From NCBI GenBank assembly GCA_043815245.1, contig JBDRJD010000014.1:14986-78985 (forward strand): 64,000 bases of DNA, written 5' to 3'. Every line of letters starts with the position of its first letter. Within the stretch, counting starts at the first letter, position 1. The position numbers were made by a program, and so were the translations under genes. The notes under the pieces are model-generated. The model did not search any database and had not been told where the DNA came from. It saw only the letters and a program-made list of their open reading frames with translations. Shown here in pieces: positions 1 through 64,000 of the stretch. Source of the stretch: an archaeon (lineage in GTDB: Archaea > Nanobdellota > Nanobdellia > Pacearchaeales > GW2011-AR1).

Positions 1-56
1 ATTTTCTAGTGGCCCCAGTACCACTAGCTTGTCTTGAGAAACATTTATTCTTAATC

Positions 57-659
57 CTACGTACTCTGCCATTTTACATCCTCTGCATTAACAATCTTAC
101 TACTATCTAGATGAATTGCAGGGCAAGCCGTATTAATCCAGGATTCAATACTTGAAAAGTCATCCAGATTGTGTCCAGAAATCATGTTGCTAATAAATAA
201 ATAGGACTTTTTGCCTTTTATTTTTGATTTAATAGAAACAGCTTGCTTTAGATTGTACTGTCCAAGTTTAGTTGAAATAAGGACCCCTACTGAATCTGCA
301 TTTAGATACCTTAAGTAAGCTCCTTTTTTCTTTTGTTTAGCTTTTTCAACTTCTTCTGAGCCTACTTTCACTACTTTTGAGCCTTCGAGAGTATAGATAT
401 CTTGGGTTGAGGAAATTGCAAGTTGGATGGCATGAAATCTTCCAGAGCCTATTAGTAGGATTGGAAGGTGGGTCTTTAATTTTGAGCACCCAAGAACTTG
501 ATGAGAACCAGCTACCACCCCTCCTAATTTTTTCTTAATATGGCGCGCTAAATCCTTATACTGAATTGAATATGCGAGATAAACTTTTGTTGGAAGCTGA
601 GAGAAATCTATATCTATCTCAGAGGTTTTCCTTTTGGAGTCAACAAACATTATTTTCAT
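57..659 (-). CDS. Dph2-like (diphthamide synthase family) protein, unusually short at 200 aa
   Basis: Motif LLIGSGRFHAIQLA resembles the GxGRFH signature I recall from Dph1/Dph2. There is no room for an N-terminal domain because SepF ends at 692. Confidence 0.35.
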   Translation of the reverse strand: MKIMFVDSKRKTSEIDIDFSQLPTKVYLAYSIQYKDLARHIKKKLGGVVAGSHQVLGCSKLKTHLPILLIGSGRFHAIQLAISSTQDIYTLEGSKVVKVGSEEVEKAKQKKKGAYLRYLNADSVGVLISTKLGQYNLKQAVSIKSKIKGKKSYLFISNMISGHNLDDFSSIESWINTACPAIHLDSSKIVNAEDVKWQST

Positions 660-691
660 GTAAAGGAGAAACAGGAGGATAATTTAAAGCT

Positions 692-1069
692 TTAGATTTT
701 TTCCATTCTTGGAGGAGCAGAAGATTTCCAAATCTCTGCAAATTGAGGGGTTACTAAAAGAGTGTTCTCACCAAAACCTGCCAGGGATCCTTCTAAAGCG
801 TCGGCTGTTTTCTTAATTTTTGTAACTGCCCTTTTTAATTCGATTATGTCTTTTGTCTTTAAAGGTTTAATATCAATTACTGCAATAGTGTAACCTTCTC
901 TTAAAGCCTCAAGAATATGATTAACATCTTCAAATTTCTTAAGAACAAATGGTCTCACCACAACTTTAGCTTTTCTAGCTTCTGCACCTAAATCGATCTC
1001 AATATATTCAGGGTCTTCTTCACCTTTACCAAACCTAGAAAAACTTTCTCTTAGTCTTTTAATCACCAT
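692..1069 (-). CDS. sepF: Archaeal SepF-like cell division protein (DUF552)
   Basis: 125 aa with an N-terminal charged linker and a C-terminal VVVRPF...IAVIDI...TLLVTP core typical of SepF. FtsZ lies nearby. Confidence 0.5.
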   Translation of the reverse strand: MVIKRLRESFSRFGKGEEDPEYIEIDLGAEARKAKVVVRPFVLKKFEDVNHILEALREGYTIAVIDIKPLKTKDIIELKRAVTKIKKTADALEGSLAGFGENTLLVTPQFAEIWKSSAPPRMEKI

Positions 1070-1129
1070 ACTAAAATGAATACTGGCTGAGTTTATAAAG
1101 ATTTCGTTAAACTAATATGTATTTTACCT

Positions 1130-1462
1130 TTACCTGATTTTTTTTGTGAGGTTTGTCCTTAAATTAGTTAACCTTTTGTTAATAGACTCTTCCTGTTTCT
1201 CTATTGACGAAAGTCTTAGGGAAAGAATTTTCTTACGTTCTTCAAGATCTTTTTTTACGGACTCCTTATCAGTTTTAACCATCACCTGGCCGGTAATCTT
1301 GTACACTTCGTCCTCTTTTGACTTTTTTAGCTCGTATAATGCAGAATCGGTTTCGTTTAATTCCATCTGAAAAGCCTGTTTTTGCATCATAAATGCTTGG
1401 AGATTTTGCTCCAGAAGTTGTAATTCTTGCATTTCCTCAGCCATTTCTCGCTCTGCCATCAT
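1130..1462 (-). CDS. pfdB: Prefoldin beta subunit
   Basis: 110 aa with two coiled-coil arms flanking a central beta-hairpin region (KITGQVMVKTDKESV). The size and pattern are typical of PfdB. Confidence 0.7.
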   Translation of the reverse strand: MMAEREMAEEMQELQLLEQNLQAFMMQKQAFQMELNETDSALYELKKSKEDEVYKITGQVMVKTDKESVKKDLEERKKILSLRLSSIEKQEESINKRLTNLRTNLTKKIR

Positions 1463-1596
1463 ATGGCCTTGACCTTTGCAATATGCTTCCTAGGCTTATA
1501 GAAAATCTTACTACCACAAGTAGGGCAGGTGAACCTTTTTTCCAGCGCCTTATGAGACGCTTGTTTTCCGCATTGGAAGCATTTGTATACAGCCAT
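1459..1596 (-). CDS. rpoP: DNA-directed RNA polymerase subunit P (Rpo12/RpoP)
   Basis: A 45-aa ORF below the ORF-track cutoff, found by hand: MAVYKCFQCGKQASHKALEKRFTCPTCGSKIFYKPRKHIAKVKAI. It has a CxxC...CxxC zinc ribbon and the C-terminal VKAI. Its stop overlaps the prefoldin start (ATGA). Confidence 0.65.
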   Translation of the reverse strand: MAVYKCFQCGKQASHKALEKRFTCPTCGSKIFYKPRKHIAKVKAI

Positions 1597-1625
1597 TTTA
1601 TTAAATATTTCTTTAGTTTATAAAT

Positions 1626-1844
1626 TTAATCAATATAATAAGTGTTATGGGCGAACTTTTTTCCGCACTTTTTACATTCCCAAATACCTTTTGACGTGCG
1701 TTTTACAGGTTTTCTTTTACAGAAAGGACATTCTTGTTTTTTTCTTTGTTTAGATTCTACTTCAATAAGCTTCTTTCTTACTCGCTTTCCATAGCCTACT
1801 CTAAATCTTCCTGAATGTTTAACTTTCTTAGTTTTTGTTCCCAT
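1626..1844 (-). CDS. rpl37ae: Ribosomal protein L37Ae (eL43)
   Basis: MGTKTKKVKHSGRFRVGYG...CPFCKRKPVKRTSKGIWECKKCGKKFA carries the C4 zinc ribbon. The ORF-track start at 1895 runs into the tRNA, so the start was moved to the internal Met. Confidence 0.85.
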   Translation of the reverse strand: MGTKTKKVKHSGRFRVGYGKRVRKKLIEVESKQRKKQECPFCKRKPVKRTSKGIWECKKCGKKFAHNTYYID

Positions 1845-1855
1845 TTTCCTTAAAG

Positions 1856-1928
1856 TGGGGCTACCAGGATTTGAACCTGGGTCGCAAGGTCCCAAACCTC
1901 GAAGGCTACCAGACTACCCCATAGCCCC
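1856..1928 (-). tRNA. tRNA-Pro (anticodon UGG by my manual fold)
   Basis: Reverse complement is GGGGCTATGGGGTAGTCTGGTAGCCTTCGAGGTTTGGGACCTTGCGACCCAGGTTCAAATCCTGGTAGCCCC. It has a 7-bp acceptor stem, a CCAGG/CCTGG T-stem with a TTCAAAT loop, and an anticodon stem CGAGG/CCTTG around loop TTTGGGA. CCA is not encoded. Confidence 0.75.
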
Positions 1929-1952
1929 TTAAAGTAATTGTGTCGGAGAAGG

Positions 1953-1963
1953 TTTATAAATTT
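1953..1963 (-). promoter_or_regulatory. Archaeal TATA-box-like element (TTTATAAAtt) about 25-35 nt upstream of the tRNA-Pro 5' end
   Basis: The sequence ggTTTATAAAttt sits between the L11 stop and the tRNA. Position and composition fit an archaeal TATA box. Confidence 0.35.
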
Positions 1964-2618
1964 ACTTCTTGGGCTCTTCTTTTTTCTCTACTGTCTTTGG
2001 GGCGCCGGCAGCAGATTCTGCCTTCTTCTCCTCTTCAGCTTTCTTTTCCTCTTCTTCCTTCTTTAGAATGACATCTTGCTTTGATTTGACATCTTCAAAG
2101 AAATCATTCAATTGTTTTTTCTTTTCCTCAGATAATTCCGTTTTTTGTCCGTTAATTTCAGCATCATACTTCCCTTCATCTATTTCCTTTTCAACTTCTA
2201 GAGGATCTCTGCTTTCAACTAGTACTCCTAAGGATATACAGCTCCCCACAACAGATTTCACTGCGGCTTTAAAGCTACTGACAAGCATATTGGGCTGTTT
2301 TACTTTTGCAACAGAGATAATCTGTTCAATTGCAAGATTACCTATTTTTTGCTTTTTTCTTGCACCACTGCCTTTTTCGACCCCTAACTCTTTTTTAAGA
2401 AGCTCTGCCACAGGAGGGGAGTATACTTTGACACTAAATTGTTTATTAGAAGGGTTTACCTCTAAATCCACAGGAACCTTCATTCCCTTGAATCCTTTAG
2501 TTGTTTCGTTTACTTTTTGCATTACCTGCTGGATATTAATCCCCAGAGGTCCAAGTTTTTGACCCACTGCTGGGCCTGGTTTCATATCTCCTCCATCCAC
2601 TAGTAGTTTGATTATCAT
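1962..2618 (-). CDS. rpl11: Ribosomal protein L11 (uL11) with a lysine/glutamate-rich C-terminal tail
   Basis: An L11-like N-terminal MKPGPAVGQKLGPLGIN motif lies immediately downstream of spt5, in the conserved order. The C-terminus carries a KKEEEEKKAEEEKK extension. Confidence 0.85.
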   Translation of the reverse strand: MIIKLLVDGGDMKPGPAVGQKLGPLGINIQQVMQKVNETTKGFKGMKVPVDLEVNPSNKQFSVKVYSPPVAELLKKELGVEKGSGARKKQKIGNLAIEQIISVAKVKQPNMLVSSFKAAVKSVVGSCISLGVLVESRDPLEVEKEIDEGKYDAEINGQKTELSEEKKKQLNDFFEDVKSKQDVILKKEEEEKKAEEEKKAESAAGAPKTVEKKEEPKK

Positions 2619-2620
2619 TT

Positions 2621-3088
2621 CTAGTCCTCCACCTCTTCGTCTTCTTCTTTATCTTCTCTCCTTATGACCTTGATATTATCTAATTTGACTGTTACAGGTA
2701 TAGGTATTGCAGCCCCCAGTAGAGTCACTGTAGCTTCTTCTTTTTGTTTATCTACCCTTACCACTCTTGCTTTTTCTTTTTTAAATGGTTCAGAAATCAT
2801 CTCCACAATATCATTTTTCTCTATATTAATTTGCTCCACAGTAGGTTCTATCATATTTTTTATTTCAGAATATTCCACTGTTTTTCCCACTATACCTTTC
2901 ACATAAGGTAAGTTGAAAGCAGCTTCTTCTGCGACTTCTCTTTCAGGGGCCTCTAGAAAAACATATCCTCTTAATCCGTGAGGACGAGCAATTGAGTATA
3001 CTGGAAGTGCTTTCTTGTTTACTTTTTCAATTATCATTTCCATTGCTCTTTCTTCTTTGTTTGTTGTTACCTTGATTACATAAATCAT
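2621..3088 (-). CDS. spt5: Transcription elongation factor Spt5 (archaeal NusG)
   Basis: 155 aa with an NGN domain (MIYVIKVTTNKEE) and a KOW region. It sits in the conserved secE-spt5-L11 arrangement. Confidence 0.8.
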   Translation of the reverse strand: MIYVIKVTTNKEERAMEMIIEKVNKKALPVYSIARPHGLRGYVFLEAPEREVAEEAAFNLPYVKGIVGKTVEYSEIKNMIEPTVEQINIEKNDIVEMISEPFKKEKARVVRVDKQKEEATVTLLGAAIPIPVTVKLDNIKVIRREDKEEDEEVED

Positions 3089-3176
3089 TTTAACTTTCTA
3101 ACGAATTATCGCCCAACTAACTCCTAATTATTAGAATTAGTTGAAAATAATAAAATCAAGGGGTATTTAAATTTTC

Positions 3177-3344
3177 CTATTCAAAGACACTCATAATTAT
3201 CGCTATAAAAAATCCTAGAAGTCCGATTGCAAGAATGCCAATAGCTGAAACCTTTAAAATTGTAGTGAACTCTTTTTTGTCTGGCTTTCTAAGTACGTGC
3301 CATACTCTTTTACACTTTAATAAAAATGAGGTTAAAGCTTTCAT
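3177..3344 (-). CDS. secE: Protein translocase subunit SecE / Sec61-gamma
   Basis: A 55-aa ORF below the cutoff, found by hand: MKALTSFLLKCKRVWHVLRKPDKKEFTTILKVSAIGILAIGLLGFFIAIIMSVFE. It has one C-terminal TM helix and sits just upstream of spt5. Confidence 0.65.
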   Translation of the reverse strand: MKALTSFLLKCKRVWHVLRKPDKKEFTTILKVSAIGILAIGLLGFFIAIIMSVFE

Positions 3345-3374
3345 TATAGGAGTAAAGAATTTTAGTTTTTAAAT

Positions 3375-4490
3375 TTATTCTTCTAGAAATTCTATCCCTA
3401 GTTCTTCAGAAATGTCCTTTCTATGTTTTTCTTCTTTAGTCTCGCCCTTACCCAGTATTTGACTTGATTTCACACCAGTTACTATCAGCATTACACGGAT
3501 GGCCTTGTCCATATCCTCGGAAATTTGGGCGCCCCAAATCATCTTTGCATCCTCTCCAAGTTTTTGACCCACGTACTCAATAATACTTTTAGATTCGTCT
3601 AAGCTTAGGTCGGGGCCTCCGATTATGTTTACTAAGGCTCCTGAAGCGTTGCTAACATCTACGTCGAGCAGTGGATTTTGAAGAGCTTTTTCGACGGCCT
3701 CTATTGCCCTATTCTGAGAATCGGCTTCTCCCATCCCAATTAAGGAAACCCCTCCATCAACCATCACAGCCCTTATATCCGCAAAGTCAAGATTAACAAG
3801 CCCGGCCTTAGTTACTAGTTCAGTAGTTCCTTTTACAGCATTGGTAAGGATTTCATCTGCAACTTTGAATGCAGTGTGTAGCGGGAGTTCAGGGGCTAAT
3901 TCAAGAAGTTTATCATTTGGAATTACAATTAAGGTATCTACAGTTGCTTCCATTCTTTCTAAGCCATACACAGAGTTTTCAATTCTTTTACGGCCTTCGA
4001 TAGAGAAGGGCAGTGTGACAATCCCGATAGTTAAGGCACCTTGCTTTTTTGCAAGCTCTGCAGCTACTGGGGCTGCTCCTGTTCCTGTACCTCCTCCAAG
4101 CCCACAAGTAATAAAAATCATATCGCTTCCTGCTAGTCTTTTTTTAATTTCATGTTCTGATTCGCGGGCTGCTTCCTCCCCAACTTTAGGATTACTTCCT
4201 GCACCGAGACCTCTTGTGAGCTCTCTGCCAATAAGGATCTTATAGTCTGCAGAAGTGTATAGAAGATCTTGAGCATCTGTATTTATAGCAAGGAGTTCCG
4301 CCCCTTTAATACCAATTTCCTTCATTCTAGAAAGAGTATTTCCTCCGCCACCACCAACACCAACTACTTTCACCTTTGCTGTTTGCTTTTTTAAGAGCTC
4401 TTCTAACTCACGATCAATTTCAATAAGTTCGGGGTTTACATCGTCATTTATTGTAGGGGTTAGATCCTCTCTTTTAGTGAATTCTGCCAT
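3375..4490 (-). CDS. ftsZ: Cell division GTPase FtsZ
   Basis: Carries the tubulin signature GGGTGTG-like loop (VVGVGGGGGNTLSRM, ITCGLGGGTGTGAAPV) in a 371-aa protein. Confidence 0.95.
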   Translation of the reverse strand: MAEFTKREDLTPTINDDVNPELIEIDRELEELLKKQTAKVKVVGVGGGGGNTLSRMKEIGIKGAELLAINTDAQDLLYTSADYKILIGRELTRGLGAGSNPKVGEEAARESEHEIKKRLAGSDMIFITCGLGGGTGTGAAPVAAELAKKQGALTIGIVTLPFSIEGRKRIENSVYGLERMEATVDTLIVIPNDKLLELAPELPLHTAFKVADEILTNAVKGTTELVTKAGLVNLDFADIRAVMVDGGVSLIGMGEADSQNRAIEAVEKALQNPLLDVDVSNASGALVNIIGGPDLSLDESKSIIEYVGQKLGEDAKMIWGAQISEDMDKAIRVMLIVTGVKSSQILGKGETKEEKHRKDISEELGIEFLEE

Positions 4491-4572
4491 TTTAAACTAA
4501 ACTTTGACAAGTATTTAAGGATTATTGTGAAGTATAACAATTATTATAAACTGAAATGAATCTAGCTATTGA
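4491..4572. promoter_or_regulatory. Divergent intergenic promoter region (ftsZ leftwards, HAD gene rightwards) with A/T-rich TATA-like elements
   Basis: An 82-nt AT-rich spacer contains attattataaa at about -30 of the + gene and cttaaatac at about -25 of ftsZ. Confidence 0.25.
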
Positions 4573-5238
4573 ATGCCTGAAGTGGATTTAGCAGTATTTG
4601 ATTGGAACGGATGTATGCTCGCCGATACCCAACCTTGTTATGAGGCAGATTGTCATGCTATTCTAGAGTTTGGTGGCACGCCTCCAGATATGAATGAGTA
4701 TCGGAAAACAGTGATTATACCTGCAAATGACTTTTATGTGCTTTATGGATGCAATAGGGAGGAGCTTGAAGCAAATAAAGAGAGGCTTGGAAAGGTGTTT
4801 CACGATTTTTATGAACCAAGGGCTGGAAAGTGCAGGACAAGGAAAGGGTTAAGGGAAACGCTAGAGCACTTAAGAAATAATAAGATTGATTCAATTATAC
4901 TAAGTAATCATACTATTCCTGGGATTAATACCCAGCTAGAACGACTAAATCTTCAAGGTTATATTTCTGAAGTTTTGGCAAATGACTTATTGTATGGGAG
5001 TATGGAGGGGAGGAGTAAGTTAGGAAGGTTAAAACAGTTTTATGAAAGAAACAAGGGAATATATTCTCCAGATAGGTCGGTGATTATTGGTGATTCGCCA
5101 GAAGAAATAGAAATTGGGAAGGAGTTAGGAATGTTAACAGTAGCAATTGAGGGTGGCTATTATGATGAAAAAAGACTGGTTGCTGCAGAGCCGCACCACC
5201 AAATCAGAAGAATTAGCTGCTTGATCAATCTTGTTTAG
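4573..5238 (+). CDS. HAD-like hydrolase family protein (non-canonical motif I)
   Basis: Has an N-terminal VFDWNG pocket and a C-terminal IIGDSPEEIE that resembles HAD motif IV. The region is visibly more GC-rich than its neighbours. Confidence 0.35.
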   Translation: MPEVDLAVFDWNGCMLADTQPCYEADCHAILEFGGTPPDMNEYRKTVIIPANDFYVLYGCNREELEANKERLGKVFHDFYEPRAGKCRTRKGLRETLEHLRNNKIDSIILSNHTIPGINTQLERLNLQGYISEVLANDLLYGSMEGRSKLGRLKQFYERNKGIYSPDRSVIIGDSPEEIEIGKELGMLTVAIEGGYYDEKRLVAAEPHHQIRRISCLINLV

Positions 5239-5896
5239 GTTCTTTTTTCTTCTCAGGAGATTTTATTAGAACTTCTAGAGTAAGATCAAGTATTTCTTTG
5301 AATTTCTCTTTGAACATTGAAGCAAAGGCAACAATATTTTTATCACCTTCAATTACAAGTTTTTTATTTTCAATTTTGAAGGGGACATCTTGCCTAAACA
5401 AAAATTTTATAATCGCGCCCGCTTTCTCTTCCAGGGCCTCAATTTTTCTTTTAACTTTTAGATCGTAGATTACTTCCTTTCCAGCAAGAGGATTGTTAAA
5501 GTCAACTATTACTCTGCCTCCTGAAACAGTTGAGACTTTTCCCATCATTCCATCAAAATTGAAGATCATACCGGATTGAGGTCGAATATCCTGGCCCTTA
5601 AATACAGAAAGGGGCATTGTTTTTAGTAGTTCCCTTTTTCTTTGGCCAAATGCTTCTTCAGAAGATAGTTCAAGAGAGTATTCCTTGCCCTCTTCTTTGC
5701 CAATCAAGAATTTATCTATAGATGGGAGGATCATATTTTGGCCTAAACAGATTATTAAGGGCCTAGACTCAAAGTCAATTTCTAATTTAGTGGCTTCTTC
5801 TTTTATATTAGTATCAAATATTTCTCCTTCCTTGACTCTTCCTGTAAACTCAAGTTCTATAAAATCCTTTTCATTTAACATAAAAAATTCATTCAA
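5225..5896 (-). CDS. FKBP-type peptidyl-prolyl cis-trans isomerase (long archaeal/SlyD-like form)
   Basis: Has VDFNNPLAGKEVIYDLKV, which resembles the conserved FKBP motif DFNHPLAGK, with IF-domain-like insert. Confidence 0.7.
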   Translation of the reverse strand: MNEFFMLNEKDFIELEFTGRVKEGEIFDTNIKEEATKLEIDFESRPLIICLGQNMILPSIDKFLIGKEEGKEYSLELSSEEAFGQRKRELLKTMPLSVFKGQDIRPQSGMIFNFDGMMGKVSTVSGGRVIVDFNNPLAGKEVIYDLKVKRKIEALEEKAGAIIKFLFRQDVPFKIENKKLVIEGDKNIVAFASMFKEKFKEILDLTLEVLIKSPEKKKEPKQD

Positions 5897-5931
5897 GAAA
5901 GCTTTATAAATGTATTTCTTCTCTTCAATTT

Positions 5932-6321
5932 ATGGCTTTTAAACTTATTGATGCTACAGATGTTAGAAGTGGGACTGCAATCCTAGTGGATGGAGAGCCT
6001 TGTCTTGTAAGATCTATGGATAAGAGTAAGACTGGTAAGCATGGGGCGAGTAAGTGTAGGATTGAAGCTATAAGTATAATGAGTGGCAATAAGAAAATTG
6101 TTGCGGTTCCTGGATCAACGCGATTTGAAGTGCCAATGATAGAAAAAAACCGTGCGCAAATACTTTCTATTACAGAAGGCAATGCTAATGTTATGGATAG
6201 TGATAGTTTTGAGAATTTTGAAGTGGTAATTCCAGAAGAATTTAAAGAGGACATAAAAGAGGGAGATCAAGTTGAATATTGGAAGGTGAATGGTAAAAAA
6301 ATAATTAAGAGGAAGATGTAA
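5932..6321 (+). CDS. eif5a: Translation initiation factor 5A (aIF-5A)
   Basis: Has the hypusine-loop motif SKTGKHGASK, which corresponds to STGKHGHAK, in a 129-aa protein. Confidence 0.85.
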   Translation: MAFKLIDATDVRSGTAILVDGEPCLVRSMDKSKTGKHGASKCRIEAISIMSGNKKIVAVPGSTRFEVPMIEKNRAQILSITEGNANVMDSDSFENFEVVIPEEFKEDIKEGDQVEYWKVNGKKIIKRKM

Positions 6322-6485
6322 TGGCGAGAATACCTGCTGCACAGTCAAGATTATTTAAGAATGTTTTTGTGTGTAAAAGATGCGGAACTAAACAAAGATC
6401 TGAGCCTAGAAAAATAATCACAAAAAAAGTGGCGTGTAGAAAGTGTGGTAGGAAAAACTTTAGACCTCTTAAGAGTAAGAAGTAA
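6321..6485 (+). CDS. rpl40e: Ribosomal protein L40e-like zinc-ribbon protein
   Basis: Hand-found 54-aa ORF MARIPAAQSRLFKNVFVCKRCGTKQRSEPRKIITKKVACRKCGRKNFRPLKSKK. It shows the L40e pattern (MA.FP.A..RLF, C..C...C..CG). Its start overlaps the aIF5A stop. Confidence 0.6.
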   Translation: MARIPAAQSRLFKNVFVCKRCGTKQRSEPRKIITKKVACRKCGRKNFRPLKSKK

Positions 6486-6499
6486 TTTCAAAATTTAAA

Positions 6500-7885
6500 A
6501 TGAGTATAGTGTTTTATGACCTGAGTTTTCTTGTAATTTTTACTTTAGCTGTGGTTCTCTTTCTTTATAAAAGAAGGAGCAAGCTCGAGAGAGAAGGGAT
6601 ATTATATCTTTATAGGACCCAGATAGGAATAAAGTTTATTAATTATGTTGGGGGAAGATTTGAAAAGTTTTGGAGCAAGCTTGGGTATGTGGTGATATTC
6701 TCAGGATATGTTATGATGATTACGATGGTCTATTTGTTAATACAAATTCTCTACATTTACATTAAGCAACCATTGTTTGTGCAGGCGATAAAGATTCCCC
6801 CAATTGCCCCCTTAATTCCTTATCTTCCAAGTCTTTTTAAGGCCGATTTTCTACCGATGTTTTATTTTACATATTGGATAATAAGTATAGCAATAATTGC
6901 AACTGTGCATGAGTTTTCACATGGAATCTTCGCGAGGCATGCAAGATTAAAAATCAAGTCAACAGGATTTGGATTTCTTGGGCCACTGTTAGCAGCATTT
7001 GTGGAGCCTGATGAGAAAAAAATGCAAAAGATCGACAAAAAAAATCAACTTGCGATATTGTGTGCAGGAAGTTTTGCAAATTTGATCACAGCAATTTTAT
7101 TTTTCTTTATTATGTGGTTGTTTTTTATTGGAACATTTATACCTTCAGGAGTTATAGTTGGGGGGTATTCATCTACGCAAGTTAGCACGGCAGATATAAG
7201 CAGTATGGGTGGGGGGATTGGGATTAGTATTGACGGATTCAACCTTACTCAGATTGAGGTTGGTGAAAATATTTATTTCACAAACTTAGAAAAAGTAAAT
7301 TTAAGCTCAGAAAAAATTAATGTGTTTATAGATTCTCCGGCGTTGAGGGCAGAATTGATGGGAATCATCACCGAATTCGATGGGGAGGAGGTAAAAGACA
7401 GTTTTGATTTGAGTGAAAAGCTTTACAAACGAAATGTTGGGGACAAGATTGTAGTCAAGACCTTGCTTAATGACTCGAGGGAAGAGTATGAGATAACTTT
7501 AGGAAAAAATCCAATAAATCAAAGTCTACCTTTTCTAGGAATAGTTTTGGGAACTCAAGCGAGTCGTGGAGTTTTAGGCGGACTTAGAGAGACTATTTCG
7601 TTTTTTAAAGTTCCGGGGACTAATTACTTATCAAAGATAAACTGGGACCTTGGTGTATTCATATATAATTTGTTTTGGTGGATAATTTTGATAAATATCT
7701 CGGTCGCATTAGTAAACATGCTGCCTGTTGGAATCTTCGACGGAGGTAGAGTATTTTATGTTACAATGCTAACGGTTTTAAAATCAGAGAGGTGGGCTAA
7801 AAAAGCTTACTTAGCGGCAACTTATATAATAATACTCGTCTTTGTTTTATTAACAGTAATTTGGGGAGTTAATTATTTTAAGTAG
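6500..7885 (+). CDS. Site-2 protease family (M50) membrane metalloprotease with PDZ-like insert
   Basis: A multi-TM protein with an HEFSHGIF (HExxH) motif in a TM helix and a later LPVGIFDGG segment. Confidence 0.6.
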   Translation: MSIVFYDLSFLVIFTLAVVLFLYKRRSKLEREGILYLYRTQIGIKFINYVGGRFEKFWSKLGYVVIFSGYVMMITMVYLLIQILYIYIKQPLFVQAIKIPPIAPLIPYLPSLFKADFLPMFYFTYWIISIAIIATVHEFSHGIFARHARLKIKSTGFGFLGPLLAAFVEPDEKKMQKIDKKNQLAILCAGSFANLITAILFFFIMWLFFIGTFIPSGVIVGGYSSTQVSTADISSMGGGIGISIDGFNLTQIEVGENIYFTNLEKVNLSSEKINVFIDSPALRAELMGIITEFDGEEVKDSFDLSEKLYKRNVGDKIVVKTLLNDSREEYEITLGKNPINQSLPFLGIVLGTQASRGVLGGLRETISFFKVPGTNYLSKINWDLGVFIYNLFWWIILINISVALVNMLPVGIFDGGRVFYVTMLTVLKSERWAKKAYLAATYIIILVFVLLTVIWGVNYFK

Positions 7886-8143
7886 GTTTAAACGAAAGTT
7901 TTTTCTTAATCAAGCAAAAATGATTTGGGGCGAAAGGTATTTAAATAAAAAAATCTTGGTTTTAATAATAAAATTTAATTAAAAAAGAGGTTAAAATGGC
8001 AAAGAAAAAGAAAGCTGCAAAGAAAACAAAGAAGAAAGCTGCAAAGAAAAAGAAGAAGAGATAAGTAAGTTTTATTTTTTTTATTTTTTTATATATTCTA
8101 ATAATTTTTTCTATAGCTTTTAAAGGAAAGGTTTAAATTTTTA

Positions 8144-9118
8144 TTGTTTTTAACTTTTATAATGAACAAGAATTTTAAAGAAATTTTAAGGAAACAGCAC
8201 TATGCTTTAGTTGGAAATCATTCTGCAATCCAAGTGTGTAGATGGGCTAAAAAGTCTTTAATCGACGATGGAGAGTGTTATAAGGAAAAATTTTATGGAA
8301 TTAAAAGCCATCTGTGTTGTCAGTGCAGCCCGGCGGTAGTTTGGTGTCAAAATAAATGTTTACACTGCTGGAGGGCTATTGAGTATACTCTAGGTGAGAA
8401 AATTATCTTAGAATTGGATGATCCCAAAGATATTATTGACAAATTGATAGAAGCACAAAGAAAAATGCTTTCTGGGTTTAAGGGAAATAATAAGATAAAC
8501 ATGAAGAAGTTTAAAGATGCTCAAAATCCTAAGCATTTTGCAATCTCATTATCAGGCGAGCCCACAATTTATTCAAAAATTGGAGAATTGATTAAAGAGC
8601 TGAGAAAAAGAAAGTTAACTAGCTTTTTGGTAACTAACGGCCTGATGCCAAATAGATTAATGGAGCTCGGAAAGAAAAAGCAACTTCCTACGCAACTTTA
8701 TATTTCTCTTAATTATCCAAATGAAAAGATATTCCGGGAGATTACAAGAAATAAAAGTAAACAAGCTTGGAAGAATTTTAATAAAACCTTAGAGCTACTT
8801 CCTAAATTAAGAACTAGAAAAGTCTTAAGAATGACTCTTGTAAAAGACTTGAATATGTCAAATACCGACGATTACGCTAAATTAATCTTAAAGGCTTCAC
8901 CAGATTTTGTAGAAGTGAAAGGGTTTATGTCAGTTGGATTTGCTAGGAAAAGACTAGATTATGAAAGGATGCCTAATGAAAAAGAAGTAAAGGAGTTTGC
9001 AAAAAAGCTTTCTGAAAAACTCCCAGGTTATGAGGTTCTAGCTGAGAAAAAAGAATCAAGAGTGGTTTTGATTGGTAAGGATAAATGCAAGATGAAGATT
9101 AAACCTTCTGAGATTTAG
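8144..9118 (+). CDS. taw1: tRNA 4-demethylwyosine synthase TYW1/Taw1 (radical SAM)
   Basis: Has CYKEKFYGIKSHLCCQC followed by CQNKCLHCWR (CX3CX2C), plus SLSGEPTIY and a C-terminal wyosine-formation-like region. This resembles archaeal Taw1. Confidence 0.55.
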   Translation: MFLTFIMNKNFKEILRKQHYALVGNHSAIQVCRWAKKSLIDDGECYKEKFYGIKSHLCCQCSPAVVWCQNKCLHCWRAIEYTLGEKIILELDDPKDIIDKLIEAQRKMLSGFKGNNKINMKKFKDAQNPKHFAISLSGEPTIYSKIGELIKELRKRKLTSFLVTNGLMPNRLMELGKKKQLPTQLYISLNYPNEKIFREITRNKSKQAWKNFNKTLELLPKLRTRKVLRMTLVKDLNMSNTDDYAKLILKASPDFVEVKGFMSVGFARKRLDYERMPNEKEVKEFAKKLSEKLPGYEVLAEKKESRVVLIGKDKCKMKIKPSEI

Positions 9119-9455
9119 AGTATTTATCTAAGGCTGCTCTTTCATCTTCTCCGCTGAGAAAGCTGTTAGAACTATGTCTGAAATCTTCTAGGCCCTCAGC
9201 GAAATATAGGTCCATAAGTTTATCTGCCAATGTTAAATTAAAGTCTAGGGGATGATTTTTCAAAAGCGCGGACAACTCTGACTGATCTAAGACTCTTCCA
9301 TCGGGTAGAGCTACTCTGTCGGGAACATAATGTAAGTCGTGACAGTCAACTAAAAAAATAAATCCTCTATTTTCAATTGTACTTATCTCTCTCTTTAGCC
9401 GAGCTATGTATTCATCATAAGACTCTTCTGAATCTTCATTATAAGAGATATCCAT
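9099..9455 (-). CDS. Hypothetical acidic protein
   Basis: A 118-aa ORF with no recognisable motif. It lies in a locally GC-richer patch. Confidence 0.3.
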   Translation of the reverse strand: MDISYNEDSEESYDEYIARLKREISTIENRGFIFLVDCHDLHYVPDRVALPDGRVLDQSELSALLKNHPLDFNLTLADKLMDLYFAEGLEDFRHSSNSFLSGEDERAALDKYSKSQKV

Positions 9456-9473
9456 AATTATGAATTTTGAGAT

Positions 9474-9881
9474 TTAATCTATTAAGCCTTGCTTTAAAAG
9501 TTTAGGTATCAAATAGTCCTCATCAATTGACGCAACTGTGATTCCTTGAGATTTATATGCACTTGTGATCCATGCGATCTGTTCAATTCCTCCTGATTTC
9601 AAAGGAGTCCCCTCAATACTTACAAGATAAGTCTCCATCCTTACTACCTTACCTTCATCTCTAAAGTGGGGGGCTTCCCAAGTTCCGTAGGGGACGGGGT
9701 CCATGTGAACAAGACGCACATTAAGCTCATCTGATAGTTTTCTTCTTAAGGTGTCTTTTTTAGAATCTCTACCTGTAGCCCGCCCTCCTGGCATGATAAA
9801 ATGTGGCTCATTTTCCTTCCTAACCATTAGTAGCTTTTTATCCTTTAGAATTATTGCGGCAATCTTATGATGTAGAGACAT
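9474..9881 (-). CDS. Nudix hydrolase
   Basis: Has the Nudix box GGRATGRDSKKDTLRRKLSDELNV (GX5EX7REUXEEXGU-like). Confidence 0.6.
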   Translation of the reverse strand: MSLHHKIAAIILKDKKLLMVRKENEPHFIMPGGRATGRDSKKDTLRRKLSDELNVRLVHMDPVPYGTWEAPHFRDEGKVVRMETYLVSIEGTPLKSGGIEQIAWITSAYKSQGITVASIDEDYLIPKLLKQGLID

Positions 9882-9882
9882 T

Positions 9883-10233
9883 TTAAAAGTAGGCTATTCC
9901 GTCTTTAGTAAGAGCTACAAATCTTATCCCCACTGGGAGAGATAATAGGGCTGAGATTAAGGCCATATGCTCCTTACCATCACCCGAAGCAATACTCAAA
10001 GCCACTTCAGTTCCTTTTATTTTACCGTCGAGCTTCTTCATGATCTCTGACTTTAAGTCGATTAAGCCCTGACTCGTATTTACCTTGATGAAAGCATGCT
10101 TTTTAGAAACTGTAAATTTTTCTGCAAAATCACTGCCCACTAAAAAGATATCTTCCCAATCTCCATGATTAACTAAACCAGCTACTTGGCCCCAAGTTCC
10201 TTTTCCAGAAGAGAGTAATGCTACTAATTCCAT
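9883..10233 (-). CDS. Hypothetical protein
   Basis: The ORF was shortened to the internal Met (MELVALLSSGKG) to avoid overlapping the divergent neighbour. No recognisable family. Confidence 0.3.
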   Translation of the reverse strand: MELVALLSSGKGTWGQVAGLVNHGDWEDIFLVGSDFAEKFTVSKKHAFIKVNTSQGLIDLKSEIMKKLDGKIKGTEVALSIASGDGKEHMALISALLSLPVGIRFVALTKDGIAYF

Positions 10234-10290
10234 TTTTGTTTTTCTATGAAATGCAGTTATATTTATAAGCATTTATGTGCTAAGAGTGAT

Positions 10291-10746
10291 ATGGCGAGAG
10301 ATACACCCCTAGTTGAGATTACACTAAGGAAATATGAAAAACCCTATCAAAAAGATAAAAGAGAGGTTATGAAGAAGATTTGTTTATCTTTGGGACTGCT
10401 ACAGCCGGGGGATGGCCGGGATGTTGTTGTAGACATGCTCTTGGTATTAGAGAAGGCAAGGCGAGAGAAGAGACAACTTACAAGCGTGGAGATAGGTAAG
10501 CTTGTAGAAGAGTCTAGGAAGAGGTATAGCTTAGAGATGAAGGGCATAGCTGAAAGCAATATTCGTAGGCAGTTAAAAAGGTTAAGGGATTCTATGATAA
10601 TCGAGAAAAAAGAAAATCTTTACAACTTAACCGAATTTGGGAGTTTGAGTGAAATCTTCAATAGTAAGATTGAAAGATTCCTTATTCCTCAAACGGTCGA
10701 AAGAATAAAAGAATACCTTGAAGAACTGGAAAAGCAAGATTTATAA
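10291..10746 (+). CDS. Putative winged-helix transcription regulator
   Basis: Start moved to MARDTPLVEI. The protein is small and basic, with a helix-turn-helix-like centre (TSVEIGKLVEESRKRYSLEMKGIAESNIRRQLKRL). Confidence 0.35.
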   Translation: MARDTPLVEITLRKYEKPYQKDKREVMKKICLSLGLLQPGDGRDVVVDMLLVLEKARREKRQLTSVEIGKLVEESRKRYSLEMKGIAESNIRRQLKRLRDSMIIEKKENLYNLTEFGSLSEIFNSKIERFLIPQTVERIKEYLEELEKQDL

Positions 10747-10832
10747 ACCCTATTTAATTCGCAAATGTACCGGCAAACTACATCACCACAAGATATCTTC
10801 TAGGCTTGATGTGCATTATGTAGGAGGTAATA

Positions 10833-11468
10833 ATGAAGGAAGTTGTATTAAAGGCTCTTAAAGAGCTTAAAGATGAGAAGAATAATAAGAAAAGGAAATT
10901 CAATCAATCTGTAGACCTAATTGTAAATTTAAAAAATTTTGACTTAAAAAGAGAGAGTTTGAATTTAGTTGTAAACTTGCCTCACAAAATTAAAACTGCG
11001 AAAGTGGCTGCTTTTTTAGATAAGCGAAGTAGTTTGGTGGACACGATTACACAATCTGACTTTGGGAGATACAAGGAAAAAAAAGATATTAAAAAACTTG
11101 TAAAAAAATATGACTTCTTCATGGCTTCTGCAAAGTTAATGCCCCAAGTTGCTACAAGTTTTGGAAAATACTTGGGGCCTGTTGGAAAAATGCCCACGCC
11201 TCAATTGGGGATTATCAGTCAAGATAGTGAAGCTGAAATAAAGCAGGCTTTAGTAAAGTTTGAGAAGGTCTTGAAAATAAAATCAAAAGAGACAAGTATT
11301 AAGTTAAGTGTGGCTAGGGAGCAGATGAAAGATGAAGAAGTTTTTGAAAATATAGATATGGTCTATAAATCAATAGTGAATGCACTTCCAAGAAAAAAAG
11401 AAAACCTAAAGAGTGTTATGATTAAACTCACAATGTCTAAGCCAATAAAGCTGGAATTGGAAAAGTAA
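10833..11468 (+). CDS. rpl1: Ribosomal protein L1 (uL1)
   Basis: Begins MKEVVLKALKELKDEKNNKKRKFNQSVDLIVNLK..., is L1-sized, and sits upstream of L10/L12. Confidence 0.85.
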   Translation: MKEVVLKALKELKDEKNNKKRKFNQSVDLIVNLKNFDLKRESLNLVVNLPHKIKTAKVAAFLDKRSSLVDTITQSDFGRYKEKKDIKKLVKKYDFFMASAKLMPQVATSFGKYLGPVGKMPTPQLGIISQDSEAEIKQALVKFEKVLKIKSKETSIKLSVAREQMKDEEVFENIDMVYKSIVNALPRKKENLKSVMIKLTMSKPIKLELEK

Positions 11469-11469
11469 A

Positions 11470-12342
11470 ATGGTAGTAAAACATAGATCAAAAGACATTC
11501 CAGAAAAAAAGAAAAAGGTAGTTGATGAGCTAGTTAGACTAATGAAGGAAAGTAATTGCTTAGTTATCGCTTCGATTAAAGGACTTCCAGGAAGTCAGTT
11601 TCAAATAATTAAAAATAAAATAAAGGGCCATGCTAAAGTAAAGGTGGTGAAAAAAACTGCCACCCTTAGAGCAATAGATAAAATAGATGAGGCAACGATT
11701 AAAAACCTTAAGATTTTTATTAAAGAAGACATTGCATTGTTATTTTCAGATATGGATCCATTTGAGTTATCTGCAATTCTTTCTGAGAACACCACTCCTG
11801 CAAAGGCTAAAATAGGGCAAGCGGCACCGGAAGATATCCAGGTTGAAGAAGGACCTACGGAGCTTACACCGGGTCCAGTGATAAGTGAATTTGGAAATTT
11901 AGGGGTACAGATCCAGATACAAAATGGTAAGATTAATATTAAAAGTTCTAAGGTAATAGTAAAGAAAAATGAGAAGATTAACGAAGGCGCAGCTAGCCTG
12001 ATGGCTAAGTTAGATATTAAACCATTTCATGTTGGTTTTGAACCATTGGTGGCTTATGATAATAAGGAAAAGGTGATTTATCAAGGGATAAAGATTGATA
12101 GGGAGAAAACTCTAAAAGAAATCAAAAGTTCCTTTTCAAAAGCGCTTGCATTTGCAGTTTCAATTGCATATCCTTGTAAAGATACAATTTCATTTTTATT
12201 GCAGAAGGCGGGGGCATATGAAAAGGCCTTGGAAAAATTAGTGGGTGGAGAGAAACAACAGGAAAATAAAACTGAAGAGGGAAAACCCTTAGAAGAGACT
12301 AAAGAAGAAAATGTTCAAGAAAATAAACCGGAGGAAAATTAA
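11470..12342 (+). CDS. rpl10: Ribosomal stalk protein L10/P0 (uL10)
   Basis: The N-terminus is L10-like, and the C-terminal acidic E/K-rich tail is typical of archaeal P0. Confidence 0.85.
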   Translation: MVVKHRSKDIPEKKKKVVDELVRLMKESNCLVIASIKGLPGSQFQIIKNKIKGHAKVKVVKKTATLRAIDKIDEATIKNLKIFIKEDIALLFSDMDPFELSAILSENTTPAKAKIGQAAPEDIQVEEGPTELTPGPVISEFGNLGVQIQIQNGKINIKSSKVIVKKNEKINEGAASLMAKLDIKPFHVGFEPLVAYDNKEKVIYQGIKIDREKTLKEIKSSFSKALAFAVSIAYPCKDTISFLLQKAGAYEKALEKLVGGEKQQENKTEEGKPLEETKEENVQENKPEEN

Positions 12343-12636
12343 ATGGAATATGTATACGGTGCTTTACTCCTACATAAGACTGGACAAACAGTGAATGAAG
12401 AGAATTTGAAGAGAGTTATTTCAGCGACAGGTGCAGAGCTAGATGAGGCAAAAGTAAAAACTCTGATTGCAAGTTTGAAAGATGTGGATATTGACAAAGA
12501 GCTTGAATCAGCTAGTTTAGTTGCAGCCGCGCCAAGTGGAGCGGTAGGTGGAGAGAGCAAGAAAGAAGAGAAATCAGAAGCTAAAGAAGAAAAAGCAGAA
12601 GAAGCTGCTGAAGGTTTGAGTGCATTATTTGGTTAA
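12343..12636 (+). CDS. rpl12: Ribosomal stalk protein L12/P1
   Basis: Begins MEYVYGALLLHKTGQTVNEENLKRV and ends ...EAAEGLSALFG, the hallmark C-terminus of archaeal P1. Confidence 0.9.
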   Translation: MEYVYGALLLHKTGQTVNEENLKRVISATGAELDEAKVKTLIASLKDVDIDKELESASLVAAAPSGAVGGESKKEEKSEAKEEKAEEAAEGLSALFG

Positions 12637-12824
12637 ATTTTTAATTATTCGAAGCGCTCAGACCTTTAAGCCTAGTTCTAGGTACAACTTTTAGCTATTG
12701 GGATAATTTTATTTAAGTTCAAAAAATTTTCAACTTTTGAAGAAAAGAAAGTTCTATGAACCAAATAAACTGTAATAGCTATTAAAAGAGAATATTTAAA
12801 AGCATTAATTAATTGTCAATTCTA

Positions 12825-12904
12825 GCCCGCGTCGCATAATGGTATTGCACCGGCCTTGAGAGCCGGGCCCTTTGGGCCTCCAGGTTCGATTCCTGGCGCG
12901 GGCG
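12825..12904 (+). tRNA. tRNA-Ser (anticodon UGA by manual fold), class II with long variable arm
   Basis: GCCCGCG acceptor pairs with CGCGGGC. Anticodon stem CCGGC/GCCGG encloses loop CTTGAGA, there is a GCCC-TTT-GGGC variable arm, and the T-arm is CCAGG-TTCGATT-CCTGG. The discriminator is G. Confidence 0.75.
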
Positions 12905-12956
12905 TTTAAATAGCTCACAAATAACAGAAAAAAGTAAAGCTAATCAAAGGGTTCTC

Positions 12957-13235
12957 CTAAACGAACCAACCTTTAAATCTTGCCAAAAAACCTTTTTTTT
13001 CAACTGAATCTTCAATTGGTTCCACTTCATACTTGATTACTGGCTTTTCTATCATCTTAGGAGCAGACTTTGCTAAAGATTCGTTGGCAACTTTAATAGC
13101 CCTGTCAATTTCAGCTCTGGAATAGCCTTGATTTTGTAACGCAAATTTTAAAGAATCGGGAGTATAACCTTTTTGCAGATTTTTCACAATATAATTTGCA
13201 AGTTGTTGTATATAATCAGAATCTCTTAAAGCCAT
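12957..13235 (-). CDS. Hypothetical small protein directly downstream of the large surface protein gene
   Basis: A 92-aa ORF with no recognisable motif. Confidence 0.3.
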   Translation of the reverse strand: MALRDSDYIQQLANYIVKNLQKGYTPDSLKFALQNQGYSRAEIDRAIKVANESLAKSAPKMIEKPVIKYEVEPIEDSVEKKGFLARFKGWFV

Positions 13236-13271
13236 TTTTCCTAGATTATGAAGAAATGGAAGTTTAAAAAT

Positions 13272-16200
13272 TTACTTGTCCTTCTTTTTGAATATCTTAT
13301 CTTTATACTCTATACCTGCAAGTACGATTATAACTATTAAAACAATAATGATTGCGCCCCCTAAAATCCAGAGCAAGGTATTTCTTTTTGAGGCCTGTAC
13401 CTGGGCTTCAATATCTACCGTTTCGTTTCCTAAGGCATCACCAGTGGAAGAGTCATCATTAGCAGTATCCGAACTAACAACTTTTTCTGATATGGCGAAG
13501 TAGCTAAAACTCGTTACATTAGCCTCATAATAATGATAATTTCCAGATTTTTTCTTGTATCTTGTGGCAACTTCACCCCATTCTTCTGAGTCCTCATTAA
13601 ATTTAAAGATGGCTACGTTATCTTTGTCTCCTACCTCTTTTGTAACCCAGGTATCATTTAGTTTTAAAGTGATCATAGCTCTTGAAAGATTATCATCTAG
13701 ACTTACAGGTAATATCTGGATATAGCCATAGATCTTTCCTGGTTTTGGTTTAGAAACTACAGAAGGCCTAGAGGTGTATCCTGTAACAGTAATTTTTACT
13801 GAACTTGTATTTGAAGAAACCTCTAAATCAATTTTTTCTATTCCAATCTTAGCTGAATTCACACTCATAGAATAACTTTCACCACGGTACATATTAGTCC
13901 AACTTCTAACAACTTTTGTAGTATCACTTTCACTATCATCATCTCCCCCTCCACCACTGCTACTACTATCATCATCGTCTGAGGAACTTGAAACAGCTGG
14001 AGCTGCTCCAGTAACACTAGGGGATAGTCCTGAAAAGTGGGGAATTTCCATCTGTATTCTGTTGTTTGTAGTATCCATGTAACAAACAGCTGCTCCATTA
14101 CCCTTGTCGCATACAACTCCTGCAGAGGTTAAATAACCACTATAGCGAGAGTTATTATACTCAATAAACTGATCTGTTAGGTTGGTGTCTGTGTGTCCTG
14201 CAGAACGGTTCCAAGCAGTTGAGAATTGGTGAGGGTTGTTGGGATCTTCTTGATATAAAAGAGGAATGCTCATGTTGTAGTTCCAGCTTTCATTGACTAA
14301 AGAAGCATCGTAAGGAATAATTAGAGTTACATTATCATAAACATCTGAAGGGACAAAGTTACCAAACTCCCAAGTGCCTGTTGATGATGCAAGGGAAGCA
14401 TTATCAATTACAGCAAACATTGGAGGTTGTTTAGCCGAAAACATGTCAAAATTATTAAATTTCATTTTTACGCCTGTTGCAATTACTTCTATCTCTAAAT
14501 CTACGGAACCAGCTACAAGAGCCTTAAGCGGATTAAAATTAGTTGCATTCATTGAAGTAATAACTTGAGAAGTGCCTGCTCTGTAAAAAGTCATTAGAAT
14601 TGGCATAGAGGAAGCGTTTATTTCAACTAAATCCCCTGTGGAATTCATCTCTCGAAGTCCTTTATCTCCGCCTGCAGAAAAGTCAATGGATACTAAGGTG
14701 ATATTATGTTCTGATTTACTGAGATTGAGAACTTTCTCAATTGGCGGGCCATCATTTGAATAAACAGAAACCTCAACCCAATTAGAGTTATTTAAGATAG
14801 GTAGATAGAAGGTACCATTTGTGATGGTCTCGATTATATATGTTACTGTTCCGAATCCTGCTGCTGCATTTTTGACCTTAACATCTGCATTAAGACTGTT
14901 CGTAATTGCTCCTCCGGTTTCATTTTGTATATTTATTTGAAGAACAGAGGTGTTAACAGAAACTAACCCTCCTGAATAATAGCTTCCCAATAATTTGTAA
15001 AGAGTTATGTTCAATTCATCAGCTCCGGTAGTGTTTGTGGTAAGATTTGAAAATCCTGCGAGGTACAGCCCACCTTTTCCTGCTTCTGAAGAGGCATTCT
15101 TAGCATAAAACTCTAGCATATAAGGCACAGCCCCTAATAAAGAAATATTGTACCAAGCTATCCCATTTGTATGGTATGAAGAGTTACATTCTGGGTGTAA
15201 AGTGAGATTGTAACTTATGTCCGCAGTAAGATTTATATCCCCCTGGTCTGCATGGGCTGGAGGAATAAAGCCTGCCCAAGGTTGTAGTTTTGGGATTAAA
15301 CTAGTTAGATTGTATTGAGTTAATGAGGTCTCATTATAATTCGGAGAAATCTTAATACACCCAGTTAGTCTAATCCTGGTTATTGAAAGGTCTTGAGTGA
15401 CTTGGAGAACTTGGCCTTCACTGACAGATAAGGAAGAGTTCGATTTTGGAGGTGTGGGGCAGTTTGTATCATTCATAAATGTGCCGTCACAGTCCTGATT
15501 TCCTAAAAACTGGGAAAACTCTCTCACGAACATTACAGTATAGGATTTACCTGCGGGTACAACCACGTCTACAGTAGAAACACTTTGTAGCATTTGACTT
15601 TCAACTGGAAACCCCACCTTCTCATCATAAACCATATATCCAAACTTGTGGCTATCTCCTGTGCTATTAGTAACATTTAATCTAAGAGTTCCTGCAGCTT
15701 GTAGATAAAATGTAGATCCGTTTAAAGTCATATCAGAAAGCTCATTTGTAGCAGTAGGATAGTAAAGTGTAATGGGAAAAGCTGGCAAGATGGCGCCTAT
15801 TTTTGTGGCATAGCCTGATTGATTATAATGTATTAGCTTTAAAATGTACATTTGGGCTGAGCCATTTAAGCTCAAGAAGCTAAAAGAGCCGTTTTCATCA
15901 GTGAGGGTAGATGCTTCGAGAATTTCGCTTGGAGGGCCATTTTGTTGAAGAATAAATTGATATATAGAAATATTTGTACCATTTTGTAAGTTTCCAGATT
16001 CATTTTTTACATACCCATAAAAAGGAATATTTGCAGTAAGCCCAATAATAGAAGAATTTGAAGTGCCATCAAACGCTGTGGCGTTGATAGTTATGGTTAG
16101 GTCACCTATTCCCAAGCTTGTAATCCCAAACCAAAAGTCTTGCATGGTCTGATTTTCAATAATGCCCGAAGAGGTAGTATTTGTGAACATAATAATGCCA

Positions 16201-16457
16201 GAGCCACTAGAGGTAGTATTTGTGAAAGTAAAATCTGAAGCCGAACTACCGTTTGAATTTCCTACAAAATCTCCATCAAAAACAAAAGTGACCTGAGATA
16301 TATTTGCGTTTTCTGCTCCAATCGTGATATTAACAAAGTTGTTGCCAGTCATATTAACATAATCTGAACTTTGGATGGTAAAATTGGCTTCTAAGCCAAG
16401 GGAGCAACTAGGGAAGAAGATTAAGAAAAACAAAAATAATGTTAATTTTTTCACCAT
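13272..16457 (-). CDS. Large secreted surface (S-layer-like) glycoprotein with C-terminal membrane anchor
   Basis: 1061 aa with an N-terminal signal peptide (MVKKLTLFLFFLIFFPSCSLG). It has dozens of N-x-S/T sequons, an S/D/G-rich linker (SSSDDDDSSSSGGGGDDDSESD), and a C-terminal TM helix with a basic tail (LLWILGGAIIIVLIVIIVLAG...KKKDK). Confidence 0.6.
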   Translation of the reverse strand: MVKKLTLFLFFLIFFPSCSLGLEANFTIQSSDYVNMTGNNFVNITIGAENANISQVTFVFDGDFVGNSNGSSASDFTFTNTTSSGSGIIMFTNTTSSGIIENQTMQDFWFGITSLGIGDLTITINATAFDGTSNSSIIGLTANIPFYGYVKNESGNLQNGTNISIYQFILQQNGPPSEILEASTLTDENGSFSFLSLNGSAQMYILKLIHYNQSGYATKIGAILPAFPITLYYPTATNELSDMTLNGSTFYLQAAGTLRLNVTNSTGDSHKFGYMVYDEKVGFPVESQMLQSVSTVDVVVPAGKSYTVMFVREFSQFLGNQDCDGTFMNDTNCPTPPKSNSSLSVSEGQVLQVTQDLSITRIRLTGCIKISPNYNETSLTQYNLTSLIPKLQPWAGFIPPAHADQGDINLTADISYNLTLHPECNSSYHTNGIAWYNISLLGAVPYMLEFYAKNASSEAGKGGLYLAGFSNLTTNTTGADELNITLYKLLGSYYSGGLVSVNTSVLQINIQNETGGAITNSLNADVKVKNAAAGFGTVTYIIETITNGTFYLPILNNSNWVEVSVYSNDGPPIEKVLNLSKSEHNITLVSIDFSAGGDKGLREMNSTGDLVEINASSMPILMTFYRAGTSQVITSMNATNFNPLKALVAGSVDLEIEVIATGVKMKFNNFDMFSAKQPPMFAVIDNASLASSTGTWEFGNFVPSDVYDNVTLIIPYDASLVNESWNYNMSIPLLYQEDPNNPHQFSTAWNRSAGHTDTNLTDQFIEYNNSRYSGYLTSAGVVCDKGNGAAVCYMDTTNNRIQMEIPHFSGLSPSVTGAAPAVSSSSDDDDSSSSGGGGDDDSESDTTKVVRSWTNMYRGESYSMSVNSAKIGIEKIDLEVSSNTSSVKITVTGYTSRPSVVSKPKPGKIYGYIQILPVSLDDNLSRAMITLKLNDTWVTKEVGDKDNVAIFKFNEDSEEWGEVATRYKKKSGNYHYYEANVTSFSYFAISEKVVSSDTANDDSSTGDALGNETVDIEAQVQASKRNTLLWILGGAIIIVLIVIIVLAGIEYKDKIFKKKDK

Positions 16458-16477
16458 CTTTTATTGAATTAATTAGT

Positions 16478-16492
16478 TTTTGAGGATTTATA
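16478..16492 (-). promoter_or_regulatory. Strong archaeal TATA-box (TTTATAAAT) about 25-35 nt upstream of the surface-protein start
   Basis: The plus-strand sequence ggaTTTATAAATttt gives a consensus-like TATA on the reverse strand, at the expected spacing. Confidence 0.4.
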
Positions 16493-16496
16493 AATT

Positions 16497-18215
16497 TTAG
16501 CTGTGCTTTTCGGTTTTAGGGTGTTCATGACCCTGCTTTTTTCTTTCTGTTAATGTTTGAATATGCTTATTTTTTTCCTTATCAAACTTTTTTATATCGA
16601 AACCAATCCTCTGAATCATTTCAGAAGCATACTGCCCTCCGAGAAAGTGGGGGGTAAGCACATAGGAAGCACCGGCAGCATAAAGATTAAGAGACTCCTC
16701 AATTTGATGCGCCATCACCATTATAATTGAATTTTGATTTTTCTCTCTAACTTTATTTACGATTAGCATATTTGTATCTTGATTAGGAATTGTAGAGAGG
16801 ATCATCTTTGCCTTGTCTAAATTAATCTCCTTCAAGAATTCTACATCTTCTGCATCCCCATATACGCAGGGGATATTATTATCTACAAGCTTCCTAACCG
16901 TCTCAGGATTGAAATCGACGACTATGTATTTTTTATTTATTTTGTCTAGGGCGCCTAGCAGATTAAACCCTATTCGATTGTAACCGAAAAGGATTACTTC
17001 GTATTTTTGTTTAGCCAGATCTTTTTCCCGTAAAGTGCGTTTTCGCTCAAATAAGGAAAGGGGACTTGAAAGGAGAGGGTATATCTTCCTGGAGTAATTA
17101 ATAAGGTAGGTAGAGGAGATTGTAGTAAAAACAAATACAAGTGTCATCAGGGGAAGGATGTCATATGGTTCAGAGGAAAAGTTACTTAGGACGACTGGAA
17201 GGGAGATAAGAATTATAGAAAATTCAGAAATTTGGCCTAAGCTAATCCCTGTCAGAAAACTACTTCGCTTTTTGTAGCCTAATAACCCCATGGGTAGCAG
17301 AATTATTAATAGCTTGAATAGAAATACAAAAAAAGAGAAGATTAGTGCGGGAACAATCAATTGAGAAAGATTACCCAGTGGTATCTGTAGGCCTATAACA
17401 ATAAAGAAGATGATAATAAAAAAGTCGCGTAGGGGCCTGACTCTTGAAGATATTTCAAAGTGGTAGGGGGACATTGAGAGAGTTATTCCAGCTAGTAGGG
17501 CTCCAATTTCAATAGACTCAAATAAATAAAAGAATAGTGAAGCAAGCATAAAACACCATCCAACTGAAAATAAAAAGAGTAGCTCTTGGTTTTTTGCAAC
17601 AAACTTAGTTATGCCTGGAAGTATGTAAACACTTGCAAAAAACAAACCCAATAGTGTGATTATCCCATAAATAATTGAATTAGGAAGAGGTACATGGCTG
17701 GTACCATAGATTGTTGATACAATCATTAAGATAATAATGACTACTAAATCTTGAAGTATGAGGACTCCTGTTGAAATCTTACCATACATACTTTCTAAGT
17801 CCCCTTTGTCATGAAGAAGTTTCATAACAATTATTGTACTACTAAAAATTAGGGCAATCCCAATATAAGTAGAAGCCAAAAAAGAGAATCCTAAATAATA
17901 AGCAACTAAAAAACCAACTAAAGCGGTACATAGCATCTGTACAAAGGCCACGACAAATGATGCAAAACCAACCTCCTTAAATGAATTGGGGTCAAGGTGC
18001 AATCCTACAATAAATAAAAGGAATGCTACTCCAATATGTGAAAAAGTTAGGACAACTTCACTTTGTGAGATAATTTGTAAAAAGAATGGGCTAATTAATA
18101 TTCCGGTAAGAATATAACCTATTATCGCGGGCTGCTTTAATAATCTCATTAAGAAAGAGATTACAAGGGCGGTTACTAAAACTAAACTCAAGTGGAAAAA
18201 TATATCCTGTACCAT
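16497..18215 (-). CDS. Kef-type K+/H+ (CPA2) antiporter with C-terminal RCK/TrkA-N domain
   Basis: A multi-TM N-terminal exchanger domain is followed by a Rossmann region (ILFGYNRIGFNLLGALDK...VVDFNPETVRKL...YGDAEDVEFL). Confidence 0.7.
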   Translation of the reverse strand: MVQDIFFHLSLVLVTALVISFLMRLLKQPAIIGYILTGILISPFFLQIISQSEVVLTFSHIGVAFLLFIVGLHLDPNSFKEVGFASFVVAFVQMLCTALVGFLVAYYLGFSFLASTYIGIALIFSSTIIVMKLLHDKGDLESMYGKISTGVLILQDLVVIIILMIVSTIYGTSHVPLPNSIIYGIITLLGLFFASVYILPGITKFVAKNQELLFLFSVGWCFMLASLFFYLFESIEIGALLAGITLSMSPYHFEISSRVRPLRDFFIIIFFIVIGLQIPLGNLSQLIVPALIFSFFVFLFKLLIILLPMGLLGYKKRSSFLTGISLGQISEFSIILISLPVVLSNFSSEPYDILPLMTLVFVFTTISSTYLINYSRKIYPLLSSPLSLFERKRTLREKDLAKQKYEVILFGYNRIGFNLLGALDKINKKYIVVDFNPETVRKLVDNNIPCVYGDAEDVEFLKEINLDKAKMILSTIPNQDTNMLIVNKVREKNQNSIIMVMAHQIEESLNLYAAGASYVLTPHFLGGQYASEMIQRIGFDIKKFDKEKNKHIQTLTERKKQGHEHPKTEKHS

Positions 18216-18264
18216 CTTTTATTTTACCAATTTAAAAACTAATTGTGCTTTAAATAGGTTTTCC

Positions 18265-19122
18265 TTAGAATAAAATTGGGGTGATAAACACCTCTATTAG
18301 TGCTGCAAGAAACAAAATGACTACTGCAATTATTATTAGGTTAAGGGCATCTTGAAGGATATTCCAGAAGTATTCACTTCTGGTATCATGCTTTATAACT
18401 GCTACACTAACTATCCCGCCTGCAAGAGCTCCAATAAAGTAGGCTGCAATCTCAGGAAGGCCGTGAATCATGTATCTTGCGAGACCTATGGGCAAACTTG
18501 CAAGTGAGGACCTCGTAAATATGCCTATTGCCGCAGCAATTACACTTGCGTTCCATGCCAGCACAAAAATAGCTCCTGCACCAAATATGAGTGAGAATAC
18601 TAAGGTAAAGATTAACACATAAACATTATTTGCAAATATCATAAACAATTTTTCCTTAGCAGTTAGGAAAGCGGTAGTTCTTGATACTCCCTTCACCCCA
18701 TATTCTGCAACACACTCATTAAAATTTGCTGGCCTATTGATAACACAGTAAGTTTCAATCTGTGCTCTAAAGTTTTGATTTGAAGCAAGAACTATATACC
18801 AAAAGGAAAAGGCGACTATAAAACCGATAAAAAGCCACATTAAAATATGTAAGGCCTTGCTGTGCTCTTTTAGTATTCTGAGAAATCCAGAGTACTCGAG
18901 ATTTTTTTCTTCTTCGTTCTTTAAAACAGCATATACAAACGGTAGAGAGAACATAACAGTGAAGGTTACAATTATCATTCCCGAGTACTTTGCAAGAACA
19001 GCATCTTGACCAAAAATCCAGTTTACCAGGAGTACTGCAAGGGAAGCATAAAATAGTCCTACGAAAAACATTTCCCATGGCTCTCTCTCTGCCTTCTTTG
19101 GGCTCAAAAGCATCTCTAACAT
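18265..19122 (-). CDS. SpoIIM-like (DUF95) integral membrane protein
   Basis: A multi-TM protein with the conserved HGLPEIAAYFIGALAGG segment typical of the stage-II-sporulation-M family. Confidence 0.45.
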   Translation of the reverse strand: MLEMLLSPKKAEREPWEMFFVGLFYASLAVLLVNWIFGQDAVLAKYSGMIIVTFTVMFSLPFVYAVLKNEEEKNLEYSGFLRILKEHSKALHILMWLFIGFIVAFSFWYIVLASNQNFRAQIETYCVINRPANFNECVAEYGVKGVSRTTAFLTAKEKLFMIFANNVYVLIFTLVFSLIFGAGAIFVLAWNASVIAAAIGIFTRSSLASLPIGLARYMIHGLPEIAAYFIGALAGGIVSVAVIKHDTRSEYFWNILQDALNLIIIAVVILFLAALIEVFITPILF

Positions 19123-19185
19123 GCTCCAAGTAAGAAAAGCACATATTTAAACTTTAGTAAGTTTTTTATACACTAAAACATTATT

Positions 19186-19920
19186 TTGAATATGGGAAAA
19201 GAGGTAGCGATACTTATTGTACTTGTGATAGTTGTAATAGGGGTAGTACAATATTTTGTTTTATTTGGAAATGGGGAGGATGCTCCAACAATTAATCAGA
19301 GTGGGGGGGAGGAAATTCAAGTTTGGGATGTCAATTTGAGTGTTGAGGAAAATCAGACCGGAGCTGTAAACCAAACTGGGGGATCTAACCAGACACCCGA
19401 GTCTAATCAGACACTCCAAGAAGAAAGCGAGGTAATAGAAATAAGATACTTTTCCCTTTATCCGGGAGAGGGGAGCTATGAATACTTTATTATAAATAAC
19501 TCTGGGAAGTTTGTAGGAATAACTAGCAAACCTGCAAGAGTATCGGGGGGATCTGCGCCAAAAAAAGTATATAATATAACTTTTGATGAGCTTTGGAATT
19601 TATACCAGAGAATAGGGGGCAGAGGATTTTGGACATTGGATACTGAATATTGGCCTTCTTGGAATTCTAGTTATTCATTTGGGAATAGTTCTTTAATTAG
19701 TGTTAGGGGGGAAGGAGATTACAAGGAAGTGGATGTATTTGATGGTTTAGGGCCCGGAAGGTATTATGAGGTGGTTACTGAGATAATGGCAGAGTTTCCA
19801 ATGGAAGTAGACTGTGCATTAGAGCACAACGATGATTTCCCAAACGATAATCTAGATAATGCTCCTTGCCCTGATAACTGGTATTACTTTAGGTATAGAG
19901 GATATTGTGTTTGTCTTTAA
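19186..19920 (+). CDS. Hypothetical membrane-anchored extracellular protein with tandem NQT sequons
   Basis: Has an N-terminal TM helix, then ENQTGAVNQTGGSNQTPESNQT (four N-Q-T sequons with 5-7 aa spacing), and a Cys-rich C-terminus. Confidence 0.4.
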   Translation: MNMGKEVAILIVLVIVVIGVVQYFVLFGNGEDAPTINQSGGEEIQVWDVNLSVEENQTGAVNQTGGSNQTPESNQTLQEESEVIEIRYFSLYPGEGSYEYFIINNSGKFVGITSKPARVSGGSAPKKVYNITFDELWNLYQRIGGRGFWTLDTEYWPSWNSSYSFGNSSLISVRGEGDYKEVDVFDGLGPGRYYEVVTEIMAEFPMEVDCALEHNDDFPNDNLDNAPCPDNWYYFRYRGYCVCL

Positions 19921-19921
19921 A

Positions 19922-20731
19922 ATGAATAAACAAATGATTTTTGATGGGATTTGCAGAGATATTAAAAATGTGAAGATTCAGGGTGCAAGGAATATTGCTA
20001 AAAGGGCTCTTTATGCTTATAACTTGGTTCCTACAAAAGCAAGTAAAAAAAAGCTTATTTCACTTAGGCCTACAGAACCGATGTTAGAAAATGTTTTAGA
20101 TTTGGCTGAAAAAAAAGAGTATAGAGAAGTAAAGAAACATTTCGATTTTGCACAATCAAAAATAAATAATTATTTTTTAAAGTTAATAAGAAAGAATGAA
20201 ATTATTTTTACACATTGCCATTCTACAAACGTGATTAATGCGCTGGTTTATGCAAAGAAGAGGGGTAAGAGTTTCCAAGTGTATAATACTGAGACTAGAC
20301 CTTTACTCCAAGGTAGAAAAACGGCAAAAGAATTAAGAAAAGAGGGAATAAAAGTAACTATGTTTGTTGATTCTGCTATAGGGATCGCCTTAAGTGGAGA
20401 ACAAGGACTAAAAAAAGTTGACAAAGTCTTCCTAGGAGCAGATGCTATTTTACGAAAAGGTGCAATCAACAAAGTTGGAAGCGAGGTCATAGCTCAAGTT
20501 GCAAAAAACCAAAAAATTCCAGTTTACGTGGTGGCTGATTCATGGAAGTTCACTAAAAGAAAAGTTCCAATTGAGCAGAGAAAGTTGAATGAAGTGTGGG
20601 ATCTTGCCCCAAAAAGTGTAAAGATAAAAAACCCCGCCTTTGAATTTGTAGATAAGAAATACATTAAGAGCATTGTATCAGAGCTAGGTGTGCTAAGCTA
20701 CTCTAATTTCTTAAGTAAGGTTACTTCTTAG
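19922..20731 (+). CDS. eIF-2B alpha/beta/delta-family protein (candidate ribose-1,5-bisphosphate isomerase)
   Basis: Start moved to MNKQ. FDGICRDIKNVKIQGARNIAK and the C-terminal GADAILRKGAINKVGS fit the eIF2B-like / MTR-1-P isomerase fold. Confidence 0.5.
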   Translation: MNKQMIFDGICRDIKNVKIQGARNIAKRALYAYNLVPTKASKKKLISLRPTEPMLENVLDLAEKKEYREVKKHFDFAQSKINNYFLKLIRKNEIIFTHCHSTNVINALVYAKKRGKSFQVYNTETRPLLQGRKTAKELRKEGIKVTMFVDSAIGIALSGEQGLKKVDKVFLGADAILRKGAINKVGSEVIAQVAKNQKIPVYVVADSWKFTKRKVPIEQRKLNEVWDLAPKSVKIKNPAFEFVDKKYIKSIVSELGVLSYSNFLSKVTS

Positions 20732-21101
20732 CTGTTTGAGCTTTTTCTATTAGCTTTAGGAGCTCTGAATTCACTTTTTCAATTTCATTGAAAAGCTCAA
20801 CTCTTAAATTCCCCAATTTATTAACTTGATCTAAAACTATCTCTTTAGCTTCTTCTGGAGTTTTTTTAACTATTACCCCTGAGCCTATGTTAACAAATAA
20901 CTTTTTATCTTTAACTTCAGATTTAACAAAAACTCCCCGCCCTAATGGGGCGAGCATTTCTCCCTCTCCTTTAAACTTATCTAAATTCAAAGAAAAAATC
21001 TGCAATTCATTAATCTGCTGTTCAACTAGATTAATTTGCTTCTCAATCTCTTGGGATTGTTGTTCTAGGAGGCTTAATTGTAGGATATAGTTTTCTTCCA
21101 T
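20721..21101 (-). CDS. pfdA: Prefoldin alpha subunit
   Basis: 126 aa with coiled coils flanking two beta hairpins (GRGVFVKSEV...VNIGSGVIVKKT). Confidence 0.65.
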   Translation of the reverse strand: MEENYILQLSLLEQQSQEIEKQINLVEQQINELQIFSLNLDKFKGEGEMLAPLGRGVFVKSEVKDKKLFVNIGSGVIVKKTPEEAKEIVLDQVNKLGNLRVELFNEIEKVNSELLKLIEKAQTAKK

Positions 21102-21102
21102 T

Positions 21103-21651
21103 TTAAACTACTTTTAAAATTTTTCTTAAAAGGCTATTAAATATTATAGATGCGATAATATAAAACCATAGCCAGTGTAAAAATCCGAAGAATTTTGGAT
21201 TTCCGGCTGCATTAAAAAAGTCATGGAACCATCTAAAGAAGAGTATCAGAGGGATACTAGTAAATATGAGGGGACGCATAGTAAGTTGCATAGTTTTTGG
21301 AATTATTTCTAACTGCTTTTTTTGAATTTCGAGTAACTTTTCTGGATGACTTTTATACTTCTTCATTTCTTCTTGAAGGAGTTTTTGTTCTTTTTTTAGC
21401 TCGCGAAGGGTTTCCTGGTCAGTAGTGTACTTTTGAAATAAAACTATTACTAAAGCAATAATAAAAATAATTATCAACATGCCAATAGTGAGGTCCCACT
21501 CCAGAAGAATACCTACACTGGGATCAAGAGCTAAATGTGCAGTTTCCTTAATAATGGAAAAGTTGTTCCATAAGGAAGCTATAGCCAAGGATACAATCAT
21601 AATGATAAAAATGAGCTTGAAACTTCCTTCTTTTCCTTCTTTGTTCATCAT
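21103..21651 (-). CDS. DUF106-family membrane protein (archaeal Oxa1/EMC3-like insertase candidate)
   Basis: It has 3 TM segments with a central charged coiled coil (KKEQKLLQEEMKKYK...LEIQKKQLE) and sits immediately downstream of secY. Confidence 0.4.
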   Translation of the reverse strand: MMNKEGKEGSFKLIFIIMIVSLAIASLWNNFSIIKETAHLALDPSVGILLEWDLTIGMLIIIFIIALVIVLFQKYTTDQETLRELKKEQKLLQEEMKKYKSHPEKLLEIQKKQLEIIPKTMQLTMRPLIFTSIPLILFFRWFHDFFNAAGNPKFFGFLHWLWFYIIASIIFNSLLRKILKVV

Positions 21652-23042
21652 GCCATCACCTTCTTCAGAGCAGGGTGCATGTCTACGGCGTGCTGCTGAG
21701 CTATATTTTGGTAAAATTGATAGGATATCATCACTGCAAGTAAAATGGCGGTGCCACTTGTTAATGCCCCGAATAAGTCGGCTGCAGCTGCAAGTAATCC
21801 TATGGCGGCGCCGCCCATAATTGTAAGGGGCAAGATATATCTTGAAAGTACAGACTCCAGTATTCTTTCGTCTTTTCTAAATCCTGGAATTTGTAAACCA
21901 GATGACATAATATTATGTGCTTGAGAAGAAGCATCCATCCCAGAAGTCTTAACCCAGAAAATAGCAAAAACAGTTGAGAAAACCATGTAAAAAAGTATAT
22001 GGAAAATTCCTTGGAGTAACATTCTGGCTTGTAAGCTACCTGTTATAGCAGATTCAACTAGATTAGAATTTCCAATCCAGTAGGCAAATCCTGCAATAGG
22101 AGTTCCTTGAGAGAAAGTACCAAGAAAAGTTGCATGGCCAAGCCAGTTTTCTAAAAGGCCTGCAAAAAGTTGAAGGTTAGCTGAAAGAGCGGCTACTAAA
22201 ATTACAGGAATAACAGAAGCATAAAAAAATGCTAAAGGCCATTTTAAGCCGTATCCCCTTAGTCTATCGAAGCTTAATGGGACCTCTACTTTTAAACTCT
22301 GGGCCCATACAACAACTGCGAATATGATTACTGTGACTAAAATTACTGCAAAAGCTTTTAGTGCTTCTGTAGGTGCATTATTTACTACACTTTGTATAAT
22401 CACTAAGATCTTTCCTGCACAAGCGATACTTCCTTCTCCTGAGAATTTAAGGAGGCAGTTTCCGCCTTGCACCCCTATAAACTGGAAGAGACCTGTGAAT
22501 AATCTCCATCCTACTCCTGCAAGAATAAACAAGCTTACACCAGAACCAAAACCCCATTTAGTAGTTAACTCATCCATAAACACAATTGCGAGGCCGCCTA
22601 AAACCAGTTGGAAGATAACAATACCAGTAAAACCAGGCATGGCTTGTAACCCTCTCATTAAAACATATACTGCTGCCTCAAATAAAATAAAGAAGAATAC
22701 CATCAGCTTTTGTAAGCTTTGAAAGTATTTTTTACCTTCACTGGAGGTTAGATCAATATCTAAAATCTTACTTCCAACTAACAACTGAAGTATAATCGAG
22801 GCCATAACGATTGGGCCTATACCTAAGGAAATGATACTACCAAAGTCTGTTCCAAGAATAATCGCTAAGTACTGGAACCTTTCCAAAGTATTGGCCGCTA
22901 ATCCATAAAGGGGGATATTAGCAAGAATAAAAAAAGCGACTAGAGTTATAAGAGTCCACTTAAGCTTTACATTAAAGCTTAGCTTTTTTTCAGTGGGCCC
23001 CTTTACTTCAGGGAGATTGTGTAATATATCCTTAATAGGCAT
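21648..23042 (-). CDS. secY: Preprotein translocase SecY
   Basis: A 464-aa, 10-TM protein that sits at the end of the ribosomal protein operon after L15. Confidence 0.9.
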   Translation of the reverse strand: MPIKDILHNLPEVKGPTEKKLSFNVKLKWTLITLVAFFILANIPLYGLAANTLERFQYLAIILGTDFGSIISLGIGPIVMASIILQLLVGSKILDIDLTSSEGKKYFQSLQKLMVFFFILFEAAVYVLMRGLQAMPGFTGIVIFQLVLGGLAIVFMDELTTKWGFGSGVSLFILAGVGWRLFTGLFQFIGVQGGNCLLKFSGEGSIACAGKILVIIQSVVNNAPTEALKAFAVILVTVIIFAVVVWAQSLKVEVPLSFDRLRGYGLKWPLAFFYASVIPVILVAALSANLQLFAGLLENWLGHATFLGTFSQGTPIAGFAYWIGNSNLVESAITGSLQARMLLQGIFHILFYMVFSTVFAIFWVKTSGMDASSQAHNIMSSGLQIPGFRKDERILESVLSRYILPLTIMGGAAIGLLAAAADLFGALTSGTAILLAVMISYQFYQNIAQQHAVDMHPALKKVMA

Positions 23043-23043
23043 T

Positions 23044-23457
23044 TTATTTTACTAGAGTTATTTTGGCGCCAGCTTTTTCAATTTTTTGAATAGCTGATTT
23101 TGAAGCTGCCGAAGCAGTTATAGTAATTTTTTGCTTAATTTCCCCAGTTCCAAGTACCTTGTAACCCTTTAAGTTAACTTCAGTTGCACCTTTTTTTAAA
23201 TTTCCTTGAATTTGTTGAAGATTAATTGACTTAAACTGTTTTTTTCTAGCTTCTCTTTTTCTGATTTTAGAAGCTTTCTTACCAAAGTAAGGATATTCAT
23301 ATTTAAGAACATATGTTTTCTTTTGATCTCCTCTCTTGCCGGTGCCAGCCATGCCCTTACCCCCATGGCTCCCTTTACCCTTATGTTTTTTCTCAGAGTA
23401 TCCGTGCAATCTTGTCCCACGCATTCTTTTTGCTTTCTTTTTCTTTTTAAGTTTCAT
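23044..23457 (-). CDS. rpl15: Ribosomal protein L15 (uL15)
   Basis: Has KRMRGTRLHGYS and a G-rich loop (GKGSHGGKGMAGTGKRGD). Start set at MKLKKKK so that it abuts the L30 stop. Confidence 0.85.
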   Translation of the reverse strand: MKLKKKKKAKRMRGTRLHGYSEKKHKGKGSHGGKGMAGTGKRGDQKKTYVLKYEYPYFGKKASKIRKREARKKQFKSINLQQIQGNLKKGATEVNLKGYKVLGTGEIKQKITITASAASKSAIQKIEKAGAKITLVK

Positions 23458-23458
23458 C

Positions 23459-23881
23459 TTATAACATCCTTTCAATTAATTTATTTATCTCTTTATTTTC
23501 ACCTAAGACGCCTTTTGGGTAGTGGAGCTTACTCTTTATCCCTCCCCGGGGCGGATGAAGTCTAAAAAATGGTTTGAGGTTGTAGGTTTGCATTTTTTTG
23601 TCAACTTTAGCATTAAAGATCTCTTCAGAAAGCTTCTCAAAATCTACTTTCTTTTTTTTGTCAATGATCACTCCTCTCTTCTCCAGTAATTTTTTGAGAG
23701 TAGATTTATCAATCTTGCCATAAGAGACAAAGTCTCTTATCATCTTTAGCATCCCTAGAGTTTCTGGTTTTTCGTGTAAGATAACGCAAGTATATTTGTG
23801 TCTAAGTCTAAGTCTATAGAGTGTGTTCTTAACTTCTTCAGGAATTTTCACCCTTCCTCTAATCCTTATTATTGCAATCAT
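23459..23881 (-). CDS. rpl30: Ribosomal protein L30 (uL30)
   Basis: Begins MIAIIRIRGRVKIPEEVKNTLYRLRLRHKYTCVIL. Confidence 0.85.
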   Translation of the reverse strand: MIAIIRIRGRVKIPEEVKNTLYRLRLRHKYTCVILHEKPETLGMLKMIRDFVSYGKIDKSTLKKLLEKRGVIIDKKKKVDFEKLSEEIFNAKVDKKMQTYNLKPFFRLHPPRGGIKSKLHYPKGVLGENKEINKLIERML

Positions 23882-24585
23882 TTTATAAACTCATTAGTTT
23901 TCTTTAAAGCTTCCATTGTGGCTTTAGCCAAGTTTATGGTTGTTTTTGTCTGTCCAAAAGTTTTTCCGTATACATCTTTTATCCCTGCAAGCTTTAAGAT
24001 TTTTTTTACTTCGTCCCCCACAACTAAGCCAGTTCCTTGAGGGGCAGGTTTAAGAATTATTTTTGAGCTGCCACACTTTCCGCCAACTTCAAATGGAACG
24101 CTGTGAGGTTCACTACAAGAACAATCAAAGCTCCCGCAACCACGTTGGATTTTGATGATCCCTAATTTAGCATTTCTAAGGGCCTTATTTCTTGAAGGGA
24201 GGGTCTCTTTGGATTTTCCGTAGCCCAACCCCACATGGCCACTTTCATCCCCTACCACCGCCATTGAGGCAAATGTTGGCACATTGCCTTCTGCAGTTTT
24301 CTTCTGCGTCTGGCGCCAGATTCTCCTTTTTCCTCCGCCAAACTTGCCTTTAGCTTGTCCAATAAAGAGGAGCTCTGATTTTAGTTTTATAAGCGAGTCT
24401 ACGATTTCTGCCTCTAGTATTTTATAATTACCTATGACATAATCTATATCTGTAACTTTTTTCTCCTTCACAAGCTTGCCAATTTTAGTTTTTGGTTGCC
24501 AAGAAGCAATTTGGTCTTTCTGCCTTTCTTCTTCTTTCTTTTTCCTAGACTCTTCTCTCATCTTTCTTTTTTCTCTTTCATTCAT
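23878..24585 (-). CDS. rps5: Ribosomal protein S5 (uS5)
   Basis: The S5 dsRBD and C-terminal domain are present, and operon position fits. Confidence 0.85.
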   Translation of the reverse strand: MNEREKRKMREESRKKKEEERQKDQIASWQPKTKIGKLVKEKKVTDIDYVIGNYKILEAEIVDSLIKLKSELLFIGQAKGKFGGGKRRIWRQTQKKTAEGNVPTFASMAVVGDESGHVGLGYGKSKETLPSRNKALRNAKLGIIKIQRGCGSFDCSCSEPHSVPFEVGGKCGSSKIILKPAPQGTGLVVGDEVKKILKLAGIKDVYGKTFGQTKTTINLAKATMEALKKTNEFIK

Positions 24586-25075
24586 TTTTAATCTTCTCCT
24601 TTATTTTATTAAACTCGCTTGAGACGCCTTTCTTGAGGTGCTTCCCTAGAATTCTTTCTTCTGGAGGGAACTTCTCCTTATCACACCTAAGGTTTAACCC
24701 TCCATCTACAATTCCGTTTAGAAACGCAAAGACTCTGGACTTTTGGATATTTCTTATCAAACCAAGGTCAAATATGGCTTCAACCTCTCCATGCTTTTCT
24801 TTTATTTTTTTACTCAAAAGAAATCCGGTAAGATAACAAGCAGGAATAGATTTTAAGCTTCCTTTAGCCTCACTGGGCCACCCATAGGAGAGCAAGTCCT
24901 TAGAGGTCACGGACATGAGGACTGAATCCTGGGCGTTTTTGCTCTGGACATACTGGCCGTTAACATAGAGATTAGATTTTCTAAAAACTATTCTTGGAAG
25001 GGGAGATTTTAGTAAGTTGAGCCTAGCCCTATAATCTGTTTTACTTTCTCTCCTTCTTCTTTTGGTTACTCTCAT
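24578..25075 (-). CDS. rpl18: Ribosomal protein L18 (uL18)
   Basis: Begins MRVTKRRRRESKTDYRARLNLLKS. Confidence 0.85.
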   Translation of the reverse strand: MRVTKRRRRESKTDYRARLNLLKSPLPRIVFRKSNLYVNGQYVQSKNAQDSVLMSVTSKDLLSYGWPSEAKGSLKSIPACYLTGFLLSKKIKEKHGEVEAIFDLGLIRNIQKSRVFAFLNGIVDGGLNLRCDKEKFPPEERILGKHLKKGVSSEFNKIKEKIKNE

Positions 25076-25473
25076 TTTGACTTCATTACCTCCCTTAGAT
25101 GAGATTTGCTTCTAAATTGTTTGGATTTTATTTTTTTCCTAATTTCTGAAAGTTCTTCCTTACTTAACTTTCCTTGTTTTCTAAGCTCAGAAGAATAATT
25201 TCTTAACTTCCTAGTAAGTTTAACATAATCTTGCTTTTTTTTGTTTACTTTCTTTTTGATTTTTCCATCTCTTATTTTAGTTTTTCGCTTTTTATTTTTT
25301 AACCTTCCTTTTTTCTCCCTTATTTTGATAGCCCCAGACTTTTTTAAATCACGAATATCCTGGGCAGTAATTGCTTCTTTTATTTCTTCTAAACGTGAAA
25401 TATCTAAAATTACTCTTTTCAAACCCACATTAAGTACACTTGCAGCAAGCTCTTTCTTCTTTTTTAAATTCAT
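25072..25473 (-). CDS. rpl19e: Ribosomal protein L19e
   Basis: Begins MNLKKKKELAASVLNVGLKRV and has a basic tail. Confidence 0.85.
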   Translation of the reverse strand: MNLKKKKELAASVLNVGLKRVILDISRLEEIKEAITAQDIRDLKKSGAIKIREKKGRLKNKKRKTKIRDGKIKKKVNKKKQDYVKLTRKLRNYSSELRKQGKLSKEELSEIRKKIKSKQFRSKSHLREVMKSK

Positions 25474-25880
25474 TTCTTTTCCTCCTTCTTAACATCCTTA
25501 TTAGATTTTTTGTCTTTGATAGTTGAATCTTTCTTTTTGTTTTCTTCCTTTAATATTCTTTTAATATTTAAGTTCTGAATAATAAAGTTTTTTTGGGTTG
25601 CGATTCTAGCAATCTCAATTTTCTTCTTTTTACCCATTTTCCCCAGGTTCACCACTTGGCCCTTATTTATCTTCTGAGCCTCTGCTAAAGTTCGGATGGT
25701 TATTCTTTTCTCATTTGAATTTTTATTTTTATGCCCAATTGAAACTATTCCTGACTTCCCTCGGACCTTCTCACGCATCTTATTATCCCTCCCCTTTGGT
25801 TTTCTCCACTTCTGCATTTTTTTCCTACCTTTACCCAGTCTTGCATAATTTTTCCAGTTTCTTCTTAAAAACTTCTTCAT
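25470..25880 (-). CDS. rpl32e: Ribosomal protein L32e
   Basis: The L32e-like KFLRRNWKNYARLGKGRKKMQKWRKPKGRDNKMR is present. Confidence 0.8.
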   Translation of the reverse strand: MKKFLRRNWKNYARLGKGRKKMQKWRKPKGRDNKMREKVRGKSGIVSIGHKNKNSNEKRITIRTLAEAQKINKGQVVNLGKMGKKKKIEIARIATQKNFIIQNLNIKRILKEENKKKDSTIKDKKSNKDVKKEEKK

Positions 25881-26416
25881 TATAACTTCCTCCCGGGTTT
25901 TTCTGTAATAAATATCCCATCCTGGAAGATTCTCCTGTCCCTTCCTGTAACCCTTGTGGCTGTTTCTATATTTGCTGCTGTTTGTCCAGCTGGTTCTATG
26001 TTATTCGAGGATACTGTAATATTTTCATTCTCGACTTTTACTTCTACCCCTTCAATTATTTTTGCTTTTCTTGGAGTGGCTTCACCTAAGAAGTTTTTAA
26101 TTATAAAATTCGGTCCTTCAACTGTGGCAGTAATTGGAAAATGAACAGAACAAATCTTCAACTTGTAAACAAACTTTTCTGTAAGTCCTCGGACCATATT
26201 TTTTATATGCGCTTTAAAGGTCATAATGAGTTTTTTCTCTCTTTTTGTACCCTTCTCAGTGTACAAGATTAATTTTCCATTATTCCTTTTTATGGAGATG
26301 CCTTCAAATTTTCTTACAGCCTTATTCCCTTCTTTCTCGATAGTTATTTGGCCACCTTCAATTGAGACATTCACGCCTTCGGGAATTTCAAGTTCTTCAG
26401 TGATTTTGTGTTTCAT
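25880..26416 (-). CDS. rpl6: Ribosomal protein L6 (uL6)
   Basis: Two L6 repeats are present, and operon position fits. Confidence 0.85.
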   Translation of the reverse strand: MKHKITEELEIPEGVNVSIEGGQITIEKEGNKAVRKFEGISIKRNNGKLILYTEKGTKREKKLIMTFKAHIKNMVRGLTEKFVYKLKICSVHFPITATVEGPNFIIKNFLGEATPRKAKIIEGVEVKVENENITVSSNNIEPAGQTAANIETATRVTGRDRRIFQDGIFITEKPGRKL

Positions 26417-26417
26417 T

Positions 26418-26792
26418 TTAGTAAAAGTAAGCGATTAAGCTCCCTCCAAGATTTTTTTCATAAGCTTTTTGATGGACCATCAAACCCTGACTTGTAGAAA
26501 TAATAATAACTCCGAAATTTCTTGAGGGAAGGTATCTTCTAATATATTTATCAATCCCTTCTATCTTAACATTAAACCTTGGTTTGATCGCCTTACAGAA
26601 ATTAATCTTAGTAAAATCAATCCTTAAATTTGTCTGTTTGGTTTCAAAACTATCTATGTACCCTTCTTTTTTTGCAACTTCAAGTACCTTGAGAAGTAGT
26701 TTTGAATGCCTATTAACAGTTACTGAGTTCCTTCCTGCCTTTTTAGCATTCATTATTTGATTCAAAGCGTCTGCAACAATATCTTGACTCAT
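26418..26792 (-). CDS. rps8: Ribosomal protein S8 (uS8)
   Basis: Start moved to MSQDIVADALNQIMNAKKAG so that it abuts the S14 stop. Confidence 0.8.
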   Translation of the reverse strand: MSQDIVADALNQIMNAKKAGRNSVTVNRHSKLLLKVLEVAKKEGYIDSFETKQTNLRIDFTKINFCKAIKPRFNVKIEGIDKYIRRYLPSRNFGVIIISTSQGLMVHQKAYEKNLGGSLIAYFY

Positions 26793-26793
26793 T

Positions 26794-27024
26794 TTAACTA
26801 TATTTTTTAAATCCAAGTTCTTCTGCAATTTCCCTAAAACAGTGCCTACATAAATGCAGGCCATAGGACCTTATATGTGCTCCAAATCTCCCACATCTTT
26901 CGCATTTTTTAGATGCTATCCCAAACTTCCTATCCTTTGGTTTATTGTGTTTTAGGAACTTCTCCAAAACTAAAGGTTTTTTCCTTAGCTGCTTTAGAAG
27001 TTTCTTCCAGTCACTTGCAGTCAT
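26794..27024 (-). CDS. rps14: Ribosomal protein S14 (uS14, zinc type)
   Basis: Has the C4 zinc motif [25 protein letters not shown]. Confidence 0.85.
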
Positions 27025-27534
27025 TTATTTTACCTCCGTATTAAAATTTTGTTTCATGTAAACAATAATCTCTTCCCGGGTTACTTCCTGCCTTTTTGGG
27101 ATTTTACCTTTCTTTGATTTTCTAATCTTTACTCTCCTTCCAGCTCGACTAAATACCACTGTGACATTAAAACCTATGATGCCTATGTCTCTTTGATATT
27201 CAATTCCAGGAACTTCAATGTATTCTTCAATCCCAAATGAAAGGTGATTATCTTGAATTTGTTTCTGATTTAGCTGATCCTTGATGCCTTTTAGTAGTCT
27301 GCTTAGTAGGGGTATGCCTTTTTGACCTCTAAGGGTCACCTTGCATCCTATTTCTAGACCTGGACGGACCCCAAAAGTTGGTATTCTTTTTTTAGAGCTT
27401 GTCCTAATTGGTTTCATTCCGGTAACTATCTGAAGTAATTTTGTAGCCCTATCAAGCTTTTCAGCTGTGGCTCCAGCACTTATAATTACCTTTTCTATCT
27501 TAACTTCACGCATCTTATTACTTTCCATTTTCAA
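27025..27534 (-). CDS. rpl5: Ribosomal protein L5 (uL5)
   Basis: L5 family signature is present, and operon order fits. Confidence 0.85.
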   Translation of the reverse strand: MKMESNKMREVKIEKVIISAGATAEKLDRATKLLQIVTGMKPIRTSSKKRIPTFGVRPGLEIGCKVTLRGQKGIPLLSRLLKGIKDQLNQKQIQDNHLSFGIEEYIEVPGIEYQRDIGIIGFNVTVVFSRAGRRVKIRKSKKGKIPKRQEVTREEIIVYMKQNFNTEVK

Positions 27535-28171
27535 TTGCCATCAAGTTTAGTAATTTTACATTTAATTTTTTATCTTTGAAAATAACCTCGGCCATATTTT
27601 TTCCCTCTTCGATTTTTTCAACTGTTCCCTTTTTCCCTAAGTGTTTCCCACCAATAACGATAACTTTTGCCTTGTTGCTTAACTCAATTTTTTTAATAAT
27701 CTTATTTGACTTTAGCTCAACCAAGACGGAATTACCTGTTTTAATGTCTTCGTTAGTCAAGATTGTTCTGCCATCATTTAAAGACAGTTGTGTGGTCTTA
27801 CCCTTAAGAATTTTTTTTCCTACCACTTTTAAGATCTTACTATCTAACTCCTCTTTTGAAATTTCTTCTAGTTTGAATTTCTTAAAATCCGAGTAAGTTA
27901 ACCGATAGCATTTATCTCCCTTAAGAGAGAGGGTATCAAAGAACAGTAATGGGTTTTTTTCGGATCTCATAACCTTCCCATTAACAACTATACTGCCAAG
28001 ATTCAGTATTTGTTTTGCCTCTTTCCTATTTTTAGCAATTTTAAGCATATCCCTCAAAACAATTAACAGTGGGACTCCTTTCCTTTTATTATGAGAAGGT
28101 ACAACTATGTATTTAGTCCCTTTTCTTGTTAATGGCCATTTCCTAGGCATTTTATTTCTTTTTAAGTGCAT
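27518..28171 (-). CDS. rps4e: Ribosomal protein S4e
   Basis: Begins MHLKRNKMPRKWPL, with S4 and KOW regions. Confidence 0.85.
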   Translation of the reverse strand: MHLKRNKMPRKWPLTRKGTKYIVVPSHNKRKGVPLLIVLRDMLKIAKNRKEAKQILNLGSIVVNGKVMRSEKNPLLFFDTLSLKGDKCYRLTYSDFKKFKLEEISKEELDSKILKVVGKKILKGKTTQLSLNDGRTILTNEDIKTGNSVLVELKSNKIIKKIELSNKAKVIVIGGKHLGKKGTVEKIEEGKNMAEVIFKDKKLNVKLLNLMAIENGK

Positions 28172-28562
28172 TTTTATCCTCCATGTTTCTGCTAATGGCT
28201 TGTTCTCGCTTTTTATCTTCGAGGTTTAATTCTTGAATTTGAATTTTGCTTGGGCTGAACCATACATTTACCTTAGTCCCATCTTTCTTTTGGGCCTGTA
28301 TATTTTCGATGCTTACTCTCATCTTACTCCGGTTTACTCCAGACACTTTTCCTGATTTATTCTTAAACTTGCCTCTTAGAACTTTTACGGTATCTCCTTT
28401 CCTTAGTGGGAAGGATCTCCGTGAGTATTTTTTTCTAAGTTCCTTTGAAAGATTTGAGGATAGGAAAGCTTTTTTCAGGTGTTTGGAAATATTGGCTTTA
28501 TATTTTCTCTGCTTCCTCTTCAGTTTAGAGGATTTCCATTTGGTTGAAAATTTCTTTTTCAT
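28152..28562 (-). CDS. rpl24: Ribosomal protein L24 (uL24)
   Basis: Has a KOW motif (GDTVKVLRGKFKNKSGKV). Confidence 0.85.
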   Translation of the reverse strand: MKKKFSTKWKSSKLKRKQRKYKANISKHLKKAFLSSNLSKELRKKYSRRSFPLRKGDTVKVLRGKFKNKSGKVSGVNRSKMRVSIENIQAQKKDGTKVNVWFSPSKIQIQELNLEDKKREQAISRNMEDKNALKKK

Positions 28563-28564
28563 TT

Positions 28565-28966
28565 TTAAACGACTATTGAAGCTATTTTAGCTACCTCCTT
28601 CCATCTTTCTGATATCTCTCTCGGAACAGGCCCTTTAATTTGGGTGCCCTTAGGATTTCCTTTTTCATCCTTTAACAAAGCTACGGCATTATCAGTAAAG
28701 CAGATTCGCTCCCCAGTTTTTCTTTTCCAAGGCTTTCTTTGACGAACTATTACTGCATCAAATACATGGCCCTTCATGTCAGGTTGACCTTTTCTTACAC
28801 TTACTTTTACCCAGTCAGCTATTTTAGCTGATTGCTGTCTTCCTTTTTTTGATTTTCCTTTTTTTACCGCTACAATCCTCACAATCCTCGCTCCGGAATT
28901 ATCAGTGGCCACTAATAAAGATCCTATATTCAGCCCACGGGTTGCTCTTGCGCTAATTGATTTCAT
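28565..28966 (-). CDS. rpl14: Ribosomal protein L14 (uL14)
   Basis: L14 signature is present, and operon order fits. Confidence 0.85.
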   Translation of the reverse strand: MKSISARATRGLNIGSLLVATDNSGARIVRIVAVKKGKSKKGRQQSAKIADWVKVSVRKGQPDMKGHVFDAVIVRQRKPWKRKTGERICFTDNAVALLKDEKGNPKGTQIKGPVPREISERWKEVAKIASIVV

Positions 28967-29292
28967 TTTATTTTTTCGGTTACAACAAAGTGTATTAATT
29001 TACTCAGAGGTCTGCATTCTCTGACTTTTATGTAATCTCCAACATTTATCAGATCATGCATGCAACTTGGAAGCCGCGCATGTATCCTTGTCTTTTTCTT
29101 TGCATATCTCTCGTATTTCCTAACATAATAGGTCCACTCAAATTCAATCACCACTCTTCTTAAGAATTTCTTTGTAACATACCCTTCGAAGATTCTTCCT
29201 CTGGCTGAAAGCTGACCGTGCCTTGGGCAATGTATATCCGCGCAGCTAGCTTTTTCAGCTACATTTTTCTGATTTTCTTTATTTTTTTTCAT
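28963..29292 (-). CDS. rps17: Ribosomal protein S17 (uS17)
   Basis: S17 OB fold is present, and operon order fits. Confidence 0.85.
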   Translation of the reverse strand: MKKNKENQKNVAEKASCADIHCPRHGQLSARGRIFEGYVTKKFLRRVVIEFEWTYYVRKYERYAKKKTRIHARLPSCMHDLINVGDYIKVRECRPLSKLIHFVVTEKIK

Positions 29293-29298
29293 TTTGTT

Positions 29299-29598
29299 TT
29301 ACTCAGATATTGAGTCTTCTGAAAAGCCTAACTTTATCAGGGCTTGTTTTACTTTTTTCTTGTGGTTGCCTTGGAGCTCAATAACTCCTTCCTTCACTGT
29401 TCCACCGCAAGCAAACTCGCTTTTTAATTCTTTTCCAATCTCCTTAATGTTTACTCCCTCTCCAATTCCATGAATAAGGGTCATATATTTTCCGTATCTT
29501 CTCTTCACTAATTCTACTGTGATCTTTTGTTCACTTTTTGCGATGTCCTCACAAACACAAGCCTGTTTTGGCAGGCCACACTTTGGGCATATGTCCAT
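29299..29598 (-). CDS. sui1: Translation initiation factor 1 (aSUI1/eIF1)
   Basis: A 99-aa protein with an N-terminal Cys cluster (CPKCGLPKQACVC) followed by a SUI1 fold. Confidence 0.75.
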   Translation of the reverse strand: MDICPKCGLPKQACVCEDIAKSEQKITVELVKRRYGKYMTLIHGIGEGVNIKEIGKELKSEFACGGTVKEGVIELQGNHKKKVKQALIKLGFSEDSISE

Positions 29599-29600
29599 TT

Positions 29601-29774
29601 TTAATTTTTGGTGAGTATCCTGGCTATGGCCTTCTTAATTTCCTTAGCCTTTATTTTACTTGATTTATTGGCAGCTACATTTTTCTTAATAAGTTCCATT
29701 CTAAGTTCTTTTAACTTTTCTTGTTTTTCTTTTTCATTCATCTTCTTTATTTCTTTATTCTTTAGCACTGCCAT
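29601..29774 (-). CDS. rpl29: Ribosomal protein L29 (uL29)
   Basis: Hand-found ORF MAVLKNKEIKKMNEKEKQEKLKELRMELIKKNVAANKSSKIKAKEIKKAIARILTKN. The start may instead be the internal Met at 29741, because the longer form overlaps the S3 3' end by 20 nt. Confidence 0.6.
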   Translation of the reverse strand: MAVLKNKEIKKMNEKEKQEKLKELRMELIKKNVAANKSSKIKAKEIKKAIARILTKN

Positions 29775-30519
29775 CTGATTTTAACTCTTCTTCTTTAATT
29801 TTAGTTTCTTTTTTCTTAGTTTTTTTCTTGGGTTTTTCTTGTTTTGATTCGTCCAATTCTATTTTTCTTGCCCTGATTTTGCTTTTTAGTTCATCTGTGA
29901 CTTTAATTTGGTCGTGAATCTTTGCATCTGGAGGAAGAATTGCCACCTTTACCCCACTTATTCCGGGTTGAGTTAGTGCAGTGGCTTTTGCTCTCGAAAC
30001 TATCTTGGCTGTGTCTCCTGTTTTCTTAAGATAACCTGAAGTAAATCTCCAGGACCGGGATCTCTCGCTTGGCAATCTCCCAGATAGCTTTATCTCAACA
30101 CCCAGGGCTCCAGCTTTCATAATTCTTTCAAGAGCTTTGTAGGCGATTATTTTGAACCTTAGGTTGCCTAGTTTTTCTAAGGACAAAGCAATCTCATCAG
30201 CCATAGTCTGGGCATCGAACTCAGGACGGGTTATCTCTAGAATTTCAATATGTGGATTTTCTAACTTGAATTTTGCCTTGATAACATTAGTGATCTCATT
30301 AATCTTTTCCCCCTTCCTCCCAATAACAAAACCTGGTTTACTTGTGGAGATTATTATTTTTTCGCCGACTGGAGTGTACTCTATCTTAACAGAACTGATT
30401 CTTCCTTTTCCTAAAGACTTTTTGATAAATTCCTTTACATTAAATTCATTTTTCTTGAAGTCTACAAACTTTTTTTCTTCCATTTTAATTTTTATCCTTT
30501 TTGTCGGCCTCCCTTGCAA
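29755..30519 (-). CDS. rps3: Ribosomal protein S3 (uS3) with K/E-rich C-terminal tail
   Basis: Has a KH domain (GFVIGRKGEKINEI) and a C-terminal domain. Confidence 0.85.
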   Translation of the reverse strand: MQGRPTKRIKIKMEEKKFVDFKKNEFNVKEFIKKSLGKGRISSVKIEYTPVGEKIIISTSKPGFVIGRKGEKINEITNVIKAKFKLENPHIEILEITRPEFDAQTMADEIALSLEKLGNLRFKIIAYKALERIMKAGALGVEIKLSGRLPSERSRSWRFTSGYLKKTGDTAKIVSRAKATALTQPGISGVKVAILPPDAKIHDQIKVTDELKSKIRARKIELDESKQEKPKKKTKKKETKIKEEELKSDGSAKE

Positions 30520-31018
30520 TTAGAAGAATATGTGTTCTTTTAAACTTCATGGATCCAAATCTCTTTGATGGCTTGGAAGCTTGATTTGCTGTAGCCACTT
30601 TGATTGTGGGAGACTCTAACCCATTTACAGTTGAGTTTGCTGAAAGGGCGCTTATTAGTTTTATAAAGGCTTGGCTCGCTCTTAGAGGGTATCTCCCTCT
30701 TTCTATGCCCTTTCTGTGAGGTATCTCTCCTTTCATTGGGACTGCAAGTTTCTTGTTGACTACTTTCTTAAGATTTTCTATTGCTTGATCAGGAGATTTA
30801 TTTTTTATGAACCTGCAGATTGCAATCGAGTGCTTAGTAGATATCTTTAGGTCCCGGCCTCTAGCAATTGCCTCATCTTTCTTAATTGTTTCTTCTTTCT
30901 TTTTCTTTGGTTTCTTCTCTTCTTTCTTTTCTATAGGATTTACTTCTTTTGTGTCTGAAGCTTCAGCTAGTTTCTTCTCTTCTTTCTTTTCTATAGGATT
31001 TACTTCTTTATCTTCCAT
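30485..31018 (-). CDS. rpl22: Ribosomal protein L22 (uL22) with repeated N-terminal extension
   Basis: An L22 core (RASQAFIKLISALSANSTV...KRFGSMKFKRTHILLIARE) follows a duplicated KEVNPIEKKEEKK segment. Confidence 0.8.
   Translation of the reverse strand: MEDKEVNPIEKKEEKKLAEASDTKEVNPIEKKEEKKPKKKKEETIKKDEAIARGRDLKISTKHSIAICRFIKNKSPDQAIENLKKVVNKKLAVPMKGEIPHRKGIERGRYPLRASQAFIKLISALSANSTVNGLESPTIKVATANQASKPSKRFGSMKFKRTHILLIAREADKKDKN
30910..31009. repeat. Direct in-frame tandem duplication (40-nt identical core, 60-nt period) inside the rpl22 5' end
   Basis: gtttcttctcttctttcttttctataggatttacttcttt occurs at 30910 and again at 30970. It encodes the repeated peptide EVNPIEKKEEKK. Confidence 0.8.
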
Positions 31019-31019
31019 T

Positions 31020-31403
31020 TTATTTCACAGATAAGGCTGCTGAACTTCTGGTAGCTCCAATTCCCGGAGCTCCGTGCTGTACTTTACCCCTAGTTGGAGC
31101 AAACTCTCCTAACCTATGGCCTAGCATCTCTTCTGTTATGATAATTTTCGAAAATTCTTTACCGTTATGAACAGATATTGTGAGGCCAACCATTTTAGGT
31201 ACAATAACTAAATCCCTTAAATGTGTTTTTACTGGTTTACCTTTATCAATCCGTTTCTTGTTTTTTGTAATAAAGTTTTCAATAGTCTGAAAATTTCTTA
31301 GGATATACCTTCTCTGAGTAGACTTAACATATTTTGCAAACTCGCGAGTATCCAACTGCTTAAGTTCTTCTAATGATTTTCCTCTAAAATTGAAATCTGC
31401 CAT
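31020..31403 (-). CDS. rps19: Ribosomal protein S19 (uS19)
   Basis: S19 signature ([11 protein letters not shown]) is present. Confidence 0.85.
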
Positions 31404-32104
31404 TATCTTCTCTTACCCTTCCTTCTCCCAGTCCTTCTTGGTCTTAAATGTCCTACATTGGCTCCAGGAGGAGCATTTCTTTTAGCAATCTTGCTTTTAA
31501 TTCTTTTTCCTCTACCAGAACCAAATGGGTGATCTATAGCATTCATTTTTACAGCTGAAGTTCTTGGCCAAAGTTTGCTTTTTGCTTTTTTAATATAATA
31601 CTGTTTTCCTGCTTTAATAATCGGTTTTTTTACTCTGCCTGAACCTGCAATCTCCCCAACAGTTGCTCTACAGTGCCCTAAAAATAGGAGTTCTTTCCTA
31701 TTTGGAAGTAAAATTGTTACTTTTTCTGCTTTCTTAGTAATGACCCCGTATGACCCAGATGCACGCATTATTTTCCCTCCATCTCCTGGAGACCTTTCAA
31801 TATTGAAAACTCTCCTACCCGTGGGTATATCTTTTAATTGAAGTATGTTGCCCTCACTTAACTTACTCCCTAGTTCTATTTCTTGGCCTTCAAAAAGACC
31901 TTTTGCTGCAGGATTATAAAATACTTCATCATTGACTTTTATTTTTGCGAGTGGTGCAGAATGCCCTGCTGAGTTTAGGAGTTTTACAACCTTGGCTTTT
32001 CCGATAGATGCAGGATATTTTATCTTATATTTGAAAGCATTTCTACGAACTCTATAAGTTAGAGTTCCCCTTCCACGTCTCTGTTGAATAATTCGTTTTC
32101 CCAT
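31403..32104 (-). CDS. rpl2: Ribosomal protein L2 (uL2)
   Basis: L2 family signature is present, and operon order fits. Confidence 0.9.
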
Positions 32105-32105
32105 G

Positions 32106-32348
32106 TTATATCATACCCAATTTAGTGGCAATATCAATTGCTGGATTTTTTTTGTCGAGGGTTACGTAAGCGTTTTTCTTATTCCCCCTTACTAAGGTGT
32201 TCACACTTTTTACTTTGACCTTAAATGCGTCCTCAACTTGCTTTTTTATTTCAGCTTTTTTAGATTTCCTCTCTACAGTGAAAATAAGTGTGTTTTCTAA
32301 CTCAATTAATTTAACTGCTTTTTCTGTGGTGATTGGTTTAAGTATCAT
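32106..32348 (-). CDS. rpl23: Ribosomal protein L23 (uL23)
   Basis: An 80-aa L23-family protein. Confidence 0.85.
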   Translation of the reverse strand: MILKPITTEKAVKLIELENTLIFTVERKSKKAEIKKQVEDAFKVKVKSVNTLVRGNKKNAYVTLDKKNPAIDIATKLGMI

Positions 32349-33133
32349 TTTTCTTTAACTCCCTTTAGCTCCTCTATTGCTTTTTCTGTGTAGATCGTCA
32401 ATCTTCCCAGCGGCCAAAGGTCAGATATTTCCAAATCTGATATCTTTTTTATATCTATGCCAGAAAGCTTCTTTTGTTCTTTGCTACCAATAATAAGCAG
32501 GAGTCCCGCGTTTTTCTTGTACTTCCTCCCGCGTAATTTTCCTCGGCCACTCCTAACCTTTTTCTTTTGAATTGTTAGATCATTAAGACTGCCCAGAATA
32601 CTCCTTAAAACACCGAAGAACTCTTTGGATTTTAAGTTTAGGAGACTGCTTTCTACTATCAGAGGAAGTTCTATCTTTATTTCTTCTATACTCCCATATC
32701 TTTTGATTAAATGATCTTGAAACCCTGTTGAAGACAGTGCTGATTGGATTGCAATCTCAATCTCCTTCTTATTAATTTTCTTTTGCATTTTGAAATGTTC
32801 TGGTTTAGGAGCATGGGCTTTTCTTCCCCCACGAGTGGATGCAACGGTGGCGCCTACCCAATAAAAATGGTCTCCCCTTCTCCAGAGAATTTTCCTAGGT
32901 ATCCTGGAGATGCCATGCCCATAAGTAGTCTTCCACTTATGTCTTCGGTGTTTTAGTTTACCGCTGGCAGAGTATTTCATACCTGCGAGTGCATTTGGAC
33001 CGTATGGTTGGATTTGTTTTGTTGCTTCAAAATATTTTTGGCAGATATCTTCCCGGATTTTTTTATTAAACCAACTAGGAAGCTCTACTGAAGATTTTTT
33101 CTTGCCGTCTAGGGAGAGTATATTTGCTTTCAT
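32345..33133 (-). CDS. rpl4: Ribosomal protein L4 (uL4)
   Basis: L4 family signature is present, and operon order fits. Confidence 0.85.
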   Translation of the reverse strand: MKANILSLDGKKKSSVELPSWFNKKIREDICQKYFEATKQIQPYGPNALAGMKYSASGKLKHRRHKWKTTYGHGISRIPRKILWRRGDHFYWVGATVASTRGGRKAHAPKPEHFKMQKKINKKEIEIAIQSALSSTGFQDHLIKRYGSIEEIKIELPLIVESSLLNLKSKEFFGVLRSILGSLNDLTIQKKKVRSGRGKLRGRKYKKNAGLLLIIGSKEQKKLSGIDIKKISDLEISDLWPLGRLTIYTEKAIEELKGVKEK

Positions 33134-34074
33134 CTTAATTCCAAAAACTCAAAAGTTTTCTTTTCTTGTTTTCTTGTTTTTCTAAGAGGTTTAGTTAAGA
33201 GCAATTGCCTTTTCTGCGAACCCTGTACCGAACCCCTTAATATGAGATACTCATTTTTTATCTTGCCATAATGTTTAAATCCTTGAGGGGGATTAATATC
33301 TGTCTCAGAAATCCTCCCTATAAAGATAATTTTGTTGTTATAAACGATCAGGGAAAACATACCTAGTTTCCCTGCCATTGGAACTCTGAATGTCACCCTG
33401 GCGGGATGCCATGGTCCAAGGCTTCCAGGAAGTCTTCTCCCTTTTTCTGATTTGTGACCCTTCATCCCAATTCCAAATCTCTTCATAGGCCCAGATAATC
33501 CCTTACCTTTTGTTAAACCACGAACATCAACTAATCCTGAATCTTTTAACACGTCTGCTAAAAGGATTTCCTTTTTAGAATAATCTTTAACAAATTTTAT
33601 TTTTTCTTCCTTGTTGCCGCCAAGACCGAGTTCTATTAAGTCGGGGGTTTTCTTAATGGAAGTGACTTTCACTAAAGAGTAAACAAGAATTGTTAAATCG
33701 TCAAAGTCTTCTTTTTCTAGGGCTTCGAGACCCTTGAGCTGCTTGGGAAGTTTTAATTTCTTTTTAAGCTCTTTATCATTATTCAGAATTAGGTCATTTT
33801 TAACTAGGCCATTTTTATACAACCTTGCTGAGAATATTTTCATAGGGGGTGCTTCAAGAACAGTGACTGGGACGGAGATTCTTTTTCCCTTAGTCATTGA
33901 GTTAGGGGTGTTATCCTTAACCAGAGCAGATTTCATACCTACTTTATATGTGATAAAACCTAGAACTCCAAGATCTTTTATGGGGCTCCAGTTCACACTA
34001 GGAATAGCTTTCTTGGCTCTTTTACGAGGCCAATACTGAAGACTACCAAATCTTGGTCTACTTTGTTTTGGCAT
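33130..34074 (-). CDS. rpl3: Ribosomal protein L3 (uL3)
   Basis: L3 family signature is present, and it is the first gene of the conserved L3-L4-L23-L2 block. Confidence 0.85.
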   Translation of the reverse strand: MPKQSRPRFGSLQYWPRKRAKKAIPSVNWSPIKDLGVLGFITYKVGMKSALVKDNTPNSMTKGKRISVPVTVLEAPPMKIFSARLYKNGLVKNDLILNNDKELKKKLKLPKQLKGLEALEKEDFDDLTILVYSLVKVTSIKKTPDLIELGLGGNKEEKIKFVKDYSKKEILLADVLKDSGLVDVRGLTKGKGLSGPMKRFGIGMKGHKSEKGRRLPGSLGPWHPARVTFRVPMAGKLGMFSLIVYNNKIIFIGRISETDINPPQGFKHYGKIKNEYLILRGSVQGSQKRQLLLTKPLRKTRKQEKKTFEFLELR

Positions 34075-34174
34075 TTAATTAAATACATCATGCTAGCAAC
34101 CCCTAGCTAGTTTACATAATTAGAGTCCTAGGATTAATGCGAATTTAGGGTTTATAAAGCTTATTATGGACTGC

Positions 34175-35269
34175 TTAACCAAATCGGTCCTCTAAAAGAG
34201 GTTGGAGGGATTCTTTGTGTATTTCAATAATACTCTCTGCAACTTGCTCTGGAGTTCTGCCTAGGCCGGTACCTTCTAAAAAAGCTTGTGTAAAATCTGG
34301 GCCTATATGGGCTTGGAAAGATTGTTTGCTTAGTAACAAAGAAAGAAAACTGTGAAAAGTTCTTACTGCTCCTGGTTTCAGGCAATTAGCCCCAACAAAA
34401 TACCAATCTCTTCTTAAGGAATCATGATCTGTAATGGGGGTGGCGTCTTCAAAGTCTGCTAGCTCCCCTGCAAGGGTGATATTTCTAAGATTGGGGTATT
34501 TATGTATTAACCCTAGATGAATTAAAGCTGCGTAAGACTTGCCCCCTTCAAAAACTGCCTGTTCAAGCCTATCTTTTGGAATCTTGGTGTCATAATAAAC
34601 AATCCTGAATGGGCAACGTGAGGCTCTTACTAAGTATCCTGCTTTTTCTTTAATAATATATGGAAACTCTTTTTTTTCATATTTTAAGTCTCCTCCGGTC
34701 AGTTCTTCTAAAAGAGAGGTAACTTCTTCTAAACCCTCTTTTTCATAGATTCCAAAGATTAAGCTCGCATCTTCAGGTTTAGCTTGGCCGTTGGTTGCTA
34801 AAGATACCAAACCCAGAATGAGCTGCTTTTCAAATTCCTCTTTAGGGAACTCTAATAAGGAAAGAGGTTTTTGGGTCCTTATTTCTTGTGAATCCATAAC
34901 TTGTTTGAGTAGGAAGTACTCAGAGGCAGCATTTACAAAATACATCCCAAAGTTAAGGTCTCCTTCACTATGACGAAGAGGAAATAAATGTTTACCATCT
35001 TGCCCATAACCTTTAACTTCTCTATAAAAATTCTCCCCATCGACTAAAATGGGAGATGGATCAAATACCGTCCTCACACCCATAAAATTATAATGGGGGA
35101 CCAAAGTTTGGGCTTCAGTTCTTATACCTTTGGGGATGTATCCTAACTGCCTTCCAGCTTTGGTTGAATCAACAACTAATGCTCGCTTAGGGATAATCCT
35201 CTTTTTCCAATCTGATAATTCATGCACATGCTTACTAACCAACTCTTGAATCTCATTTGTATTTAACAT
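34175..35269 (-). CDS. Hypothetical protein (364 aa), compositionally atypical
   Basis: No confidently recognisable family. Codon usage and GC look higher than in the flanking ribosomal operon. Confidence 0.35.
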   Translation of the reverse strand: MLNTNEIQELVSKHVHELSDWKKRIIPKRALVVDSTKAGRQLGYIPKGIRTEAQTLVPHYNFMGVRTVFDPSPILVDGENFYREVKGYGQDGKHLFPLRHSEGDLNFGMYFVNAASEYFLLKQVMDSQEIRTQKPLSLLEFPKEEFEKQLILGLVSLATNGQAKPEDASLIFGIYEKEGLEEVTSLLEELTGGDLKYEKKEFPYIIKEKAGYLVRASRCPFRIVYYDTKIPKDRLEQAVFEGGKSYAALIHLGLIHKYPNLRNITLAGELADFEDATPITDHDSLRRDWYFVGANCLKPGAVRTFHSFLSLLLSKQSFQAHIGPDFTQAFLEGTGLGRTPEQVAESIIEIHKESLQPLLEDRFG

Positions 35270-35318
35270 TTTATCTTAGAACTCTTTTTACACTTAGGGT
35301 TTTATAAAACTTCGGAGT

Positions 35319-36134
35319 TTATTTGCACCCGTATATTGTAGTGAAATAATTGATTTTTTTGTAATAATTAACAAAACTTTTAATCTGAGGGGGGTTTATC
35401 TTTTTTTGTTTATCAACATCAAAAAGACTAAATTTATTTTTGAGGAGGGTATCTAGAAAATCCTGAGGGTTAGACCCAATTGAAGTTAAGTTTTCTGGGG
35501 AAAACTCCACAGTGAATTTTAGACCTTTATTTTTTAAAGTATTTTTCATGCCGTTAAATGCAAAAAGCTCTGCCCCTTGAATATCCATTTTAAAAAACTT
35601 AATTTTTTTTAAATTTTTTTTAAGATAGGTGTCTAATCTTACAGAATCAACTTCATACCTGCTTTCGCTCTCTCTTTCTTTATCATTAAACGTAGGATAT
35701 ATTCTTGTATCTCCTTTATTGATTTTCGACAAAAAGAGTTTAACTCTGCCATTTTTATTGGAAACTGCCTTATTCTCAAGAATAACATTTTTGTAGCCGT
35801 TTTCCTTTACATTTTTCTGCAGGACCTTGAAGTTTTCAGGATCTGGTTCGAATGAAAATACTTTGCCATTTTTACCAACAAGTTTTGCAAGAAGGAGAGT
35901 GTAGTATCCTATATGGGCTCCGACATCAAGAACATAGTCTCCTGATTTGATAGTTCTTTTGAGTAGGTCCACATGCCTCGGCTCATAATTTCTTCTTATA
36001 GAGAGCAATAAAGAATCTTTAGAATCTAAGAACATCTTATTCCCCTGTACATTTACCACCTTATTAGGGTTCACGAGATATTTTAGTGCTTGTCTCCAAA
36101 GGAAATTCTTTAATCTTATAGCTAAGTGGGCCAT
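35319..36134 (-). CDS. FkbM-family SAM-dependent methyltransferase
   Basis: Has VLDVGAHIGYYTLLLAKLV...VFSFEPDPENF...VDSVRLDTYL, the typical FkbM layout. Confidence 0.6.
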   Translation of the reverse strand: MAHLAIRLKNFLWRQALKYLVNPNKVVNVQGNKMFLDSKDSLLLSIRRNYEPRHVDLLKRTIKSGDYVLDVGAHIGYYTLLLAKLVGKNGKVFSFEPDPENFKVLQKNVKENGYKNVILENKAVSNKNGRVKLFLSKINKGDTRIYPTFNDKERESESRYEVDSVRLDTYLKKNLKKIKFFKMDIQGAELFAFNGMKNTLKNKGLKFTVEFSPENLTSIGSNPQDFLDTLLKNKFSLFDVDKQKKINPPQIKSFVNYYKKINYFTTIYGCK

Positions 36135-36205
36135 ACGGGGAATTGTTTTTATTTATTTATAAATGTTTGGACAAAAATTTAGGCATAATAAAAAGCAGAT
36201 ATTTT

Positions 36206-36853
36206 TTAGACTTCAATATCCTTTTCTTTCCTTTCCTTAACACCATCGACTTCAATTCTTCTAGTTAACTTGCCCTTTCTTTTGCTAAGAATACGAATTT
36301 TTTCAAAGTCCTTTTCATTTTTAGGACGGATTATATCCGTTATTTCGTAGTCATGTAAGATTCTTACTTTTTTACAATCTCCTATATCCCAAAAAAATGA
36401 CTCTTTAATCTTCTCCTTATGTTTTAAATCTGATTCTAATTGGCAGAACTTGTCATCTACTTTGGATTCCGCTTTTGATGAAGGTCTTGGAAGCTTTTTC
36501 TTCATCTTTATGAAAAAAGTATGTGCCTCAACGTCGGCAAGGATACAGTAAGAATTTTCAATTAATTCCTTTAGTTCTGAGGAGGTTAGATCTTTATTTA
36601 TTTCTTGTTTTCCTATTTTATTACCTAATTTTTTGAATACTACCCCTGAAACCTTCCCCCCTCCAAGTTCAGATGCTAAGCGAAGAAAGTCGGTTGAGTA
36701 CTCATAAGTACCTTTAACTTTAATCTTTGAGGTAATATGTAAGTTTATAACTGCTTTATTTTCAAATAGGCCCTTAGAAAATCTAACAAATTGGGAATGG
36801 ACAGCTTCATCCAGTTCTTCATTAAATATTTTTTTTATAAAACAATCTACCAT
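36206..36853 (-). CDS. Hypothetical protein
   Basis: A 215-aa ORF with no recognisable motif. Confidence 0.3.
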   Translation of the reverse strand: MVDCFIKKIFNEELDEAVHSQFVRFSKGLFENKAVINLHITSKIKVKGTYEYSTDFLRLASELGGGKVSGVVFKKLGNKIGKQEINKDLTSSELKELIENSYCILADVEAHTFFIKMKKKLPRPSSKAESKVDDKFCQLESDLKHKEKIKESFFWDIGDCKKVRILHDYEITDIIRPKNEKDFEKIRILSKRKGKLTRRIEVDGVKERKEKDIEV

Positions 36854-36930
36854 CTTATCGTCTAAAATTTTGATAACTTCAATTAAGATTGAAGAGAAAG
36901 TTTATAAATCTTATCAGTCTCTTTTAAGTA

Positions 36931-37962
36931 ATGATAAGCGAAATGAATTTTAGGAGGATTGCATTTTTAGGCATTGCGATTGTGCTAGCCGTTCTTGTGA
37001 TTCTTGTAGTTCGGCCGATTGCGGCGGCGATTGTAGGAGGATTGCTATTAGGTTATATGTTTTACCCAATATATAAGTATGTTTTGAAGGTTGTCAAGGA
37101 GAAAAATGTATCTGCTTTTATAGTCGTTGTATTAACTGTAATAATAATATTCTTACCATTCTGGTTCTTGTTTCCATTAGTAGCTAGGGAGATATTTAGT
37201 ATTTATACAATGTCACAACAAATAGATTTTCTGTCAATAATAAATACAATTCTGCCGCAACTTTCTGGCGATGAGGCCTTAACAAGGGAATTAGTTATCC
37301 TTTTCAATAATTTTGTCTCAAAATTTGCTAATTTGATAATATCTGAGTTTTCAGATACACTTTTGAACCTGCCAAATATTCTACTTCAAATGGTTGTAGT
37401 ACTGTTTGTTTTTTTCTTTACAATGAGAGATGCAGAAAAACTTAAGGGCTATATCAAAAGCCTGTCTCCATTTAACAAGAGGGTAGAAGAGGAAGTTTCT
37501 CAACAATTTAAGGATATTACAAATTCTGTTATTTATGGATTTGTTGTAGCGGGTATAATTCAAGGACTGTTAACCGGGGTGGCGCTTTTTGTTTTGGGAG
37601 TTGATAATGCTTTGTTGTTGACGGTCCTAGCGATACTTGCGGGGATATTCCCCTTGATAGGATCTTGGTTGATCTGGTTCCCGGTAACGGTTTACCTATT
37701 TTTTACAGGAAGAGTCGCGGCAGCTATCGGGCTACTAATTTATGGGGCTATATTTGTTTCTTCTTTAGACAATTTCATAAGACCTTATATTGTAGCCAAA
37801 AAAGTGCATTTATCTTCAGCAATTGTCTTTATAGGGATGATTGGAGGCCTGATTGTTTTTGGAATTTTAGGATTGATCATAGGCCCCTTAATTATCTCTT
37901 ATTTTATGGTCATCTTAGATGCTTATAGAAATAAAAAATTTGAAAGTTTCTTTTCACAATAA
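36931..37962 (+). CDS. AI-2E family transporter (UPF0118/PerM-like permease)
   Basis: An ~8-TM protein with a topology and length pattern typical of the AI-2E family. Confidence 0.45.
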   Translation: MISEMNFRRIAFLGIAIVLAVLVILVVRPIAAAIVGGLLLGYMFYPIYKYVLKVVKEKNVSAFIVVVLTVIIIFLPFWFLFPLVAREIFSIYTMSQQIDFLSIINTILPQLSGDEALTRELVILFNNFVSKFANLIISEFSDTLLNLPNILLQMVVVLFVFFFTMRDAEKLKGYIKSLSPFNKRVEEEVSQQFKDITNSVIYGFVVAGIIQGLLTGVALFVLGVDNALLLTVLAILAGIFPLIGSWLIWFPVTVYLFFTGRVAAAIGLLIYGAIFVSSLDNFIRPYIVAKKVHLSSAIVFIGMIGGLIVFGILGLIIGPLIISYFMVILDAYRNKKFESFFSQ

Positions 37963-37968
37963 AAGAGG

Positions 37969-39435
37969 ATGGAGCTAAGAGTAAAACTTCTGAAGTGGAG
38001 TGCTGGAAGGCCTGTTGTAATCCTGCATAATAAGTTAGCTAGGCGGATGTCTCTCCATCTTAGTGATAGGATACTCATACGAAAAGGCTCAAAAAAGATT
38101 ATCTCTATTGTAGACTTTTCGCAAGACTTGGTTAAGGAAAACCAAATAGCTATTTCTATAGAAGTGTGTAAAAAACTAAGATTGAGTTCTGGTGAGAAGG
38201 TTAAAATTGCTTCAACTAGTTCGCCTGAAAGTATTAAATTTATAAGTGAAAAATTAAAATGCAAGCGGTTGAAAAAGAGAGAGTTAGAAGTAATAGTGAG
38301 AGATATAGTGACTAATGCCTTGACTGAAGCTGAAGTAGCTTACTTTGTTTCTTCGATTTACCGGTGTGGAATGACTTTGAAGGAAATTAAATACCTTACT
38401 GAGGCAATGGTCTCTTCTGGAAAGAAGTTAAAATTAAAGGGTAAACTCATAGCAGATAAACATAGTATCGGAGGGGTTGCGGGGAGGACTACGCCCATTG
38501 TAGTCTCCATATGTGCGGCTGCTGGTATTATAATCCCAAAAACTTCGAGTAGAGCGATTACCACTGCAGCTGGGACGGCTGACGCGCTGGAAACAATATG
38601 CGGAGTAGAGTTTTCAATTAAAGAAATTAAAAAGATTATTAGGAAAGTTGGGGCGTGCATGGTGTGGGGGGGGAGCCTGGGACTAGCCCCGGCAGATGAT
38701 AAAATAATCCAAGTTGAAAAACTGCTTAAACTTGATCCGGAACCACAGCTTATAGCGAGTATTATGGCGAAAAAGCTTGCTGTAAGCTCAAAGTATGTTA
38801 TTTTACATATTCCCTATGGTAAAAATGCAAAGGTTGATAAAAAGGGGGGTTTATCTTTAGAAAGAAAATTTAAAAAGCTGGCAAAGAAATTTAGAATAAA
38901 GGTGAGATGCATACTCACAAAAGCAGAAGAACCTTATGGAAAAGGAATTGGACCCGTTTTAGAGATGAGAGATGTAATCCAGGTATTAAAAAGAGAGGAC
39001 CCGTGCCATATGCTTGAGAAAAAGTCTTTATTATTGGCAGCGGGATTACTCGAACTTACAGGCGTAGCTAAAAGGGGAGGGGGATATAAGCTAGCCTATA
39101 AAATCTTAGACTCCAAACTAGCTTTAAAAAAGTTTAAAGAGATAATTAAGGCCCAAAAAGGTAAAATTGTAAACTTAGAAACTTCTGGATTAAAAAAAGA
39201 TATAAAATCTTTGAGGGAGGGGATAGTTAAAGAGATAGACAATAAAAAAATTAATTCGGTTGCAATTGCCTCTGGCTGCCCATTAGATAAAGGATCAGGG
39301 GTCTACTTACATAAACATATTGGAGATAAAGTGAACAAGGGGGAGAATATACTCACGATATATGCAGAGTCTAGAAGTGAATTAAACGAGGCAGTAGAGG
39401 CTTATTCTAAATTAAAACCACTTAAAATTTTGTAA
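37969..39435 (+). CDS. deoA: AMP phosphorylase / thymidine phosphorylase family (archaeal DeoA-like with N-terminal extension)
   Basis: Has KHSIGGVAGRTTPIVVSICAAAG (the phosphorylase KHSTGG motif) and SLGLAPADDK. The ~488-aa size fits archaeal AMPpase. Confidence 0.65.
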   Translation: MELRVKLLKWSAGRPVVILHNKLARRMSLHLSDRILIRKGSKKIISIVDFSQDLVKENQIAISIEVCKKLRLSSGEKVKIASTSSPESIKFISEKLKCKRLKKRELEVIVRDIVTNALTEAEVAYFVSSIYRCGMTLKEIKYLTEAMVSSGKKLKLKGKLIADKHSIGGVAGRTTPIVVSICAAAGIIIPKTSSRAITTAAGTADALETICGVEFSIKEIKKIIRKVGACMVWGGSLGLAPADDKIIQVEKLLKLDPEPQLIASIMAKKLAVSSKYVILHIPYGKNAKVDKKGGLSLERKFKKLAKKFRIKVRCILTKAEEPYGKGIGPVLEMRDVIQVLKREDPCHMLEKKSLLLAAGLLELTGVAKRGGGYKLAYKILDSKLALKKFKEIIKAQKGKIVNLETSGLKKDIKSLREGIVKEIDNKKINSVAIASGCPLDKGSGVYLHKHIGDKVNKGENILTIYAESRSELNEAVEAYSKLKPLKIL

Positions 39436-39485
39436 ATTGGAATAATTAGCAATACCTTTAAATATCAGTTAAAATTGATAAAAAC

Positions 39486-39638
39486 ATGACAAAGTTTAAT
39501 TGTAAAGGATGCAATTATAGGTTTGAACTTAACAAAGAGGAATCCCCTGAAAGATGTCCTTACTGTGACATGAAAGGAAGTGTAATGAAAGAACAAACGG
39601 CGGATGAAATCCTGGATGAGATAGATAACATTAAATAA
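39486..39638 (+). CDS. Small zinc-ribbon protein (CxxC...CxxC) upstream of aglB
   Basis: Hand-found 50-aa ORF MTKFNCKGCNYRFELNKEESPERCPYCDMKGSVMKEQTADEILDEIDNIK. Confidence 0.45.
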   Translation: MTKFNCKGCNYRFELNKEESPERCPYCDMKGSVMKEQTADEILDEIDNIK

Positions 39639-39659
39639 ATTAAGGGAATTTTTATTTAT

Positions 39660-42380
39660 ATGGGTGAAGACAAATTTGAGAAAGATGGGAATCTCTTAAT
39701 AGAAAAGAGGAAAAAAGATATTCTGAAGTTTCTAAAAAGCAAAGGTAGCCTCTTAGTTATATTGGGGGTGATTATCTTAATTTTCTTAACTTGGCATACA
39801 AGAACTGTAAACCTGGAGCAGTTAAAAGATATAACTACGGGGGATTATACTTTGGGGCCGGACCTAGACCCTTTTTTGTTTTTGAGATATGCGGAAATGA
39901 TCTTAGAAACTGGAGATCTAGTGGAAGTGGATTACATGAGATATGTCCCCCTTGGGTATAATACTGCAGGAGAGACGCGGTTGCTACCTTACATGATTGT
40001 CTACCTTTATAAGGTCTTAAATTTTTTTAACCAGTCAACACTAAGTTACGCGGCAGTGATATTTCCCGCATTAATGTTTTTGTTAACTGCAGTGACTTTT
40101 TTTCTTTTTGTAAGAAAAGTTTTTGATAAGCATAAATATATGGACTGGATCTCATTAATAGCTACCGCCTTCCTTATTGTTTCGCCTTCCTTATTGTCTA
40201 GGACAGTGGCTGGAATTCCTGAGAAGGAATCTGCAGGCTTTTTCTTTATGTTCCTTGCTTTTTACTTTTTTATCTATGCTTGGAGATGTCAGAGTCTAAA
40301 AAAGAGTTTGATATTGGCTGTTCTGGCCGGAGTGTCTACTGCATTAATGGGTTTGATTTGGGGGGGTTGGATATATATCTGGGTTAGTATTGCTCTTTTT
40401 GCCTTTGTTGTTTTTATAATTGGGGGGGTGGGTAAAAAGGAAGCGTATGTTTATGGTTTGTGGTGGGTGTTTTCTGTTTTGGGGGTCATGGTTTTCTCAA
40501 CGAGATTTTCTCTGGCAGATTTGATATATTCAACTTCGACAGGAATAGCTTTTGTGGTGCTTTCCTTGATTATTGTGGACTACATAGTTTTTAATACAAA
40601 GATCAAAGAAATTAAGAATATAGTAAAAATGAGGTCAAAAGTTCCAGATCGCGTCATTTCGATAATCTTATTAACCATACTGGGAATAGCAGCCTCAACT
40701 ATCTTTTTAGGAATTTCTTTTATTCCAAATTTCGTTAGCCATATATTTTTCTCTTTAACACAACCATATACTGATAGACTTTCATTCACTGTTGCTGAAA
40801 ATAGACAGCCTTATTTTAGTGAATGGGCTGGGAGCTTTGGACCAATAGTTGGAAGCATACCTTTATTTTTCTGGTTATTTTTCTTAGGCTCTATATTGTT
40901 ATTTTATGACTCTGTAAAAAAGTTAGAGAAAAAGAGGAGGGGGATGCTTTTAGCAGGATACATTCTCTTTTTATTTGCCCTGATCTTTAGTAGATATGGC
41001 TCTAACCATATTATGAATGGAATGAACAATCTTAGTAAGGGCGTTTACTTCGGAGGATTTATAATTCTGGGAGGTATTGGAAGTTATATATATTACAAAT
41101 ATTATAAAGAGGGGGAATTAACTGAACTTAAAAAAATAGATACCTCTTATTTATTTTTGATAGCTTTTTTTATTGTAAGCTTAATAGGTGCTAGAAGTGC
41201 AGTTAGACTGATTATGGTTTTGTCACCTCCTGCTGCAGGGATAGTCGGTTTTTTTACAATGGCTGTTATTGAAAGGGCTAGAAAGGAAAAAGAAGAGACC
41301 TTGAAAATGGCCTTGGTAGTGGGGGCCATAATTATAGCGATCCTCTCAATATACGCATTTTACTTTAATTATCAGGTTACAGTGGCTCAGGCGAGGGGCA
41401 TGGTGCCTTCTTCATATACAAACCAGTGGCAAAAAGCAATGGAATGGGTAAGAACTGAAACCCCTGAAGAGGCGGTGTTCTCACATTGGTGGGATTACGG
41501 TTATTGGGTTCAAACAATTGGTGAAAGGGCGACTGTTTTAGATGGAGGGAACTCGCTCCCTTATTGGAATCATTTGATAGCACGCCACGTACTAACGGGT
41601 AATGATGAAAAAAATGCATTAGAATTTTTATATACGCACGAAGCCACGCACCTTTTAATTGACTCAACAGACGTTGGAAAATATCCTGCATATTCTACAA
41701 TTGGTAGTGATGAAAATTACGACAGAGCCAGTTGGTTGCCTGTAATGCAGAGAAGAGAAGATTTAATGAAGGAGACTAAGAACGGAACAGTACACTATTA
41801 CGAGGCCAATTTTGGATTAGATGAGGACATACTTTGGGAGATAGATGGTGGGCAGGTGTTACTCCCAGGAGGAGTCGCAGGCGTGGGAGCCATCCAACTG
41901 AAGATTGAGAATAATGAGTTGAAACAGCCAGAGGCAATTGTGATAGATAGGGGGAAACAGTATAACCTCCCCTTAAGATATGTTTACTATAAGGGAGAAC
42001 TAATAGATTTTGGCGGTGGGTTAGAGGCGGGAATATTCGTATTCCAGAGACTTATAAGTGATGGAAGTAGGATAAATGGAGTAGACGAAATTGGGGCAGC
42101 CATCTACCTTAGCCCTAGAACGATAAGAGGGTATATGGCTAGACTGTATTTGCTGGATGAACAAGATACTCCATTCAAGCTGGTCCATGTAGAAGAGAAC
42201 TTAATAGTTTCTCAGCTGAGAGCTCAGGGACTGCAGCTTGATTCTTTTGTATTATATGGTGGCCTGCTTGGCCCAATTAAAATTTGGGAGATTGAGTACC
42301 CCGGAGATATCACAGTAAATGGGACTTATCTTGAACTAGACTTTTCAAATGAGGAGTTAAAAATATCCAGGAGCGCATAA
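39660..42380 (+). CDS. aglB: Archaeal oligosaccharyltransferase AglB (STT3 homologue)
   Basis: A 906-aa protein with ~13 N-terminal TM helices and the diagnostic WWDYGYW motif (FSHWWDYGYWVQT), followed by a soluble C-terminal domain. Confidence 0.9.
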   Translation: MGEDKFEKDGNLLIEKRKKDILKFLKSKGSLLVILGVIILIFLTWHTRTVNLEQLKDITTGDYTLGPDLDPFLFLRYAEMILETGDLVEVDYMRYVPLGYNTAGETRLLPYMIVYLYKVLNFFNQSTLSYAAVIFPALMFLLTAVTFFLFVRKVFDKHKYMDWISLIATAFLIVSPSLLSRTVAGIPEKESAGFFFMFLAFYFFIYAWRCQSLKKSLILAVLAGVSTALMGLIWGGWIYIWVSIALFAFVVFIIGGVGKKEAYVYGLWWVFSVLGVMVFSTRFSLADLIYSTSTGIAFVVLSLIIVDYIVFNTKIKEIKNIVKMRSKVPDRVISIILLTILGIAASTIFLGISFIPNFVSHIFFSLTQPYTDRLSFTVAENRQPYFSEWAGSFGPIVGSIPLFFWLFFLGSILLFYDSVKKLEKKRRGMLLAGYILFLFALIFSRYGSNHIMNGMNNLSKGVYFGGFIILGGIGSYIYYKYYKEGELTELKKIDTSYLFLIAFFIVSLIGARSAVRLIMVLSPPAAGIVGFFTMAVIERARKEKEETLKMALVVGAIIIAILSIYAFYFNYQVTVAQARGMVPSSYTNQWQKAMEWVRTETPEEAVFSHWWDYGYWVQTIGERATVLDGGNSLPYWNHLIARHVLTGNDEKNALEFLYTHEATHLLIDSTDVGKYPAYSTIGSDENYDRASWLPVMQRREDLMKETKNGTVHYYEANFGLDEDILWEIDGGQVLLPGGVAGVGAIQLKIENNELKQPEAIVIDRGKQYNLPLRYVYYKGELIDFGGGLEAGIFVFQRLISDGSRINGVDEIGAAIYLSPRTIRGYMARLYLLDEQDTPFKLVHVEENLIVSQLRAQGLQLDSFVLYGGLLGPIKIWEIEYPGDITVNGTYLELDFSNEELKISRSA

Positions 42381-42381
42381 T

Positions 42382-43401
42382 ATGGAAGCTTTATTAATAA
42401 TTCCTTTGGTTCTGAGTTTCTTTCTTACATTCTTTATTCTCCCACCATGGATAAAAAAAGCGGGCGTGATAGGTTTTAAGTGGGAGGACATGAACAAGAC
42501 AGACCGACGAGAGGTTGCAGGGGGAGGGGGAATAAGTGTAGTCACAGGGTTTATTTTTGGAGTCTTGATTTACATTGCAATTCAAACTTTTTATTTTAAC
42601 AGTGCGGAGAATATTATTGAAATTTTTGCAATGATTTCCTCTATCCTAATATTAGGGTTTATTGGTCTAATCGATGATATGTTTGGGTGGCAACATGGGG
42701 GGTTAAGTAAAAAGTTTAGGGTGATAATGTGTTTGCTAGCCTCAATTCCTTTAGTAGTCATAAATGCTGGAACATCTGCGATTTCGGTGCCATTTATAGA
42801 GGGAATTAATCTGGGGCTAATTTATCCTTTAGTAGTCATCCCAATTGGGATAACAGGTGCGGCAACAACTTTTAATTTTCTTGCAGGATTTAATGGCCTG
42901 GAGGCTAGCCAAGGTATACTTTTAATAGCCTCCTTGGCTGTGGTGAACTACTATACTGGAAATATCTGGCTAGTGATTATATGCTTAGTAATGGTGGCAA
43001 GCTTGTTGGCATTTTGGGTTTTCAACAAGTACCCTTCAAAGGTGTTTCCAGGAGATAGTTTAACATATTCCATAGGGGGATTAATAGCAATAATTGCAAT
43101 TTTGGGGAATATAGAAAGAATTACTGTCTTTTTCTTCATACCTTATATCTTTGAAACGGTTTTGAAGGTTAGAGGGGGGCTTAAGAAGCAATCCTTTGGC
43201 AAGGTAAATGAAGATGGAAGTCTAGGGTTACCATATGAAAAAATATACGGACTTGAACATTTGGCAATCTATATAATTAAAAAGATGAAAAAGTCCGGGA
43301 GGGCATATGAGAGAGAAGTAGTTTATTTAATCTTATTTTTTCAGATGGGTATAATCGTGTTGGGGTTTATATTATTCAATAAAAGTATTTTTGGAATATG
43401 A
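42382..43401 (+). CDS. GPT/MraY/WecA-family polyprenyl-phosphate HexNAc-1-phosphate transferase (AglH-like)
   Basis: A multi-TM protein with typical GT4 (glycos_transf_4) features, including DDxxG-like IGLIDDMFG and NFLAGFNGLEAS. Confidence 0.65.
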   Translation: MEALLIIPLVLSFFLTFFILPPWIKKAGVIGFKWEDMNKTDRREVAGGGGISVVTGFIFGVLIYIAIQTFYFNSAENIIEIFAMISSILILGFIGLIDDMFGWQHGGLSKKFRVIMCLLASIPLVVINAGTSAISVPFIEGINLGLIYPLVVIPIGITGAATTFNFLAGFNGLEASQGILLIASLAVVNYYTGNIWLVIICLVMVASLLAFWVFNKYPSKVFPGDSLTYSIGGLIAIIAILGNIERITVFFFIPYIFETVLKVRGGLKKQSFGKVNEDGSLGLPYEKIYGLEHLAIYIIKKMKKSGRAYEREVVYLILFFQMGIIVLGFILFNKSIFGI

Positions 43402-44624
43402 TTAAAAGAATTTTATCAAATGAACTGGCCAAGGGAAGTTTTATCCTTTTGATTCTGATTAATGTTTTTAATATAATAAATTATTTGTTTCAATTTAGTA
43501 TGGCAAGGCTTCTTGGGCCGGCGGATTTTAGAATCATAGCTGCAATGATGTCCTTAATTTATATCTTTTCAGTTCCTTCAGAAGCTATCCAGACAATAAT
43601 CTCCAGGTATGCTTCCAAGTATAATCTTAGTAGAGAACTCGGAAGGATGAAGAACTTATTAGTAAAGGGTTTAAAAAAGGGGTTCTTGTTAGCTTTAGTA
43701 AGCTATCTTATATTTTCAGTTTTGGCTATTTTTTTAGCAGAGTTTATTAGAGTAGACTACTGGATTATTGAACTCACGGGCATTGTCATTTTTGGTAGCT
43801 TTTTGATGCCTGTGTTGAGGGGGGTGCTTCAAGGGCAAAAAAAGTTTGCTTCTCTTGGGGGGAGCTTGATTATTGAGGCAGGCATAAGATTGGTTCTGGC
43901 TGTTTTGCTGGTTGTGGCTGGATTTGGAGTATTTGGAGCGGTATGGGGAATTGTGATTGCAACTGTTTTAGGTTTTTTAGTTATATTTGTATTTATGAAA
44001 AGAGTGATTAGAAGTGATCTGGTAAGTGAGAAGGTTGAAGGAATCTACCGCTACAGCCTCCCTGTATTTATAACTATTTTAGTGATCGTTCTTATGTATA
44101 GTTTAGATGTTTGGTTTGCGAACAGATTTTTTTCTGTTGAAGAAGCGGGAGTATACGCAGTAGTATCAACTCTTGGCAAGATGATTTTCTTTGGTACCGT
44201 TGCTATAAGCAAGGCAATGTTTCCCTTGGCTAGTGAAGGCCATGAAGCGAAAAGGAATACTAAAAGAATATTAAAGAAAGCGCTCATTATAATAGTGGGT
44301 ATAAGCTTAGTGGCAATATTCCTTTTTTTAGTCTTTCCAAAATTAATAATAGGTATCCTGTTTGGAGAGGACTATATCTCCGGATATAGTATCTTAGTAT
44401 ATATTGGAATAGGATTTAGCTTGCTTTCGATAACAAATCTAGTTTTGATGTATGGGCTTTCCACAAATAAAGTTAATTTAAATTCGCTAATATTGTTCTT
44501 GTTTTTGTTAATTCAAATATTACTGTTTCTCCTATTTCATGGGAATCTTTTTGAGTTTTCGATAGCTTTTTTAAGTTCAAATATTCTAATGCTTATAGGA
44601 AGTTTGGTGATTACTTGGAAATAA
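43398..44624 (+). CDS. MOP-superfamily (Wzx/AglR-like) oligosaccharide flippase
   Basis: A 408-aa, ~12-TM polysaccharide-biosynthesis-protein-like protein that is translationally coupled to the GPT gene. Confidence 0.5.
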   Translation: MIKRILSNELAKGSFILLILINVFNIINYLFQFSMARLLGPADFRIIAAMMSLIYIFSVPSEAIQTIISRYASKYNLSRELGRMKNLLVKGLKKGFLLALVSYLIFSVLAIFLAEFIRVDYWIIELTGIVIFGSFLMPVLRGVLQGQKKFASLGGSLIIEAGIRLVLAVLLVVAGFGVFGAVWGIVIATVLGFLVIFVFMKRVIRSDLVSEKVEGIYRYSLPVFITILVIVLMYSLDVWFANRFFSVEEAGVYAVVSTLGKMIFFGTVAISKAMFPLASEGHEAKRNTKRILKKALIIIVGISLVAIFLFLVFPKLIIGILFGEDYISGYSILVYIGIGFSLLSITNLVLMYGLSTNKVNLNSLILFLFLLIQILLFLLFHGNLFEFSIAFLSSNILMLIGSLVITWK

Positions 44625-44637
44625 AGATTAAGGGAAA

Positions 44638-45411
44638 ATGAGAGTTAGCATTATAATTCCAGCATATAATGAAGAGGAAGCCATAGGCAGGATCCTAGAA
44701 GAATATTGTAGCTATCTAAGAAAGCAAAGAGCGGGTTTCGAGGTCTTAGTGGTAATCAATAACACAAATGATGGAACGGAAAGAATAATCAAGGAATACC
44801 AAAAAAAATACCCTGAGATTAGATATTTAAACCTAAGAGAAGGTGGCAAGGGTTTTGCAATAATTGAGGGTTTTAAGGACGCTCTAAAAAGAAAGAACAA
44901 CGACCTAATTGGGTTTGTAGATGCAGATCTTTCAACATCTGCAAAGGAATATTACAAATTAATACGGCAATTAGGATCGTATGAAGGAATAATTGCTAGT
45001 AGGTGGTTAAAGGGGGCAAAACAAAATTACAGTTTTACTAGGAAGGTTACAAGTAGGGGTTTCAATTTTATAGTAAGGAGTTTGTTTTTGTTTCCCTATC
45101 GGGACACACAATGTGGCGCAAAAGTTTTCAAGAGGCACGCAATTGAAAGCATAGCAGAAGAAATCAAAATTACAAGATGGGCTTTTGATGTGGAATTGCT
45201 GTATAGAATAAGGAAAAAAAATTATAGGGTGAAGGAGATCCCAACATGCTGGGAGGAAAAATTAAGAAAGTCTAAATTAGATTTGAGAATAGTGCCATTG
45301 CAAATGTTTTCAGCAATGGTACGATTAAGACTGTTAAACTCCCCATTTAAATTTGTTGTGAGATTTTATGATAAAATGCCAGAGTCATTAAAGATTCACC
45401 ATAGAAGATGA
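44638..45411 (+). CDS. GT2 glycosyltransferase (dolichyl-phosphate hexose synthase-like)
   Basis: Has SIIIPAYNEEEAI...DADLS (a DxD motif) and a C-terminal amphipathic region. Confidence 0.6.
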   Translation: MRVSIIIPAYNEEEAIGRILEEYCSYLRKQRAGFEVLVVINNTNDGTERIIKEYQKKYPEIRYLNLREGGKGFAIIEGFKDALKRKNNDLIGFVDADLSTSAKEYYKLIRQLGSYEGIIASRWLKGAKQNYSFTRKVTSRGFNFIVRSLFLFPYRDTQCGAKVFKRHAIESIAEEIKITRWAFDVELLYRIRKKNYRVKEIPTCWEEKLRKSKLDLRIVPLQMFSAMVRLRLLNSPFKFVVRFYDKMPESLKIHHRR

Positions 45412-46328
45412 AGTTAAGTTTTCTGATAGCGGTGCATAATGAAGAGAAGATTTTAGCTAAAAGCCTGAGAAATTTGGTCAATTTACCTTATGAAGACTAT
45501 GAAATTATTTTGGGATTGGATGGGTGCACAGATGGTTCTGAAAATATAGTGAAGGATTTTCAGAGAAAGTATAAAAATATTAAGTACAGTAAATTGAATT
45601 TGAGGCAAGGAAAGCCGGAGGTAATAGACCATATAGTGAAACTTGCAGGAGGAGATATTCTAATTGTTAATGACGCTGATTGGATATTTAAGGTAAGAAA
45701 TAAAAAAGAACTGGAAGATTTTATTTCTGTTTTTAAAAACCCAAAAATCGGGGGAATTGCTGAATCATTTCCACTGGAGTGGGACCGGGAAAAAGTAAAG
45801 AAGGGAAATTTAGGATATAAAATGATTGCATATAGTGGGTATTTTTGGTTTAAATATCAAAGAGAAAAATTCACTTCAAGAGGGGATGGATTGATTTACT
45901 TAAAAAAACCGACAATGTTTTTAACAAACATTTATAGAAGGGAGTTGTATAAAAAGAACTTTTCATTAGGTGATGACTTTGAAAGAACAAAGAATATAAT
46001 GGATAAGGGATATAAAGTAGTTGTGTTCTCGAATGAAAATATTCCAAGGATGATAGCAGTGTATAATGAAGTATCCCTGGGGGACCTCTTTAAACAGAAG
46101 TTACGAACAGCGGTAGCAAGGGATCAGTTGAAGTGGGAGCAGGAAATAAGTATAAAAGATTACTATTTGCCAGTTGTATGGGATATATTTATAAAATCTT
46201 GGAAAAAGAGTATTAAGGTGGGATTAATAGTAAGTTTATGGATTGTTATAACTTTAGTGGGCACGGTTCTCTCAAAGTTTAAAAAAATTGACACACGGGA
46301 GGGGTGGAAGTTACGTATGAAAAGATGA
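45408..46328 (+). CDS. GT2 glycosyltransferase with C-terminal TM
   Basis: Has SFLIAVHNEEKIL...LGLDGCTDGS...NDAD. Confidence 0.5.
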   Translation: MKLSFLIAVHNEEKILAKSLRNLVNLPYEDYEIILGLDGCTDGSENIVKDFQRKYKNIKYSKLNLRQGKPEVIDHIVKLAGGDILIVNDADWIFKVRNKKELEDFISVFKNPKIGGIAESFPLEWDREKVKKGNLGYKMIAYSGYFWFKYQREKFTSRGDGLIYLKKPTMFLTNIYRRELYKKNFSLGDDFERTKNIMDKGYKVVVFSNENIPRMIAVYNEVSLGDLFKQKLRTAVARDQLKWEQEISIKDYYLPVVWDIFIKSWKKSIKVGLIVSLWIVITLVGTVLSKFKKIDTREGWKLRMKR

Positions 46329-47479
46329 AAATTTGGTTAGTTTATGACTATCTGAGTGAGGTGGGAGGGGTGGAAAGAGTAATGGCTACTCACGCACGAT
46401 GGTTCCAAGGGCAAGGACATGAAGTAAGTTTAATATTTAGTTATGTGGATGAAAAAACTAGAGAATATAGTTTTTTAAATGGGCTAGATATAAAGGAGAT
46501 GTCATCTTTTAAAATCAAAAGCGAGCCAATAAAATTATTTTCTTCGCTATTGGGTTTTAATAACTTTAAGAAACATAAAGTAGACTTTGTTATCTGTTAC
46601 TCCTTCCCTTCATTGTTTAGCACGAGGGGTATGGATTGTAAGAAAGGATTCTATTATCTTCCAATGGAGTTTGTTTATTTTCCGCTGAAGAAAAAAATAG
46701 AATGGGCCAATGACATAAAAAGGAAGCTGGCGGTTATAGGAAGTTTTTTTCTTTCTCCGGTTTTAAAAAGATGGGATAAAAAATTAATAGAGAATAAGCT
46801 GGTAATAGCCAATAGTGAGTTTACTAAAAATGAGATTAGTCAGAGGTATGGGGTGGAATCATTTGTGTCCTACCCCCCATTAAATGACGTATTTAAGCCA
46901 GAAAAAGATTACGGAAGTATTTTGGAGAAATATGGAATAAAGAAAGATTTTATACTGACGGCCGGCAGGATAATTCCTGATAAAAAAACAGATTGGTTAA
47001 TTGAAGTTTTTTCAAAAATAAAGGGAGAAATGGATTTTGTGATAGCAGGAGAGATAAGTGGAGAACACAAAGAAGAGCTTTTGAGGTTAGGTGAAAAACT
47101 GAACCTAAAAGGTAGGATTAGGATACTCGGATTAGTAAACCAAGAAGAATTAGTAAAACTTTACACAGCGGCGAAGGTATTTGTTTTTGCTTCACCAAAA
47201 GAAGCATTTGGATTAGTTCCAATTGAAGCAATGGCGTGTGGTACTCCAGTGGTAGCTTGGGACGATAAGGCTGGTCCGAATGAGTATGTGTTAAATAAAA
47301 TTAATGGATATTTAGCCAAACCCTATTCAACAATAGACTTTAAAGAAAAAGTTGAAAATGTTCTAAGGTCGGACTTTAAGAAGAAAAATAAAGTGAAGAT
47401 AATCAATTCAATAAAAAAATTTTTAGAAAAGTCTCAAGCAGATTTATTTTTAAGGAAAGTGGAGAATTATATTCAGTAG
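46304..47479 (+). CDS. GT4 (GT-B) glycosyltransferase
   Basis: Has the C-terminal EAFGLVPIEAMACGTPVVAWD (E-x7-E-like) retaining GT-B signature. Confidence 0.6.
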   Translation: MEVTYEKMKIWLVYDYLSEVGGVERVMATHARWFQGQGHEVSLIFSYVDEKTREYSFLNGLDIKEMSSFKIKSEPIKLFSSLLGFNNFKKHKVDFVICYSFPSLFSTRGMDCKKGFYYLPMEFVYFPLKKKIEWANDIKRKLAVIGSFFLSPVLKRWDKKLIENKLVIANSEFTKNEISQRYGVESFVSYPPLNDVFKPEKDYGSILEKYGIKKDFILTAGRIIPDKKTDWLIEVFSKIKGEMDFVIAGEISGEHKEELLRLGEKLNLKGRIRILGLVNQEELVKLYTAAKVFVFASPKEAFGLVPIEAMACGTPVVAWDDKAGPNEYVLNKINGYLAKPYSTIDFKEKVENVLRSDFKKKNKVKIINSIKKFLEKSQADLFLRKVENYIQ

Positions 47480-48933
47480 TGCCCCGAATATGCTTCCTTT
47501 AAAAAAGACCAAAACTTCCACTCATAGCCAAACGAAAAAAAACGAAATCTCCACCTGAGCAAGGCCGAAACTCTATAAAGGTTATTGAAAATAAAGTAGG
47601 GCAAATATAGGAACTTTGAAGGGAGGTTTTGATAAGCCATTTTAGTCTGATTGAAATAATTATATCTCACGATTGCTGAAGCGGTTTCAAGCCAGGATTT
47701 ATACCGCTTGTCTAACCAAATCTGAGATGCAAGGGTGGAAAAATTGTATTCAGACCACTCTTCAAGATTTTGAGGAAGTTTTGAGTTGAGCTTAAGACTT
47801 TCTTCAAATAAGGGGGTCCCGGGGTAGGGGGTAAATCCGAATAGTCCGTTGATGTGAGCTTTAGGATTTATTTTGTGTATCTTATCAATTGTGTTCAGAG
47901 TTTGAAGGATATCTTGTTTAGTCTCGTAGGGAAATCCACACATAAAGCTGATTACGGGAACAATGCCTGTTTGTTTGCACTTGGCTACAGTTTTTAACAT
48001 ATCATCTATTGTAATATCTTTTGTAATCATTTCTAAAACTTTTTTTGAGCCCGACTCTCCTCCAAAAGAAAGAGTGCTACAACCACTATTTTTTACGAGT
48101 TTGATAAAATCCAGGCCATATTTAGCAAAGTAATCAAATCTACAAGAAGTGGTCCAGTCTATCTTGATGTTCTCATCAATTAACCCTTTGGATATTTTTT
48201 CAACTCTACTTTTATCAACAAAAAACTCATCTTCTGTAAACTCTAAACCTTTTGTATTAGTTAAGTTAATTATTCTCTTGATATCTGCTAGCACCTTATC
48301 AGCATCGCGGGCACGCCATCTCCTCTTGTTAAAGGCAGTGTTGTAACAGAACTTACATCTGTGAGGGCAACCTCTGCTGGAATTATAGGGGAAATGGCCT
48401 AGGGTTGTTTTTGATTTGTTAGAGTCATAAAGCTCGTAAGCCATGGGGGGAAGGTCATTTAGATTCATAAAGGGCCTGTCAGAATTAGAGATGACTTGAC
48501 CTTTTTTGTCCTTATAGGTAAGCCCTTTAATTTTGCTTAGCGAAGTTTTTTTTACTAAAGCCTTGGCTAATTCAATGGCTGTGATCTCCCCTTCACCTCT
48601 TACAACAATATCCACGTTTTTGTTTAAAACAGACTGTGTAGGAAGTAGTGTAACATGAATGCCCCCCCAAACAACAGGAATTTGGGGATACTTTCTTTTG
48701 ATATATTCTGAAAATTTTAAGGCATATTTAAGTTGTTTTCCAGTTAAGGTGGATACCCCAACAAACACAGAATCCGAATAATCAAATTTCGTGTAATCTT
48801 GAAAGCGCAAGTCTATAATTTTAACTTCAAAACCGTTCTTAACAAGAACTGAACCGATAGCTAATAGTGAAAGGGGTAGCCTTGTTAAGTGAGTTTTTTC
48901 GTCTGGATAAACTAAAAATATTTTCCGGCCCAT
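47473..48933 (-). CDS. B12-binding radical SAM (class B) enzyme
   Basis: Has an N-terminal cobalamin-binding Rossmann region and CPHRCKFCYN (CX3CX2C). Confidence 0.6.
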   Translation of the reverse strand: MGRKIFLVYPDEKTHLTRLPLSLLAIGSVLVKNGFEVKIIDLRFQDYTKFDYSDSVFVGVSTLTGKQLKYALKFSEYIKRKYPQIPVVWGGIHVTLLPTQSVLNKNVDIVVRGEGEITAIELAKALVKKTSLSKIKGLTYKDKKGQVISNSDRPFMNLNDLPPMAYELYDSNKSKTTLGHFPYNSSRGCPHRCKFCYNTAFNKRRWRARDADKVLADIKRIINLTNTKGLEFTEDEFFVDKSRVEKISKGLIDENIKIDWTTSCRFDYFAKYGLDFIKLVKNSGCSTLSFGGESGSKKVLEMITKDITIDDMLKTVAKCKQTGIVPVISFMCGFPYETKQDILQTLNTIDKIHKINPKAHINGLFGFTPYPGTPLFEESLKLNSKLPQNLEEWSEYNFSTLASQIWLDKRYKSWLETASAIVRYNYFNQTKMAYQNLPSKFLYLPYFIFNNLYRVSALLRWRFRFFSFGYEWKFWSFLKEAYSGHY

Positions 48934-48969
48934 TTAAAATTAGATTTAGAAAGTAGGTTATAAAGATTG

Positions 48970-50049
48970 TTATGTTTTAGAATATAAGAGATAGAGGATC
49001 TTTTTACTCGCCTTTCCGTCACCAAATGGGTTTTCCCAATTCTTTTGCCTGGAAATCATTAATTTAGTGCAATCTAAAATTTTCAGAGGGTCATAGCCGG
49101 CCAAAAGATTACCCCCAGCATCAATAGTTTCTGGACGCTCAGTATTTTCCCTAAGAGTTACGCAAGGAATTTTCAGAATGCAAGTTTCTTCTTGAATGCC
49201 TCCTGAATCTGTTAATACAAGTCTTGAATTTGTTAATAACTGCAAAAAATCAAGGTAGCCAAGAGGTTCAATTAGTTTTATGTGCTCTGAAACTTTAAGG
49301 CCAAATTCAGAGACCATTTTCTTTGTACGCGGATGGATGGGATAAATCAAAGGTAATTTAAACTCTTCGTATACAAGACTTAATCCTTGTAGGATTTTTT
49401 TAAGTCTTTCTTTATTATCCACATTTTCTTGCCTATGCATGGTGACTAAAAAATATTTATTTTTTTGTAGGTCGAGCTCAGAGAGAATGTTTGACTTTCT
49501 TTGAGATATCTCTAGATTTTGATGTAATGCATCAACAATTGTGTTTCCAGTCACAAATATCTTATCCCGGGGTATGCTCTCCCGGAGTAGTATCTGTTTT
49601 GCATTTTCAGTTGGAGCAAATAAATAATCTGAAATGTGATCAGTTACGATTCTATTAGTTTCTTCTGGCATGCTCCGATCATAGCTTCTTAAGCCCGCTT
49701 CAATATGTCCTACTTGAATCCCGAGTTTGCTTGCAGCAAGTGCTCCTGCAAGAACGGTATTTGTATCCCCTTCTACTAAAACAACCGCGGGATTCTGAGA
49801 CTTAAGAACTTTCTCAATTTCTATAAGCATCTTGCCAGTTTGTTCTCCATGGGGGGCTGACCCAATATTGAGATTGAATGTTGCGGGTGGTAAGTCCAGT
49901 TCCTCAAAAAATATTTTATCCATATTTTCAGAGTAGTGTTGATTGGTATGGATAATTAGGTATTCTTTTTCTAAAGAAGAAAGTTCTCGGATAAGGGGAC
50001 TAATCTTGATAATTTCGGGACGTGTGCCAAGGATTATAGCTATTTTCAC
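48970..50049 (-). CDS. wecB: UDP-N-acetylglucosamine 2-epimerase (non-hydrolysing, WecB-like)
   Basis: Begins MKIAIILGTRPEIIKISPLI, with HIEAGLRS and a DSGGIQEE-type C-terminus. Confidence 0.7.
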   Translation of the reverse strand: MKIAIILGTRPEIIKISPLIRELSSLEKEYLIIHTNQHYSENMDKIFFEELDLPPATFNLNIGSAPHGEQTGKMLIEIEKVLKSQNPAVVLVEGDTNTVLAGALAASKLGIQVGHIEAGLRSYDRSMPEETNRIVTDHISDYLFAPTENAKQILLRESIPRDKIFVTGNTIVDALHQNLEISQRKSNILSELDLQKNKYFLVTMHRQENVDNKERLKKILQGLSLVYEEFKLPLIYPIHPRTKKMVSEFGLKVSEHIKLIEPLGYLDFLQLLTNSRLVLTDSGGIQEETCILKIPCVTLRENTERPETIDAGGNLLAGYDPLKILDCTKLMISRQKNWENPFGDGKASKKILYLLYSKT

Positions 50050-50050
50050 T

Positions 50051-51679
50051 TTAGTTTCTTAAAATTTCATATACAAAAACACCGTCAAATATTTGCGACA
50101 GTTTAAAAGTTAGGCTGCCATATGATTTTTCTTGTTTTATGTCTTGTTGACCTGTATTAAAGTCTATAGTAGTATCCATAAAAGGAATCTCCCATTTTTG
50201 TTGAGATTCACGCTTCATCCAATCTGGATGGTTTGGTTCCCAAAATGAGATTAATAGAAATCTAATTGCTGGGTCTTCCTCTATTTTAGGTAGTACTTCT
50301 TCGAAAGTTGTATCTTGATTGTACTGCACTCCTACAAGCTCAGCAGGGCTAACCATCTGCCTTTCAGCATAGTAGGAGAATTGAGGAGTTAAAACAATAA
50401 GAGTTTTGTCTGATGGAGAGGTCCGATCCTTAATGTAAAATGAAGCGTCCTTAACCCCGTTGAAACTACTTATTTTAGACTTGATAATCGTATCAGCATG
50501 CTGAACTTCATAGAAAGCACCATAGGCTAGCAATACAAGGATAATGACCAGAGCAATCTGTTTATTATATTTTTTAAGGTTATCATAAATAAATATGGCC
50601 CCCTTTGCAAGGCAAATTAAGGAACCGAAAAGCAGCGGGAAGAACCATCTCGGCTCACCAATGTCAGTTGGATGTCTTTGGTAAAACAAAAAGTAGGACA
50701 ACACAATGATTATTGATAAAACTGCAAATAATTCACTTTTAATCTCACTTTTACCAACCTTTCTAAAGTAATCAAGTGATAAAAAAGTATTTATTAAAAG
50801 CAAAATGAATCCAAGCCAGAATAAATAAAGTAAAATGCTAAGTGTGGAACTGGTAAATGAACTAAAATATGCAGGAAATATTTGGAAGGGGAAGAGATTA
50901 AAGGGAATTTCAGTATGTAGATAGATTCCAGCCACCTCAGTAATATTAGAGGCAAATACAAATTTCTCTAAAAGAGAGAAACTTACTATAAACACGGCTA
51001 AAGCTATCCAGTTGTACTTATCCTTTAAGAGTGAAGACCACTTACGAGTAATTAGCATATAAAAAAAGAAAAAGAAACCAAAAAGAAAATACCCTCTCCT
51101 CATAGAGTAGGATAAAACGACAAATAATACAGTTAGTGGAACTGCCCAGTTAGGATTAATCTTCCCAAATATTTTTTCTCCGCCTTCGTATCCTTGCCAG
51201 AAGACATAGATCGCTAAAAGACCGAAGAATAATCCTGGGACACCTAAATGGAATCTCATTGAGTTAAATAACACTACCCAGAAAGTGGCCATTAAAAACG
51301 AGGCAATTAGCCCCACCTTTTTATCTTTAAACATTAAAACGGCAGTTGCATAGGTGAGCCAGATAAGTAGGATGGAAGGTAGAATCTCTAATATAAATTT
51401 TATGGCAGGGTCAGAGAACCCTATCTTAAATAAAGCCGCTACAAAATAAATAAATAGAGAATTATGGGCATCGGAAACCATCCAGTAGGTAGTGTACCCT
51501 CCAAGAGCTTTAGCATAGGCCATATAGTCCCCTTCATCCCACCATATTGCCTGGTCCTTTGTGAGAAAAAAATAATAAAGCCTGATAGCTACGCCTAAGA
51601 TAAATATTCCCAAAAAAATTCTATTATAGGGATCTTTTAACCAATTTCTGACACTCTCTTTTATTTTACTAATTTCCAT
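50051..51679 (-). CDS. GT-C fold glycosyltransferase (ArnT / PMT-like, GT39/GT83)
   Basis: A 542-aa polytopic protein with an N-terminal WWDEGDY loop motif after TM1 and a soluble C-terminal domain. Confidence 0.5.
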   Translation of the reverse strand: MEISKIKESVRNWLKDPYNRIFLGIFILGVAIRLYYFFLTKDQAIWWDEGDYMAYAKALGGYTTYWMVSDAHNSLFIYFVAALFKIGFSDPAIKFILEILPSILLIWLTYATAVLMFKDKKVGLIASFLMATFWVVLFNSMRFHLGVPGLFFGLLAIYVFWQGYEGGEKIFGKINPNWAVPLTVLFVVLSYSMRRGYFLFGFFFFFYMLITRKWSSLLKDKYNWIALAVFIVSFSLLEKFVFASNITEVAGIYLHTEIPFNLFPFQIFPAYFSSFTSSTLSILLYLFWLGFILLLINTFLSLDYFRKVGKSEIKSELFAVLSIIIVLSYFLFYQRHPTDIGEPRWFFPLLFGSLICLAKGAIFIYDNLKKYNKQIALVIILVLLAYGAFYEVQHADTIIKSKISSFNGVKDASFYIKDRTSPSDKTLIVLTPQFSYYAERQMVSPAELVGVQYNQDTTFEEVLPKIEEDPAIRFLLISFWEPNHPDWMKRESQQKWEIPFMDTTIDFNTGQQDIKQEKSYGSLTFKLSQIFDGVFVYEILRN

Positions 51680-53069
51680 TTTTTATTTTTTCTATAATCT
51701 TTGATGTAGATTTGCCAGTTGTTAATGGGACAAATTTAAACTCTCCGCAATATGACTCTACAGCTCTTCGCTCTTTTTGGTCCATAAGTTCAAGATTATA
51801 ATCTGAACCTTTTACATATATGTCAGGATTTAGTTCTATTAAGTACTTTTCTACAGATGATTCTGGGAATATGAGAATGTAATCTACAAATTCTAGGGAA
51901 GAAAGTATCTCGGCTCTTTCACTTTCAGACTGTAGGGGGCGTGAAGGACCTTTTAAAGCTCTGACAGAAGAATCAGAATTAAGACCAATAATTAATAAGT
52001 CTCCTAGCTTTTTTGCGTCTTGTAAGTATCTTACATGACCTACATGCAGTAAATCAAAACAACCATTGGTCCAGACTATTTTCCTTCCTTTTCTTTTTGC
52101 ATCTTGAGCTTGCTTTTTTAGCTCTTCGAGACTAATTACTTTCTTGAATTCTGAGAGAAACTTGTTTTTTAACTCACTGGAACTTACTGAATATGTGCCT
52201 TTCTTCTCTACAGCAATTCCAGCAGCATGATTAGCAATAATTGCTGCTTCTTCTAATGGGGAACTAGTTGCAAGCGCAAGTGCAAGTGTAGCTATAACTG
52301 TGTCCCCAGCGCCAGTTACATCATAAACTTCTTTTGCAAAAGTTGGAATCTCGGTAGTTTTATCTGAAAAAAGAATCATTCCTCTCTCTCCATGAGTTAT
52401 CAAGATGTTTGAGTTAAGCTCTTGTCTTAGCTTTTCTCCGGCCTGATAAATGTCTGAGCAGCCAGCCATTTCGAGGGCTTCTCTTTCATTTGACTTTATG
52501 AGTAAAACTCCATTGTATAGATTTTTATTTTTTGGCTTTGGATCTACAATAATCTTGCTTTTAAAATTAGATATTAAGGAGATAAGCTCTGAAGATATGG
52601 CACCTTTTGCATAATCTGAAAGGATTATTATATCAGATTCTGAGGCGTATTTAATTAATTGTTGTTTTACCTGATCTGAAAAGCTTTTTTCTGCGAATAT
52701 TTCTTTATCATACCTCAGTAATTGCTGGCCCTTTCCTATAATTCTTGTTTTTTGGATTGTGTCATATCTGTTGTCTAGAAGGTGTTTTATGTTTTTCCCA
52801 TCCATTAGCGTTTTCAGAATTTCGGATTCAGAGTCATTTCCACAAAAAGAAACAATAGTTGCTGATCCACCCAATGAAGCAATGTTGGAGGCAACGTTTC
52901 CGGCCCCTCCAATCTCGTGAAATTCTTTTTTTATATGAACGATTGGAACTGGCGCTTCTGGATTTATTCTTGTAACATCTCCTTCAAAATACTTGTCAAG
53001 CATAATGTCTCCTATGACTAGTACTCTTTTTTCTTTAAACTGATTAACGACCTCACTAAGCGCTTTCAT
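51669..53069 (-). CDS. hldE: Bifunctional D-glycero-beta-D-manno-heptose-7-phosphate kinase / heptose-1-phosphate adenylyltransferase (HldE/RfaE)
   Basis: Has an N-terminal PfkB ribokinase-like domain (VLVIGDIMLDKY...GAGDT) and a C-terminal cytidylyltransferase-like domain (WTNGCFDLLHVGHVRYL). Confidence 0.75.
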   Translation of the reverse strand: MKALSEVVNQFKEKRVLVIGDIMLDKYFEGDVTRINPEAPVPIVHIKKEFHEIGGAGNVASNIASLGGSATIVSFCGNDSESEILKTLMDGKNIKHLLDNRYDTIQKTRIIGKGQQLLRYDKEIFAEKSFSDQVKQQLIKYASESDIIILSDYAKGAISSELISLISNFKSKIIVDPKPKNKNLYNGVLLIKSNEREALEMAGCSDIYQAGEKLRQELNSNILITHGERGMILFSDKTTEIPTFAKEVYDVTGAGDTVIATLALALATSSPLEEAAIIANHAAGIAVEKKGTYSVSSSELKNKFLSEFKKVISLEELKKQAQDAKRKGRKIVWTNGCFDLLHVGHVRYLQDAKKLGDLLIIGLNSDSSVRALKGPSRPLQSESERAEILSSLEFVDYILIFPESSVEKYLIELNPDIYVKGSDYNLELMDQKERRAVESYCGEFKFVPLTTGKSTSKIIEKIKNGN

Positions 53070-53583
53070 TTTCTTGAAGTATTACCTTAACAGACTCATA
53101 TAAATCTTTTGTTTTTTGAATAGATAGTTTTTCGGTGTAGCGGGATTCGATTAGTACCGCCTTGCAACCTAACTTTTCGGCTGGTTTTATGTCTGTGAGT
53201 TTATCTCCAACAATCCAACATTTCTCGGGGGAGAGGCTAAATTTTTTTATTGAATCTAAAAATAATTTAGTTGAGGGTTTCCTACAATCACAGTTTTTAT
53301 CTGGATCATGCGGACAGTACAGAATATCATCGAATTCTATATTTTGTTTTTTGAAAACTTGGACCATATTCTCTGTTATTTTTAGGTAGTCCTGCTCTGA
53401 GTAGTACCCAAGGCCTATACCTGACTGATTTGTGATAATGATAAGTCTATAACCGGCTTTTTTAATTTTTTTCAGAGCCTCAAAAACTCTAGGAAGAATT
53501 TTAAAATCTTCAGTTTTATGGACATAGCCTCTATCTTCGTTAATCACACCGTCACGGTCTAAAAATACAGCTTTATTTTCCAT
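53056..53583 (-). CDS. gmhB: D-glycero-D-manno-heptose 1,7-bisphosphate phosphatase (GmhB, HAD-IIIA)
   Basis: Has VFLDRDGVINED and a CxC...C zinc site (CPHDPDKNCDCRKP). Confidence 0.7.
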   Translation of the reverse strand: MENKAVFLDRDGVINEDRGYVHKTEDFKILPRVFEALKKIKKAGYRLIIITNQSGIGLGYYSEQDYLKITENMVQVFKKQNIEFDDILYCPHDPDKNCDCRKPSTKLFLDSIKKFSLSPEKCWIVGDKLTDIKPAEKLGCKAVLIESRYTEKLSIQKTKDLYESVKVILQENESA

Positions 53584-53597
53584 TTTTAATAATTAGC

Positions 53598-54170
53598 TCA
53601 ATTAGCAACAAACTCATCTTCTATTAATTTAGCTAGAATATGAAGAATCAAAATATGAACTTCTTGAATCCTTGCAGTGTTTTGAACAGGAACAATTAAG
53701 TCTACTTCCCCTAAACCCTTCATTTTTCCACCGTCTCTTCCTAACAAGTTGATGACTTGCATGTTCCTTTCTCTTGCCTTTTCTATTGTTCTTAGTATAT
53801 TACCTGAATTACCAGAGGTACTAAGTCCAATAAGGATGTCTCCGGGGTTGCCAAGTGCTTCAACTTGCCTTGCAAAAACCACCTCATAGCCATAATCATT
53901 TGACAGGGCTGTAAGGTTGGAAGTGTCTACAGTCAAAGAAATGCAGGGAAGTCCTTTTCGCTCTGCTTCAAATCTTCCAACCAGTTCAGCAGTAAAGTGT
54001 TGAGCTTGTGCGGCGCTGCCACCATTACCACAGATAAGTAATTTATTCCCCTTTTTAATTGCTTCAATGATCATGTGGGATGCCTTTTCAATCAAGGGGA
54101 TAGAATCATAGATGGATTTTTGAGCTCCCAGGCTATCATTAATTAAACTTCTTATAATCTCTTGAGACAT
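53598..54170 (-). CDS. gmhA: Phosphoheptose (sedoheptulose-7-phosphate) isomerase GmhA (SIS domain)
   Basis: Has ICGNGGSAAQAQHFTAELVGRFEAERKGLPCISLT...STSGNS. Confidence 0.75.
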   Translation of the reverse strand: MSQEIIRSLINDSLGAQKSIYDSIPLIEKASHMIIEAIKKGNKLLICGNGGSAAQAQHFTAELVGRFEAERKGLPCISLTVDTSNLTALSNDYGYEVVFARQVEALGNPGDILIGLSTSGNSGNILRTIEKARERNMQVINLLGRDGGKMKGLGEVDLIVPVQNTARIQEVHILILHILAKLIEDEFVAN

Positions 54171-54183
54171 AAATATGTAAGAA

Positions 54184-55284
54184 TTAGAGGTTATTTAAAA
54201 TTTCTTGTGCTGAAATGCTACCTGCTAATTCTTCTGAATATTTCATAGAAAAAAAGTATTTTTCTAATAAGGGGGAAACAAGTTTCTTAGCAATTCCATA
54301 ATCTTCAATTTCCCAGGGGGGAGTTGAATAAAACAAGGCCACTGTTGGCTTTTTCAATAGGAGGGATAAATGTAGGGCTAGGGAATCTGTGGTGACAACT
54401 TTTTCGCATAAGTTGATTACTGCTGCAAATTCTCCAACTGTATTATCTGGATTATTTGAAGTAACTACTATCCCTGTAGATTTAAGCTCATTAATTAACT
54501 CGGGGATTTTGCCTCTTTCTTCTGGACCTCCTAAAAGTAAAACTTTATAGTTTTTGTTTAGCCCATTGATTAGTTCTTTAAGTTTCTCATTTGAAATGGC
54601 CTTAGAAGGCCATCTTTCCCCTGCTGAGAAATTTATTCCAATTAGTTTATCGGAGTCTGAGAGATTATTCATTTTCCTGAAATTATTAGCATACTGCTTG
54701 TCCTTGGTAGTCGCATGGAATACCATTTCTTCCCCATTGTATTCCAAATGACAGGCTTGAAAGATTAGCTGTTGGTATGTCTTTCTGTTAGACAGCTTAA
54801 CGTTGTGTAAAAAGGCAGTTTCAAGGTACTCTTCACTCCCTACATTAAAACAGGAAGTAGCCGCATTGTCAAAGTAATATCCATACTTTTCCTCAGCTTG
54901 AACAATATTTGCTAGAAGTGTCGCTGGAGTGGTTATTTCTAGTGAGAAAAGGATATCAAATTTTTCTTGTTGAATTCTTAGGATGTTTTCAGGATTGTAT
55001 GTCAGGAGTTTATCAATATGGGGGTTGTTTTCAAGTAGTTCTTTAGATTCTAGCATTGTAAACCAATAAATTAAGGCTTCATCACCGTATTTCTTTTTTA
55101 GGGCTTCTAGAATTGGGGTGGTTCTAAGAACGTCTCCCATAGCTCCTAGTTTAATAATGAGTATTTTTTTGGAGTGTGGAGAAGAGAATTTGCATTCTTC
55201 ACAGGACTTATAGCCTTCGCTAGTTAAGGTATCGCATGCATACTTCTCATTAAAAAACCTACATCTCGAGTTCCACTTAGTCAT
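54184..55284 (-). CDS. GT9 heptosyltransferase with N-terminal Cys-rich extension
   Basis: Has ILIIKLGAMGDVLRTTPILEAL, typical of the ADP-heptose:LPS heptosyltransferase family. About 40 N-terminal residues carry four Cys (CRFF...C...CEEC). Confidence 0.6.
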   Translation of the reverse strand: MTKWNSRCRFFNEKYACDTLTSEGYKSCEECKFSSPHSKKILIIKLGAMGDVLRTTPILEALKKKYGDEALIYWFTMLESKELLENNPHIDKLLTYNPENILRIQQEKFDILFSLEITTPATLLANIVQAEEKYGYYFDNAATSCFNVGSEEYLETAFLHNVKLSNRKTYQQLIFQACHLEYNGEEMVFHATTKDKQYANNFRKMNNLSDSDKLIGINFSAGERWPSKAISNEKLKELINGLNKNYKVLLLGGPEERGKIPELINELKSTGIVVTSNNPDNTVGEFAAVINLCEKVVTTDSLALHLSLLLKKPTVALFYSTPPWEIEDYGIAKKLVSPLLEKYFFSMKYSEELAGSISAQEILNNL

Positions 55285-55354
55285 GGGGATACTATATTTG
55301 GAGTGTTTAAAAATTTATGGAAAAGCTTAAAATAAGCTTAGATATAGGAGATAC

Positions 55355-55759
55355 ATGAAAAAAATATACATTGCGGGAAAATTATGTTCAGAAGAGGAAA
55401 GAGCCCTACTTGAGGGGGTGGATAAGTTCTGTAAGGCAGAGGGATTTGACACCTTTTTACCTCACAGGGATGTAGGGGTGATAGCGTTTAAAGAAGAGAT
55501 AAAAAGAGCGTTTAAAGAAGATGTAAAAGCTTTAGATGAATGTGATTTTGTACTTGCAGTATTAAACGGGAAACCTGGAAGCGGAACAGTATGGGAAATA
55601 GGTTATGCCTACTCAATCAAAAAGCCGATTATAGGATTAAAAACAGATAAAAAAGTTGAAGATTCAATACCGGAACTAAGTGCGATGGTTTTAGGCAGTG
55701 TTAAAATTTTACAAAGCTTTGAAGAGTTAAAAGAAGAGCTGTTCAATCTAAAGGGCTAG
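55355..55759 (+). CDS. Nucleoside 2-deoxyribosyltransferase-like protein
   Basis: Has IYIAGKL...FLPHRD...GTVWEIGYAYSIKKPIIGL, which fits the NDT fold motif. Confidence 0.45.
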   Translation: MKKIYIAGKLCSEEERALLEGVDKFCKAEGFDTFLPHRDVGVIAFKEEIKRAFKEDVKALDECDFVLAVLNGKPGSGTVWEIGYAYSIKKPIIGLKTDKKVEDSIPELSAMVLGSVKILQSFEELKEELFNLKG

Positions 55760-56651
55760 TTGATTTTGTTTTTTCTATACGCCATCCATCTTGATAGCCT
55801 TTTTTCCGGATTTTTAGATCATAAAAAGCAGTTAGATAAATGCAGAGTCTAGCTAAAAAAAGCAGGCATGTCCAATAAAACTCTTTTATGCTTCTGGGGT
55901 AGGATAAAGCAAAAAAAGTACCTTCTTTTATCTCATTAAAAAAAGACTTTGTTCTAGGCATATTTTTGGCAATTTTATTAAGATTTTCATGGGCTTTAAT
56001 ATTCCTAATTTTTTGAACCTTCCACTCTTTCCAATTATCAGGAGAAACAACATAAACTTTCGCCTGGGGAACATACTTTATTTTGTAGCCTTTTTCCCAA
56101 AATAAGTGAGGGATAATGCTATCTTCTGAAGTTTCTAAAGGAAACCCCTGCAATGCCCCATTTCTTATTGCAAACAAATAACCAGAACACTCAAAAAAAG
56201 CTCTTTTTTTAGAGATCTTCTCTCTTACTCTATGGATACCGTCAAACAATAAGTGGCTCCAAAAACCAAGAGCACTATTTTTTTTGTTTAAAGAAACAGG
56301 TCGGCCAGTTATGCAACCAATTTTTTTATCTTTAAATGCCTCGAAAATTGAAGCTACTGAATTTTCAGATACATAAACGTCTCCATCTGTGAGAATAATT
56401 AGATCAGATGTATCTTTAGAGTATATTTGTTCAAATAGAACATTTAGAGCATAACTTTTTCCTTCACCAGGATCCAAAAAAAACTCAACTTTCTTGTTTT
56501 TTATATTTTTCTTAATAAACTTTTCAGTTTCTGGAAAAGGGTCTACTACAATTATTTTAAAGGGTTGGTTGATCTTTTGGGATAAGAAGGAATTAATCGA
56601 CTTAAGAGTGGATTTCGGTTCCCCATATGCGGTTATGATTATGTGGATCAT
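55743..56651 (-). CDS. GT2 glycosyltransferase
   Basis: Begins MIHIIITAYGEPKSTLKSI, with ILTDGDVY (a DxD-like motif). Confidence 0.5.
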   Translation of the reverse strand: MIHIIITAYGEPKSTLKSINSFLSQKINQPFKIIVVDPFPETEKFIKKNIKNKKVEFFLDPGEGKSYALNVLFEQIYSKDTSDLIILTDGDVYVSENSVASIFEAFKDKKIGCITGRPVSLNKKNSALGFWSHLLFDGIHRVREKISKKRAFFECSGYLFAIRNGALQGFPLETSEDSIIPHLFWEKGYKIKYVPQAKVYVVSPDNWKEWKVQKIRNIKAHENLNKIAKNMPRTKSFFNEIKEGTFFALSYPRSIKEFYWTCLLFLARLCIYLTAFYDLKIRKKGYQDGWRIEKTKSTSPLD

Positions 56652-56707
56652 TTGTAAGACACCTACGGTTTCTTAACAATCAACTTCCCTTAAATATGTT
56701 TTGGGAA

Positions 56708-56911
56708 CTAAGGGGTATTAGCGTACTCTGTAACTAGCCGGATTATTACTTTTTCTTCTCCTGTTTTTTCGTTTTTTGCAGATACCCGGCATTTAGCTTT
56801 TCCTTGTTTAAGTCCTTTTTCTGAGAATTCTATTTGATTTACTATCAAAGTATCTCCGAATAGTATAATTTTATCTCCTGTTTTTATCTCTTTAAATTGT
56901 TTTTTATTCAT
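56708..56911 (-). CDS. Hypothetical small protein
   Basis: A 67-aa ORF with no recognisable motif. Confidence 0.25.
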   Translation of the reverse strand: MNKKQFKEIKTGDKIILFGDTLIVNQIEFSEKGLKQGKAKCRVSAKNEKTGEEKVIIRLVTEYANTP

Positions 56912-56961
56912 GCATTGCTGAACTTAGGAATATATATAAAGTTTTTTATATAGAAAGGTAG

Positions 56962-57654
56962 ATGAAGGAAGCAATTATTCTTGTTTCAGGTGGACTTGAC
57001 AGTTATGTTACTGCGTGGTATGCTAAAAAGGTAGGCAAAAGAAAAGTTAAGCTCTTATTTTTTGATTATGGGCAGAAGGGAATAGAAGAAGAGCTGTTTT
57101 GCACTCAAAAGCTAGCAGGAGAGTTAAAGGCTAGATTAAAGATAGTTGACATAAAATGGTTGGGAGAAATCAGCACTTCTCTGATAAATAAAAACAAGAA
57201 AACAGGAAAAACAGAGATAATTAAGTGGTATGTTCCGTGTAGGAACGCGGTATTTTTGACTGCTGCACTTGCATATGCTGAGTCAGAATTTCTGTCAAAA
57301 AACAAGAAGAGTGATATCTACCTAGGGGTAAAGTATGAAGGGGAAATAAGTTTTAATGACACTAAAGAGGCTTTTATAAGAAAAGTAAATGAATTAAGCA
57401 AGGTGGCTACACAAAAAGGAAGTTACAAGATAGTGACCCCCTTTATAAAAAAGGATAAAGAAGAAATTATAAATCTGGCAAAGAAAATGGGCCTTGATTT
57501 GGAGCAAACTTATAGTTGCTACAGGAGTAATGAGTTTGCGAGGGTTAACAATAAGAAAATTCCAATTCATTGTGGGGACTGTGCTGGTTGTAAGGCAAGA
57601 AAGAAAGGATTCAGGTTCTCAGAAATAAAAGATCCGAGCATATATGTAAAATGA
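56962..57654 (+). CDS. QueC/ExsB-family PP-loop ATP pyrophosphatase (QueC or WbpG-like glycan amidotransferase)
   Basis: Has an N-terminal ILVSGGLDSYV PP-loop and a C-terminal zinc site (CYRS...HCGDCAGCKARKKGF). Confidence 0.55.
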   Translation: MKEAIILVSGGLDSYVTAWYAKKVGKRKVKLLFFDYGQKGIEEELFCTQKLAGELKARLKIVDIKWLGEISTSLINKNKKTGKTEIIKWYVPCRNAVFLTAALAYAESEFLSKNKKSDIYLGVKYEGEISFNDTKEAFIRKVNELSKVATQKGSYKIVTPFIKKDKEEIINLAKKMGLDLEQTYSCYRSNEFARVNNKKIPIHCGDCAGCKARKKGFRFSEIKDPSIYVK

Positions 57655-58148
57655 ATGAAAAAATAGTTATTGTAAATAAAAAGGATGAAGTTATAGGTTA
57701 CAAAGACAGGGAGCTGGCTGAAAAAGATATCTACAGGGTTTCGGCATTATGGATTAAAAATTCTAAAAACGAGTTTTTATTAGCCAGAAGAGCTTATACA
57801 AAAAGCCATAGTCCAGGAAAATGGGGGCCAGCTGTTGCAGGAACTGTTGAAAAGGGGGAAACTTATAAAAAGAATATGATTAAAGAAGTTAAAGAAGAAC
57901 TTGGATTAGAAAGTTTAAATCTAGTAAAAGGTCCAAAGTTATATCATGAAAAAGAGCATAGGTATTTTGTGCAGTGGTTTTTATTAGTAATTGATAGAGA
58001 AATTTCCAAGTTTAGATTTGATAAAAAAGAGGTGGCTGAAATAAAGTGGTTTTCTAAAAAAGAATTTTTAAATCAAATAAATAGTAACCCGGAAGAGTTT
58101 ATCCCAAGTATTGAGGGATACTCCCATTTGTTTCAAGATGAAATTTGA
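57651..58148 (+). CDS. Nudix hydrolase
   Basis: Has the Nudix box GTVEKGETYKKNMIKEVKEELGL. Confidence 0.6.
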   Translation: MNEKIVIVNKKDEVIGYKDRELAEKDIYRVSALWIKNSKNEFLLARRAYTKSHSPGKWGPAVAGTVEKGETYKKNMIKEVKEELGLESLNLVKGPKLYHEKEHRYFVQWFLLVIDREISKFRFDKKEVAEIKWFSKKEFLNQINSNPEEFIPSIEGYSHLFQDEI

Positions 58149-58983
58149 CTATAAAAAGTACAATGAGGAAAAGTACGAGCAGGATTTTTGGACGATTAAT
58201 AGGTCAAAATATAAGTGGTTTAGCAACTATGTGAGACTGAAGATATTTAAAAAGTGGTGTTTAAGTGTAAAAAATAAAGGGGCATTTCTTGATGTTGGAG
58301 GAGGTGTAGGAAACTGGGCATTTCATTTTTTGGATTATTTTGAAAAAGTGATTGTGCTCGATATTTCAAAGAAAGCTCTGGAAAAAATTCCTGAAAAAGA
58401 GATAATAAAAAAGCAGGGGAGTGCTGATAAGATTCCTTTAAAGTCCAAGACAGTGGACTGCATTCTTTTAGCAGATGTATTGGAACATATACATCCTTCT
58501 GATTTGAATAAAGTTATGAAAGAGCTAAAAAGAGTTTTAAAAGATAATGGGAGGATAGTGATTCAAACTTCACTCTATGGTTATGGGATAGGGTTGGTTT
58601 TTAAGCGTGTTTTCAAAAAAATGAACGGTAGGTTGATGAAGTCTGAGATGAAGGAGGGGCATTTAAACAGGCTGAAATTTAATGAGATTAAAAGCCTTGC
58701 AAAAAAGAATGGGTTAATAATTGAAGACTATCTTTTTTACAGTATAATTTTTCAGCAACTAACTGACTTTATCAAAGACTTAACAGCAAAAGCCATGAGC
58801 AAGGAGAGTAAGCATATAAGAAAGGGTCAGGAATTAAAAGATAGGTTGAAAAAAGTTGAAAAACCAAGTAAGGTATTTAGAATGATATTTGGAACTTTCT
58901 CAAGAATATCTTACTTAGATATCATACTATTTGGGAAAATTTTGCCAGGACAGGGAATCTTCTTAAAACTAAGAAAGAATTAG
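58111..58983 (+). CDS. Class I SAM-dependent methyltransferase
   Basis: Has FLDVGGGVGNW (motif I) and ADVLEHI. The start may be the internal Met at 58138. Confidence 0.6.
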   Translation: MRDTPICFKMKFDYKKYNEEKYEQDFWTINRSKYKWFSNYVRLKIFKKWCLSVKNKGAFLDVGGGVGNWAFHFLDYFEKVIVLDISKKALEKIPEKEIIKKQGSADKIPLKSKTVDCILLADVLEHIHPSDLNKVMKELKRVLKDNGRIVIQTSLYGYGIGLVFKRVFKKMNGRLMKSEMKEGHLNRLKFNEIKSLAKKNGLIIEDYLFYSIIFQQLTDFIKDLTAKAMSKESKHIRKGQELKDRLKKVEKPSKVFRMIFGTFSRISYLDIILFGKILPGQGIFLKLRKN

Positions 58984-60096
58984 TTTCTCTATTTTGCCGA
59001 TTAGAATATCCCATCTAAACTCTTCAGCTTTTATTCTCGCTTGTTTTTGTATTTCTTTTATTCTTCGTAAGTTTTTTTTAGCTAAAATAAATAAAATCAC
59101 TTCAGATAGATTTTTTTCATCTCCGGTTTTAAACAAAAAACCGTCTTTCTTATCAGAGATTATCTCCTTTCCTGCTTTATTATCTGAAGAGATGACTATT
59201 TTACCGACAGCCATTGCTTCCACTAGGGCTTGGGGCATTGCCTCAGAAATAGATGGTAAAACAAAAATGTCAGTATTCCTCAAGGCATCAACACGCTCCC
59301 GTAGGGAGTATACTGGGGGGAAGAACCTTAGATTCCTGATTTTTAATTTGGAGGCTAAATTTTTAAGGTTACTAGTGCAAGGCTGTTCTTGGGGCCCAGT
59401 TATTTTAAGCTTTAGTTGGGGATACTCGGTTGAAACCAATTTAAAGGATTTGATAAGTGTTTCAAGATTTTTTATGTTTGCTATTCTTCCAAAAAATAAA
59501 ATTGAGTCCCCATTAAATTGCGAAATTTTTGGTTTAAAAAATTCTTTTGGGATGCCATTTGGAACATAACTTATTTTTTCTTTCTTTGCTCCGAGAGCCA
59601 AGAGAAAGGGGGCCTCCCACTTAGTAATTGTGATAATCCTGTCAAACTCATTTAGTATTCTCCTAGCAATAAATTTATCATAAATTGAAACTGCCACTTT
59701 AGAAAAAAATGAACGTGTTGAGTTCCCTTCAATAAATGGGGCGTGCGTCACAAGAAAAACTTTGGCATTTATTTTTTTCGCTATTTTTAGTGCTTTAGTA
59801 GTATGCAGGTGCCTGTAACTGTGGGCAATGATGATATCCGGCCTTAACTTAATTGCTTCTGCAGTAAAGTCCCAGGACATAAAACTTTCCCCCCCTAATT
59901 TTTTAGTTGGAAATCGCTTTATTTTAACTCTTCCTAGAGTATCTTCAGGTAAAGCAAGCTCGCCAGAACCTTTTGTAATATCTGAGGAAAAAATATAAAC
60001 CTCATATTTTTTAGATAAAAGCTCTGCTTCTTGTTTGACTCTTTGCCAAACACCGCAAACTCCTGCTGAATAGTTGGTTAGTTCTAAAATTCTCAT
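58969..60096 (-). CDS. GT4 (GT-B) glycosyltransferase
   Basis: Has the C-terminal SEAMPQALVEAMAVGKIVISSD motif. Confidence 0.6.
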   Translation of the reverse strand: MRILELTNYSAGVCGVWQRVKQEAELLSKKYEVYIFSSDITKGSGELALPEDTLGRVKIKRFPTKKLGGESFMSWDFTAEAIKLRPDIIIAHSYRHLHTTKALKIAKKINAKVFLVTHAPFIEGNSTRSFFSKVAVSIYDKFIARRILNEFDRIITITKWEAPFLLALGAKKEKISYVPNGIPKEFFKPKISQFNGDSILFFGRIANIKNLETLIKSFKLVSTEYPQLKLKITGPQEQPCTSNLKNLASKLKIRNLRFFPPVYSLRERVDALRNTDIFVLPSISEAMPQALVEAMAVGKIVISSDNKAGKEIISDKKDGFLFKTGDEKNLSEVILFILAKKNLRRIKEIQKQARIKAEEFRWDILIGKIEKLILS

Positions 60097-61161
60097 TTAT
60101 GATTCTCCTTTTAATAATGCATCTATCGCTTTTTTAACTTTTTCTGTAGGTATTTTTCTGACTTTTTTGTTAAAGATAAGGGTATAGTTATGGGGGTGCT
60201 GCCAGGGATGCCATGTTTCAGGATAAGTGCAAAATAATGCAACTGTTTTAGTTTTAGATGCGGCTGCGAAATGGATAGCTGAAGTATCTATGCTGACTAG
60301 AATTTTAGACTTTGAAATAAGGGAAGCATATTCATTAATTTTTAACTTCCCGGTGAAGTCATAAACTTTTTCAGTTTTGTCTAAATTACTAATTATATTT
60401 TTAGCAATAAGTGAATCTTCGCTTGAACCGCCGATTATTACTGGGAGGGCATGTTTTTTGTTAAGATGATTTACAATTTCCGCAAACTTTTTCTCGTCCC
60501 ATAAATAATTTTTCCCTGCCAAGGAACGCTTGCCCGGATGAATTATTGCAAAATTCCTAATTTTGTTTTTCCTGAGGAGCGAGTCAACTTTCAGCCCATC
60601 TTTTTTAGAAGGAAAAGTCTCCATTAAAATATCTTTGGAGGTAACCTTCAAGTACTTAGCAGGAAAAAGATTCTCTTTAACTTTGTGAACTTCACGTAAA
60701 GAAGGAAAGATACACCTAGTTAAAAAGAAGGAGTTAATATTAGCATAAGCGGTCTGAGCGTAACCAATTCTGTAAGTAATCTTAGCTTTGAGAAGTGTTA
60801 TAAACATTTTAAGTGAGCAGGGGTAGATCGTAATTGCTAATTGATATTTTTGATGAATCTTCTTTTCAAAAGCGGGATAGTTCTCAAAAACTAGTATTTT
60901 GTTAATATGAGGATTATTTTGAAGGATAGTCTCCATTCCGGACCTTACAGCGACATCGATTTTATAACTTTTGGAGAGGCACTTGATTAGGGGGGTTGTC
61001 GCGAGTAAGTCACCTATAAAACCAAGATTAACAATTAGAATAGACTTGATTGGACTTTTAGAAATTTTTTTGAACTTAAATGGAGAGAATATAAGCCATA
61101 CTAAGTAGTTAATTAATTGGAAAGTCTTTCTTCTTATTTTTTTAAGTGTCTCGGGGGACAT
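60097..61161 (-). CDS. GT9 heptosyltransferase (second copy)
   Basis: Has ILIVNLGFIGDLLATTPLIKCL and IDTSAIHFAAASKTKTVALF. Confidence 0.6.
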   Translation of the reverse strand: MSPETLKKIRRKTFQLINYLVWLIFSPFKFKKISKSPIKSILIVNLGFIGDLLATTPLIKCLSKSYKIDVAVRSGMETILQNNPHINKILVFENYPAFEKKIHQKYQLAITIYPCSLKMFITLLKAKITYRIGYAQTAYANINSFFLTRCIFPSLREVHKVKENLFPAKYLKVTSKDILMETFPSKKDGLKVDSLLRKNKIRNFAIIHPGKRSLAGKNYLWDEKKFAEIVNHLNKKHALPVIIGGSSEDSLIAKNIISNLDKTEKVYDFTGKLKINEYASLISKSKILVSIDTSAIHFAAASKTKTVALFCTYPETWHPWQHPHNYTLIFNKKVRKIPTEKVKKAIDALLKGES

Positions 61162-61215
61162 ATATGTTCGAATGTGATAAGGTTTATATAGGTTTTTAGT
61201 ATCTGCCTTTTATAA

Positions 61216-62322
61216 ATGGTAGAAAGATTCTATAATCTAGATCCGAGAAAAATAAAGATAGTTAACTTGATTCCTATTGGGCGATCCAGCTCTATATTTT
61301 TACAAGGCTTATTGGATTGGCATCCAGAAATAATCACAATTTTAGGAAATTTCTATCCTGAGAAAAGTGACTTGCAGAGTAGACGGTTTGAGGTTATTGC
61401 CAAGAAGATATATGGGAAGATAAATGCGATGACTAAACATTATAATACTACCTATGATTTGGGAAGAAACTTTCCTGAGGGGAAATTTGCCGGTTACTTG
61501 AAAGAGTATACAGATGTCTTTGGAATGAGTATCGGGTCTTTGTTTATTGGGGCACACTATGCATATGCTAGGCATTATAAAAGGGATATTTCCAAGATAA
61601 AGTATATTCTTGCCCATGCGCATGGGGCGACTTTATTTCACCAAATTGTAAAAGACTTTCCCAAGCAGAAACTGATTTTTACAATAAGAGATCCTAGAGC
61701 TAATTACCTTTCATATAAAAAAATTGGAATATTGGTTCACGGAACACTATATCAATATGAAAATTATCTTTTGTATAGAAAACTAAAAAAAATAGGATAT
61801 CCAATAATTATAATTAGGCATGAGGATATGCATACAAAATATGAAGAGGTTAAAAAGGGACTAATTGAATTTTTAGGTATTAAAAAGTCCAAGAGTTTAG
61901 ATTCCTGTAGTTTTTTTAATCTGGCTTATGATGGTAGTGAGAGTAAAATAAGCTCAAGTCAAAATCTTTCTGATACGCGGCCTAATAAAAAGTTCGTGAA
62001 TGAGAAGTGGAAATCAGATTTGTCTACCTCAGAATTAAACCTAATTCAGTTTATTTTTCGTAAAATGATGGAGGAATTTAAGTATCGGAAGTATTATTCA
62101 GGGGGGGAAATAGTAATAAAATTTCTTAATACTGATGTTAGGAGCTTATCGAGAAGCAATTTAGAATCTAAAAAAGGAATAAAAAAATTTCTGCTCACTT
62201 TTGCAAGGTTTATTTATCAAATTCCCATACTTGGAATAATATTAATTGATATTAGTTTATTGCTGTACTACTTTTTTATGATCATTCTAGCAATTCTAAA
62301 AGTTATTGTGAAAAAAGTTTAG
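61216..62322 (+). CDS. Sulfotransferase-family protein with C-terminal TM helix
   Basis: Has a 5'-PSB-like IPIGRSSSIF and a 3'-PB-like FTIRDPRANYLSYKK. The C-terminus is hydrophobic (ILGIILIDISLLLYYFFMIILAIL). Confidence 0.45.
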   Translation: MVERFYNLDPRKIKIVNLIPIGRSSSIFLQGLLDWHPEIITILGNFYPEKSDLQSRRFEVIAKKIYGKINAMTKHYNTTYDLGRNFPEGKFAGYLKEYTDVFGMSIGSLFIGAHYAYARHYKRDISKIKYILAHAHGATLFHQIVKDFPKQKLIFTIRDPRANYLSYKKIGILVHGTLYQYENYLLYRKLKKIGYPIIIIRHEDMHTKYEEVKKGLIEFLGIKKSKSLDSCSFFNLAYDGSESKISSSQNLSDTRPNKKFVNEKWKSDLSTSELNLIQFIFRKMMEEFKYRKYYSGGEIVIKFLNTDVRSLSRSNLESKKGIKKFLLTFARFIYQIPILGIILIDISLLLYYFFMIILAILKVIVKKV

Positions 62323-63769
62323 AGATAAGCTTTTCATTAATATAATCTTCACATCCTGCTCTTTCAGGATGCCACATTACACCTAAGATGTCTAGGGTGG
62401 GGTGATAAACTCCCTCTATATATCCGTCGGAAGTTGTTGCAAAGCTTCTAAGCTCTCTTGAAAGTACTTCTGTAGAAACGCAATGATTATGAAAAGAGTT
62501 TACTGTAAAATTTTCATTGCCTAAAAATGTCTGAAATCCGGAATCGGCTATTTCTATAGGATGTGTTTTAGCGACATGATCTTCTTTACCAGCTCCTTGC
62601 AGGAGTTTTCCCCCAAAATAAACATTAAGAAATTGCATTCCTCTGCACTGGCACAGAACAGGTAACTTATGTTTAATTGCAAAATCTAGAATTTTCTTCT
62701 CTGTTGAATCGCGAAAATCTGAATGGTCAGAAGATTCAGATCTCAGACCATGGTATAAAGTGGGATTTACATCATTGCCTCCAGAGAGGATAAACCCGGA
62801 AACATCCAGTTCCTTAAGATATTCTTCTACATCTTGAAGAGTATTTGGTACAGGAATGAGGATCAATCCGTATTTAGAGTAATATTTTGCATAGTCTTGT
62901 TCTAAAGCATCTTTATCAGCCCCTTTATCGGCGCGGACTACTCTTTGAGAGATAGCAATTTTTTTTGTTGTGTTTTGTATCTCATCTAACTTAACAAATC
63001 TTTTTAAGATACCTTGTTGCAGCCATTTTGTATAGTTTTCATAGTCCTCATTTGTATCAAACTCCAGCCAGCCGCGCTTAATCAAAATTGGTGAAACTTT
63101 GTAACCCTCATTAACCAAGGCTTGAAGTATGCAGGTCATATAAGCTTTTTTAAATGACTTGGATCTTAACCAGGGGGAGTCTTTATCCCAAAATTTTTCT
63201 CTATTCTTATGATAAACTTTTTTTAGGGCTTCTGCTCCAGATTTTGAGAATTTGATTAGGCCCACATAACGCACTTTAGCTTGGCTTCTTGAGCAAGAAG
63301 TGTTCCCAAGGTCTACAACCTCTCCATCTCTATCAATGATAAGACTTTCCATATCTTCTTCTGGGTTTGGCATCCTAGCACTCCAATAGTCCCAGTAGTC
63401 TTCATCGATTGTAACACCAATATCTACTTTTGAGGCTAGTACTTTATCAAGAACTTTTTTTTCGTAGAGGATATCAGAGTAACAAACTAAAATATCATCA
63501 TTAAACTCAGGCTCGGCTTGCATTAAGGAAGCTACCATGTTAGTTTCTTCATAAAGAGGGTTATGGTAGTATTTTACTCCAGAAATCTGGATTTTCTCTT
63601 TCATATATCCTGTAACAATGATAATGTCCTTTATGCCCGCTTCACGAAGAAGCTCGACCTGCCGTTCAATTAGAGGCTGGCCATTAAAGTTTAGCATGCC
63701 TTTTGGGAGATTTTCTGTGTATTTGTTTAATCGAGTTCCCTTACCTGCTGCAAGAATTATTGCTTTCAT
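62303..63769 (-). CDS. Fusion protein: N-terminal sugar-phosphate nucleotidyltransferase + C-terminal class-I glutamine amidotransferase (peptidase C26/PuuD-like)
   Basis: Has N-terminal MKAIILAAGKGTRLN. The C-terminus has ILSGGNDVNPTLYHG...LCQCRGMQFLNVYFGG...VNSFHNHCV (a Cys-His GATase1 triad pattern). Confidence 0.55.
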   Translation of the reverse strand: MKAIILAAGKGTRLNKYTENLPKGMLNFNGQPLIERQVELLREAGIKDIIIVTGYMKEKIQISGVKYYHNPLYEETNMVASLMQAEPEFNDDILVCYSDILYEKKVLDKVLASKVDIGVTIDEDYWDYWSARMPNPEEDMESLIIDRDGEVVDLGNTSCSRSQAKVRYVGLIKFSKSGAEALKKVYHKNREKFWDKDSPWLRSKSFKKAYMTCILQALVNEGYKVSPILIKRGWLEFDTNEDYENYTKWLQQGILKRFVKLDEIQNTTKKIAISQRVVRADKGADKDALEQDYAKYYSKYGLILIPVPNTLQDVEEYLKELDVSGFILSGGNDVNPTLYHGLRSESSDHSDFRDSTEKKILDFAIKHKLPVLCQCRGMQFLNVYFGGKLLQGAGKEDHVAKTHPIEIADSGFQTFLGNENFTVNSFHNHCVSTEVLSRELRSFATTSDGYIEGVYHPTLDILGVMWHPERAGCEDYINEKLISKLFSQ

Positions 63770-63770
63770 A

Positions 63771-64000
63771 TTAACTTATCCCTGTAATTTGCTGAGTAGC
63801 ACAATTTAATTCAATTTTTTTAAAATTACGAACATAATCGAAAATTGTAGAGCCACAACCAATGGCTGCTGGAAGGTTGAATTCTGCGCATCTAATTGAC
63901 ATGTGAGAGGCCACACCCCCATATTTTGTTAATAATCCTTTGATGTTATGGCCAAACACCCAGTCATAACCAGGATCGGCGTTGGTAATTAGAACAATCT
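63771..64000 (-). CDS. PEP-utilising-enzyme swivel-domain protein, C-terminal end (5' partial; gene continues past window end)
   Basis: Ends ...YGGVASHMSIRCAEFNLPAAIGCG, which resembles the phospho-histidine mobile domain (GGRTSHAAIIARE.GIPAVVG) of PEP synthase / PPDK / RPH-like enzymes. Confidence 0.4.
   Translation of the reverse strand, partial: IVLITNADPGYDWVFGHNIKGLLTKYGGVASHMSIRCAEFNLPAAIGCGSTIFDYVRNFKKIELNCATQQITGIS

Follow-up and report, generated by a model that had tools for sequence, protein, structure and literature searches.

An AglB glycosylation island in a DPANN archaeon contains a nucleotide-heptose pathway that probably supplies sugar for cell-surface glycosylation

What use does an archaeon have for a sugar pathway known mainly from the LPS core of Gram-negative bacteria? 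In the window (the whole 64 kb stretch of DNA analysed here), four contiguous genes on the minus strand (51669-55284) encode a family-9 glycosyltransferase, GmhA, GmhB and a fused HldE with their catalytic residues kept. They open an operon of seven tightly spaced or overlapping genes (GT9a-GmhA-GmhB-HldE-GT-C-WecB-rSAM), in which the first four are separated by 13, 14 and -14 nt. The open reading frames lie exactly where an earlier note on this DNA had placed them, all on the minus strand and with the three enzymes adjoining a GT9.

55285..55354, no strand: divergent intergenic region of 70 nt upstream of GT9a
54184..55284, minus: GT9a (366 aa), first operon gene, a family-9 heptosyltransferase-type GT-B glycosyltransferase
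53598..54170, minus: GmhA, sedoheptulose-7-phosphate isomerase (190 aa)
53056..53583, minus: GmhB (175 aa), 14-nt overlap with HldE
51669..53069, minus: HldE, heptose-7-P kinase (PfkB) and heptose-1-P nucleotidyltransferase fusion (466 aa)
50051..51679, minus: GT-C fold membrane glycosyltransferase (PMT_2/ArnT-like, 'GT39'), 11-nt overlap with the HldE stop
48970..50049, minus: WecB-type non-hydrolysing UDP-GlcNAc 2-epimerase, 1 nt away from the GT-C gene
47473..48933, minus: B12-binding radical SAM enzyme, last operon gene (Pfam Radical_SAM and B12-binding)

About 30 nt ahead of the GT9a ATG lies an A/T-rich TTTTTAAA box, which by its position may be a candidate archaeal TATA box; a scan for bacterial-type promoters gave a chance-level result. 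The contig is archaeal, as the earlier note had also held: its ribosomal operon has L19e, L32e, S4e and an L5e-type L18, its AglB carries the WWDYG motif, and its SecY is 73-80% identical to proteins of Ca. Pacearchaeota/Nanoarchaeota. The host is a DPANN (Pacearchaeota-like) archaeon.

Family scores, PDB relatives and kept catalytic residues bear out the assignment of the three enzymes to heptose synthesis. GmhA (44% identical to E. coli GmhA) scores 229.1 bits with TIGR00441 (cutoff 209.45) and only 162.5 with the DiaA model (cutoff 352); its best PDB relative is GmhA 1tk9 (2e-56), and it keeps equivalents of H61/E65/STSG/Q172/H180 (here H58, E62, Q169 and H177). GmhB reaches 178 bits with NF006506 (cutoff 178) and 157.1 with TIGR00213 (cutoff 149.6), and 136.3 with the alpha-anomer-type model NF050049, under the cutoff of 250; it is closest in the PDB to GmhB 3l8e (1.7e-29) and keeps D9xD11, TNQSG, K102, GDKxxD and the Zn site C90/H92/C98/C100. 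HldE, 40% identical to its E. coli counterpart, combines a PfkB kinase (residues ~8-305) with a heptose-1-P nucleotidyltransferase (~320-464) and keeps DVTGAGDT (250-257), HxGH (342-345) and KGxDY. Its best family is NF008454 at 444.5 bits, under the cutoff of 521; the rfaE domain II model is reached (183.3 bits, cutoff 181.5) and domain I is not (315.3, cutoff 345), while its best PDB relatives are the HldA heptose-7-P kinase 4e84 (2e-53) and HldC 5x9q (3e-27). Generic models score far less with HldE (ribokinase 83.6 bits, glycerol-3-P cytidylyltransferase 55.4). On all these data together HldE is not a generic ribokinase/cytidylyltransferase and GmhA not another SIS protein, two possibilities that the earlier note had raised. 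An identical HldE protein is already present in GenBank, annotated as a bifunctional heptose kinase/adenylyltransferase.

The nucleotide-specificity motif of HldE is L449-T-T-G-K453-S-T-S456, whereas E. coli has FEDGCSTT and promiscuous enzymes have (F/L)XXGRSTT. The specificity position is thus occupied by Lys, not by Cys as in E. coli nor by the Arg that confers CTP/UTP use. Among the DPANN homologues in which the motif was found (113 of the 120 listed), Lys is the commonest residue (52/113) and Arg occurs in 8/113. The nucleotide is nevertheless probably ADP.

The genes had been regarded in the earlier note as a horizontally acquired bacterial cassette. Bacterial DNA that arrived recently as an LPS-core cassette, or that was mis-binned or assembled into a chimera, without a part in archaeal physiology, would accord with the Gram-negative renown of the pathway and with its nearest characterised homologues, which are bacterial (35-44% identity). 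Either is nevertheless highly improbable, as the genes lie on the same contig as AglB and the archaeal ribosomal proteins, are syntenic with other DPANN MAGs over more than 10 genes, and are indistinguishable in composition and codon usage from the rest of the window. The comparison with the ribosomal operon that the note had proposed gave matching values (GC of 0.360 for the heptose genes and 0.365 for the operon; RSCU correlation r=0.91), with per-gene GC3 z-scores of -1.6 to +0.1 for the heptose genes. Identity to the 120 closest HldE homologues listed is 48-70%, and every organism named among them is a Nanoarchaeota, a Pacearchaeota or an 'archaeon'. In a distance tree of the kinase domain, in which the bacteria were those found by a peptide-pattern scan, the DPANN sequences grouped as a single clan, separate from the bacteria included, in 97/100 bootstraps. 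With GC, codon usage, archaeal homologues and the kinase clan all against it, recent transfer or chimerism is already effectively refuted. To judge from these sequence comparisons, the heptose module has long been part of the DPANN lineage as a whole and is not a recent bacterial import; an ancient inter-domain transfer is possible.

The operon sits inside an AglB N-glycosylation island of ~25 kb, whose AglB, GT4 priming enzyme and flippase lie 5-13 kb away.

39660..42380, plus: AglB/STT3 oligosaccharyltransferase (Pfam STT3 69.3 bits)
42382-43401, plus: GT4-family polyprenyl-phosphate HexNAc-1-P transferase, the priming enzyme (Pfam Glycos_transf_4 110.3 bits)
43398-44624, plus: Wzx-type flippase (Pfam Polysacc_synt_3 and Polysacc_synt)
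44638..47479, plus: three glycosyltransferases, two of them GT2 (the first weakly AglJ/ArnC-like) and one GT1/GT4-type
55355-55759, plus: nucleoside 2-deoxyribosyltransferase-like gene (Pfam), syntenic with the core
55743-56651, minus: GT2 (Pfam), syntenic with the core
58969..60096, minus: GT1/GT4-type glycosyltransferase adjoining GT9b (Pfam Glycos_transf_1 106.4 bits)
60097..61161, minus: GT9b, second family-9 glycosyltransferase (Pfam PF01075 67.8 bits)

AglB carries WWDYG at residue 610 and D68-x-D70 in its first loop, and a 1061-aa surface protein encoded in the window has 52 sequons and is a likely glycosylation substrate. Of 9 contexts with a fused HldE, 5 have a GT9-HldE-GT-C core (the window, L001, L073, L078 and L080). 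In the closest relative, L073, the order is AglB-GT4-flippase-GT2-GT9-GT2-GT1-GT-C-HldE-GmhB-x-GmhA-GT9, and L080 contains GT9-GmhA-HldE, a GT-C gene, MTs, three GT2 genes, a flippase, GT4 and AglB; the AglB-GT4-flippase order is common to both and the window. The deoxyribosyltransferase-like gene and its GT2 neighbour keep their order in L001, L073 and L078. AglB and heptose genes lie together in L073, L080, L014, L016, L019 and L020, and split-type DPANN clusters (HldA-GmhB-HldC) also lie near AglB-like and GT9 genes. Two points speak against a tie of the whole pathway to glycosylation: in L001 and L078 HldE occurs without adjoining GmhA and GmhB, and in the relatives L002, L074 and L079 the fused HldE stands alone, away from glycosylation genes. 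For several related loci, the titles of the records name groundwater or aquifer samples.

We consider it fairly likely that the nucleotide-activated heptose pathway is the sugar-supply module of an AglB-dependent cell-surface glycosylation island and an old DPANN trait; the role in protein or cell-surface glycosylation suggested in the earlier note fits this context. On sequence evidence, GmhA would convert sedoheptulose-7-P to D-glycero-D-manno-heptose-7-P, the PfkB-type N-domain of HldE would phosphorylate C1 to give the beta-1,7-bisphosphate, and GmhB would take off the 7-phosphate; we infer the nucleotide, the D,D-form and the downstream transfer. The D,D-heptose, probably used directly, would be moved by the cytoplasmic GT-B enzymes GT9a and GT9b onto a dolichol-phosphate-linked oligosaccharide, which the GT4-family enzyme would start and GT2 and GT1 enzymes would lengthen. 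The Wzx-like flippase would then flip the glycan, AglB would attach it to Asn of surface proteins, and the co-translated GT-C enzyme may use a lipid-phosphate donor to add one more sugar at the outer surface.

The presence of two GT9 genes suggests that the cell uses up the nucleotide sugar as a donor. GT9a (Pfam PF01075 56.3 bits, cutoff 22) is extended at its N-terminus by 38 aa that include four Cys, keeps the equivalents of WaaC Asp13 and Asp261 (D51 and D300), and is closest in the PDB to the Veillonella GT9 3tov (5.5e-15), with WaaF 1psw at only 2e-4; its orthologues adjoin HldE in L001, L073, L078 and L080. GT9b keeps D51 and D292 and scores 99.5 bits with a WaaQ-like model against a cutoff of 467, and GT9b-like genes occur 3-4 kb upstream of split-type heptose clusters. 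Both proteins fall far under every LPS heptosyltransferase equivalog cutoff and are only ~20% identical to WaaC; they are putative heptose transferases.

DPANN archaea are often episymbionts, and the earlier note had remarked on ADP-heptose as an innate-immune signal from a host-associated archaeon. NDP-heptoses are indeed ALPK1 agonists that archaeal enzymes can make (PMC11461863, PMC11573728), but that the product is mainly a free, released metabolite signalling to a host, and not a glycosyl donor, is hardly credible: ALPK1/TIFA is restricted to vertebrates (PMC11573728), several related loci bear the groundwater or aquifer names given above, the pathway lies among two GT9 genes and a complete island for glycan assembly, and no export function is linked to it.

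Which heptose is made depends on HldD. Queries with E. coli RfaD and an archaeal HldD-like protein against a six-frame translation of the window, which covers 64 kb of a 96 kb contig, gave best E-values of 0.4-1.4, while in control loci the same queries recovered HldD with E-values between 1e-28 and 1e-51; the absence of HldD reported in the earlier note is accordingly a property of the window, not of the whole genome. The eight fused-type relatives (8-10 kb on each side) likewise yielded no HldD-grade match, the best being generic SDRs (E=1e-8 to 1e-16). As HldD is linked neither in the window nor in relatives of the same type, direct use of the D,D-form, and hence a D,D-heptose product, is plausible. 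An HldD encoded elsewhere, leading to L-glycero-D-manno-heptose after all and making the absence an artefact of the 64 kb view, is unlikely but deserves some weight: only part of one contig was covered, DPANN archaea with the sister cluster type do have HldD, and the unlinked GmhA and GmhB of L001 and L078 indicate that pathway genes can be scattered. Against it, 0/8 fused-type contexts have HldD, and HldD-bearing lineages tend to cluster it, a full-length homologue lying directly upstream of the split-type kinase gene in 11/13 loci (L019 has a partial match only, and L012 begins at the kinase and is not assessable). The homologue in L014 scores 264 bits with heptose_epim TIGR02197 (cutoff 274.6).

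Three further genes complete the operon. The WecB-type epimerase is clear (TIGR00236 444.3 bits, cutoff 210.15), and the radical SAM enzyme, a putative sugar C-methylase, has similar genes beside heptose genes in L073, L075, L078, L021 and L024. The GT-C protein on its own has no Pfam match, but in its 30-member family alignment 13 members match PMT_2 (best 9e-11) and 8 match PMT, and W46-W-D-E-x-D-Y52 in the first loop is invariant. Its AF2 model (pLDDT 91.3, pTM 0.89) has only GT-C enzymes as top Foldseek matches (STT3/AglB/PglB at TM 0.52-0.60, ArnT at 0.55, ALG9/12 and Pmt4). The gene would be linked to heptose by position: its reading frame and that of HldE share 11 nt at the HldE stop, and synteny between the two extends to L001, L073, L078 and L080. 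This position, together with a fold and DE motif matching ArnT/PMT-type users of polyprenyl-P-monosaccharides, would suit a route in which a GT2 makes dolichol-phosphate-heptose from NDP-heptose and, after flipping, the GT-C enzyme transfers heptose outside the cell to a protein-bound glycan or directly to protein Ser/Thr (PMT-like), the GT9 enzymes serving another step or acceptor. Such a route would have its counterparts in Dol-P-Man/AglS of Haloferax and Und-P-Ara4N/ArnT of bacteria. In split-type DPANN clusters the gene immediately after HldC encodes a GT2 of AglJ/dolichyl-P-hexose-transferase-like type, and the GT2 at 44638-45411 is weakly AglJ/ArnC-like (TIGR04182 AglJ 50.7 bits; undecaprenyl-P-Ara4FN transferase 44.3 bits). 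We regard it as doubtful, since all GT2 matches are far under cutoffs, ADP-heptose is known to be consumed by GT9 enzymes, which are present, and the GT-C enzyme may simply use Dol-P-hexose. Moreover, to our knowledge no polyprenyl-phosphate-heptose has ever been described, and the GT2 polyprenyl-P sugar synthases known to us use UDP- or GDP-sugars.

Cytoplasmic transfer by GT9 enzymes, the preferred reading, invites comparison with the bacterial ADP-L-glycero-beta-D-manno-heptose pathway (GmhA, HldE or HldA+HldC, GmhB, HldD), which feeds the GT9 enzymes WaaC/WaaF/WaaQ of the LPS core. The two share four enzymatic activities, the fused PfkB kinase and cytidylyltransferase-like NTase, the catalytic motifs, 35-44% identity to the E. 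coli enzymes and GT9s encoded alongside; however, the archaeal host lacks LPS, the acceptor must be other than Kdo2-lipid A, the window lacks HldD, and its genes are embedded in an AglB island beside a GT-C enzyme. The GDP-D-glycero-alpha-D-manno-heptose pathway (GmhA, HddA, GmhB, HddC), found behind the S-layer glycans of Gram-positive bacteria and the capsules of Campylobacter, likewise needs no HldD step to provide the D,D-heptose of protein or capsule glycans, and it has GmhA and GmhB in common. It uses a GHMP-type HddA and the HddC NTase, whereas the window encodes a PfkB/HldA-type kinase, an HldC-type NTase and a GmhB that fits the beta-type model better than the alpha-type (178 vs 136 bits). 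The Agl pathway of Haloferax volcanii comprises the AglJ/AglD Dol-P-sugar synthases, the AglR flippase, the GT-C enzyme AglS, and AglB. The two would be alike in building the glycan on dolichol phosphate in the cytoplasm, flipping it, transferring it by AglB and having a separate GT-C enzyme add the final sugar outside from a Dol-P-sugar, but the Haloferax glycan has no heptose, and the GT2 and GT-C proteins of the window match AglJ/AglD/AglS only weakly.

A precedent for heptose in an archaeal AglB-type N-glycan is found in Thermoplasma acidophilum/Thermoplasmatales, whose N-glycan contains D-glycero-D-galacto-heptose (PMC11407970, PMC12448462); the likeness concerns the glycan, and both isomer (galacto) and lineage differ. 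According to two articles (PMC11461863, PMC11573728) that summarise Tang et al. (Science 2024, doi 10.1126/science.adk7314), archaeal heptose biosynthetic enzymes are functional, and a didomain kinase/nucleotidyltransferase ('HENase') with an isomerase and a phosphatase, the same set as here, made ADP-heptose in vitro; the STTR5 motif has Arg where HldE of the window has Lys (LTTGKSTS). After that work, the physiological role of NDP-heptose enzymes in archaea 'remains elusive' (PMC11573728). Archaeal heptose enzymes (2024), the GenBank name of the HldE gene and a heptose-containing archaeal N-glycan were thus already known, and the gene neighbourhood described here suggests what archaea use heptose for.

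The heptose genes open an operon of seven minus-strand genes, taking its first four places; it runs from 55284 to 47473, with successive spacers or overlaps (negative values) of 13, 14, -14, -11, 1 and 36 nt. The four ORFs from GT9a to HldE lie where the earlier note had placed them, and the operon reads in order:

54184-55284, minus strand: GT9a, GT9-family glycosyltransferase (PF01075, 56.3 bits)
53598-54170, minus strand: GmhA, predicted sedoheptulose-7-phosphate isomerase (TIGR00441)
53056-53583, minus strand: GmhB, predicted heptose-1,7-bisphosphate 7-phosphatase
51669-53069, minus strand: HldE, predicted bifunctional heptose-7-phosphate kinase/heptose-1-phosphate adenylyltransferase
50051-51679, minus strand: predicted GT-C glycosyltransferase, the fifth operon gene, overlapping the HldE stop codon
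next, minus strand: WecB, UDP-GlcNAc 2-epimerase
47473-48933, minus strand: B12-radical-SAM enzyme

A promoter and terminator scan returned chance-level counts, its models being of bacterial type and not meaningful for an archaeon.

The four heptose biosynthetic steps are predicted from family membership and conserved residues. GmhA scores 229.1 bits on the curated model TIGR00441, above the equivalog cutoff of 209.45, and its closest solved structure in a PDB sequence search is Campylobacter GmhA. Its H58, E62, STSG, Q169 and H177 align with H61, E65, S119-T-S-G, Q172 and H180 of E. coli GmhA, which we take, on the basis of the structures from E. coli and B. pseudomallei, to be the catalytic and metal-site residues. 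DiaA was rejected as an alternative identity, its model giving 162.5 bits, far below the cutoff of 352. GmhB reaches 178 bits on NF006506 (equal to the cutoff of 178) and 157.1 bits on TIGR00213 (cutoff 149.6), and the PDB sequence search places it closest to E. coli GmhB. It has the HAD-IIIA DxD nucleophile motif (D9xD11) and a Cys-His-Cys-Cys zinc loop (C90/H92/C98/C100) that is 7 aa shorter than that of the E. coli counterpart. Histidinol phosphatase was discarded as an identity of GmhB, with HisB models below cutoff and the IGPD domain absent. Indirectly, a preference of GmhB for the beta anomer may be read from its partner kinase, which is of the HldA type that produces this anomer, and from anomer-type models, on which GmhB gives 178 bits with the beta type and 136 bits with the alpha type (NF050049, cutoff 250). 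The genes do not match the GDP-alpha-heptose pathway (HddA/HddC), the kinase in the window being PfkB-type rather than GHMP-type. No HddC was found in the window, where the sole NTP_transferase (62303-63769) gets 35.8 bits against 300 on the HddC model.

HldE, whose protein already carries a name in GenBank, fuses a PfkB domain (137.8 bits) and a CTP_transf_like domain (67.4 bits) in one protein, with the motifs DVTGAGDT at 250-257 (GAGD) and H342-V-G-H345 (HxGH). Among NCBIfam models it scores 444.5 bits on the full-length bifunctional family (cutoff 521), 315.3 on domain I (cutoff 345) and 183.3 on domain II (cutoff 181.5), and its nearest PDB structures are Burkholderia HldA (2e-53) and HldC (3e-27). 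Unrelated PfkB and cytidylyltransferase families give just 55-84 bits, with ribokinase the next best at 83.6, and on these family-model scores a ribokinase or glycerol-3-phosphate cytidylyltransferase was ruled out as its identity. Identities to the E. coli K-12 counterparts are 44% for GmhA, 35% for GmhB and 40% for HldE, and the alignments retain the catalytic, zinc-site and nucleotide-binding motifs. The earlier note had named a generic kinase/cytidylyltransferase pair and a different SIS protein as the alternatives to true heptose enzymes; with these motifs retained, and with the family scores and PDB relatives agreeing, neither alternative applies.

The specificity motif of HldE is L-T-T-G-K-S-T-S, with Lys453 in the fifth position and Ser last. 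The promiscuous STTR5 heptose nucleotidyltransferases have the motif (F/L)XXGRSTT with Arg in the fifth position, and E. coli has Cys there (PMC11461863, PMC11573728). HldE thus lacks the Arg of the STTR5 motif. Lys is the commonest fifth residue in the DPANN clade (52/113) and Arg occurs in 8/113, counted over the 113 of 120 listed homologues in which the motif was found. The nucleotide carried by the heptose product is uncertain from this motif.

The absence of HldD, also claimed in the earlier note, holds for the 64-kb window: tblastn and phmmer --max searches with E. coli RfaD, including the six-frame translation, found no HldD (TIGR02197), and a tblastn search with an archaeal HldD-like protein likewise found nothing, all best E-values lying within 0.4-1.4. 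As a positive control, HldD queries detect HldD in control loci at E=1e-28 to 1e-51. Elsewhere in DPANN, 13 loci with separate HldA, GmhB and HldC genes (split type) have the gene order HldD-HldA-GmhB-HldC-GT2. In 11 of these 13, the same query detects a full-length HldD homologue (E=1e-28 to 1e-41) immediately 5' of the gene for the kinase; L019 has a partial HldD match, and L012 starts at the kinase and is not assessable. For one such homologue, in L014, the heptose-epimerase model gives 264 bits (cutoff 274.6) and GalE 124. An HldD-grade gene was found within 8-10 kb in none of eight contexts with one-gene HldE as in the window (fused type). As HldD stands beside the split genes but not near fused HldE, two DPANN cluster types can be distinguished. 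It is plausible from these gene contents that the fused-type loci use D,D-heptose, and the dichotomy predicts D,D-heptose glycans for the fused type without HldD versus L,D-heptose glycans for the split type with it. In L013-L024 (e.g. L014 6744-10756) the GT2 that follows HldC resembles AglJ/dolichyl-phosphate-hexose transferases, and HldD-HldA-GmhB-HldC is preceded upstream by a GT9 and an AglB-like gene. A syntenic woesearchaeotal locus (L001) has no GmhA or GmhB, the two genes that separate GT9a from HldE in the window, and a generic SDR (5952-6902, minus strand) adjoins GT9a; it scores 155.6 bits as a dTDP-glucose 4,6-dehydratase-like protein and just 92.9 on heptose_epim, and could modify the heptose, e.g. 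towards 6-deoxyheptose.

The host, judged by sequence, is a Pacearchaeota-type DPANN archaeon. The window contains an archaeal ribosomal protein operon (L19e, L32e, S4e, SecY) and an AglB/STT3 with WWDYG. Its SecY shares 90% identity with the protein of one other 'archaeon' MAG and 73-80% with Ca. Pacearchaeota/Nanoarchaeota proteins. The two tRNAs and every measure of composition are unremarkable. The earlier note regarded the cassette as probably acquired horizontally from bacteria and proposed a GC and codon comparison with the ribosomal operon; the cassette has a GC content of 0.360, and its GC, GC3 and codon usage match that operon and the other genes. The best 120 homologues listed are 48-70% identical, every named one being Nanoarchaeota, Pacearchaeota or 'archaeon'. 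When one genome per species was scanned, identities were 45-62% for Woesearchaeota/Nanoarchaeota, 37-46% for bacteria and 38-42% for full-length fused bacterial HldEs. A kinase-domain tree (Kimura-distance neighbour-joining, 49 sequences, 296 columns) separates archaea from bacteria in 97/100 bootstraps, with bacteria sampled by pattern scan and unnamed metagenomic homologues taken as archaeal, and recovers the fused and the split DPANN type each as one clan (100/100). These comparisons lead us to reject a recent bacterial import, while an ancient inter-domain transfer of the heptose genes is neither shown nor excluded by them. The suggestion that ADP-heptose might serve as a PAMP finds no support here: ALPK1 is vertebrate-specific (PMC11573728), and groundwater or aquifer appears in the sample names of several related loci. 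The earlier observation is confirmed, while its interpretation is supported in part: for the enzymes and for a window without HldD, but not for a recent import or the PAMP.

The operon is flanked on both sides by glycosylation genes:

39660, convergent with the operon: AglB/STT3 oligosaccharyltransferase (PF02516, 69.3 bits), with a first-loop DxD motif (D68-L-D70) and a WWDYG motif at residue 610
after AglB, up to 47479, convergent with the operon: GT4-family priming transferase, Wzx-type flippase, two GT2s and one GT1
other flank: GT2, nucleoside-deoxyribosyltransferase-like, QueC-like, Nudix, methyltransferase, GT1, GT9b and sulfotransferase-like genes
60097-61161, minus strand: GT9b, second GT9-family glycosyltransferase (PF01075, 67.8 bits)

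At the island edge, 62303-63769 (minus strand) encodes a sugar-1-phosphate nucleotidyltransferase N-domain fused to a class-I glutamine amidotransferase/peptidase C26 domain that is gamma-glutamyl-CDP-amidate hydrolase-like (107 bits). Beside GT9b, the gene at 61216-62322 (plus strand) encodes a protein that weakly resembles sulfotransferases (Pfam Sulfotransfer_1, E=8.5e-5), ends in a hydrophobic C-terminus and may sulfate the glycan. A 1061-aa protein without a Pfam family (13272-16457, minus strand) begins like a signal peptide and ends in a transmembrane anchor followed by a basic tail; it contains 52 N-X-S/T sequons (4.9 per 100 aa versus 0.36 in six cytoplasmic window proteins). This makes it a candidate glycoprotein of the S-layer or surface, and a likely AglB substrate.

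The GT-C protein itself matches neither PMT nor PMT_2 in Pfam: no family passes E<=0.001, and a threshold of E<=1 adds no relevant one. Its 234 detected homologues (E<=1e-5), the named ones being Pacearchaeota, Nanoarchaeota or 'archaeon', are frequently called 'glycosyltransferase family 39' by NCBI, and PMT_2 matches 13/30 and PMT 8/30 family members. In the family alignment, WWDExDY in the first extracytoplasmic loop is invariant. A fold search was needed because a PDB sequence-profile search with this alignment gave chance matches alone (E~0.7). With an AlphaFold (AF2) model of pLDDT 91.3, every significant Foldseek match was a GT-C enzyme (STT3/AglB/PglB, ArnT, ALG9/12, Pmt4; E 2e-10 to 5e-5, TM 0.49-0.60). 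The predicted multi-span fold and the acidic loop motif identify the protein as a GT-C glycosyltransferase. A second oligosaccharyltransferase was rejected, the C-terminal WWDYG being absent here and present in the real AglB.

Both GT9 proteins keep two aspartates, a catalytic one close to the N-terminus and a donor-site one within (T/I)D(S/T) (D51/D300 in GT9a, D51/D292 in GT9b). They are ~20% identical to WaaC, and neither reaches an LPS heptosyltransferase equivalog, the best scores being 64 versus 170.2 bits for GT9a and 99.5 versus 467 for GT9b. ADP-heptose may be their donor, as their family and their position next to the heptose genes suggest. A TibC/AAH-type autotransporter (protein) heptosyltransferase was rejected as an identity of GT9a, no TibC structure being among its PDB sequence matches, which at E<=0.1 comprised just 3tov, WaaF 1psw and one chance match. 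GT9a is extended at its N-terminus by residues 1-38, a stretch containing four cysteines (C8, C17, C28, C31), which is kept in the L073 orthologue (6903-8012) and missing from those of L001, L078 and L080. The orthologues of L078 (8586-9956) and L080 (7990-9372) carry a C-terminal NUDIX hydrolase domain, a fusion suggestive of some connection with NDP-sugar turnover; the Nudix gene of the window (57651-58148) is weakly similar to these domains (E=1e-6 over ~65 aa), and orthology is not claimed.

The surroundings of HldE are conserved in several relatives. The nearest, L073 (HldE 70% and SecY 90% identical to the window), has a compact block, AglB-GT4-flippase-GT2-GT9-GT2-GT1-GT-C-HldE-GmhB-x-GmhA-GT9-NDT-GT2-x-QueC-rSAM, and in L080 the GT9-NUDIX fusion, GmhA, HldE and GT-C are linked to three GT2s, a flippase, GT4 and AglB. 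L001 and L078 keep GT2-NDT-GT9-HldE-GT-C, with GmhA and GmhB not at the locus. With the window, a GT9-HldE-GT-C core is thus present in 5/9 fused-type contexts. HldE stands alone in three others (L002, L074, L079), and L075 has GmhA-HldE-GmhB and a flippase, without GT9 or GT-C. The split-type clusters have GT9 and AglB-like genes a few kb away, so that the AglB link recurs in both cluster types. In L001, L073 and L078 the core is accompanied by the nucleoside 2-deoxyribosyltransferase-like gene (55355-55759, plus strand, in the window), the QueC-like PP-loop ATPase (56962-57654, plus strand) and the B12-radical-SAM gene of the operon. On the L075 Pacearchaeota contig (9450-19020), the gene after GmhA-HldE encodes 521 aa with a GmhB-type HAD domain. 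Behind it come the flippase, an SDR, a B12-radical-SAM enzyme and a transketolase split into N and C halves, a possible source of sedoheptulose-7-phosphate.

In the window and several related DPANN genomes, the heptose pathway therefore lies inside an AglB N-glycosylation island with two GT9s and a GT-C. From this context and by analogy, the GT9 enzymes would deliver heptose to a dolichol-linked glycan, which would be flipped and then transferred by AglB. The analogy for the delivery step is with LPS heptosyltransferases, whose acceptor is a glycolipid anchored in the membrane, on its cytoplasmic side. The more adventurous alternative is the possibility of a dolichol-phosphate-heptose route through the GT-C enzyme: enzymes of this class work on the outer membrane face with lipid-phosphate-linked donors, and we know of no dolichol-phosphate-heptose described so far. 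A fuller proposal joins the two, such that Pacearchaeota-type DPANN would put D-glycero-D-manno-heptose on surface glycoproteins by a route without bacterial counterpart, with the GT9s using acceptors linked to dolichol, a dedicated GT-C that is translated together with HldE using dolichol-phosphate-heptose outside, and the Lys motif variant possibly reflecting a CDP- or UDP-heptose donor. As a whole this joint proposal is improbable, and if true it would explain manno-heptose synthesis by archaea. The placement of the pathway in the island itself offers a testable answer to why archaea make NDP-heptose, namely heptose as a building block of surface glycoproteins.

A literature search on DPANN and heptose returned no work bearing on this pathway. 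Functional archaeal heptose biosynthetic enzymes were already shown by Tang et al., Science 2024, according to two commentaries (PMC11461863, PMC11573728), and a heptose is included in the Thermoplasma N-glycan (PMC11407970, PMC12448462). With these enzymes, that glycan and the GenBank name all known, the locus in the window joins an established kind, and its novelty is low to moderate. Why archaea make NDP-heptose was called unresolved by those authors, who noted that neighbouring genes might hint at the reason (PMC11573728). The residual value of the present locus lies there, as its gene context bears on why archaea make manno-heptose, together with the dichotomy between fused clusters without HldD and split clusters with it.

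Follow-up and report, generated by a model that had tools for sequence, protein, structure and literature searches.

Described systems related to the locus

The lipopolysaccharide (LPS) heptosyltransferases WaaC, WaaF and WaaQ (CAZy GT9; PDB 2h1h, 1psw) and the uncharacterised Veillonella GT9 protein 3tov belong to the same Pfam family as GT9-A, the archaeal enzyme of main interest here, and share its GT-B fold. Characterised GT9 enzymes have lipid-anchored sugars as acceptors, and the family also contains non-heptose transferases. EarP (GT104), a GT-B enzyme, carries out the arginine rhamnosylation of EF-P on its eIF5A-like domain I.

Bacterial autotransporter heptosyltransferases (BAHT: TibC, AAH; PDB 4rap) resemble GT9-A in having a GT9-related core, an ADP-heptose donor (a probable one for GT9-A), and four conserved Cys. 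The donor used by TibC is ADP-D,D-heptose, and the enzyme has a 97-residue N-terminal beta-barrel, a four-stranded N-lobe, and a metal-binding iron finger (Cys339/342/358/370) in a C-lobe insertion (PMC4358343). The Agl clusters of Haloferax, Methanococcus, and Sulfolobus share with our locus a WWDYG AglB, an AglH-type transferase, a flippase, and soluble GT-B and GT-A enzymes. Heptose is chemically documented in the Thermoplasma acidophilum N-glycan (PMC11407970), and functional archaeal ADP-heptose enzymes are described in a commentary (PMC11461863) on the study of Tang et al. 2024; the literature searched described no GT9 or ADP-heptose operon within any Agl pathway.

Host and glycan island

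The window (the whole 64,000-nucleotide stretch analysed) encodes archaeal-type uS5, uL6, S4e, uS3, uL4, uL3, and SecY at 21-34 kb, and judged by its proteins it is archaeal and DPANN-like (Pacearchaeota-like; tiny, uncultured). Kdo-lipid A therefore cannot be the GT9 acceptor, as the sequence-only reading had argued. A roughly 25 kb glycan island carries AglB with the WWDYG motif, a transferase resembling AglH, and a flippase together with a heptose operon. The context of GT9-A, unlike that of WaaC, WaaF, and WaaQ in hosts with lipid A, is of AglB/dolichol type and not lpx/kdt. The surface-glycan genes, with a candidate target, are:

13272..16457 (-) candidate N-glycosylated surface protein, 1061 aa (TIGR04213, PGF-pre-PGF domain; signal-like N-terminus; C-terminal anchor)
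39660..42380 (+) AglB/STT3 oligosaccharyltransferase (Pfam STT3; TIGR04154; WWDYG at residue 610)
42382..43401 (+) AglH/WecA/MraY-type polyprenyl-phosphate sugar-1-phosphate transferase (PF00953, 110 bits)
43398..44624 (+) Wzx/AglR-type oligosaccharide flippase (Polysacc_synt / Polysacc_synt_3)
44638..47479 (+) two GT2 and one GT4 glycosyltransferases (profile matches)
58111..58983 (+) class I SAM methyltransferase (profile match)
61216..62322 (+) sulfotransferase-like protein with a C-terminal TM anchor (weak Pfam Sulfotransfer_1/3; TM profile)

The surface protein has 52 N-x-S/T sequons (4.9 per 100 aa), a density more than 20-fold above the background of 0.22 per 100 aa in 12 mostly cytoplasmic window proteins. 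This protein and the methyl and sulfo modification genes extend the likeness to Agl clusters, while the heptose branch, unlike Agl pathways, is also wired to a PMT_2-type GT-C. A dolichol-linked oligosaccharide, one of the acceptors first suggested for the GT9 enzymes, fits this setting of AglB, AglH-like transferase, flippase, and sequon-rich surface protein.

Identity and fold of GT9-A

54184..55284 (-) GT9-A, soluble GT-B family 9 glycosyltransferase, 366 aa (PF01075; AF2 and Foldseek)
60097..61161 (-) GT9-B, RfaQ/heptosyltransferase-III-like, 354 aa (PF01075; TIGR02201)

Both GT9 genes lie exactly where the sequence-only reading had placed them (54184-55284 and 60097-61161), and both proteins match PF01075 well above the gathering score of 22 (GT9-A 56.3 bits, GT9-B 67.8 bits). 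The GT9 fold, on which the sequence-only reading had staked its own refutation, is confirmed by HMMs for both proteins and, for GT9-A, also by structure prediction and a fold search. At only 27% identity, the two are either paralogues of long standing or members of separate lineages; a recent duplication does not account for them.

The AF2 model of GT9-A (pLDDT 95) retrieved 3tov (8e-19), WaaF (1e-14), and WaaC (3e-13) with Foldseek. The TM profile contained no TM segment. Like WaaC, WaaF, and 3tov, GT9-A keeps the catalytic Asp in the GxxGD loop and a C-domain D-[ST]-x3-H motif; D51 (GxxGD), D300 and H305 (DSLALH), R224, and K228 are invariant in an alignment of 72 relatives. The invariant R224 and K228 set it apart from these enzymes, as does E223-R224 where WaaF and 3tov have Lys preceding W-P in the alignment. 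Every LPS heptosyltransferase equivalog model falls far short of its cut-off. The likeness to LPS heptosyltransferases extends to the probable donor and to the GmhA, GmhB, and HldE genes encoded alongside, and GT9-A is probably an ADP-heptose-dependent heptosyltransferase.

Heptose operon and probable donor

GT9-A heads a seven-gene operon with gaps of -14 to +36 bp between genes:

53598..54170 (-) GmhA, sedoheptulose-7-phosphate isomerase (TIGR00441 229 bits, cut-off 209)
53056..53583 (-) GmhB (NF006506 178 bits, equal to the cut-off; TIGR00213 157 bits, cut-off 149.6)
51669..53069 (-) HldE, bifunctional heptose-7-phosphate kinase / heptose-1-phosphate adenylyltransferase (NF008454 444 bits; rfaE_dom_II 183.3 bits, cut-off 181.5)
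50051..51679 (-) PMT_2-like GT-C membrane glycosyltransferase, about 9-11 TM (matches relatives' ORFs labelled PMT_2/PMT; TM profile)
48970..50049 (-) WecB, UDP-GlcNAc 2-epimerase (TIGR00236 444 bits)
47473..48933 (-) B12-binding radical SAM enzyme (Pfam B12-binding and Radical_SAM; recurs in related loci)

GmhA starts 13 bp downstream of GT9-A, and the heptose enzymes score at or near the equivalog cut-offs. Position 5 of the HldE motif LTTGKSTS is Lys, not Arg. The PMT_2-like protein had no Pfam match of its own, and the last gene, the B12-binding radical SAM enzyme, is probably a C-methyltransferase. Profile searches of the window ORFs found no HldD epimerase, and ADP-D,D-heptose is accordingly the predicted form of the donor.

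In eight lineages (the window, L005/6, L008, L013, L014, L021, L086, and L089), which span Cys4 and Cys4-less sub-clades, heptose genes occupy the same place, precisely between GT9-A and the PMT-like gene. In L014, a single uninterrupted 655-aa ORF joins a Cys4-bearing GT9-A to a heptose-1-phosphate adenylyltransferase domain (rfaE_dom_II, 159 bits vs 39 bits for G3P cytidylyltransferase) and a NUDIX domain. An independent archaeon, L056, encodes AglB, AglH, HldD (278 bits, cut-off 274.6), HldE, GmhB, rfaE_dom_II, and a GT9 all on one strand. Because of this recurrence, the L014 fusion, and the L056 arrangement, the gene context argues strongly for ADP-heptose as the donor of GT9-A, with heptose as the transferred sugar.

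It is unlikely, though better placed than other alternatives, that the heptose serves a different enzyme, with the partner GT2 (described below) making dolichyl-phosphate-heptose, the PMT_2-like GT-C transferring it outside, and GT9-A using another nucleotide sugar. Locus L087 has GT2, HldE, GmhB, and PMT_2 without a GT9, so heptose there could feed such a GT2/GT-C route. In the window the PMT-like gene starts inside HldE, with an 11-bp overlap that couples the two translationally, and the replacement of Lys before W-P by E223-R224 points the same way. About two thirds of module-bearing loci lack a heptose gene within 10 kb, and most GT9-A orthologues have none adjacent; GT9-A-bearing contigs of 647, 448, and 344 kb were not among the best 120 HldE matches, so certain orthologues may draw on a different donor or on genes encoded far away. 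However, the heptose operon opens with GT9-A, whose covalent fusion in L014 is hard to explain otherwise, and L056 ties HldD, HldE, and GmhB to a GT9 with no such GT2 between.

A conserved DPANN module around GT9-A

GT9-A was unexpectedly found to belong to a conserved DPANN module of QueC-like, a/eIF5A domain-I, GT2, NDT-like, GT9-A, and PMT-like genes, which also adjoins AglB, AglH-like, and flippase genes in L005, L011, L017, and L020. The window members and a nearby NUDIX gene are:

55355..55759 (+) NDT-like (nucleoside 2-deoxyribosyltransferase-like) protein (PF05014 67 bits; PDB NDTs, CMP N-glycosidase)
55743..56651 (-) GT2 glycosyltransferase, 302 aa, one C-terminal TM (Pfam Glyco_tranf_2_3 / Glycos_transf_2)
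56708..56911 (-) stand-alone a/eIF5A-EF-P domain-I (KOW/SH3-like) protein, about 65-67 aa (Pfam EFP_N / IF5A-like_N)
56962..57654 (+) QueC-like PP-loop ATPase (PF06508 161 bits; TIGR00364 132 bits, below the cut-off of 150), a conserved neighbour
57651..58148 (+) NUDIX hydrolase, YfcD/IDI-like (PF00293 65 bits)

The NDT-like gene is divergent from GT9-A across a 70-bp gap, is a conserved neighbour in about 25 loci, and is fused to GT9-A in P0045. The GT2 is likewise a conserved partner in about 25 loci; GT9::GT2 fusions with the same GT2 type, followed by a PMT-like gene, occur in L088 and L090, which represent a second archaeal GT9 lineage and not strict GT9-A orthologues. Only low similarity (26-31 bits) links the window NUDIX to the NUDIX domains that form fusions with GT9-A in other loci.

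GT2 and GT9-A could instead build a heptose-bearing archaeol-based glycolipid or lipoglycan that stays in the membrane as an analogue of the LPS inner core. The lipid-anchored acceptors of characterised GT9 enzymes agree with this, as do weak GT2 matches to the lipid glycosyltransferases Glyco_transf_21 and HpnI and the recurrence of LPG_synthase_TM and phosphodiesterase-type genes in related loci. We nevertheless regard it as distinctly unlikely given the repeated proximity of the module to AglB, AglH, and flippase genes, the sequon-rich surface protein, and the PMT_2-type GT-C, which suggests transfer onto a further acceptor.

The domain-I protein raises a parallel with EarP, in which a soluble inverting GT-B enzyme is encoded beside an EF-P/eIF5A domain-I-fold protein with a conserved loop. 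The window protein matches PDB 1bkb (E 2e-4) and retains a hypusine-loop-like motif, GLKQGKAK; its AF2 model has pLDDT 89, the best 50 Foldseek matches are all eIF5A/EF-P domain I (TMq 0.80-0.89), and PDB 5wxk and 6j7m, which bear on the EarP precedent, occur among its fold matches. Members of the family (62-78 aa, loop G-K-[HQ]-G-[KR]-x-K-x-R) occur directly upstream of GT2 in every module locus having both QueC and GT2. GT9-A, GT2, or both might glycosylate this loop, with the QueC-like, NDT-like, and NUDIX proteins processing nucleotide substrates or by-products, and the solubility of GT9-A and its fusions to nucleotide-handling domains would suit such a role. This is very unlikely, and the parallel is only a lead: the remaining domains of EF-P/IF5A are missing from the small protein, and GT9-A has no sequence similarity to EarP and no EarP structure among its best 50 fold matches. 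Nor is the linkage universal for GT9/GT2/PMT sets, as L087, L088, and L090 combine GT9 and/or GT2 with heptose genes and a PMT-like gene without the small protein or QueC, and in L023 the GT2 is relocated while the small ORF remains beside QueC. The PMT-like GT-C, membrane-anchored GT2, and AglB/flippase neighbours indicate the cell surface. A simple glycan-assembly model nonetheless leaves the tight linkage of the eIF5A-domain-I, QueC-like, and NDT-like genes unexplained.

The N-terminal Cys4 module

55171..55284 (-) N-terminal Cys4 module of GT9-A, residues 1-38 (C8, C17, C28, C31)

The Cys residues at positions 8, 17, 28, and 31 lie within MTKWNSRCRFFNEKYACDTLTSEGYKSCEECKF with the spacing C-x8-C-x10-C-x2-C, and the first Rossmann strand, KKILIIKLGAMGD, follows this region. 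All four are invariant in 72/72 aligned relatives (46-72% identity) and visible in more than 100 matches, giving the motif W-N-x2-C-[RK]-x-F-x4-[YW]-A-C-[DE]-x-[LM]-x5-Y-x2-C-x2-C-x-[FY]; by this alignment the pattern is real and conserved, far beyond chance. The module matched no Pfam family and has little secondary structure in the AF2 model (pLDDT 81-91). We consider it a probable Zn- or Fe-binding structural knuckle, with moderate confidence in metal binding.

The Cys-rich N-terminus had been called atypical of LPS enzymes, which holds for WaaC, WaaF, and 3tov, all of which lack it. The module is nevertheless widespread in a broad bacterial GT9 subfamily with many members (among them proteins of cultured Hymenobacter and of MAGs classified as Akkermansia, Endomicrobia, Chloroflexota, and Nitrospinota) and is thus not an archaeal adaptation. 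One DPANN sub-branch lost it secondarily yet retains the same gene context; from this distribution the module appears ancestral and dispensable for the gene context. It would be an ancestral knuckle of the whole bacterial and archaeal subfamily that does not set the acceptor.

Direct cytoplasmic Ser/Thr O-heptosylation of a protein, recognised by an oligomerising Cys4 'iron finger' as in TibC and AAH, is hard to credit despite the shared family, four Cys, predicted ADP-D,D-heptose, and detectable fold similarity (E 4.5e-7): TibC ranks only 18th in the fold search, behind 3tov, WaaF, WaaC, and PnsB1, with no sequence match found, the GT9-A model has a normal six-stranded N-lobe and no N-terminal beta-barrel, no autotransporter-like substrate is encoded nearby, a DPANN sub-branch without the Cys4 module keeps the gene context, and the Cys4 position and spacing differ from those of the iron finger, leaving the suggested BAHT analogy unsupported.

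GT9-B

GT9-B scores 98.6 bits against TIGR02201, below the cut-off of 170, and carries GFIGD and DTSAIH motifs and a conserved hydrophobic 40-aa N-terminal extension. Its family is sparse (about 11 relatives), and it sits in the island's variable section, with a GT4 gene directly downstream at a 0-bp gap:

58969..60096 (-) GT4 glycosyltransferase

Proposed function

We favour, as reasonably probable overall, a pathway in which GT9-A and GT9-B build a lipid-linked, heptose-bearing surface glycan. Both would be cytoplasmic inverting GT-B enzymes of the cell-surface glycan island, with GmhA, GmhB, and HldE, presumably co-transcribed with GT9-A, supplying its donor. Gene context points with moderate confidence to a membrane-bound lipid-linked (dolichyl-phosphate type) glycan intermediate as the acceptor, built by GT9-A and its partner GT2. 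The probable role of GT9-B is to extend the variable outer glycan with another heptose or a related sugar, its conserved hydrophobic N-terminal helix probably docking it to the membrane. The glycan would then cross the membrane; its final destination can be suggested only tentatively, with attachment outside by AglB (N-linked, e.g. to the sequon-rich PGF-domain protein) or alternatively by the PMT_2-like GT-C of the GT9-A operon. Since both GT9 enzymes are encoded in a surface-sugar cluster adjoining a complete ADP-heptose pathway, the two most likely transfer heptose onto glycans of the cell surface.

GT9 identity and fold

Both GT9 reading frames named in the sequence-only reading were present, and each scored above the 22-bit gathering cut-off of PF01075 (Glyco_transf_9):

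54184-55284 (-), GT9-A, a 366-aa GT9 with an N-terminal four-cysteine (Cys4) module, 56.3 bits
60097-61161 (-), GT9-B, a second GT9 of 354 aa, 67.8 bits

The placement of GT9-B in the family comes from this HMM match and its 27% identity to GT9-A. For GT9-A, an AlphaFold2 (AF2) model built on a 72-sequence alignment (pLDDT 95.1, pTM 0.91) had a GT-B fold with two Rossmann-like domains, and a Foldseek search of the PDB placed it nearest to solved GT9 structures. The best match was an uncharacterised GT9 from Veillonella (3tov, E 8e-19), followed by WaaF (1psw, 1e-14) and WaaC (2gt1/2h1h, ~3e-13). Residues D51 (GxxGD), D300 and H305 (DSLALH) were invariant across the 72 GT9-A relatives, with the latter pair aligning to 'TNDSGLMH' of WaaF, and R224 and K228 near a W-P motif were likewise invariant. 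The GxxGD loop holds the catalytic aspartate (Asp13 in WaaC), and the second motif has the GT9 form D-[ST]-x3-H. The classical GT9 catalytic apparatus is thus intact in GT9-A, and GT9-B keeps the corresponding GFIGD and DTSAIH motifs.

GT9-A was soluble by its transmembrane (TM) profile and had >2000 relatives among 5.8 billion proteins, the best 120 of which covered 99-100% of the query. The closest carried names of the DPANN groups Pacearchaeota, Woesearchaeota or Nanoarchaeia. Neither GT9 reached the cut-offs of the NCBIfam equivalogs for LPS heptosyltransferases: the best score of GT9-A was 64 bits to TIGR02201 (cut-off 170), and GT9-B scored 98.6 bits to TIGR02201 and 99.5 bits to NF007742 (cut-off 467). 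GT9-B thus most resembles RfaQ/heptosyltransferase III, though well below cut-offs. Its lineage was sparse: ~11 proteins were related to it at more than 30% identity, and one of these bore the name Nanoarchaeota. These relatives conserved a 40-residue N-terminal extension ([DS]-Y-x-[ILM]-W-[FL]-[LI]-[FL]-x-P-[FS]-K-F) that is hydrophobic but, being so short, did not score as a TM segment, and therefore is probably an interfacial anchor. The neighbours of GT9-B relatives were methyltransferases and GT4s, located near the GT9-A gene module (locus L089) or near a GT9::GT2 fusion (L090), and GT9-B looks like a variable, outer-glycan transferase.

Comparison with bacterial autotransporter heptosyltransferases

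The Cys-rich N-terminus of GT9-A had been likened to the iron finger of the bacterial autotransporter heptosyltransferases (BAHT). In the BAHT enzyme TibC, the iron finger consists of four cysteines in a C-lobe insertion (C339/342/358/370), and the protein has a ~97-residue N-terminal beta-barrel and an atypical four-stranded N-lobe (PMC4358343). BAHTs assemble into a dodecameric ring. In contrast, the GT9-A cysteines lie at residues 8-31, thus at the other end of the chain, and are spaced differently, and the only invariant cysteine in its C-domain was C293. The 38-residue extension of the AF2 model had almost no strands and formed no barrel, while the N-lobe had six strands flanked by helices. 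A sequence search of the PDB with GT9-A matched 3tov and WaaF and did not match TibC, which ranked 18th in the fold search (E 4.5e-7, TMq 0.50-0.53); the closest structural relatives were not BAHTs. With no barrel, a six-stranded N-lobe, cysteines located elsewhere and intact GT9 catalytic motifs, GT9-A is therefore a classical GT9, and we reject both BAHT homology and any relation of its cysteines to the iron finger.

The Cys4 module

The Cys-rich extension itself was borne out. Cys8, Cys17, Cys28 and Cys31 precede the first Rossmann strand with the spacing C-x8-C-x10-C-x2-C, and all four were invariant in the 72-sequence alignment (46-72% identity). The best GT9-A relatives shared the motif W-N-x2-C-[RK]-x-F-x4-[YW]-A-C-[DE]-x-[LM]-x5-Y-x2-C-x2-C-x-[FY], and the segment alone matched no family in Pfam. 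Residues 1-38 had hardly any regular secondary structure in the AF2 model yet had pLDDT values of 81-91, a combination typical of a small metal-stabilised knuckle, and metal binding is putative.

The family alignment recovered 458 relatives from 185,579 species-representative genomes. The best matches after DPANN were bacterial and came from cultured Hymenobacter species and from MAGs assigned to Akkermansia, Endomicrobia, Omnitrophota, Nitrospinota, Chloroflexota, Ignavibacteria and Planctomycetales. The module was present in the majority of these bacterial GT9s, as D-C-[RK]-x-F-x-G-[DE]-x-P-C...C-x2-C-x2-[YF]-x-P, with a third spacer of either 10-11 or 6 residues. Its presence in so many bacterial relatives rules out an archaeal innovation or peculiarity. 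No description of this N-terminal Cys4 module, which many bacterial GT9s share, was found in the literature searched. A DPANN sub-branch (L015-L027, L086, L089) starts at MKIxIIKLGALGD and had no Cys4 module. In a neighbour-joining tree of catalytic domains, crude and without bootstrap support, the GT9s of the DPANN gene module formed one clade split into Cys4 and Cys4-less branches, and its sister was a mostly Cys4-bearing bacterial group. The simplest reading of this tree is that Cys4 would be ancestral to this GT9 subfamily and secondarily lost in one DPANN sub-branch. The Cys4-less sub-branch keeps the exact gene neighbourhood, which makes it unlikely that the acceptor is set by the module; a structural/stabilising or interface role is more likely.

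Cys4-type GT9s were found in Hymenobacter spp. (L065, L071, L072, L079) and an Akkermansia MAG (L064). Since these include cultured Hymenobacter and an Akkermansia-assigned genome, the module is open to study in tractable organisms. The neighbourhood of the Hymenobacter perfusus GT9 (adenylosuccinate lyase, DUF7079, GT4) offered no hint of function.

Archaeal host and the glycan island

The window was archaeal, with a G+C content of ~35% and a ribosomal-protein operon at 21-34 kb encoding archaeal-type uS5, uL6, S4e, uS3, uL4 and uL3 together with SecY. Several of these proteins fell short of their equivalog cut-offs, which fits a divergent lineage. Profile searches found no lpx or kdt genes in the window, and archaea are known to have no lipid A, in keeping with the earlier argument that the acceptor cannot be lipid A. 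The following genes confirm a cellular archaeal chromosome:

57-659 (-), diphthamide-synthesis protein fragment
3375-4490 (-), FtsZ
8144-9118 (+), Tyw1-like wyosine radical SAM enzyme

The only Rfam matches in the window were two tRNAs, and two further proteins are components of the archaeal AMP nucleotide-salvage pathway common in DPANN:

1855-1928, tRNA-Pro (TGG)
12825-12904, tRNA-Ser (TGA)
19859-20731 (+), IF-2B-family protein, possibly a ribose-1,5-bisphosphate isomerase
37969-39435 (+), AMP phosphorylase-like protein, 512 bits (equivalog cut-off 535)

GT9-A was the first gene of a tight minus-strand operon with intergenic gaps of -14 to +36 bp, in the order GT9-A, GmhA, GmhB, HldE, PMT-like, WecB and a B12-binding radical SAM enzyme. 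GmhA (TIGR00441, 229 bits) and HldE (rfaE_dom_II) scored above their cut-offs, and GmhB scored at the cut-off of the beta-anomer-specific model. The nucleotide-specificity motif of HldE was LTTGKSTS, without the Arg of 'STTR5' that has been tied to CDP/UDP-heptose synthesis (commentary on Tang et al., PMC11461863). The PMT-like protein (542 aa, ~9-11 TM segments) was homologous to PMT_2/PMT (GT-C) proteins in related loci, and sequence searches of the PDB with it and with the GT2 of the gene module returned no matches.

Upstream on the other strand was AglB/STT3, a 906-aa protein with STT3 domains and WWDYG at residue 610 that scored 111 against a cut-off of 450 for the archaeo_STT3 subfamily model. 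Beside it on the same strand were an AglH/WecA-type phosphosugar transferase (PF00953), a Wzx-type flippase (Polysacc_synt), two GT2s and a GT4, so that one locus holds the WWDYG-bearing AglB, initiating transferase and flippase of an AglB-dependent N-glycosylation cluster. These genes give contextual support to the dolichol/N-glycan route suggested earlier, which is plausible. The obvious candidate substrate of AglB was a surface protein:

13272-16457 (-), PGF-pre-PGF surface protein, 1061 aa, with a signal-like N-terminus and a C-terminal anchor

It contained 52 N-x-S/T sequons, or 4.9 per 100 aa vs 0.22 in 12 mostly cytoplasmic window proteins (>20x), and is probably the major N-glycosylated envelope protein. 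GT9-B was followed by a GT4 with a 0-bp gap, and GT9-B was flanked by a methyltransferase and a membrane-anchored sulfotransferase-like protein. The last gene of the GT9-A operon and a gene fusion in the island were as follows:

47473-48933 (-), B12-binding radical SAM enzyme
62303-63769 (-), 488-aa fusion of a sugar-1-phosphate nucleotidyltransferase and a class-I glutamine amidotransferase / peptidase C26 domain

The fusion, at the island edge, is unusual, and its best NCBIfam match, a gamma-glutamyl-CDP-amidate hydrolase, was far below cut-off. B12-binding radical SAM enzymes were strikingly abundant in these DPANN glycan islands (also in L001, L004, L005 and L086-L090), with up to 4-5 per 20 kb, a density that points to widespread C-methylation, or some other radical chemistry, of the sugars.

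ADP-heptose as the predicted donor

ADP-heptose is the predicted donor of GT9-A, with strong genomic evidence from three independent lines. The first was recurrence in a fixed slot. About 24 distinct DPANN loci shared the gene order QueC(-), small ORF(+), GT2(+), NDT-like(-), GT9-A(+), PMT-like(+), with optional NUDIX, HldE/GmhA/GmhB or B12-radical SAM genes between GT9-A and the PMT-like gene. Heptose genes occupied exactly this slot in eight lineages (the window, L005/6, L008, L013, L014, L021, L086 and L089), spanning both Cys4 and Cys4-less sub-clades. The second was a gene fusion in L014 (9998-11965, +), where an uninterrupted 655-aa ORF in DNA without Ns joined a Cys4-bearing GT9-A to a heptose-1-phosphate adenylyltransferase domain and a NUDIX domain. 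The middle domain scored 159 bits as heptose-1-phosphate adenylyltransferase vs 39 bits as glycerol-3-phosphate cytidylyltransferase, and downstream of the fusion came a separate HAD phosphatase, a heptose-7-phosphate kinase domain, another adenylyltransferase and a protein of the GSU2086 family. The third was a string of mostly overlapping genes on one strand of an unrelated archaeal MAG (L056, 2949-12063, +) comprising AglB, AglH, HldD, HldE, GmhB, rfaE_dom_II, a GT9 and a PseC-like aminotransferase, in which the ADP-L,D-heptose epimerase HldD scored 278 bits (cut-off 274.6).

Other observations count against a universal heptose donor. Some two thirds of the loci bearing the GT9-A gene module had no heptose genes within 10 kb, and L087 had GT2, HldE, GmhB and PMT_2 without a GT9. 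The largest GT9-A contigs (647, 448 and 344 kb) were absent from the best 120 HldE relatives, and matches between that set and the GT9-A contigs were limited to the MAG contig of the window and the contig of its closest relative. For GT9-B, the donor is predicted from the family it belongs to and from its location near the heptose operon.

Archaea have recently been shown to possess functional ADP-heptose biosynthesis, although what they do with the sugar was not settled (commentary on Tang et al. 2024, PMC11461863). The N-glycan of Thermoplasma acidophilum contains heptose, and the review passage on this heptose does not name the transferase (PMC11407970). In the literature searched, neither archaeal GT9 heptosyltransferases nor a Cys-rich GT9 nor this DPANN module was described, and searches on DPANN heptose and DPANN aIF5A likewise found no earlier account.

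Module partners and a possible acceptor route

Fusions joined GT9 enzymes to their neighbours in several genomes. NDT-like::GT9-A occurred in protein P0045, GT9-A::NUDIX in P0119, L018 and L086, and GT9::GT2 in L088 and L090, where the L090 fused gene overlapped the following PMT-like gene. The fused GT9 domains of L088 and L090 belonged to a second, Cys4-less archaeal GT9 lineage in the tree. A single TM segment lay at the C-terminus of GT2, and the PMT-like protein was polytopic. Genes for AglH, a flippase or AglB lay next to the GT9-A module in the window, L005/6, L011, L017 and L020, and a GT9 contribution to the AglB-transferred glycan is putative, from adjacency in the window, L020 and L056. 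In the most economical model, GT2 and GT9-A would act one after the other on the cytoplasmic side of the membrane, on an intermediate that is membrane-bound and lipid-linked, with a GT-C enzyme (PMT-like or AglB) completing transfer outside. The final product may be an N-glycan, an O-glycan or a glycolipid.

Three plus-strand genes were interleaved with the glycosyltransferases:

55355-55759 (+), NDT-like protein, N-glycosidase family
56962-57654 (+), QueC-like PP-loop ATPase, 132 bits (equivalog cut-off 150)
57651-58148 (+), NUDIX hydrolase

The NDT-like and QueC-like genes were conserved GT9-A neighbours in ~25 loci, and all three may recycle the ADP/AMP by-product or act in 7-deazapurine metabolism. 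The window NUDIX was not assumed equivalent to the GT9-fused NUDIX domains, to which its similarity was 26-31 bits. L089 also had a Vut_1/YhhQ-type transporter at this place.

A stand-alone eIF5A-domain-I protein

The remaining member of the module was a small ORF between the QueC-like gene and GT2, directly upstream of the latter:

56708-56911 (-), stand-alone a/eIF5A domain-I protein, 67 aa

No gene list would flag this ORF. One family member scored up to 32.2 bits to IF5A-like_N (cut-off 27.1), and the window copy scored 20 bits to EFP_N, below the cut-off of 23. The small protein carries a hypusine-loop-like motif, and in an alignment with Pyrobaculum aIF5A it matched the hypusine loop (IGKHGKRK vs TGKHGSAK). 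The AF2 model (pLDDT 89) was a six-stranded KOW/SH3-like barrel of the a/eIF5A-EF-P domain I type, in which the modified loop lies between strands 3 and 4. Its top 50 Foldseek matches in the PDB, EF-P chains from EarP complexes among them, were without exception domain I of a/eIF5A or EF-P (TMq 0.80-0.89). The C-terminal OB domain was absent, and the protein is therefore not a full aIF5A. When the small ORF was searched exhaustively, every relative was 62-78 aa long, and neither fusions nor a canonical aIF5A came up.

EarP, a GT-B enzyme, glycosylates exactly this domain of EF-P, which raises the question of whether GT9-A or GT2 modifies the small protein. The DPANN module would then constitute a novel system for protein modification, the archaeal equivalent of EarP/EF-P, in which GT9-A and/or GT2 heptosylate the hypusine-like loop of a 65-aa eIF5A-like protein. 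In another version, the heptose unit would be assembled on the small protein, as its obligatory carrier or adaptor, before surface transfer. The shared fold of the EarP target and the presence of the small ORF in 19/19 distinct DPANN loci having both QueC and GT2 speak for such a role. However, L087, L088 and L090 had GT9/GT2/PMT sets without the small protein, the small ORF of L023 remained beside QueC when GT2 had moved, and the context of the module is the membrane and cell surface, so we regard this explanation as improbable and prefer the lipid-linked scheme. The link of the GT9-A module to a stand-alone eIF5A-domain-I protein is strikingly conserved and unexplained.

Implications for DPANN surface chemistry

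The tempting connection to the BAHT iron finger was shown to be wrong, and the analysis exposed a conserved, unexplained DPANN gene module. These loci give concrete, testable candidates for ADP-heptose-using enzymes in archaea, namely GT9s coupled by operon, and once by gene fusion, to ADP-heptose synthesis and the AglB/dolichol machinery. As soluble enzymes, they would lend themselves to expression and assay. Their hosts are very abundant uncultured archaea, whose surface chemistry probably mediates host attachment.

Follow-up and report, generated by a model that had tools for sequence, protein, structure and literature searches.

The 64-kb stretch of DNA analysed here (the window) contains, in an AglB/STT3 glycosylation island of a DPANN archaeon, a gene in which a nucleotidyltransferase (NTase) is joined to a class-I glutamine amidotransferase-like (GATase) domain. 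A gene for a QueC-family PP-loop protein lies about 4.6 kb away. A preliminary description suggested that the two genes might be parts of one sugar-amidating system with ammonia supplied by the GATase domain. This raises the question of what the fusion protein makes, and with which of its neighbours. The open reading frames named in that description are all present at their coordinates, Table 1, and Pfam returns the domains that it had guessed.

Table 1. Features of the glycosylation island discussed in the text.
Feature	Coordinates	Strand	Basis
ADP-heptose genes GmhA, GmhB, HldE	51669-54170
GT9, QueC-like block	54184-55284	-	Pfam
Nucleoside-2-deoxyribosyltransferase (NDT)-like, QueC-like block	55355-55759	+	PF05014
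GT2, QueC-like block	55743-56651	-	Pfam
Conserved 67-aa ORF resembling EF-P/aIF5A domain I, between GT2 and QueC-like genes	56708..56911	-	PF08207 EFP_N, weak
QueC-family PP-loop/Zn protein, 230 aa	56962..57654	+	PF06508, 161 bits
Nudix hydrolase, overlaps QueC-like stop codon	57651..58148	+	PF00293, E 8e-18
Class-I SAM methyltransferase, translationally coupled to Nudix gene	58111..58983	+	PF08241
GT4 glycosyltransferase (island context)	58969..60096	-	PF00534, PF13439
GT9 (heptosyltransferase-like), divergent from sulfotransferase-like gene	60097..61161	-	PF01075, E 1.2e-18
Sulfotransferase-fold protein, C-terminal membrane helix	61216..62322	+	Pfam Sulfotransfer_1/_3, marginal, 22.5 bits
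Fusion, 488 aa	62303-63769	-	Pfam: NTP_transf_3/NTP_transferase, residues 1-113 or beyond; Peptidase_C26/GATase, residues 281-470
Fusion C-terminal domain, residues 269-488 + stop: Peptidase_C26/PuuD-type gamma-glutamyl hydrolase	62303..62965	-	PF07722, E 2e-35
Fusion N-terminal domain, residues 1-262: LicC/PntC-like cytidylyltransferase	62984..63769	-	PF12804, PF00483
L-glutamine-kinase-type (Cj1418-like) gene, C-terminal 75 codons, cut by window end	63774..64000	-	PF00391, E 1.2e-10

The fusion protein

The NTase-GATase fusion is real. Both domains are found by Pfam and the AlphaFold model (mean pLDDT 90.5) consists of two globular domains, with confidence dropping in the linker between them (approximately residues 262-268). 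The N-terminal domain carries the motif GKGTRL at residues 9-14 and, when compared with PDB sequences, matched LicC (1jyk, E 1.3e-17). PntC was the top Foldseek match, and LicC superimposed with a TM score of 0.80-0.81 compared to ~0.65 for RmlA. A sugar-1-phosphate NTase was consequently rejected in favour of a LicC/PntC-type cytidylyltransferase for small headgroups. The closest solved folds, PntC-AEPT of Treponema denticola (Tde1415; PDB 6pd1/6pd2) and LicC, act on 2-aminoethylphosphonate and phosphocholine, respectively. PntC-AEPT is, like the fusion, joined to an enzyme acting at an adjacent step of its pathway, although its partner is a transaminase. From these matches the N-terminal domain is proposed to be a CTP:phosphoglutamine cytidylyltransferase, the function of Cj1416. 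Stand-alone NTases of ~265 aa adjoining kinase and GATase genes are 60-69% identical to it. Homologs already bear KEGG-style names, one of them (P0004) being called 'L-glutamine-phosphate cytidylyltransferase' by JGI.

The C-terminal domain has an intact triad, Cys375 (in CRGMQ) and His467-Pro-Glu469, which aligns with the catalytic residues of PuuD and 3fij, so the Cys-His pair anticipated for it is indeed present. Its best curated match was NCBIfam NF045546, gamma-glutamyl-CDP-amidate hydrolase (Cj1417), at 110 bits and E 1.6e-31, which falls under the equivalog cutoff of 250; PuuD was next at 53 bits. Foldseek returned SpuA, PuuD and 3fij at a TM score of ~0.77. PuuD and SpuA (PDB 6vtv, 7d4r/7d50/7d53), the closest solved folds, share the Cys-His-Glu triad and form a glutamyl-thioester, but their substrates are gamma-glutamyl-GABA and gamma-glutamyl-polyamines rather than a nucleotide-linked gamma-glutamyl phosphoramidate. 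The domain is proposed, again on sequence grounds, to have the Cj1417 function. The preliminary description had offered hydrolysis of a gamma-glutamyl sugar conjugate as its second alternative, and this comes near the mark for a gamma-glutamyl-amide hydrolase of PuuD/C26 type. Its choice of glutamine as the nitrogen source is very probably right.

The two halves are joined in frame by a linker of 8 residues. In the closest relatives the genes are unfused and the NTase stop overlaps the GATase start at exactly this position. Since the window derives from a metagenome-assembled genome, a frameshift or lost stop might have joined two separate genes during sequencing or assembly. However, fusions of the same order but with different linkers occur in two other, independent assemblies (P0002, 63% identity, and P0013, 43%), and reverse-order and triple fusions are common; an artefact is thus very unlikely. 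Public protein sets hold ~12 two-domain fusions in both orders, NTase first in the window, P0002 and P0013 and GATase first in P0003-P0009, L007, L008 and L013, together with at least three GATase-NTase-kinase triple fusions (P0290, P0353 and P0370). The architecture is therefore new to the literature searched but not to the databases. Most likely the protein is a bifunctional enzyme that arose by in-frame merger of neighbouring counterparts of Cj1416 and Cj1417.

The kinase and the related loci

The stop codon of the truncated kinase gene (63771-63773) lies 1 nt ahead of the start codon of the fusion. The translated fragment is a PEP-utilizers mobile domain with a GGxxSH phospho-histidine motif, and the ~790-aa kinases of L083, L080 and L091 match it at their C-terminal ends with 84%, 81% and 80% identity, respectively. 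Full-length relatives of those kinases pass the NF004508/PRK05849 cutoff of 501 with 986 bits (L013) and 855 bits (L008), and one relative carries the source name 'glutamine kinase'.

Kinase, hydrolase and NTase are found together in ~90 related loci as separate genes, fused in either order or as one triple protein. They are co-present in nearly every locus long enough to show all three, although each co-occurrence profile drew on 1-7 sequences and truncation affects many of the loci, so absences are lower bounds. The gene order in L083, L091 and L080 is APS-kinase-like, methyltransferase, kinase, NTase, GATase, followed in L083 and L091 by a convergent ortholog of the sulfotransferase-like gene of the window. 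In the distant locus L013 (33% identity), starts and stops overlap in a set of genes for an APS-kinase-like protein (PRK05541, 155 bits, cutoff 127), a kinase, a GATase-NTase fusion, a Sulfotransfer_1 protein and a methyltransferase. The window groups with the type I loci, whose gene content runs parallel to cj1415-cj1420 of Campylobacter jejuni item by item. Given the gene content of its closest relatives, the locus most likely encodes a Campylobacter-type O-methyl-phosphoramidate (MeOPN) donor pathway within a DPANN archaeal glycosylation island, with the Cj1416 and Cj1417 functions merged. No Cj1415-type (Walker-A) gene is present within the 64-kb window. Because the closest relatives carry both, the APS-kinase-like and methyltransferase genes are expected just past its end.

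In the MeOPN pathway of C. jejuni, Cj1418 is the L-glutamine kinase, Cj1416 the CTP:phosphoglutamine cytidylyltransferase, Cj1417 the gamma-glutamyl-CDP-amidate hydrolase and Cj1415 the kinase for cytidine diphosphoramidate (work of Taylor and Raushel, 2017-2018, summarised in PMC11800397 and PMC6429109), and the chemistry from the glutamine kinase to the proposed donor 3'-phospho-CDP-amidate is taken from that biochemistry. By analogy the archaeal proteins would carry out the same reactions. The LicC-like domain would convert L-glutamine phosphate from the kinase and CTP to CDP-L-glutamine, and the PuuD-like domain would cleave its gamma-glutamyl amide bond using the Cys375/His467/Glu469 triad to release L-glutamate and cytidine diphosphoramidate. 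The APS-kinase-like enzyme would then give 3'-phospho-CDP-amidate. In the literature searched there is no report of a phosphoramidate-bearing glycan from any archaeon.

These enzymes might instead make another CDP-activated product, from another amide substrate or nucleotide, for a use other than glycans such as a lipid head group. The score below the Cj1417 equivalog cutoff would allow this. In type II loci the genes are paired with CDP-alcohol phosphotransferases (14/24) and the kinase bears an extra CTP_transf_like domain, while two relatives of the NTase (P0021 and P0022) are fused to phosphodiesterase-family domains. However, the window belongs with the type I loci that parallel C. jejuni and its module sits in a glycan island, making another product unlikely.

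The resemblance to C. jejuni extends to three or four shared enzyme families in one tight cluster, to best curated matches in the Cj1417 and PRK05849 kinase families, to the APS-kinase-like and methyltransferase genes of the closest relatives, and to the setting, a locus for surface glycans in which heptose-pathway genes are found as well. Heptose as one possible acceptor sugar is speculative; the heptosyltransferase-like GT9 scored 98.6 bits with TIGR02201, under the cutoff. The differences are the single polypeptide for two functions, the DPANN host, an AglB/STT3 island in place of a capsule locus, and perhaps, relative to Cj1421/Cj1422, the sulfotransferase fold of the candidate transferase. 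Furthermore, equivalog cutoffs are not reached, and the archaeal product is a predicted one. Genes 308-311 of a Borg, an extrachromosomal element of Methanoperedens, have been predicted from structure to direct MeOPN synthesis (bioRxiv 10.1101/2024.11.05.622173). This cluster is also archaeal, with Cj1418-, Cj1417- and Cj1416-like enzymes predicted in a glycoconjugate region, but they are separate genes, the assignment is a prediction, and the preprint does not discuss a sulfotransferase-like or APS-kinase-like partner. Two related loci, L003 and L006, come from Methanosarcinales MAGs.

The QueC-like protein

The QueC-like protein represents a DPANN-specific subfamily (>160 homologs in DPANN) encoded in a separate conserved block outside the phosphoramidate module. 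It scored 132 bits with TIGR00364 (cutoff 150.3) and 45 bits with Bacillus subtilis QueC (3bl5). The SGGxDS, VPxRN, Cys-Tyr and CxxCxxC zinc-cluster motifs are kept, but two others of canonical QueC are not: YxQxHxxE has no His, and F-[N/K]-D-T stands in place of YPDC. Its setting among GT2, GT9 and EF-P-like genes in DPANN archaea also sets it apart from canonical QueC as well as from 'Cluster 4', an uncharacterised group within PF06508 (Libby et al. 2026, PMC13329287). With the latter it shares, as far as the described features go, a variant YGQ...E, a CxxCxGC signature, a PF05014 (NDT-like) neighbour and a nearby PfkB-domain gene. The order and orientation of the GT9, NDT-like and GT2 genes are kept in L008, L009, L010 and L011. 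The 67-aa ORF (EFP_N E 5.8e-4, 20.2 bits, cutoff 23) is found at the same place in these four loci, with an invariant loop KG-x-KQG-[KR]-x-K-x-R.

WbpG, WbuX, PseA and the archaeal AglXYZ-type enzymes are N-acetyl-sugar amidotransferases. These are, like the QueC-like protein, PP-loop ATPases of glycan loci, and they need an ammonia donor, but they have 300-400 aa, whereas the window's protein is shorter, has a QueC-type C-terminal zinc cluster and lacks a HisH/HisF-type partner. As the preliminary description held, WbpG-type enzymes do fall within the PF06508 superfamily network (PMC13329287). In a model along these lines, the NTase would make a nucleotide sugar, the QueC-like enzyme would adenylate its acetamido or carboxyl group, and the GATase would provide ammonia from glutamine to give an amidated or acetamidino sugar. 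Both genes are in one island, the QueC-like gene lies among glycosyltransferases and does not adjoin queD/queE, and in L008 it is within 6 kb of the module genes. However, of 41 related loci that contain the whole kinase gene, counted after de-duplication, just 1 has a QueC-like gene less than 10 kb from the module, and in 3 of 4 other genomes the QueC-like block has no kinase, NTase or GATase within 8 kb. There was no TIGR03573/WbuX-type match at E <= 0.01. The GATase domain falls in the hydrolase branch of C26/PuuD type and has its best match in the Cj1417 family rather than in an ammonia-channelling subunit, the NTase is of the wrong type for a sugar 1-phosphate, and the constant partner of the fusion is the kinase, at times in the same polypeptide. 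Although the absence of adjoining queD/queE and the intact Cys-His pair both left room for it, a functional link between QueC-like protein and GATase is contradicted by the co-occurrence data and is very unlikely.

The Nudix and methyltransferase genes were named as neighbours in the preliminary description; neither is conserved with the QueC-like block or the phosphoramidate module. The Nudix gene is a window-specific neighbour with no counterpart in the ~90 related loci. The methyltransferase was rejected as the type that travels with the module: its single-sequence profile matched L056 and no further locus, while 12/17 type I loci have a methyltransferase of the L013 type.

The sulfotransferase-like neighbour

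The sulfotransferase-like gene is convergent with the fusion and overlaps its 3' end by 20 nt. The core of its AlphaFold model has a pLDDT of ~85, and every one of the model's 50 best PDB matches is a PAPS sulfotransferase. Residues GRxS (22-25), H136, RDPR (158-161) and HE (202-203) are invariant. In L083, L091 and L090, orthologs (E ~1e-86) are placed in the same way, convergent with the module. Sulfotransferase-like genes lie <=150 nt from a core gene, or one methyltransferase gene away, in 18 of the 21 loci having one, and these 18 span several very divergent subfamilies. Within type I loci they co-occur with the APS-kinase-like gene (Fisher p ~8e-5, before de-duplication), and an ATP sulfurylase or CysD gene was found within 10 kb in 0/17. 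Sulfate-activation genes are likewise absent from the 64-kb window. Cj1415 yields a 3'-phospho-nucleoside diphosphate as donor (PMC11800397), a structural parallel to PAPS. The membrane-anchored protein is the best candidate for moving phosphoramidate onto a sugar of the AglB/STT3-island glycan, and the chances that it does so from a PAPS-like donor appear about even.

Alternatively, the core pathway may run as proposed to CDP-amidate while the protein is an ordinary PAPS-dependent enzyme sulfating the same glycan. In that case a different enzyme would transfer the phosphoramidate, or CDP-amidate would serve as the direct donor. The protein has the fold of PAPS enzymes as well as their 5'-PSB and 3'-PB motifs. 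A 47%-identical ortholog belongs to a glycan cluster in L094 where the surrounding ~7-10 kb contain no module, and the CDP-alcohol phosphotransferases of type II loci indicate that other transfer routes exist. A CysD/CysN-APS kinase is beside the module in L004, which has no sulfotransferase-like gene. Since a genuine ATP sulfurylase is present in L012, L031, L035 and L043, which do have such genes, sulfation is a live alternative for the transfer step. It is nevertheless the less probable one given the adjacency to core genes across divergent subfamilies, the association with APS-kinase-like genes in type I loci, the lack of sulfate activation in the window and the likeness of the Cj1415 donor to PAPS.

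The occurrence of this gene set in archaea has already been noted in the Borg preprint (bioRxiv 10.1101/2024.11.05.622173). Less expected is the operon-level link of the module to proteins of sulfotransferase fold.

Domains and identity of the fusion protein

All of the ORFs named in the preliminary description were found in place with the Pfam domains predicted for them. The source of the window is itself metagenome-assembled, its G+C content is 33-38% and its nearest relatives are metagenome-assembled genomes of Woesearchaeota/Nanoarchaeota (DPANN). The two-domain architecture proposed for the fusion was borne out by Pfam and by an AlphaFold model (mean pLDDT 90.5), in which a short flexible linker at about residues 262-268 joins the domains.

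The N-terminal domain contains the NTase motif GKGTRL at residues 9-14 and is LicC/PntC-like in both fold and sequence. Its closest structural matches were LicC (TM 0.80) and PntC, two cytidylyltransferases that act on small phospho head groups, with sugar-1-phosphate enzymes such as RmlA further away (about 0.65). A fusion homolog, P0004, is labelled 'L-glutamine-phosphate cytidylyltransferase' by JGI; no Cj1416-specific curated model was found among the matches listed for this domain. The C-terminal domain was closest in structure to PuuD and SpuA (TM about 0.77), both of which are gamma-glutamyl-amide hydrolases. The Cys-His catalytic pair, on which the first assignment of this domain had been made to depend, is present on alignment: the triad of Cys375 (the nucleophile, in CRGMQ) and His467-Pro-Glu469 is intact and aligns with its active-site counterparts in PuuD and 3fij. 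When scanned alone, the domain gave NF045546 (gamma-glutamyl-CDP-amidate hydrolase) as the top NCBIfam family, at 110 bits (E 1.6e-31) against an equivalog cutoff of 250, which it does not reach, with PuuD second at 53 bits. The gamma-glutamyl-CDP-amidate hydrolase of the C. jejuni pathway for O-methyl phosphoramidate (MeOPN), a surface-sugar decoration, is Cj1417 (NF045546). The NCBI name of the fusion, 'gamma-glutamyl-gamma-aminobutyrate hydrolase family protein', is misleading.

In unfused relatives the end of the NTase, '...INL*', overlaps the start of the hydrolase, 'MKRIGISQRV...', and at the junction in the window '...FVKLD' runs to 'IAISQRV...' via eight residues. The homologs P0002 and P0013 have linkers that differ from it. 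The fusion is taken to be a simple merger of genes rather than an error of assembly.

Features of the window and of related loci, with coordinates
Feature	Coordinates	Strand	Basis
Kinase-type frame, last 75 residues only, open at window end	stop 1 nt ahead of fusion start codon	-	PF00391
NTase + Peptidase_C26/GATase fusion, 488 aa	62303-63769	-	Pfam
Sulfotransferase-like	61216-62322	+	marginal Pfam, AlphaFold fold
GT9	60097-61161	-	Pfam
GT4	58969-60096	-	Pfam
Methyltransferase	58111-58983	+	Pfam
Nudix	57651-58148	+	Pfam
QueC-like	56962-57654	+	Pfam
67-aa ORF	56708-56911	-	weak EFP_N match (20 bits)
542-aa polytopic membrane ORF	50051-51679	-	no Pfam match
1061-aa ORF	13272-16457	-	no Pfam match
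Taw1/TYW1-like radical-SAM gene	8144-9118	+	
Glycosylation island	39660-64000		
Conserved block, window	54184-57654		same order and orientation
Conserved block, L008	16894-20444		same order and orientation
Conserved block, L009	5233-8690		same order and orientation
Conserved block, L010	5211-8690		same order and orientation
Conserved block, L011	5239-8690		same order and orientation
Type II kinase, L008	6955-9948		
HIT-family protein and ATP sulfurylase-Phosphodiest fusion, L012	10109-13227		

The upstream kinase and the linkage of three activities

The kinase fragment that precedes the fusion contains a PEP-utilizers phospho-histidine domain (E 1.2e-10) with the GGxxSH motif and is 84, 81 and 80% identical to kinases of about 790 aa from the related loci L083, L080 and L091. 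A large PPDK_N + PEP-utilizers protein is found at the same position in every related locus, and one kinase relative is named 'glutamine kinase' by a source. At full length the kinases of L013 and L008 scored 986 and 855 bits against NF004508/PRK05849 (cutoff 501). On these matches the upstream gene is a predicted L-glutamine kinase of the Cj1418 type, the bulk of which lies outside the window.

The gene order in L083, L080 and L091 is APS-kinase-like, methyltransferase, kinase, NTase and hydrolase, followed by a convergent sulfotransferase-like gene in L083 and L091 and by a second methyltransferase in L080. No Walker-A ORF was found in the 64-kb window; in its nearest relatives the Cj1415-type APS-kinase-like gene lies upstream of the kinase. 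Given this gene order, the missing part of the kinase gene would be expected beyond coordinate 64000, together with genes for a methyltransferase and for a kinase of the Cj1415 type. The distant relative L013 (33% identity) has one overlapping operon consisting of an APS-kinase-like gene (PRK05541, above cutoff), the kinase, a reverse-order fusion, a Sulfotransfer_1 gene and a methyltransferase.

An exhaustive homolog search covered 1.84 billion representatives, among which the stand-alone NTase and hydrolase families are large. A further 80 loci were gathered with an NTase profile and all of their ORFs were scored with small home-made profiles. The preliminary description had raised the question of the same NTase-GATase fusion in other genomes, and it was found in the same order in P0002 and P0013. 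Fusions in the reverse order, hydrolase then NTase, were found in P0003-P0009, L007, L008 and L013, while in other homologs the two genes are separate neighbours or have one to three genes between them. Three proteins of 1265-1288 aa (P0290, P0353 and P0370) unite the Peptidase_C26 hydrolase, the NTase and the PPDK_N/PEP-utilizers kinase in one chain. The fusions match the local gene order and therefore have at least two origins. Kinase, hydrolase and NTase occur together in nearly every locus that is long enough to show all three.

Other joined proteins were also seen. P0085 (845 aa) has the hydrolase and a PEP-utilizers domain in one protein. Close relatives of the NTase (up to 65% identity) are joined to a type-I phosphodiesterase/alkaline-phosphatase-family domain in P0021 and P0022 (about 725 aa) or to an unannotated C-terminal domain of ∼190 aa in P0268, P0287 and P0310 (about 450 aa). 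Downstream of a same-order fusion in L012 there is a HIT-family protein together with an 835-aa ATP sulfurylase-Phosphodiest (PF01663) fusion. Their occurrence side by side is intriguing in that nucleoside phosphoramidates are substrates of HIT hydrolases and ammonolysis of APS can yield AMP-NH2.

Two types of module

After removal of duplicates, 41 loci had a complete kinase gene and these divide into 17 of type I and 24 of type II. The home-made profiles behind the gene counts were built from few sequences, many loci are incomplete and the loci are interrelated, so that Fisher p-values for co-occurrence are indicative only.

Gene content of the two types of module in the 41 loci
Property	Type I	Type II
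Kinase size	about 790 aa	960-1000 aa, extra N-terminal CTP_transf_like domain
APS-kinase-like gene	15/17	4/24
Sulfotransferase-like gene	11/17	3/24
L013-type methyltransferase	12/17	0/24
CDP-alcohol phosphotransferase	0/17	14/24
ATP sulfurylase	0/17	3/24

The window is assigned by sequence to type I because of the identity of its kinase fragment, the orthologs of its sulfotransferase-like gene in L083, L091 and L090, and its NTase-then-hydrolase order, which is the type I order. The additional domain of the type II kinases (L002-L008, L017, L021, L032 and others) is of ∼200 aa and RfaE-domain-II-like. The gene content of type II suggests that the phosphoramidate may be delivered differently, possibly from CDP-amidate directly to an alcohol or lipid. 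Three further families beside type II modules, SGNH-like (∼430 aa), histidine-phosphatase-like (∼300 aa) and one of no known type (∼290 aa), were considered as transferases and rejected, as they have no counterpart in the window.

The glycosylation island and the sulfotransferase-like neighbour

The fusion lies in an archaeal glycosylation island containing AglB/STT3, a GPT-type transferase, a flippase, GT2 and GT4 genes, a B12-radical-SAM enzyme, UDP-GlcNAc 2-epimerase, a large membrane protein, HldE, GmhB, GmhA and two GT9 genes. Heptose is one of the MeOPN acceptors in C. jejuni (PMC11800397) and the presence of a heptose pathway and GT9 beside the sulfotransferase-like gene is a suggestive parallel. 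Two window ORFs, of 1061 and 542 aa, have no Pfam match, the latter standing where related loci have PMT_2 (ArnT-like) glycosyltransferases. The Taw1/TYW1-like radical-SAM gene belongs to wyosine formation, a tRNA modification, and is unrelated to the fusion.

The sulfotransferase-like protein has the NCBI accession MFH1500734.1. The core of its AlphaFold model is good, and 50 of the 50 best PDB matches found with Foldseek were PAPS sulfotransferases. GRSSS (residues 22-26) forms a 5'-PSB-type loop and RDPRANYLS (158-166) is of the 3'-phosphate-binding kind. The family has only 5 members, none of them named; the 5'-PSB-type loop and RDP....S are invariant in it and recur in otherwise very divergent sulfotransferase-like proteins from L001, L012 and L013. 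Orthologs of the window protein at E about 1e-86 were found in L083, L091 and L090. The modelled fold, the 5'-PSB loop and the R-D/N-P...S motif together place the protein among predicted sulfotransferase-fold enzymes. Such a gene is present in 21 loci: in 12 its distance from a core gene is no more than 150 nt, and in 6 a methyltransferase is all that stands between the two.

The product of Cj1415, a 3'-phospho-nucleoside-5'-diphospho compound, parallels PAPS. Transfer of phosphoramidate by these proteins is the most economical interpretation, and we judge its chances to be about even. The neighbour may instead be an ordinary PAPS user, which the conserved motifs would suit equally. True sulfate-activation genes do adjoin some modules (ATP sulfurylase in L012, L031, L035 and L043; CysD/CysN-APS kinase in L004), and the neighbourhood of one ortholog, that of L094, is free of the module. 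For type I, no PAPS supply was found within the window, and neither ATP sulfurylase nor CysD turned up in any of the 17 loci. No statement on the fold of Cj1421 and Cj1422, the genetically defined C. jejuni transferases, was found in the literature searched. Genes of the LicD, sulfatase/alkaline-phosphatase, Phosphodiest and HIT families were also considered as transferases and rejected, there being no enrichment of them near the module.

The QueC-like gene

The preliminary description had the QueC-like enzyme acting with the fusion in the amidation of a sugar. This functional link was not supported because the QueC-like gene was found in just 1 of the 41 module loci and, among the four other QueC-like loci (L008-L011), only L008 has a module nearby. 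The gene instead belongs to a fixed block of GT9, an NDT-like PF05014 gene, GT2, an ORF of ∼67 aa and the QueC-like gene itself, which adjoins ADP-heptose genes. Its order and orientation are the same in the window and in L008-L011, five genomes with QueC-like proteins that are only 54-65% identical. This combination fits no known pathway.

The QueC-like subfamily is DPANN-wide and numbers over 160 homologs (45-67% identity). NCBI names the protein 7-cyano-7-deazaguanine synthase; it scored 132 bits with TIGR00364, missing the trusted cutoff of 150.3, and is distant from solved bacterial QueC (45 bits). Libby et al. 2026 established the canonical QueC signature by experiment; Y35 and Y131, which go with its substrate-side motifs YxQxHxxE and YPDC, are essential in E. 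coli (PMC13329287). The window protein retains the PP-loop, VPxRN, Cys-Tyr and CxxCxxC of canonical QueC but is without both substrate-side motifs. SGGLDS, VPCRN and SCY...CGDCAGC are present and kept across 116 DPANN homologs. The first Cys stands further from the Zn cluster than in C(x)8, at 18 residues in the window. YxQxHxxE has become YGQKGIEE, in which the His is replaced, and YPDC has become FNDT (F-K-D-T in the family consensus), in which the aromatic residue and Asp are kept and Pro and Cys are gone. Its variant YGQ...E, CxxCxGC and PF05014/PfkB neighbours resemble those of the uncharacterised 'Cluster 4' (PMC13329287). No queD, queE or tgt was found within 8-10 kb in L008-L011 or in the annotated parts of the window, no folE within 8-10 kb in L008-L011 or among the larger ORFs of the window, and the window showed no genes of the 7-deazaguanine pathway. 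The suspicion that the protein is no housekeeping QueC was a reasonable one.

Its proposed identity as a WbpG/WbuX/PseA amidotransferase did not hold. The WbpG-type Cluster 5 of PF06508 is characterised by TIGR03573, a length of 300-400 aa, SGGxDSxY, CxxC(x)6CxC and YDC (PMC13329287); the window protein is 230 aa long, has a QueC-type C-terminal Zn cluster and gave no TIGR03573-type match (NCBIfam, E <= 0.01). A defence function as QatC/Cap9 was rejected on the score with the QatC model (34.6 bits, cutoff 280) and on the surrounding glycan genes.

The 67-aa ORF between GT2 and the QueC-like gene resembles a stand-alone EF-P/aIF5A domain I. A loop of the form KG-x-KQG-[KR]-x-K-x-R is invariant in five genomes and occupies the place of the modified residue of EF-P/eIF5A. 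Since modification of proteins has now been established for Cap9 and QatC, both of the QueC family, the small protein could be a substrate or a carrier.

Overlapping stop/start codons couple the translation of the Nudix and methyltransferase genes (57651-58983) to that of the QueC-like gene, in the window only. The pair is absent from the four other QueC-like loci and from ∼90 module loci, and neither gene was retained as a part of the pathway as neither recurs in related loci.

DISCUSSION

In C. jejuni 3'-phospho-CDP-amidate is made from glutamine, ATP and CTP by Cj1418, Cj1416, Cj1417 and Cj1415 (PMC11800397; PMC6429109). The core genes of the module are assigned by sequence to this known pathway and their homologs already have KEGG-style names in JGI data. 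The likeness was judged from family models, folds and gene content, and the product is a predicted one. A P-N glycan modification is not known to have been demonstrated outside Campylobacter. One review has the MeOPN modification identified so far in Campylobacter only (PMC6429109), and another describes the glutamine kinase as specific to C. jejuni (PMC9561416). A 2024 preprint predicts the kinase, cytidylyltransferase and hydrolase in Borgs, extrachromosomal elements of Methanoperedens (bioRxiv 10.1101/2024.11.05.622173). New with respect to the literature found are the fused architectures, the DPANN-type spread, the clean division into two types and the operon-level pairing with sulfotransferase-fold proteins.

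It is possible, if a little short of probable, that DPANN archaea, and probably CPR bacteria with the same operon, put a (methyl) phosphoramidate on surface or N-linked glycans. The sulfotransferase-fold enzymes would use 3'-phospho-cytidine-5'-diphosphoramidate as a mimic of PAPS, and in type II the transfer would be direct from CDP-amidate, perhaps onto a lipid.

The chemistry by which the P-N group is transferred onto the sugar is described as biochemically unresolved (PMC12409886). The close and repeated association of the module with sulfotransferase-fold and APS-kinase-like genes provides a concrete candidate for this step, and phosphoramidate transfer would be a new type of reaction for the sulfotransferase fold. 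The fusions, in two orders and in the triple form, independently confirm from genome data that the three enzymes of Campylobacter work as a unit. Should the assignment be correct, the route to phosphoramidates by way of glutamine kinase would be widespread in uncultured DPANN archaea and their relatives, inside glycosylation islands.
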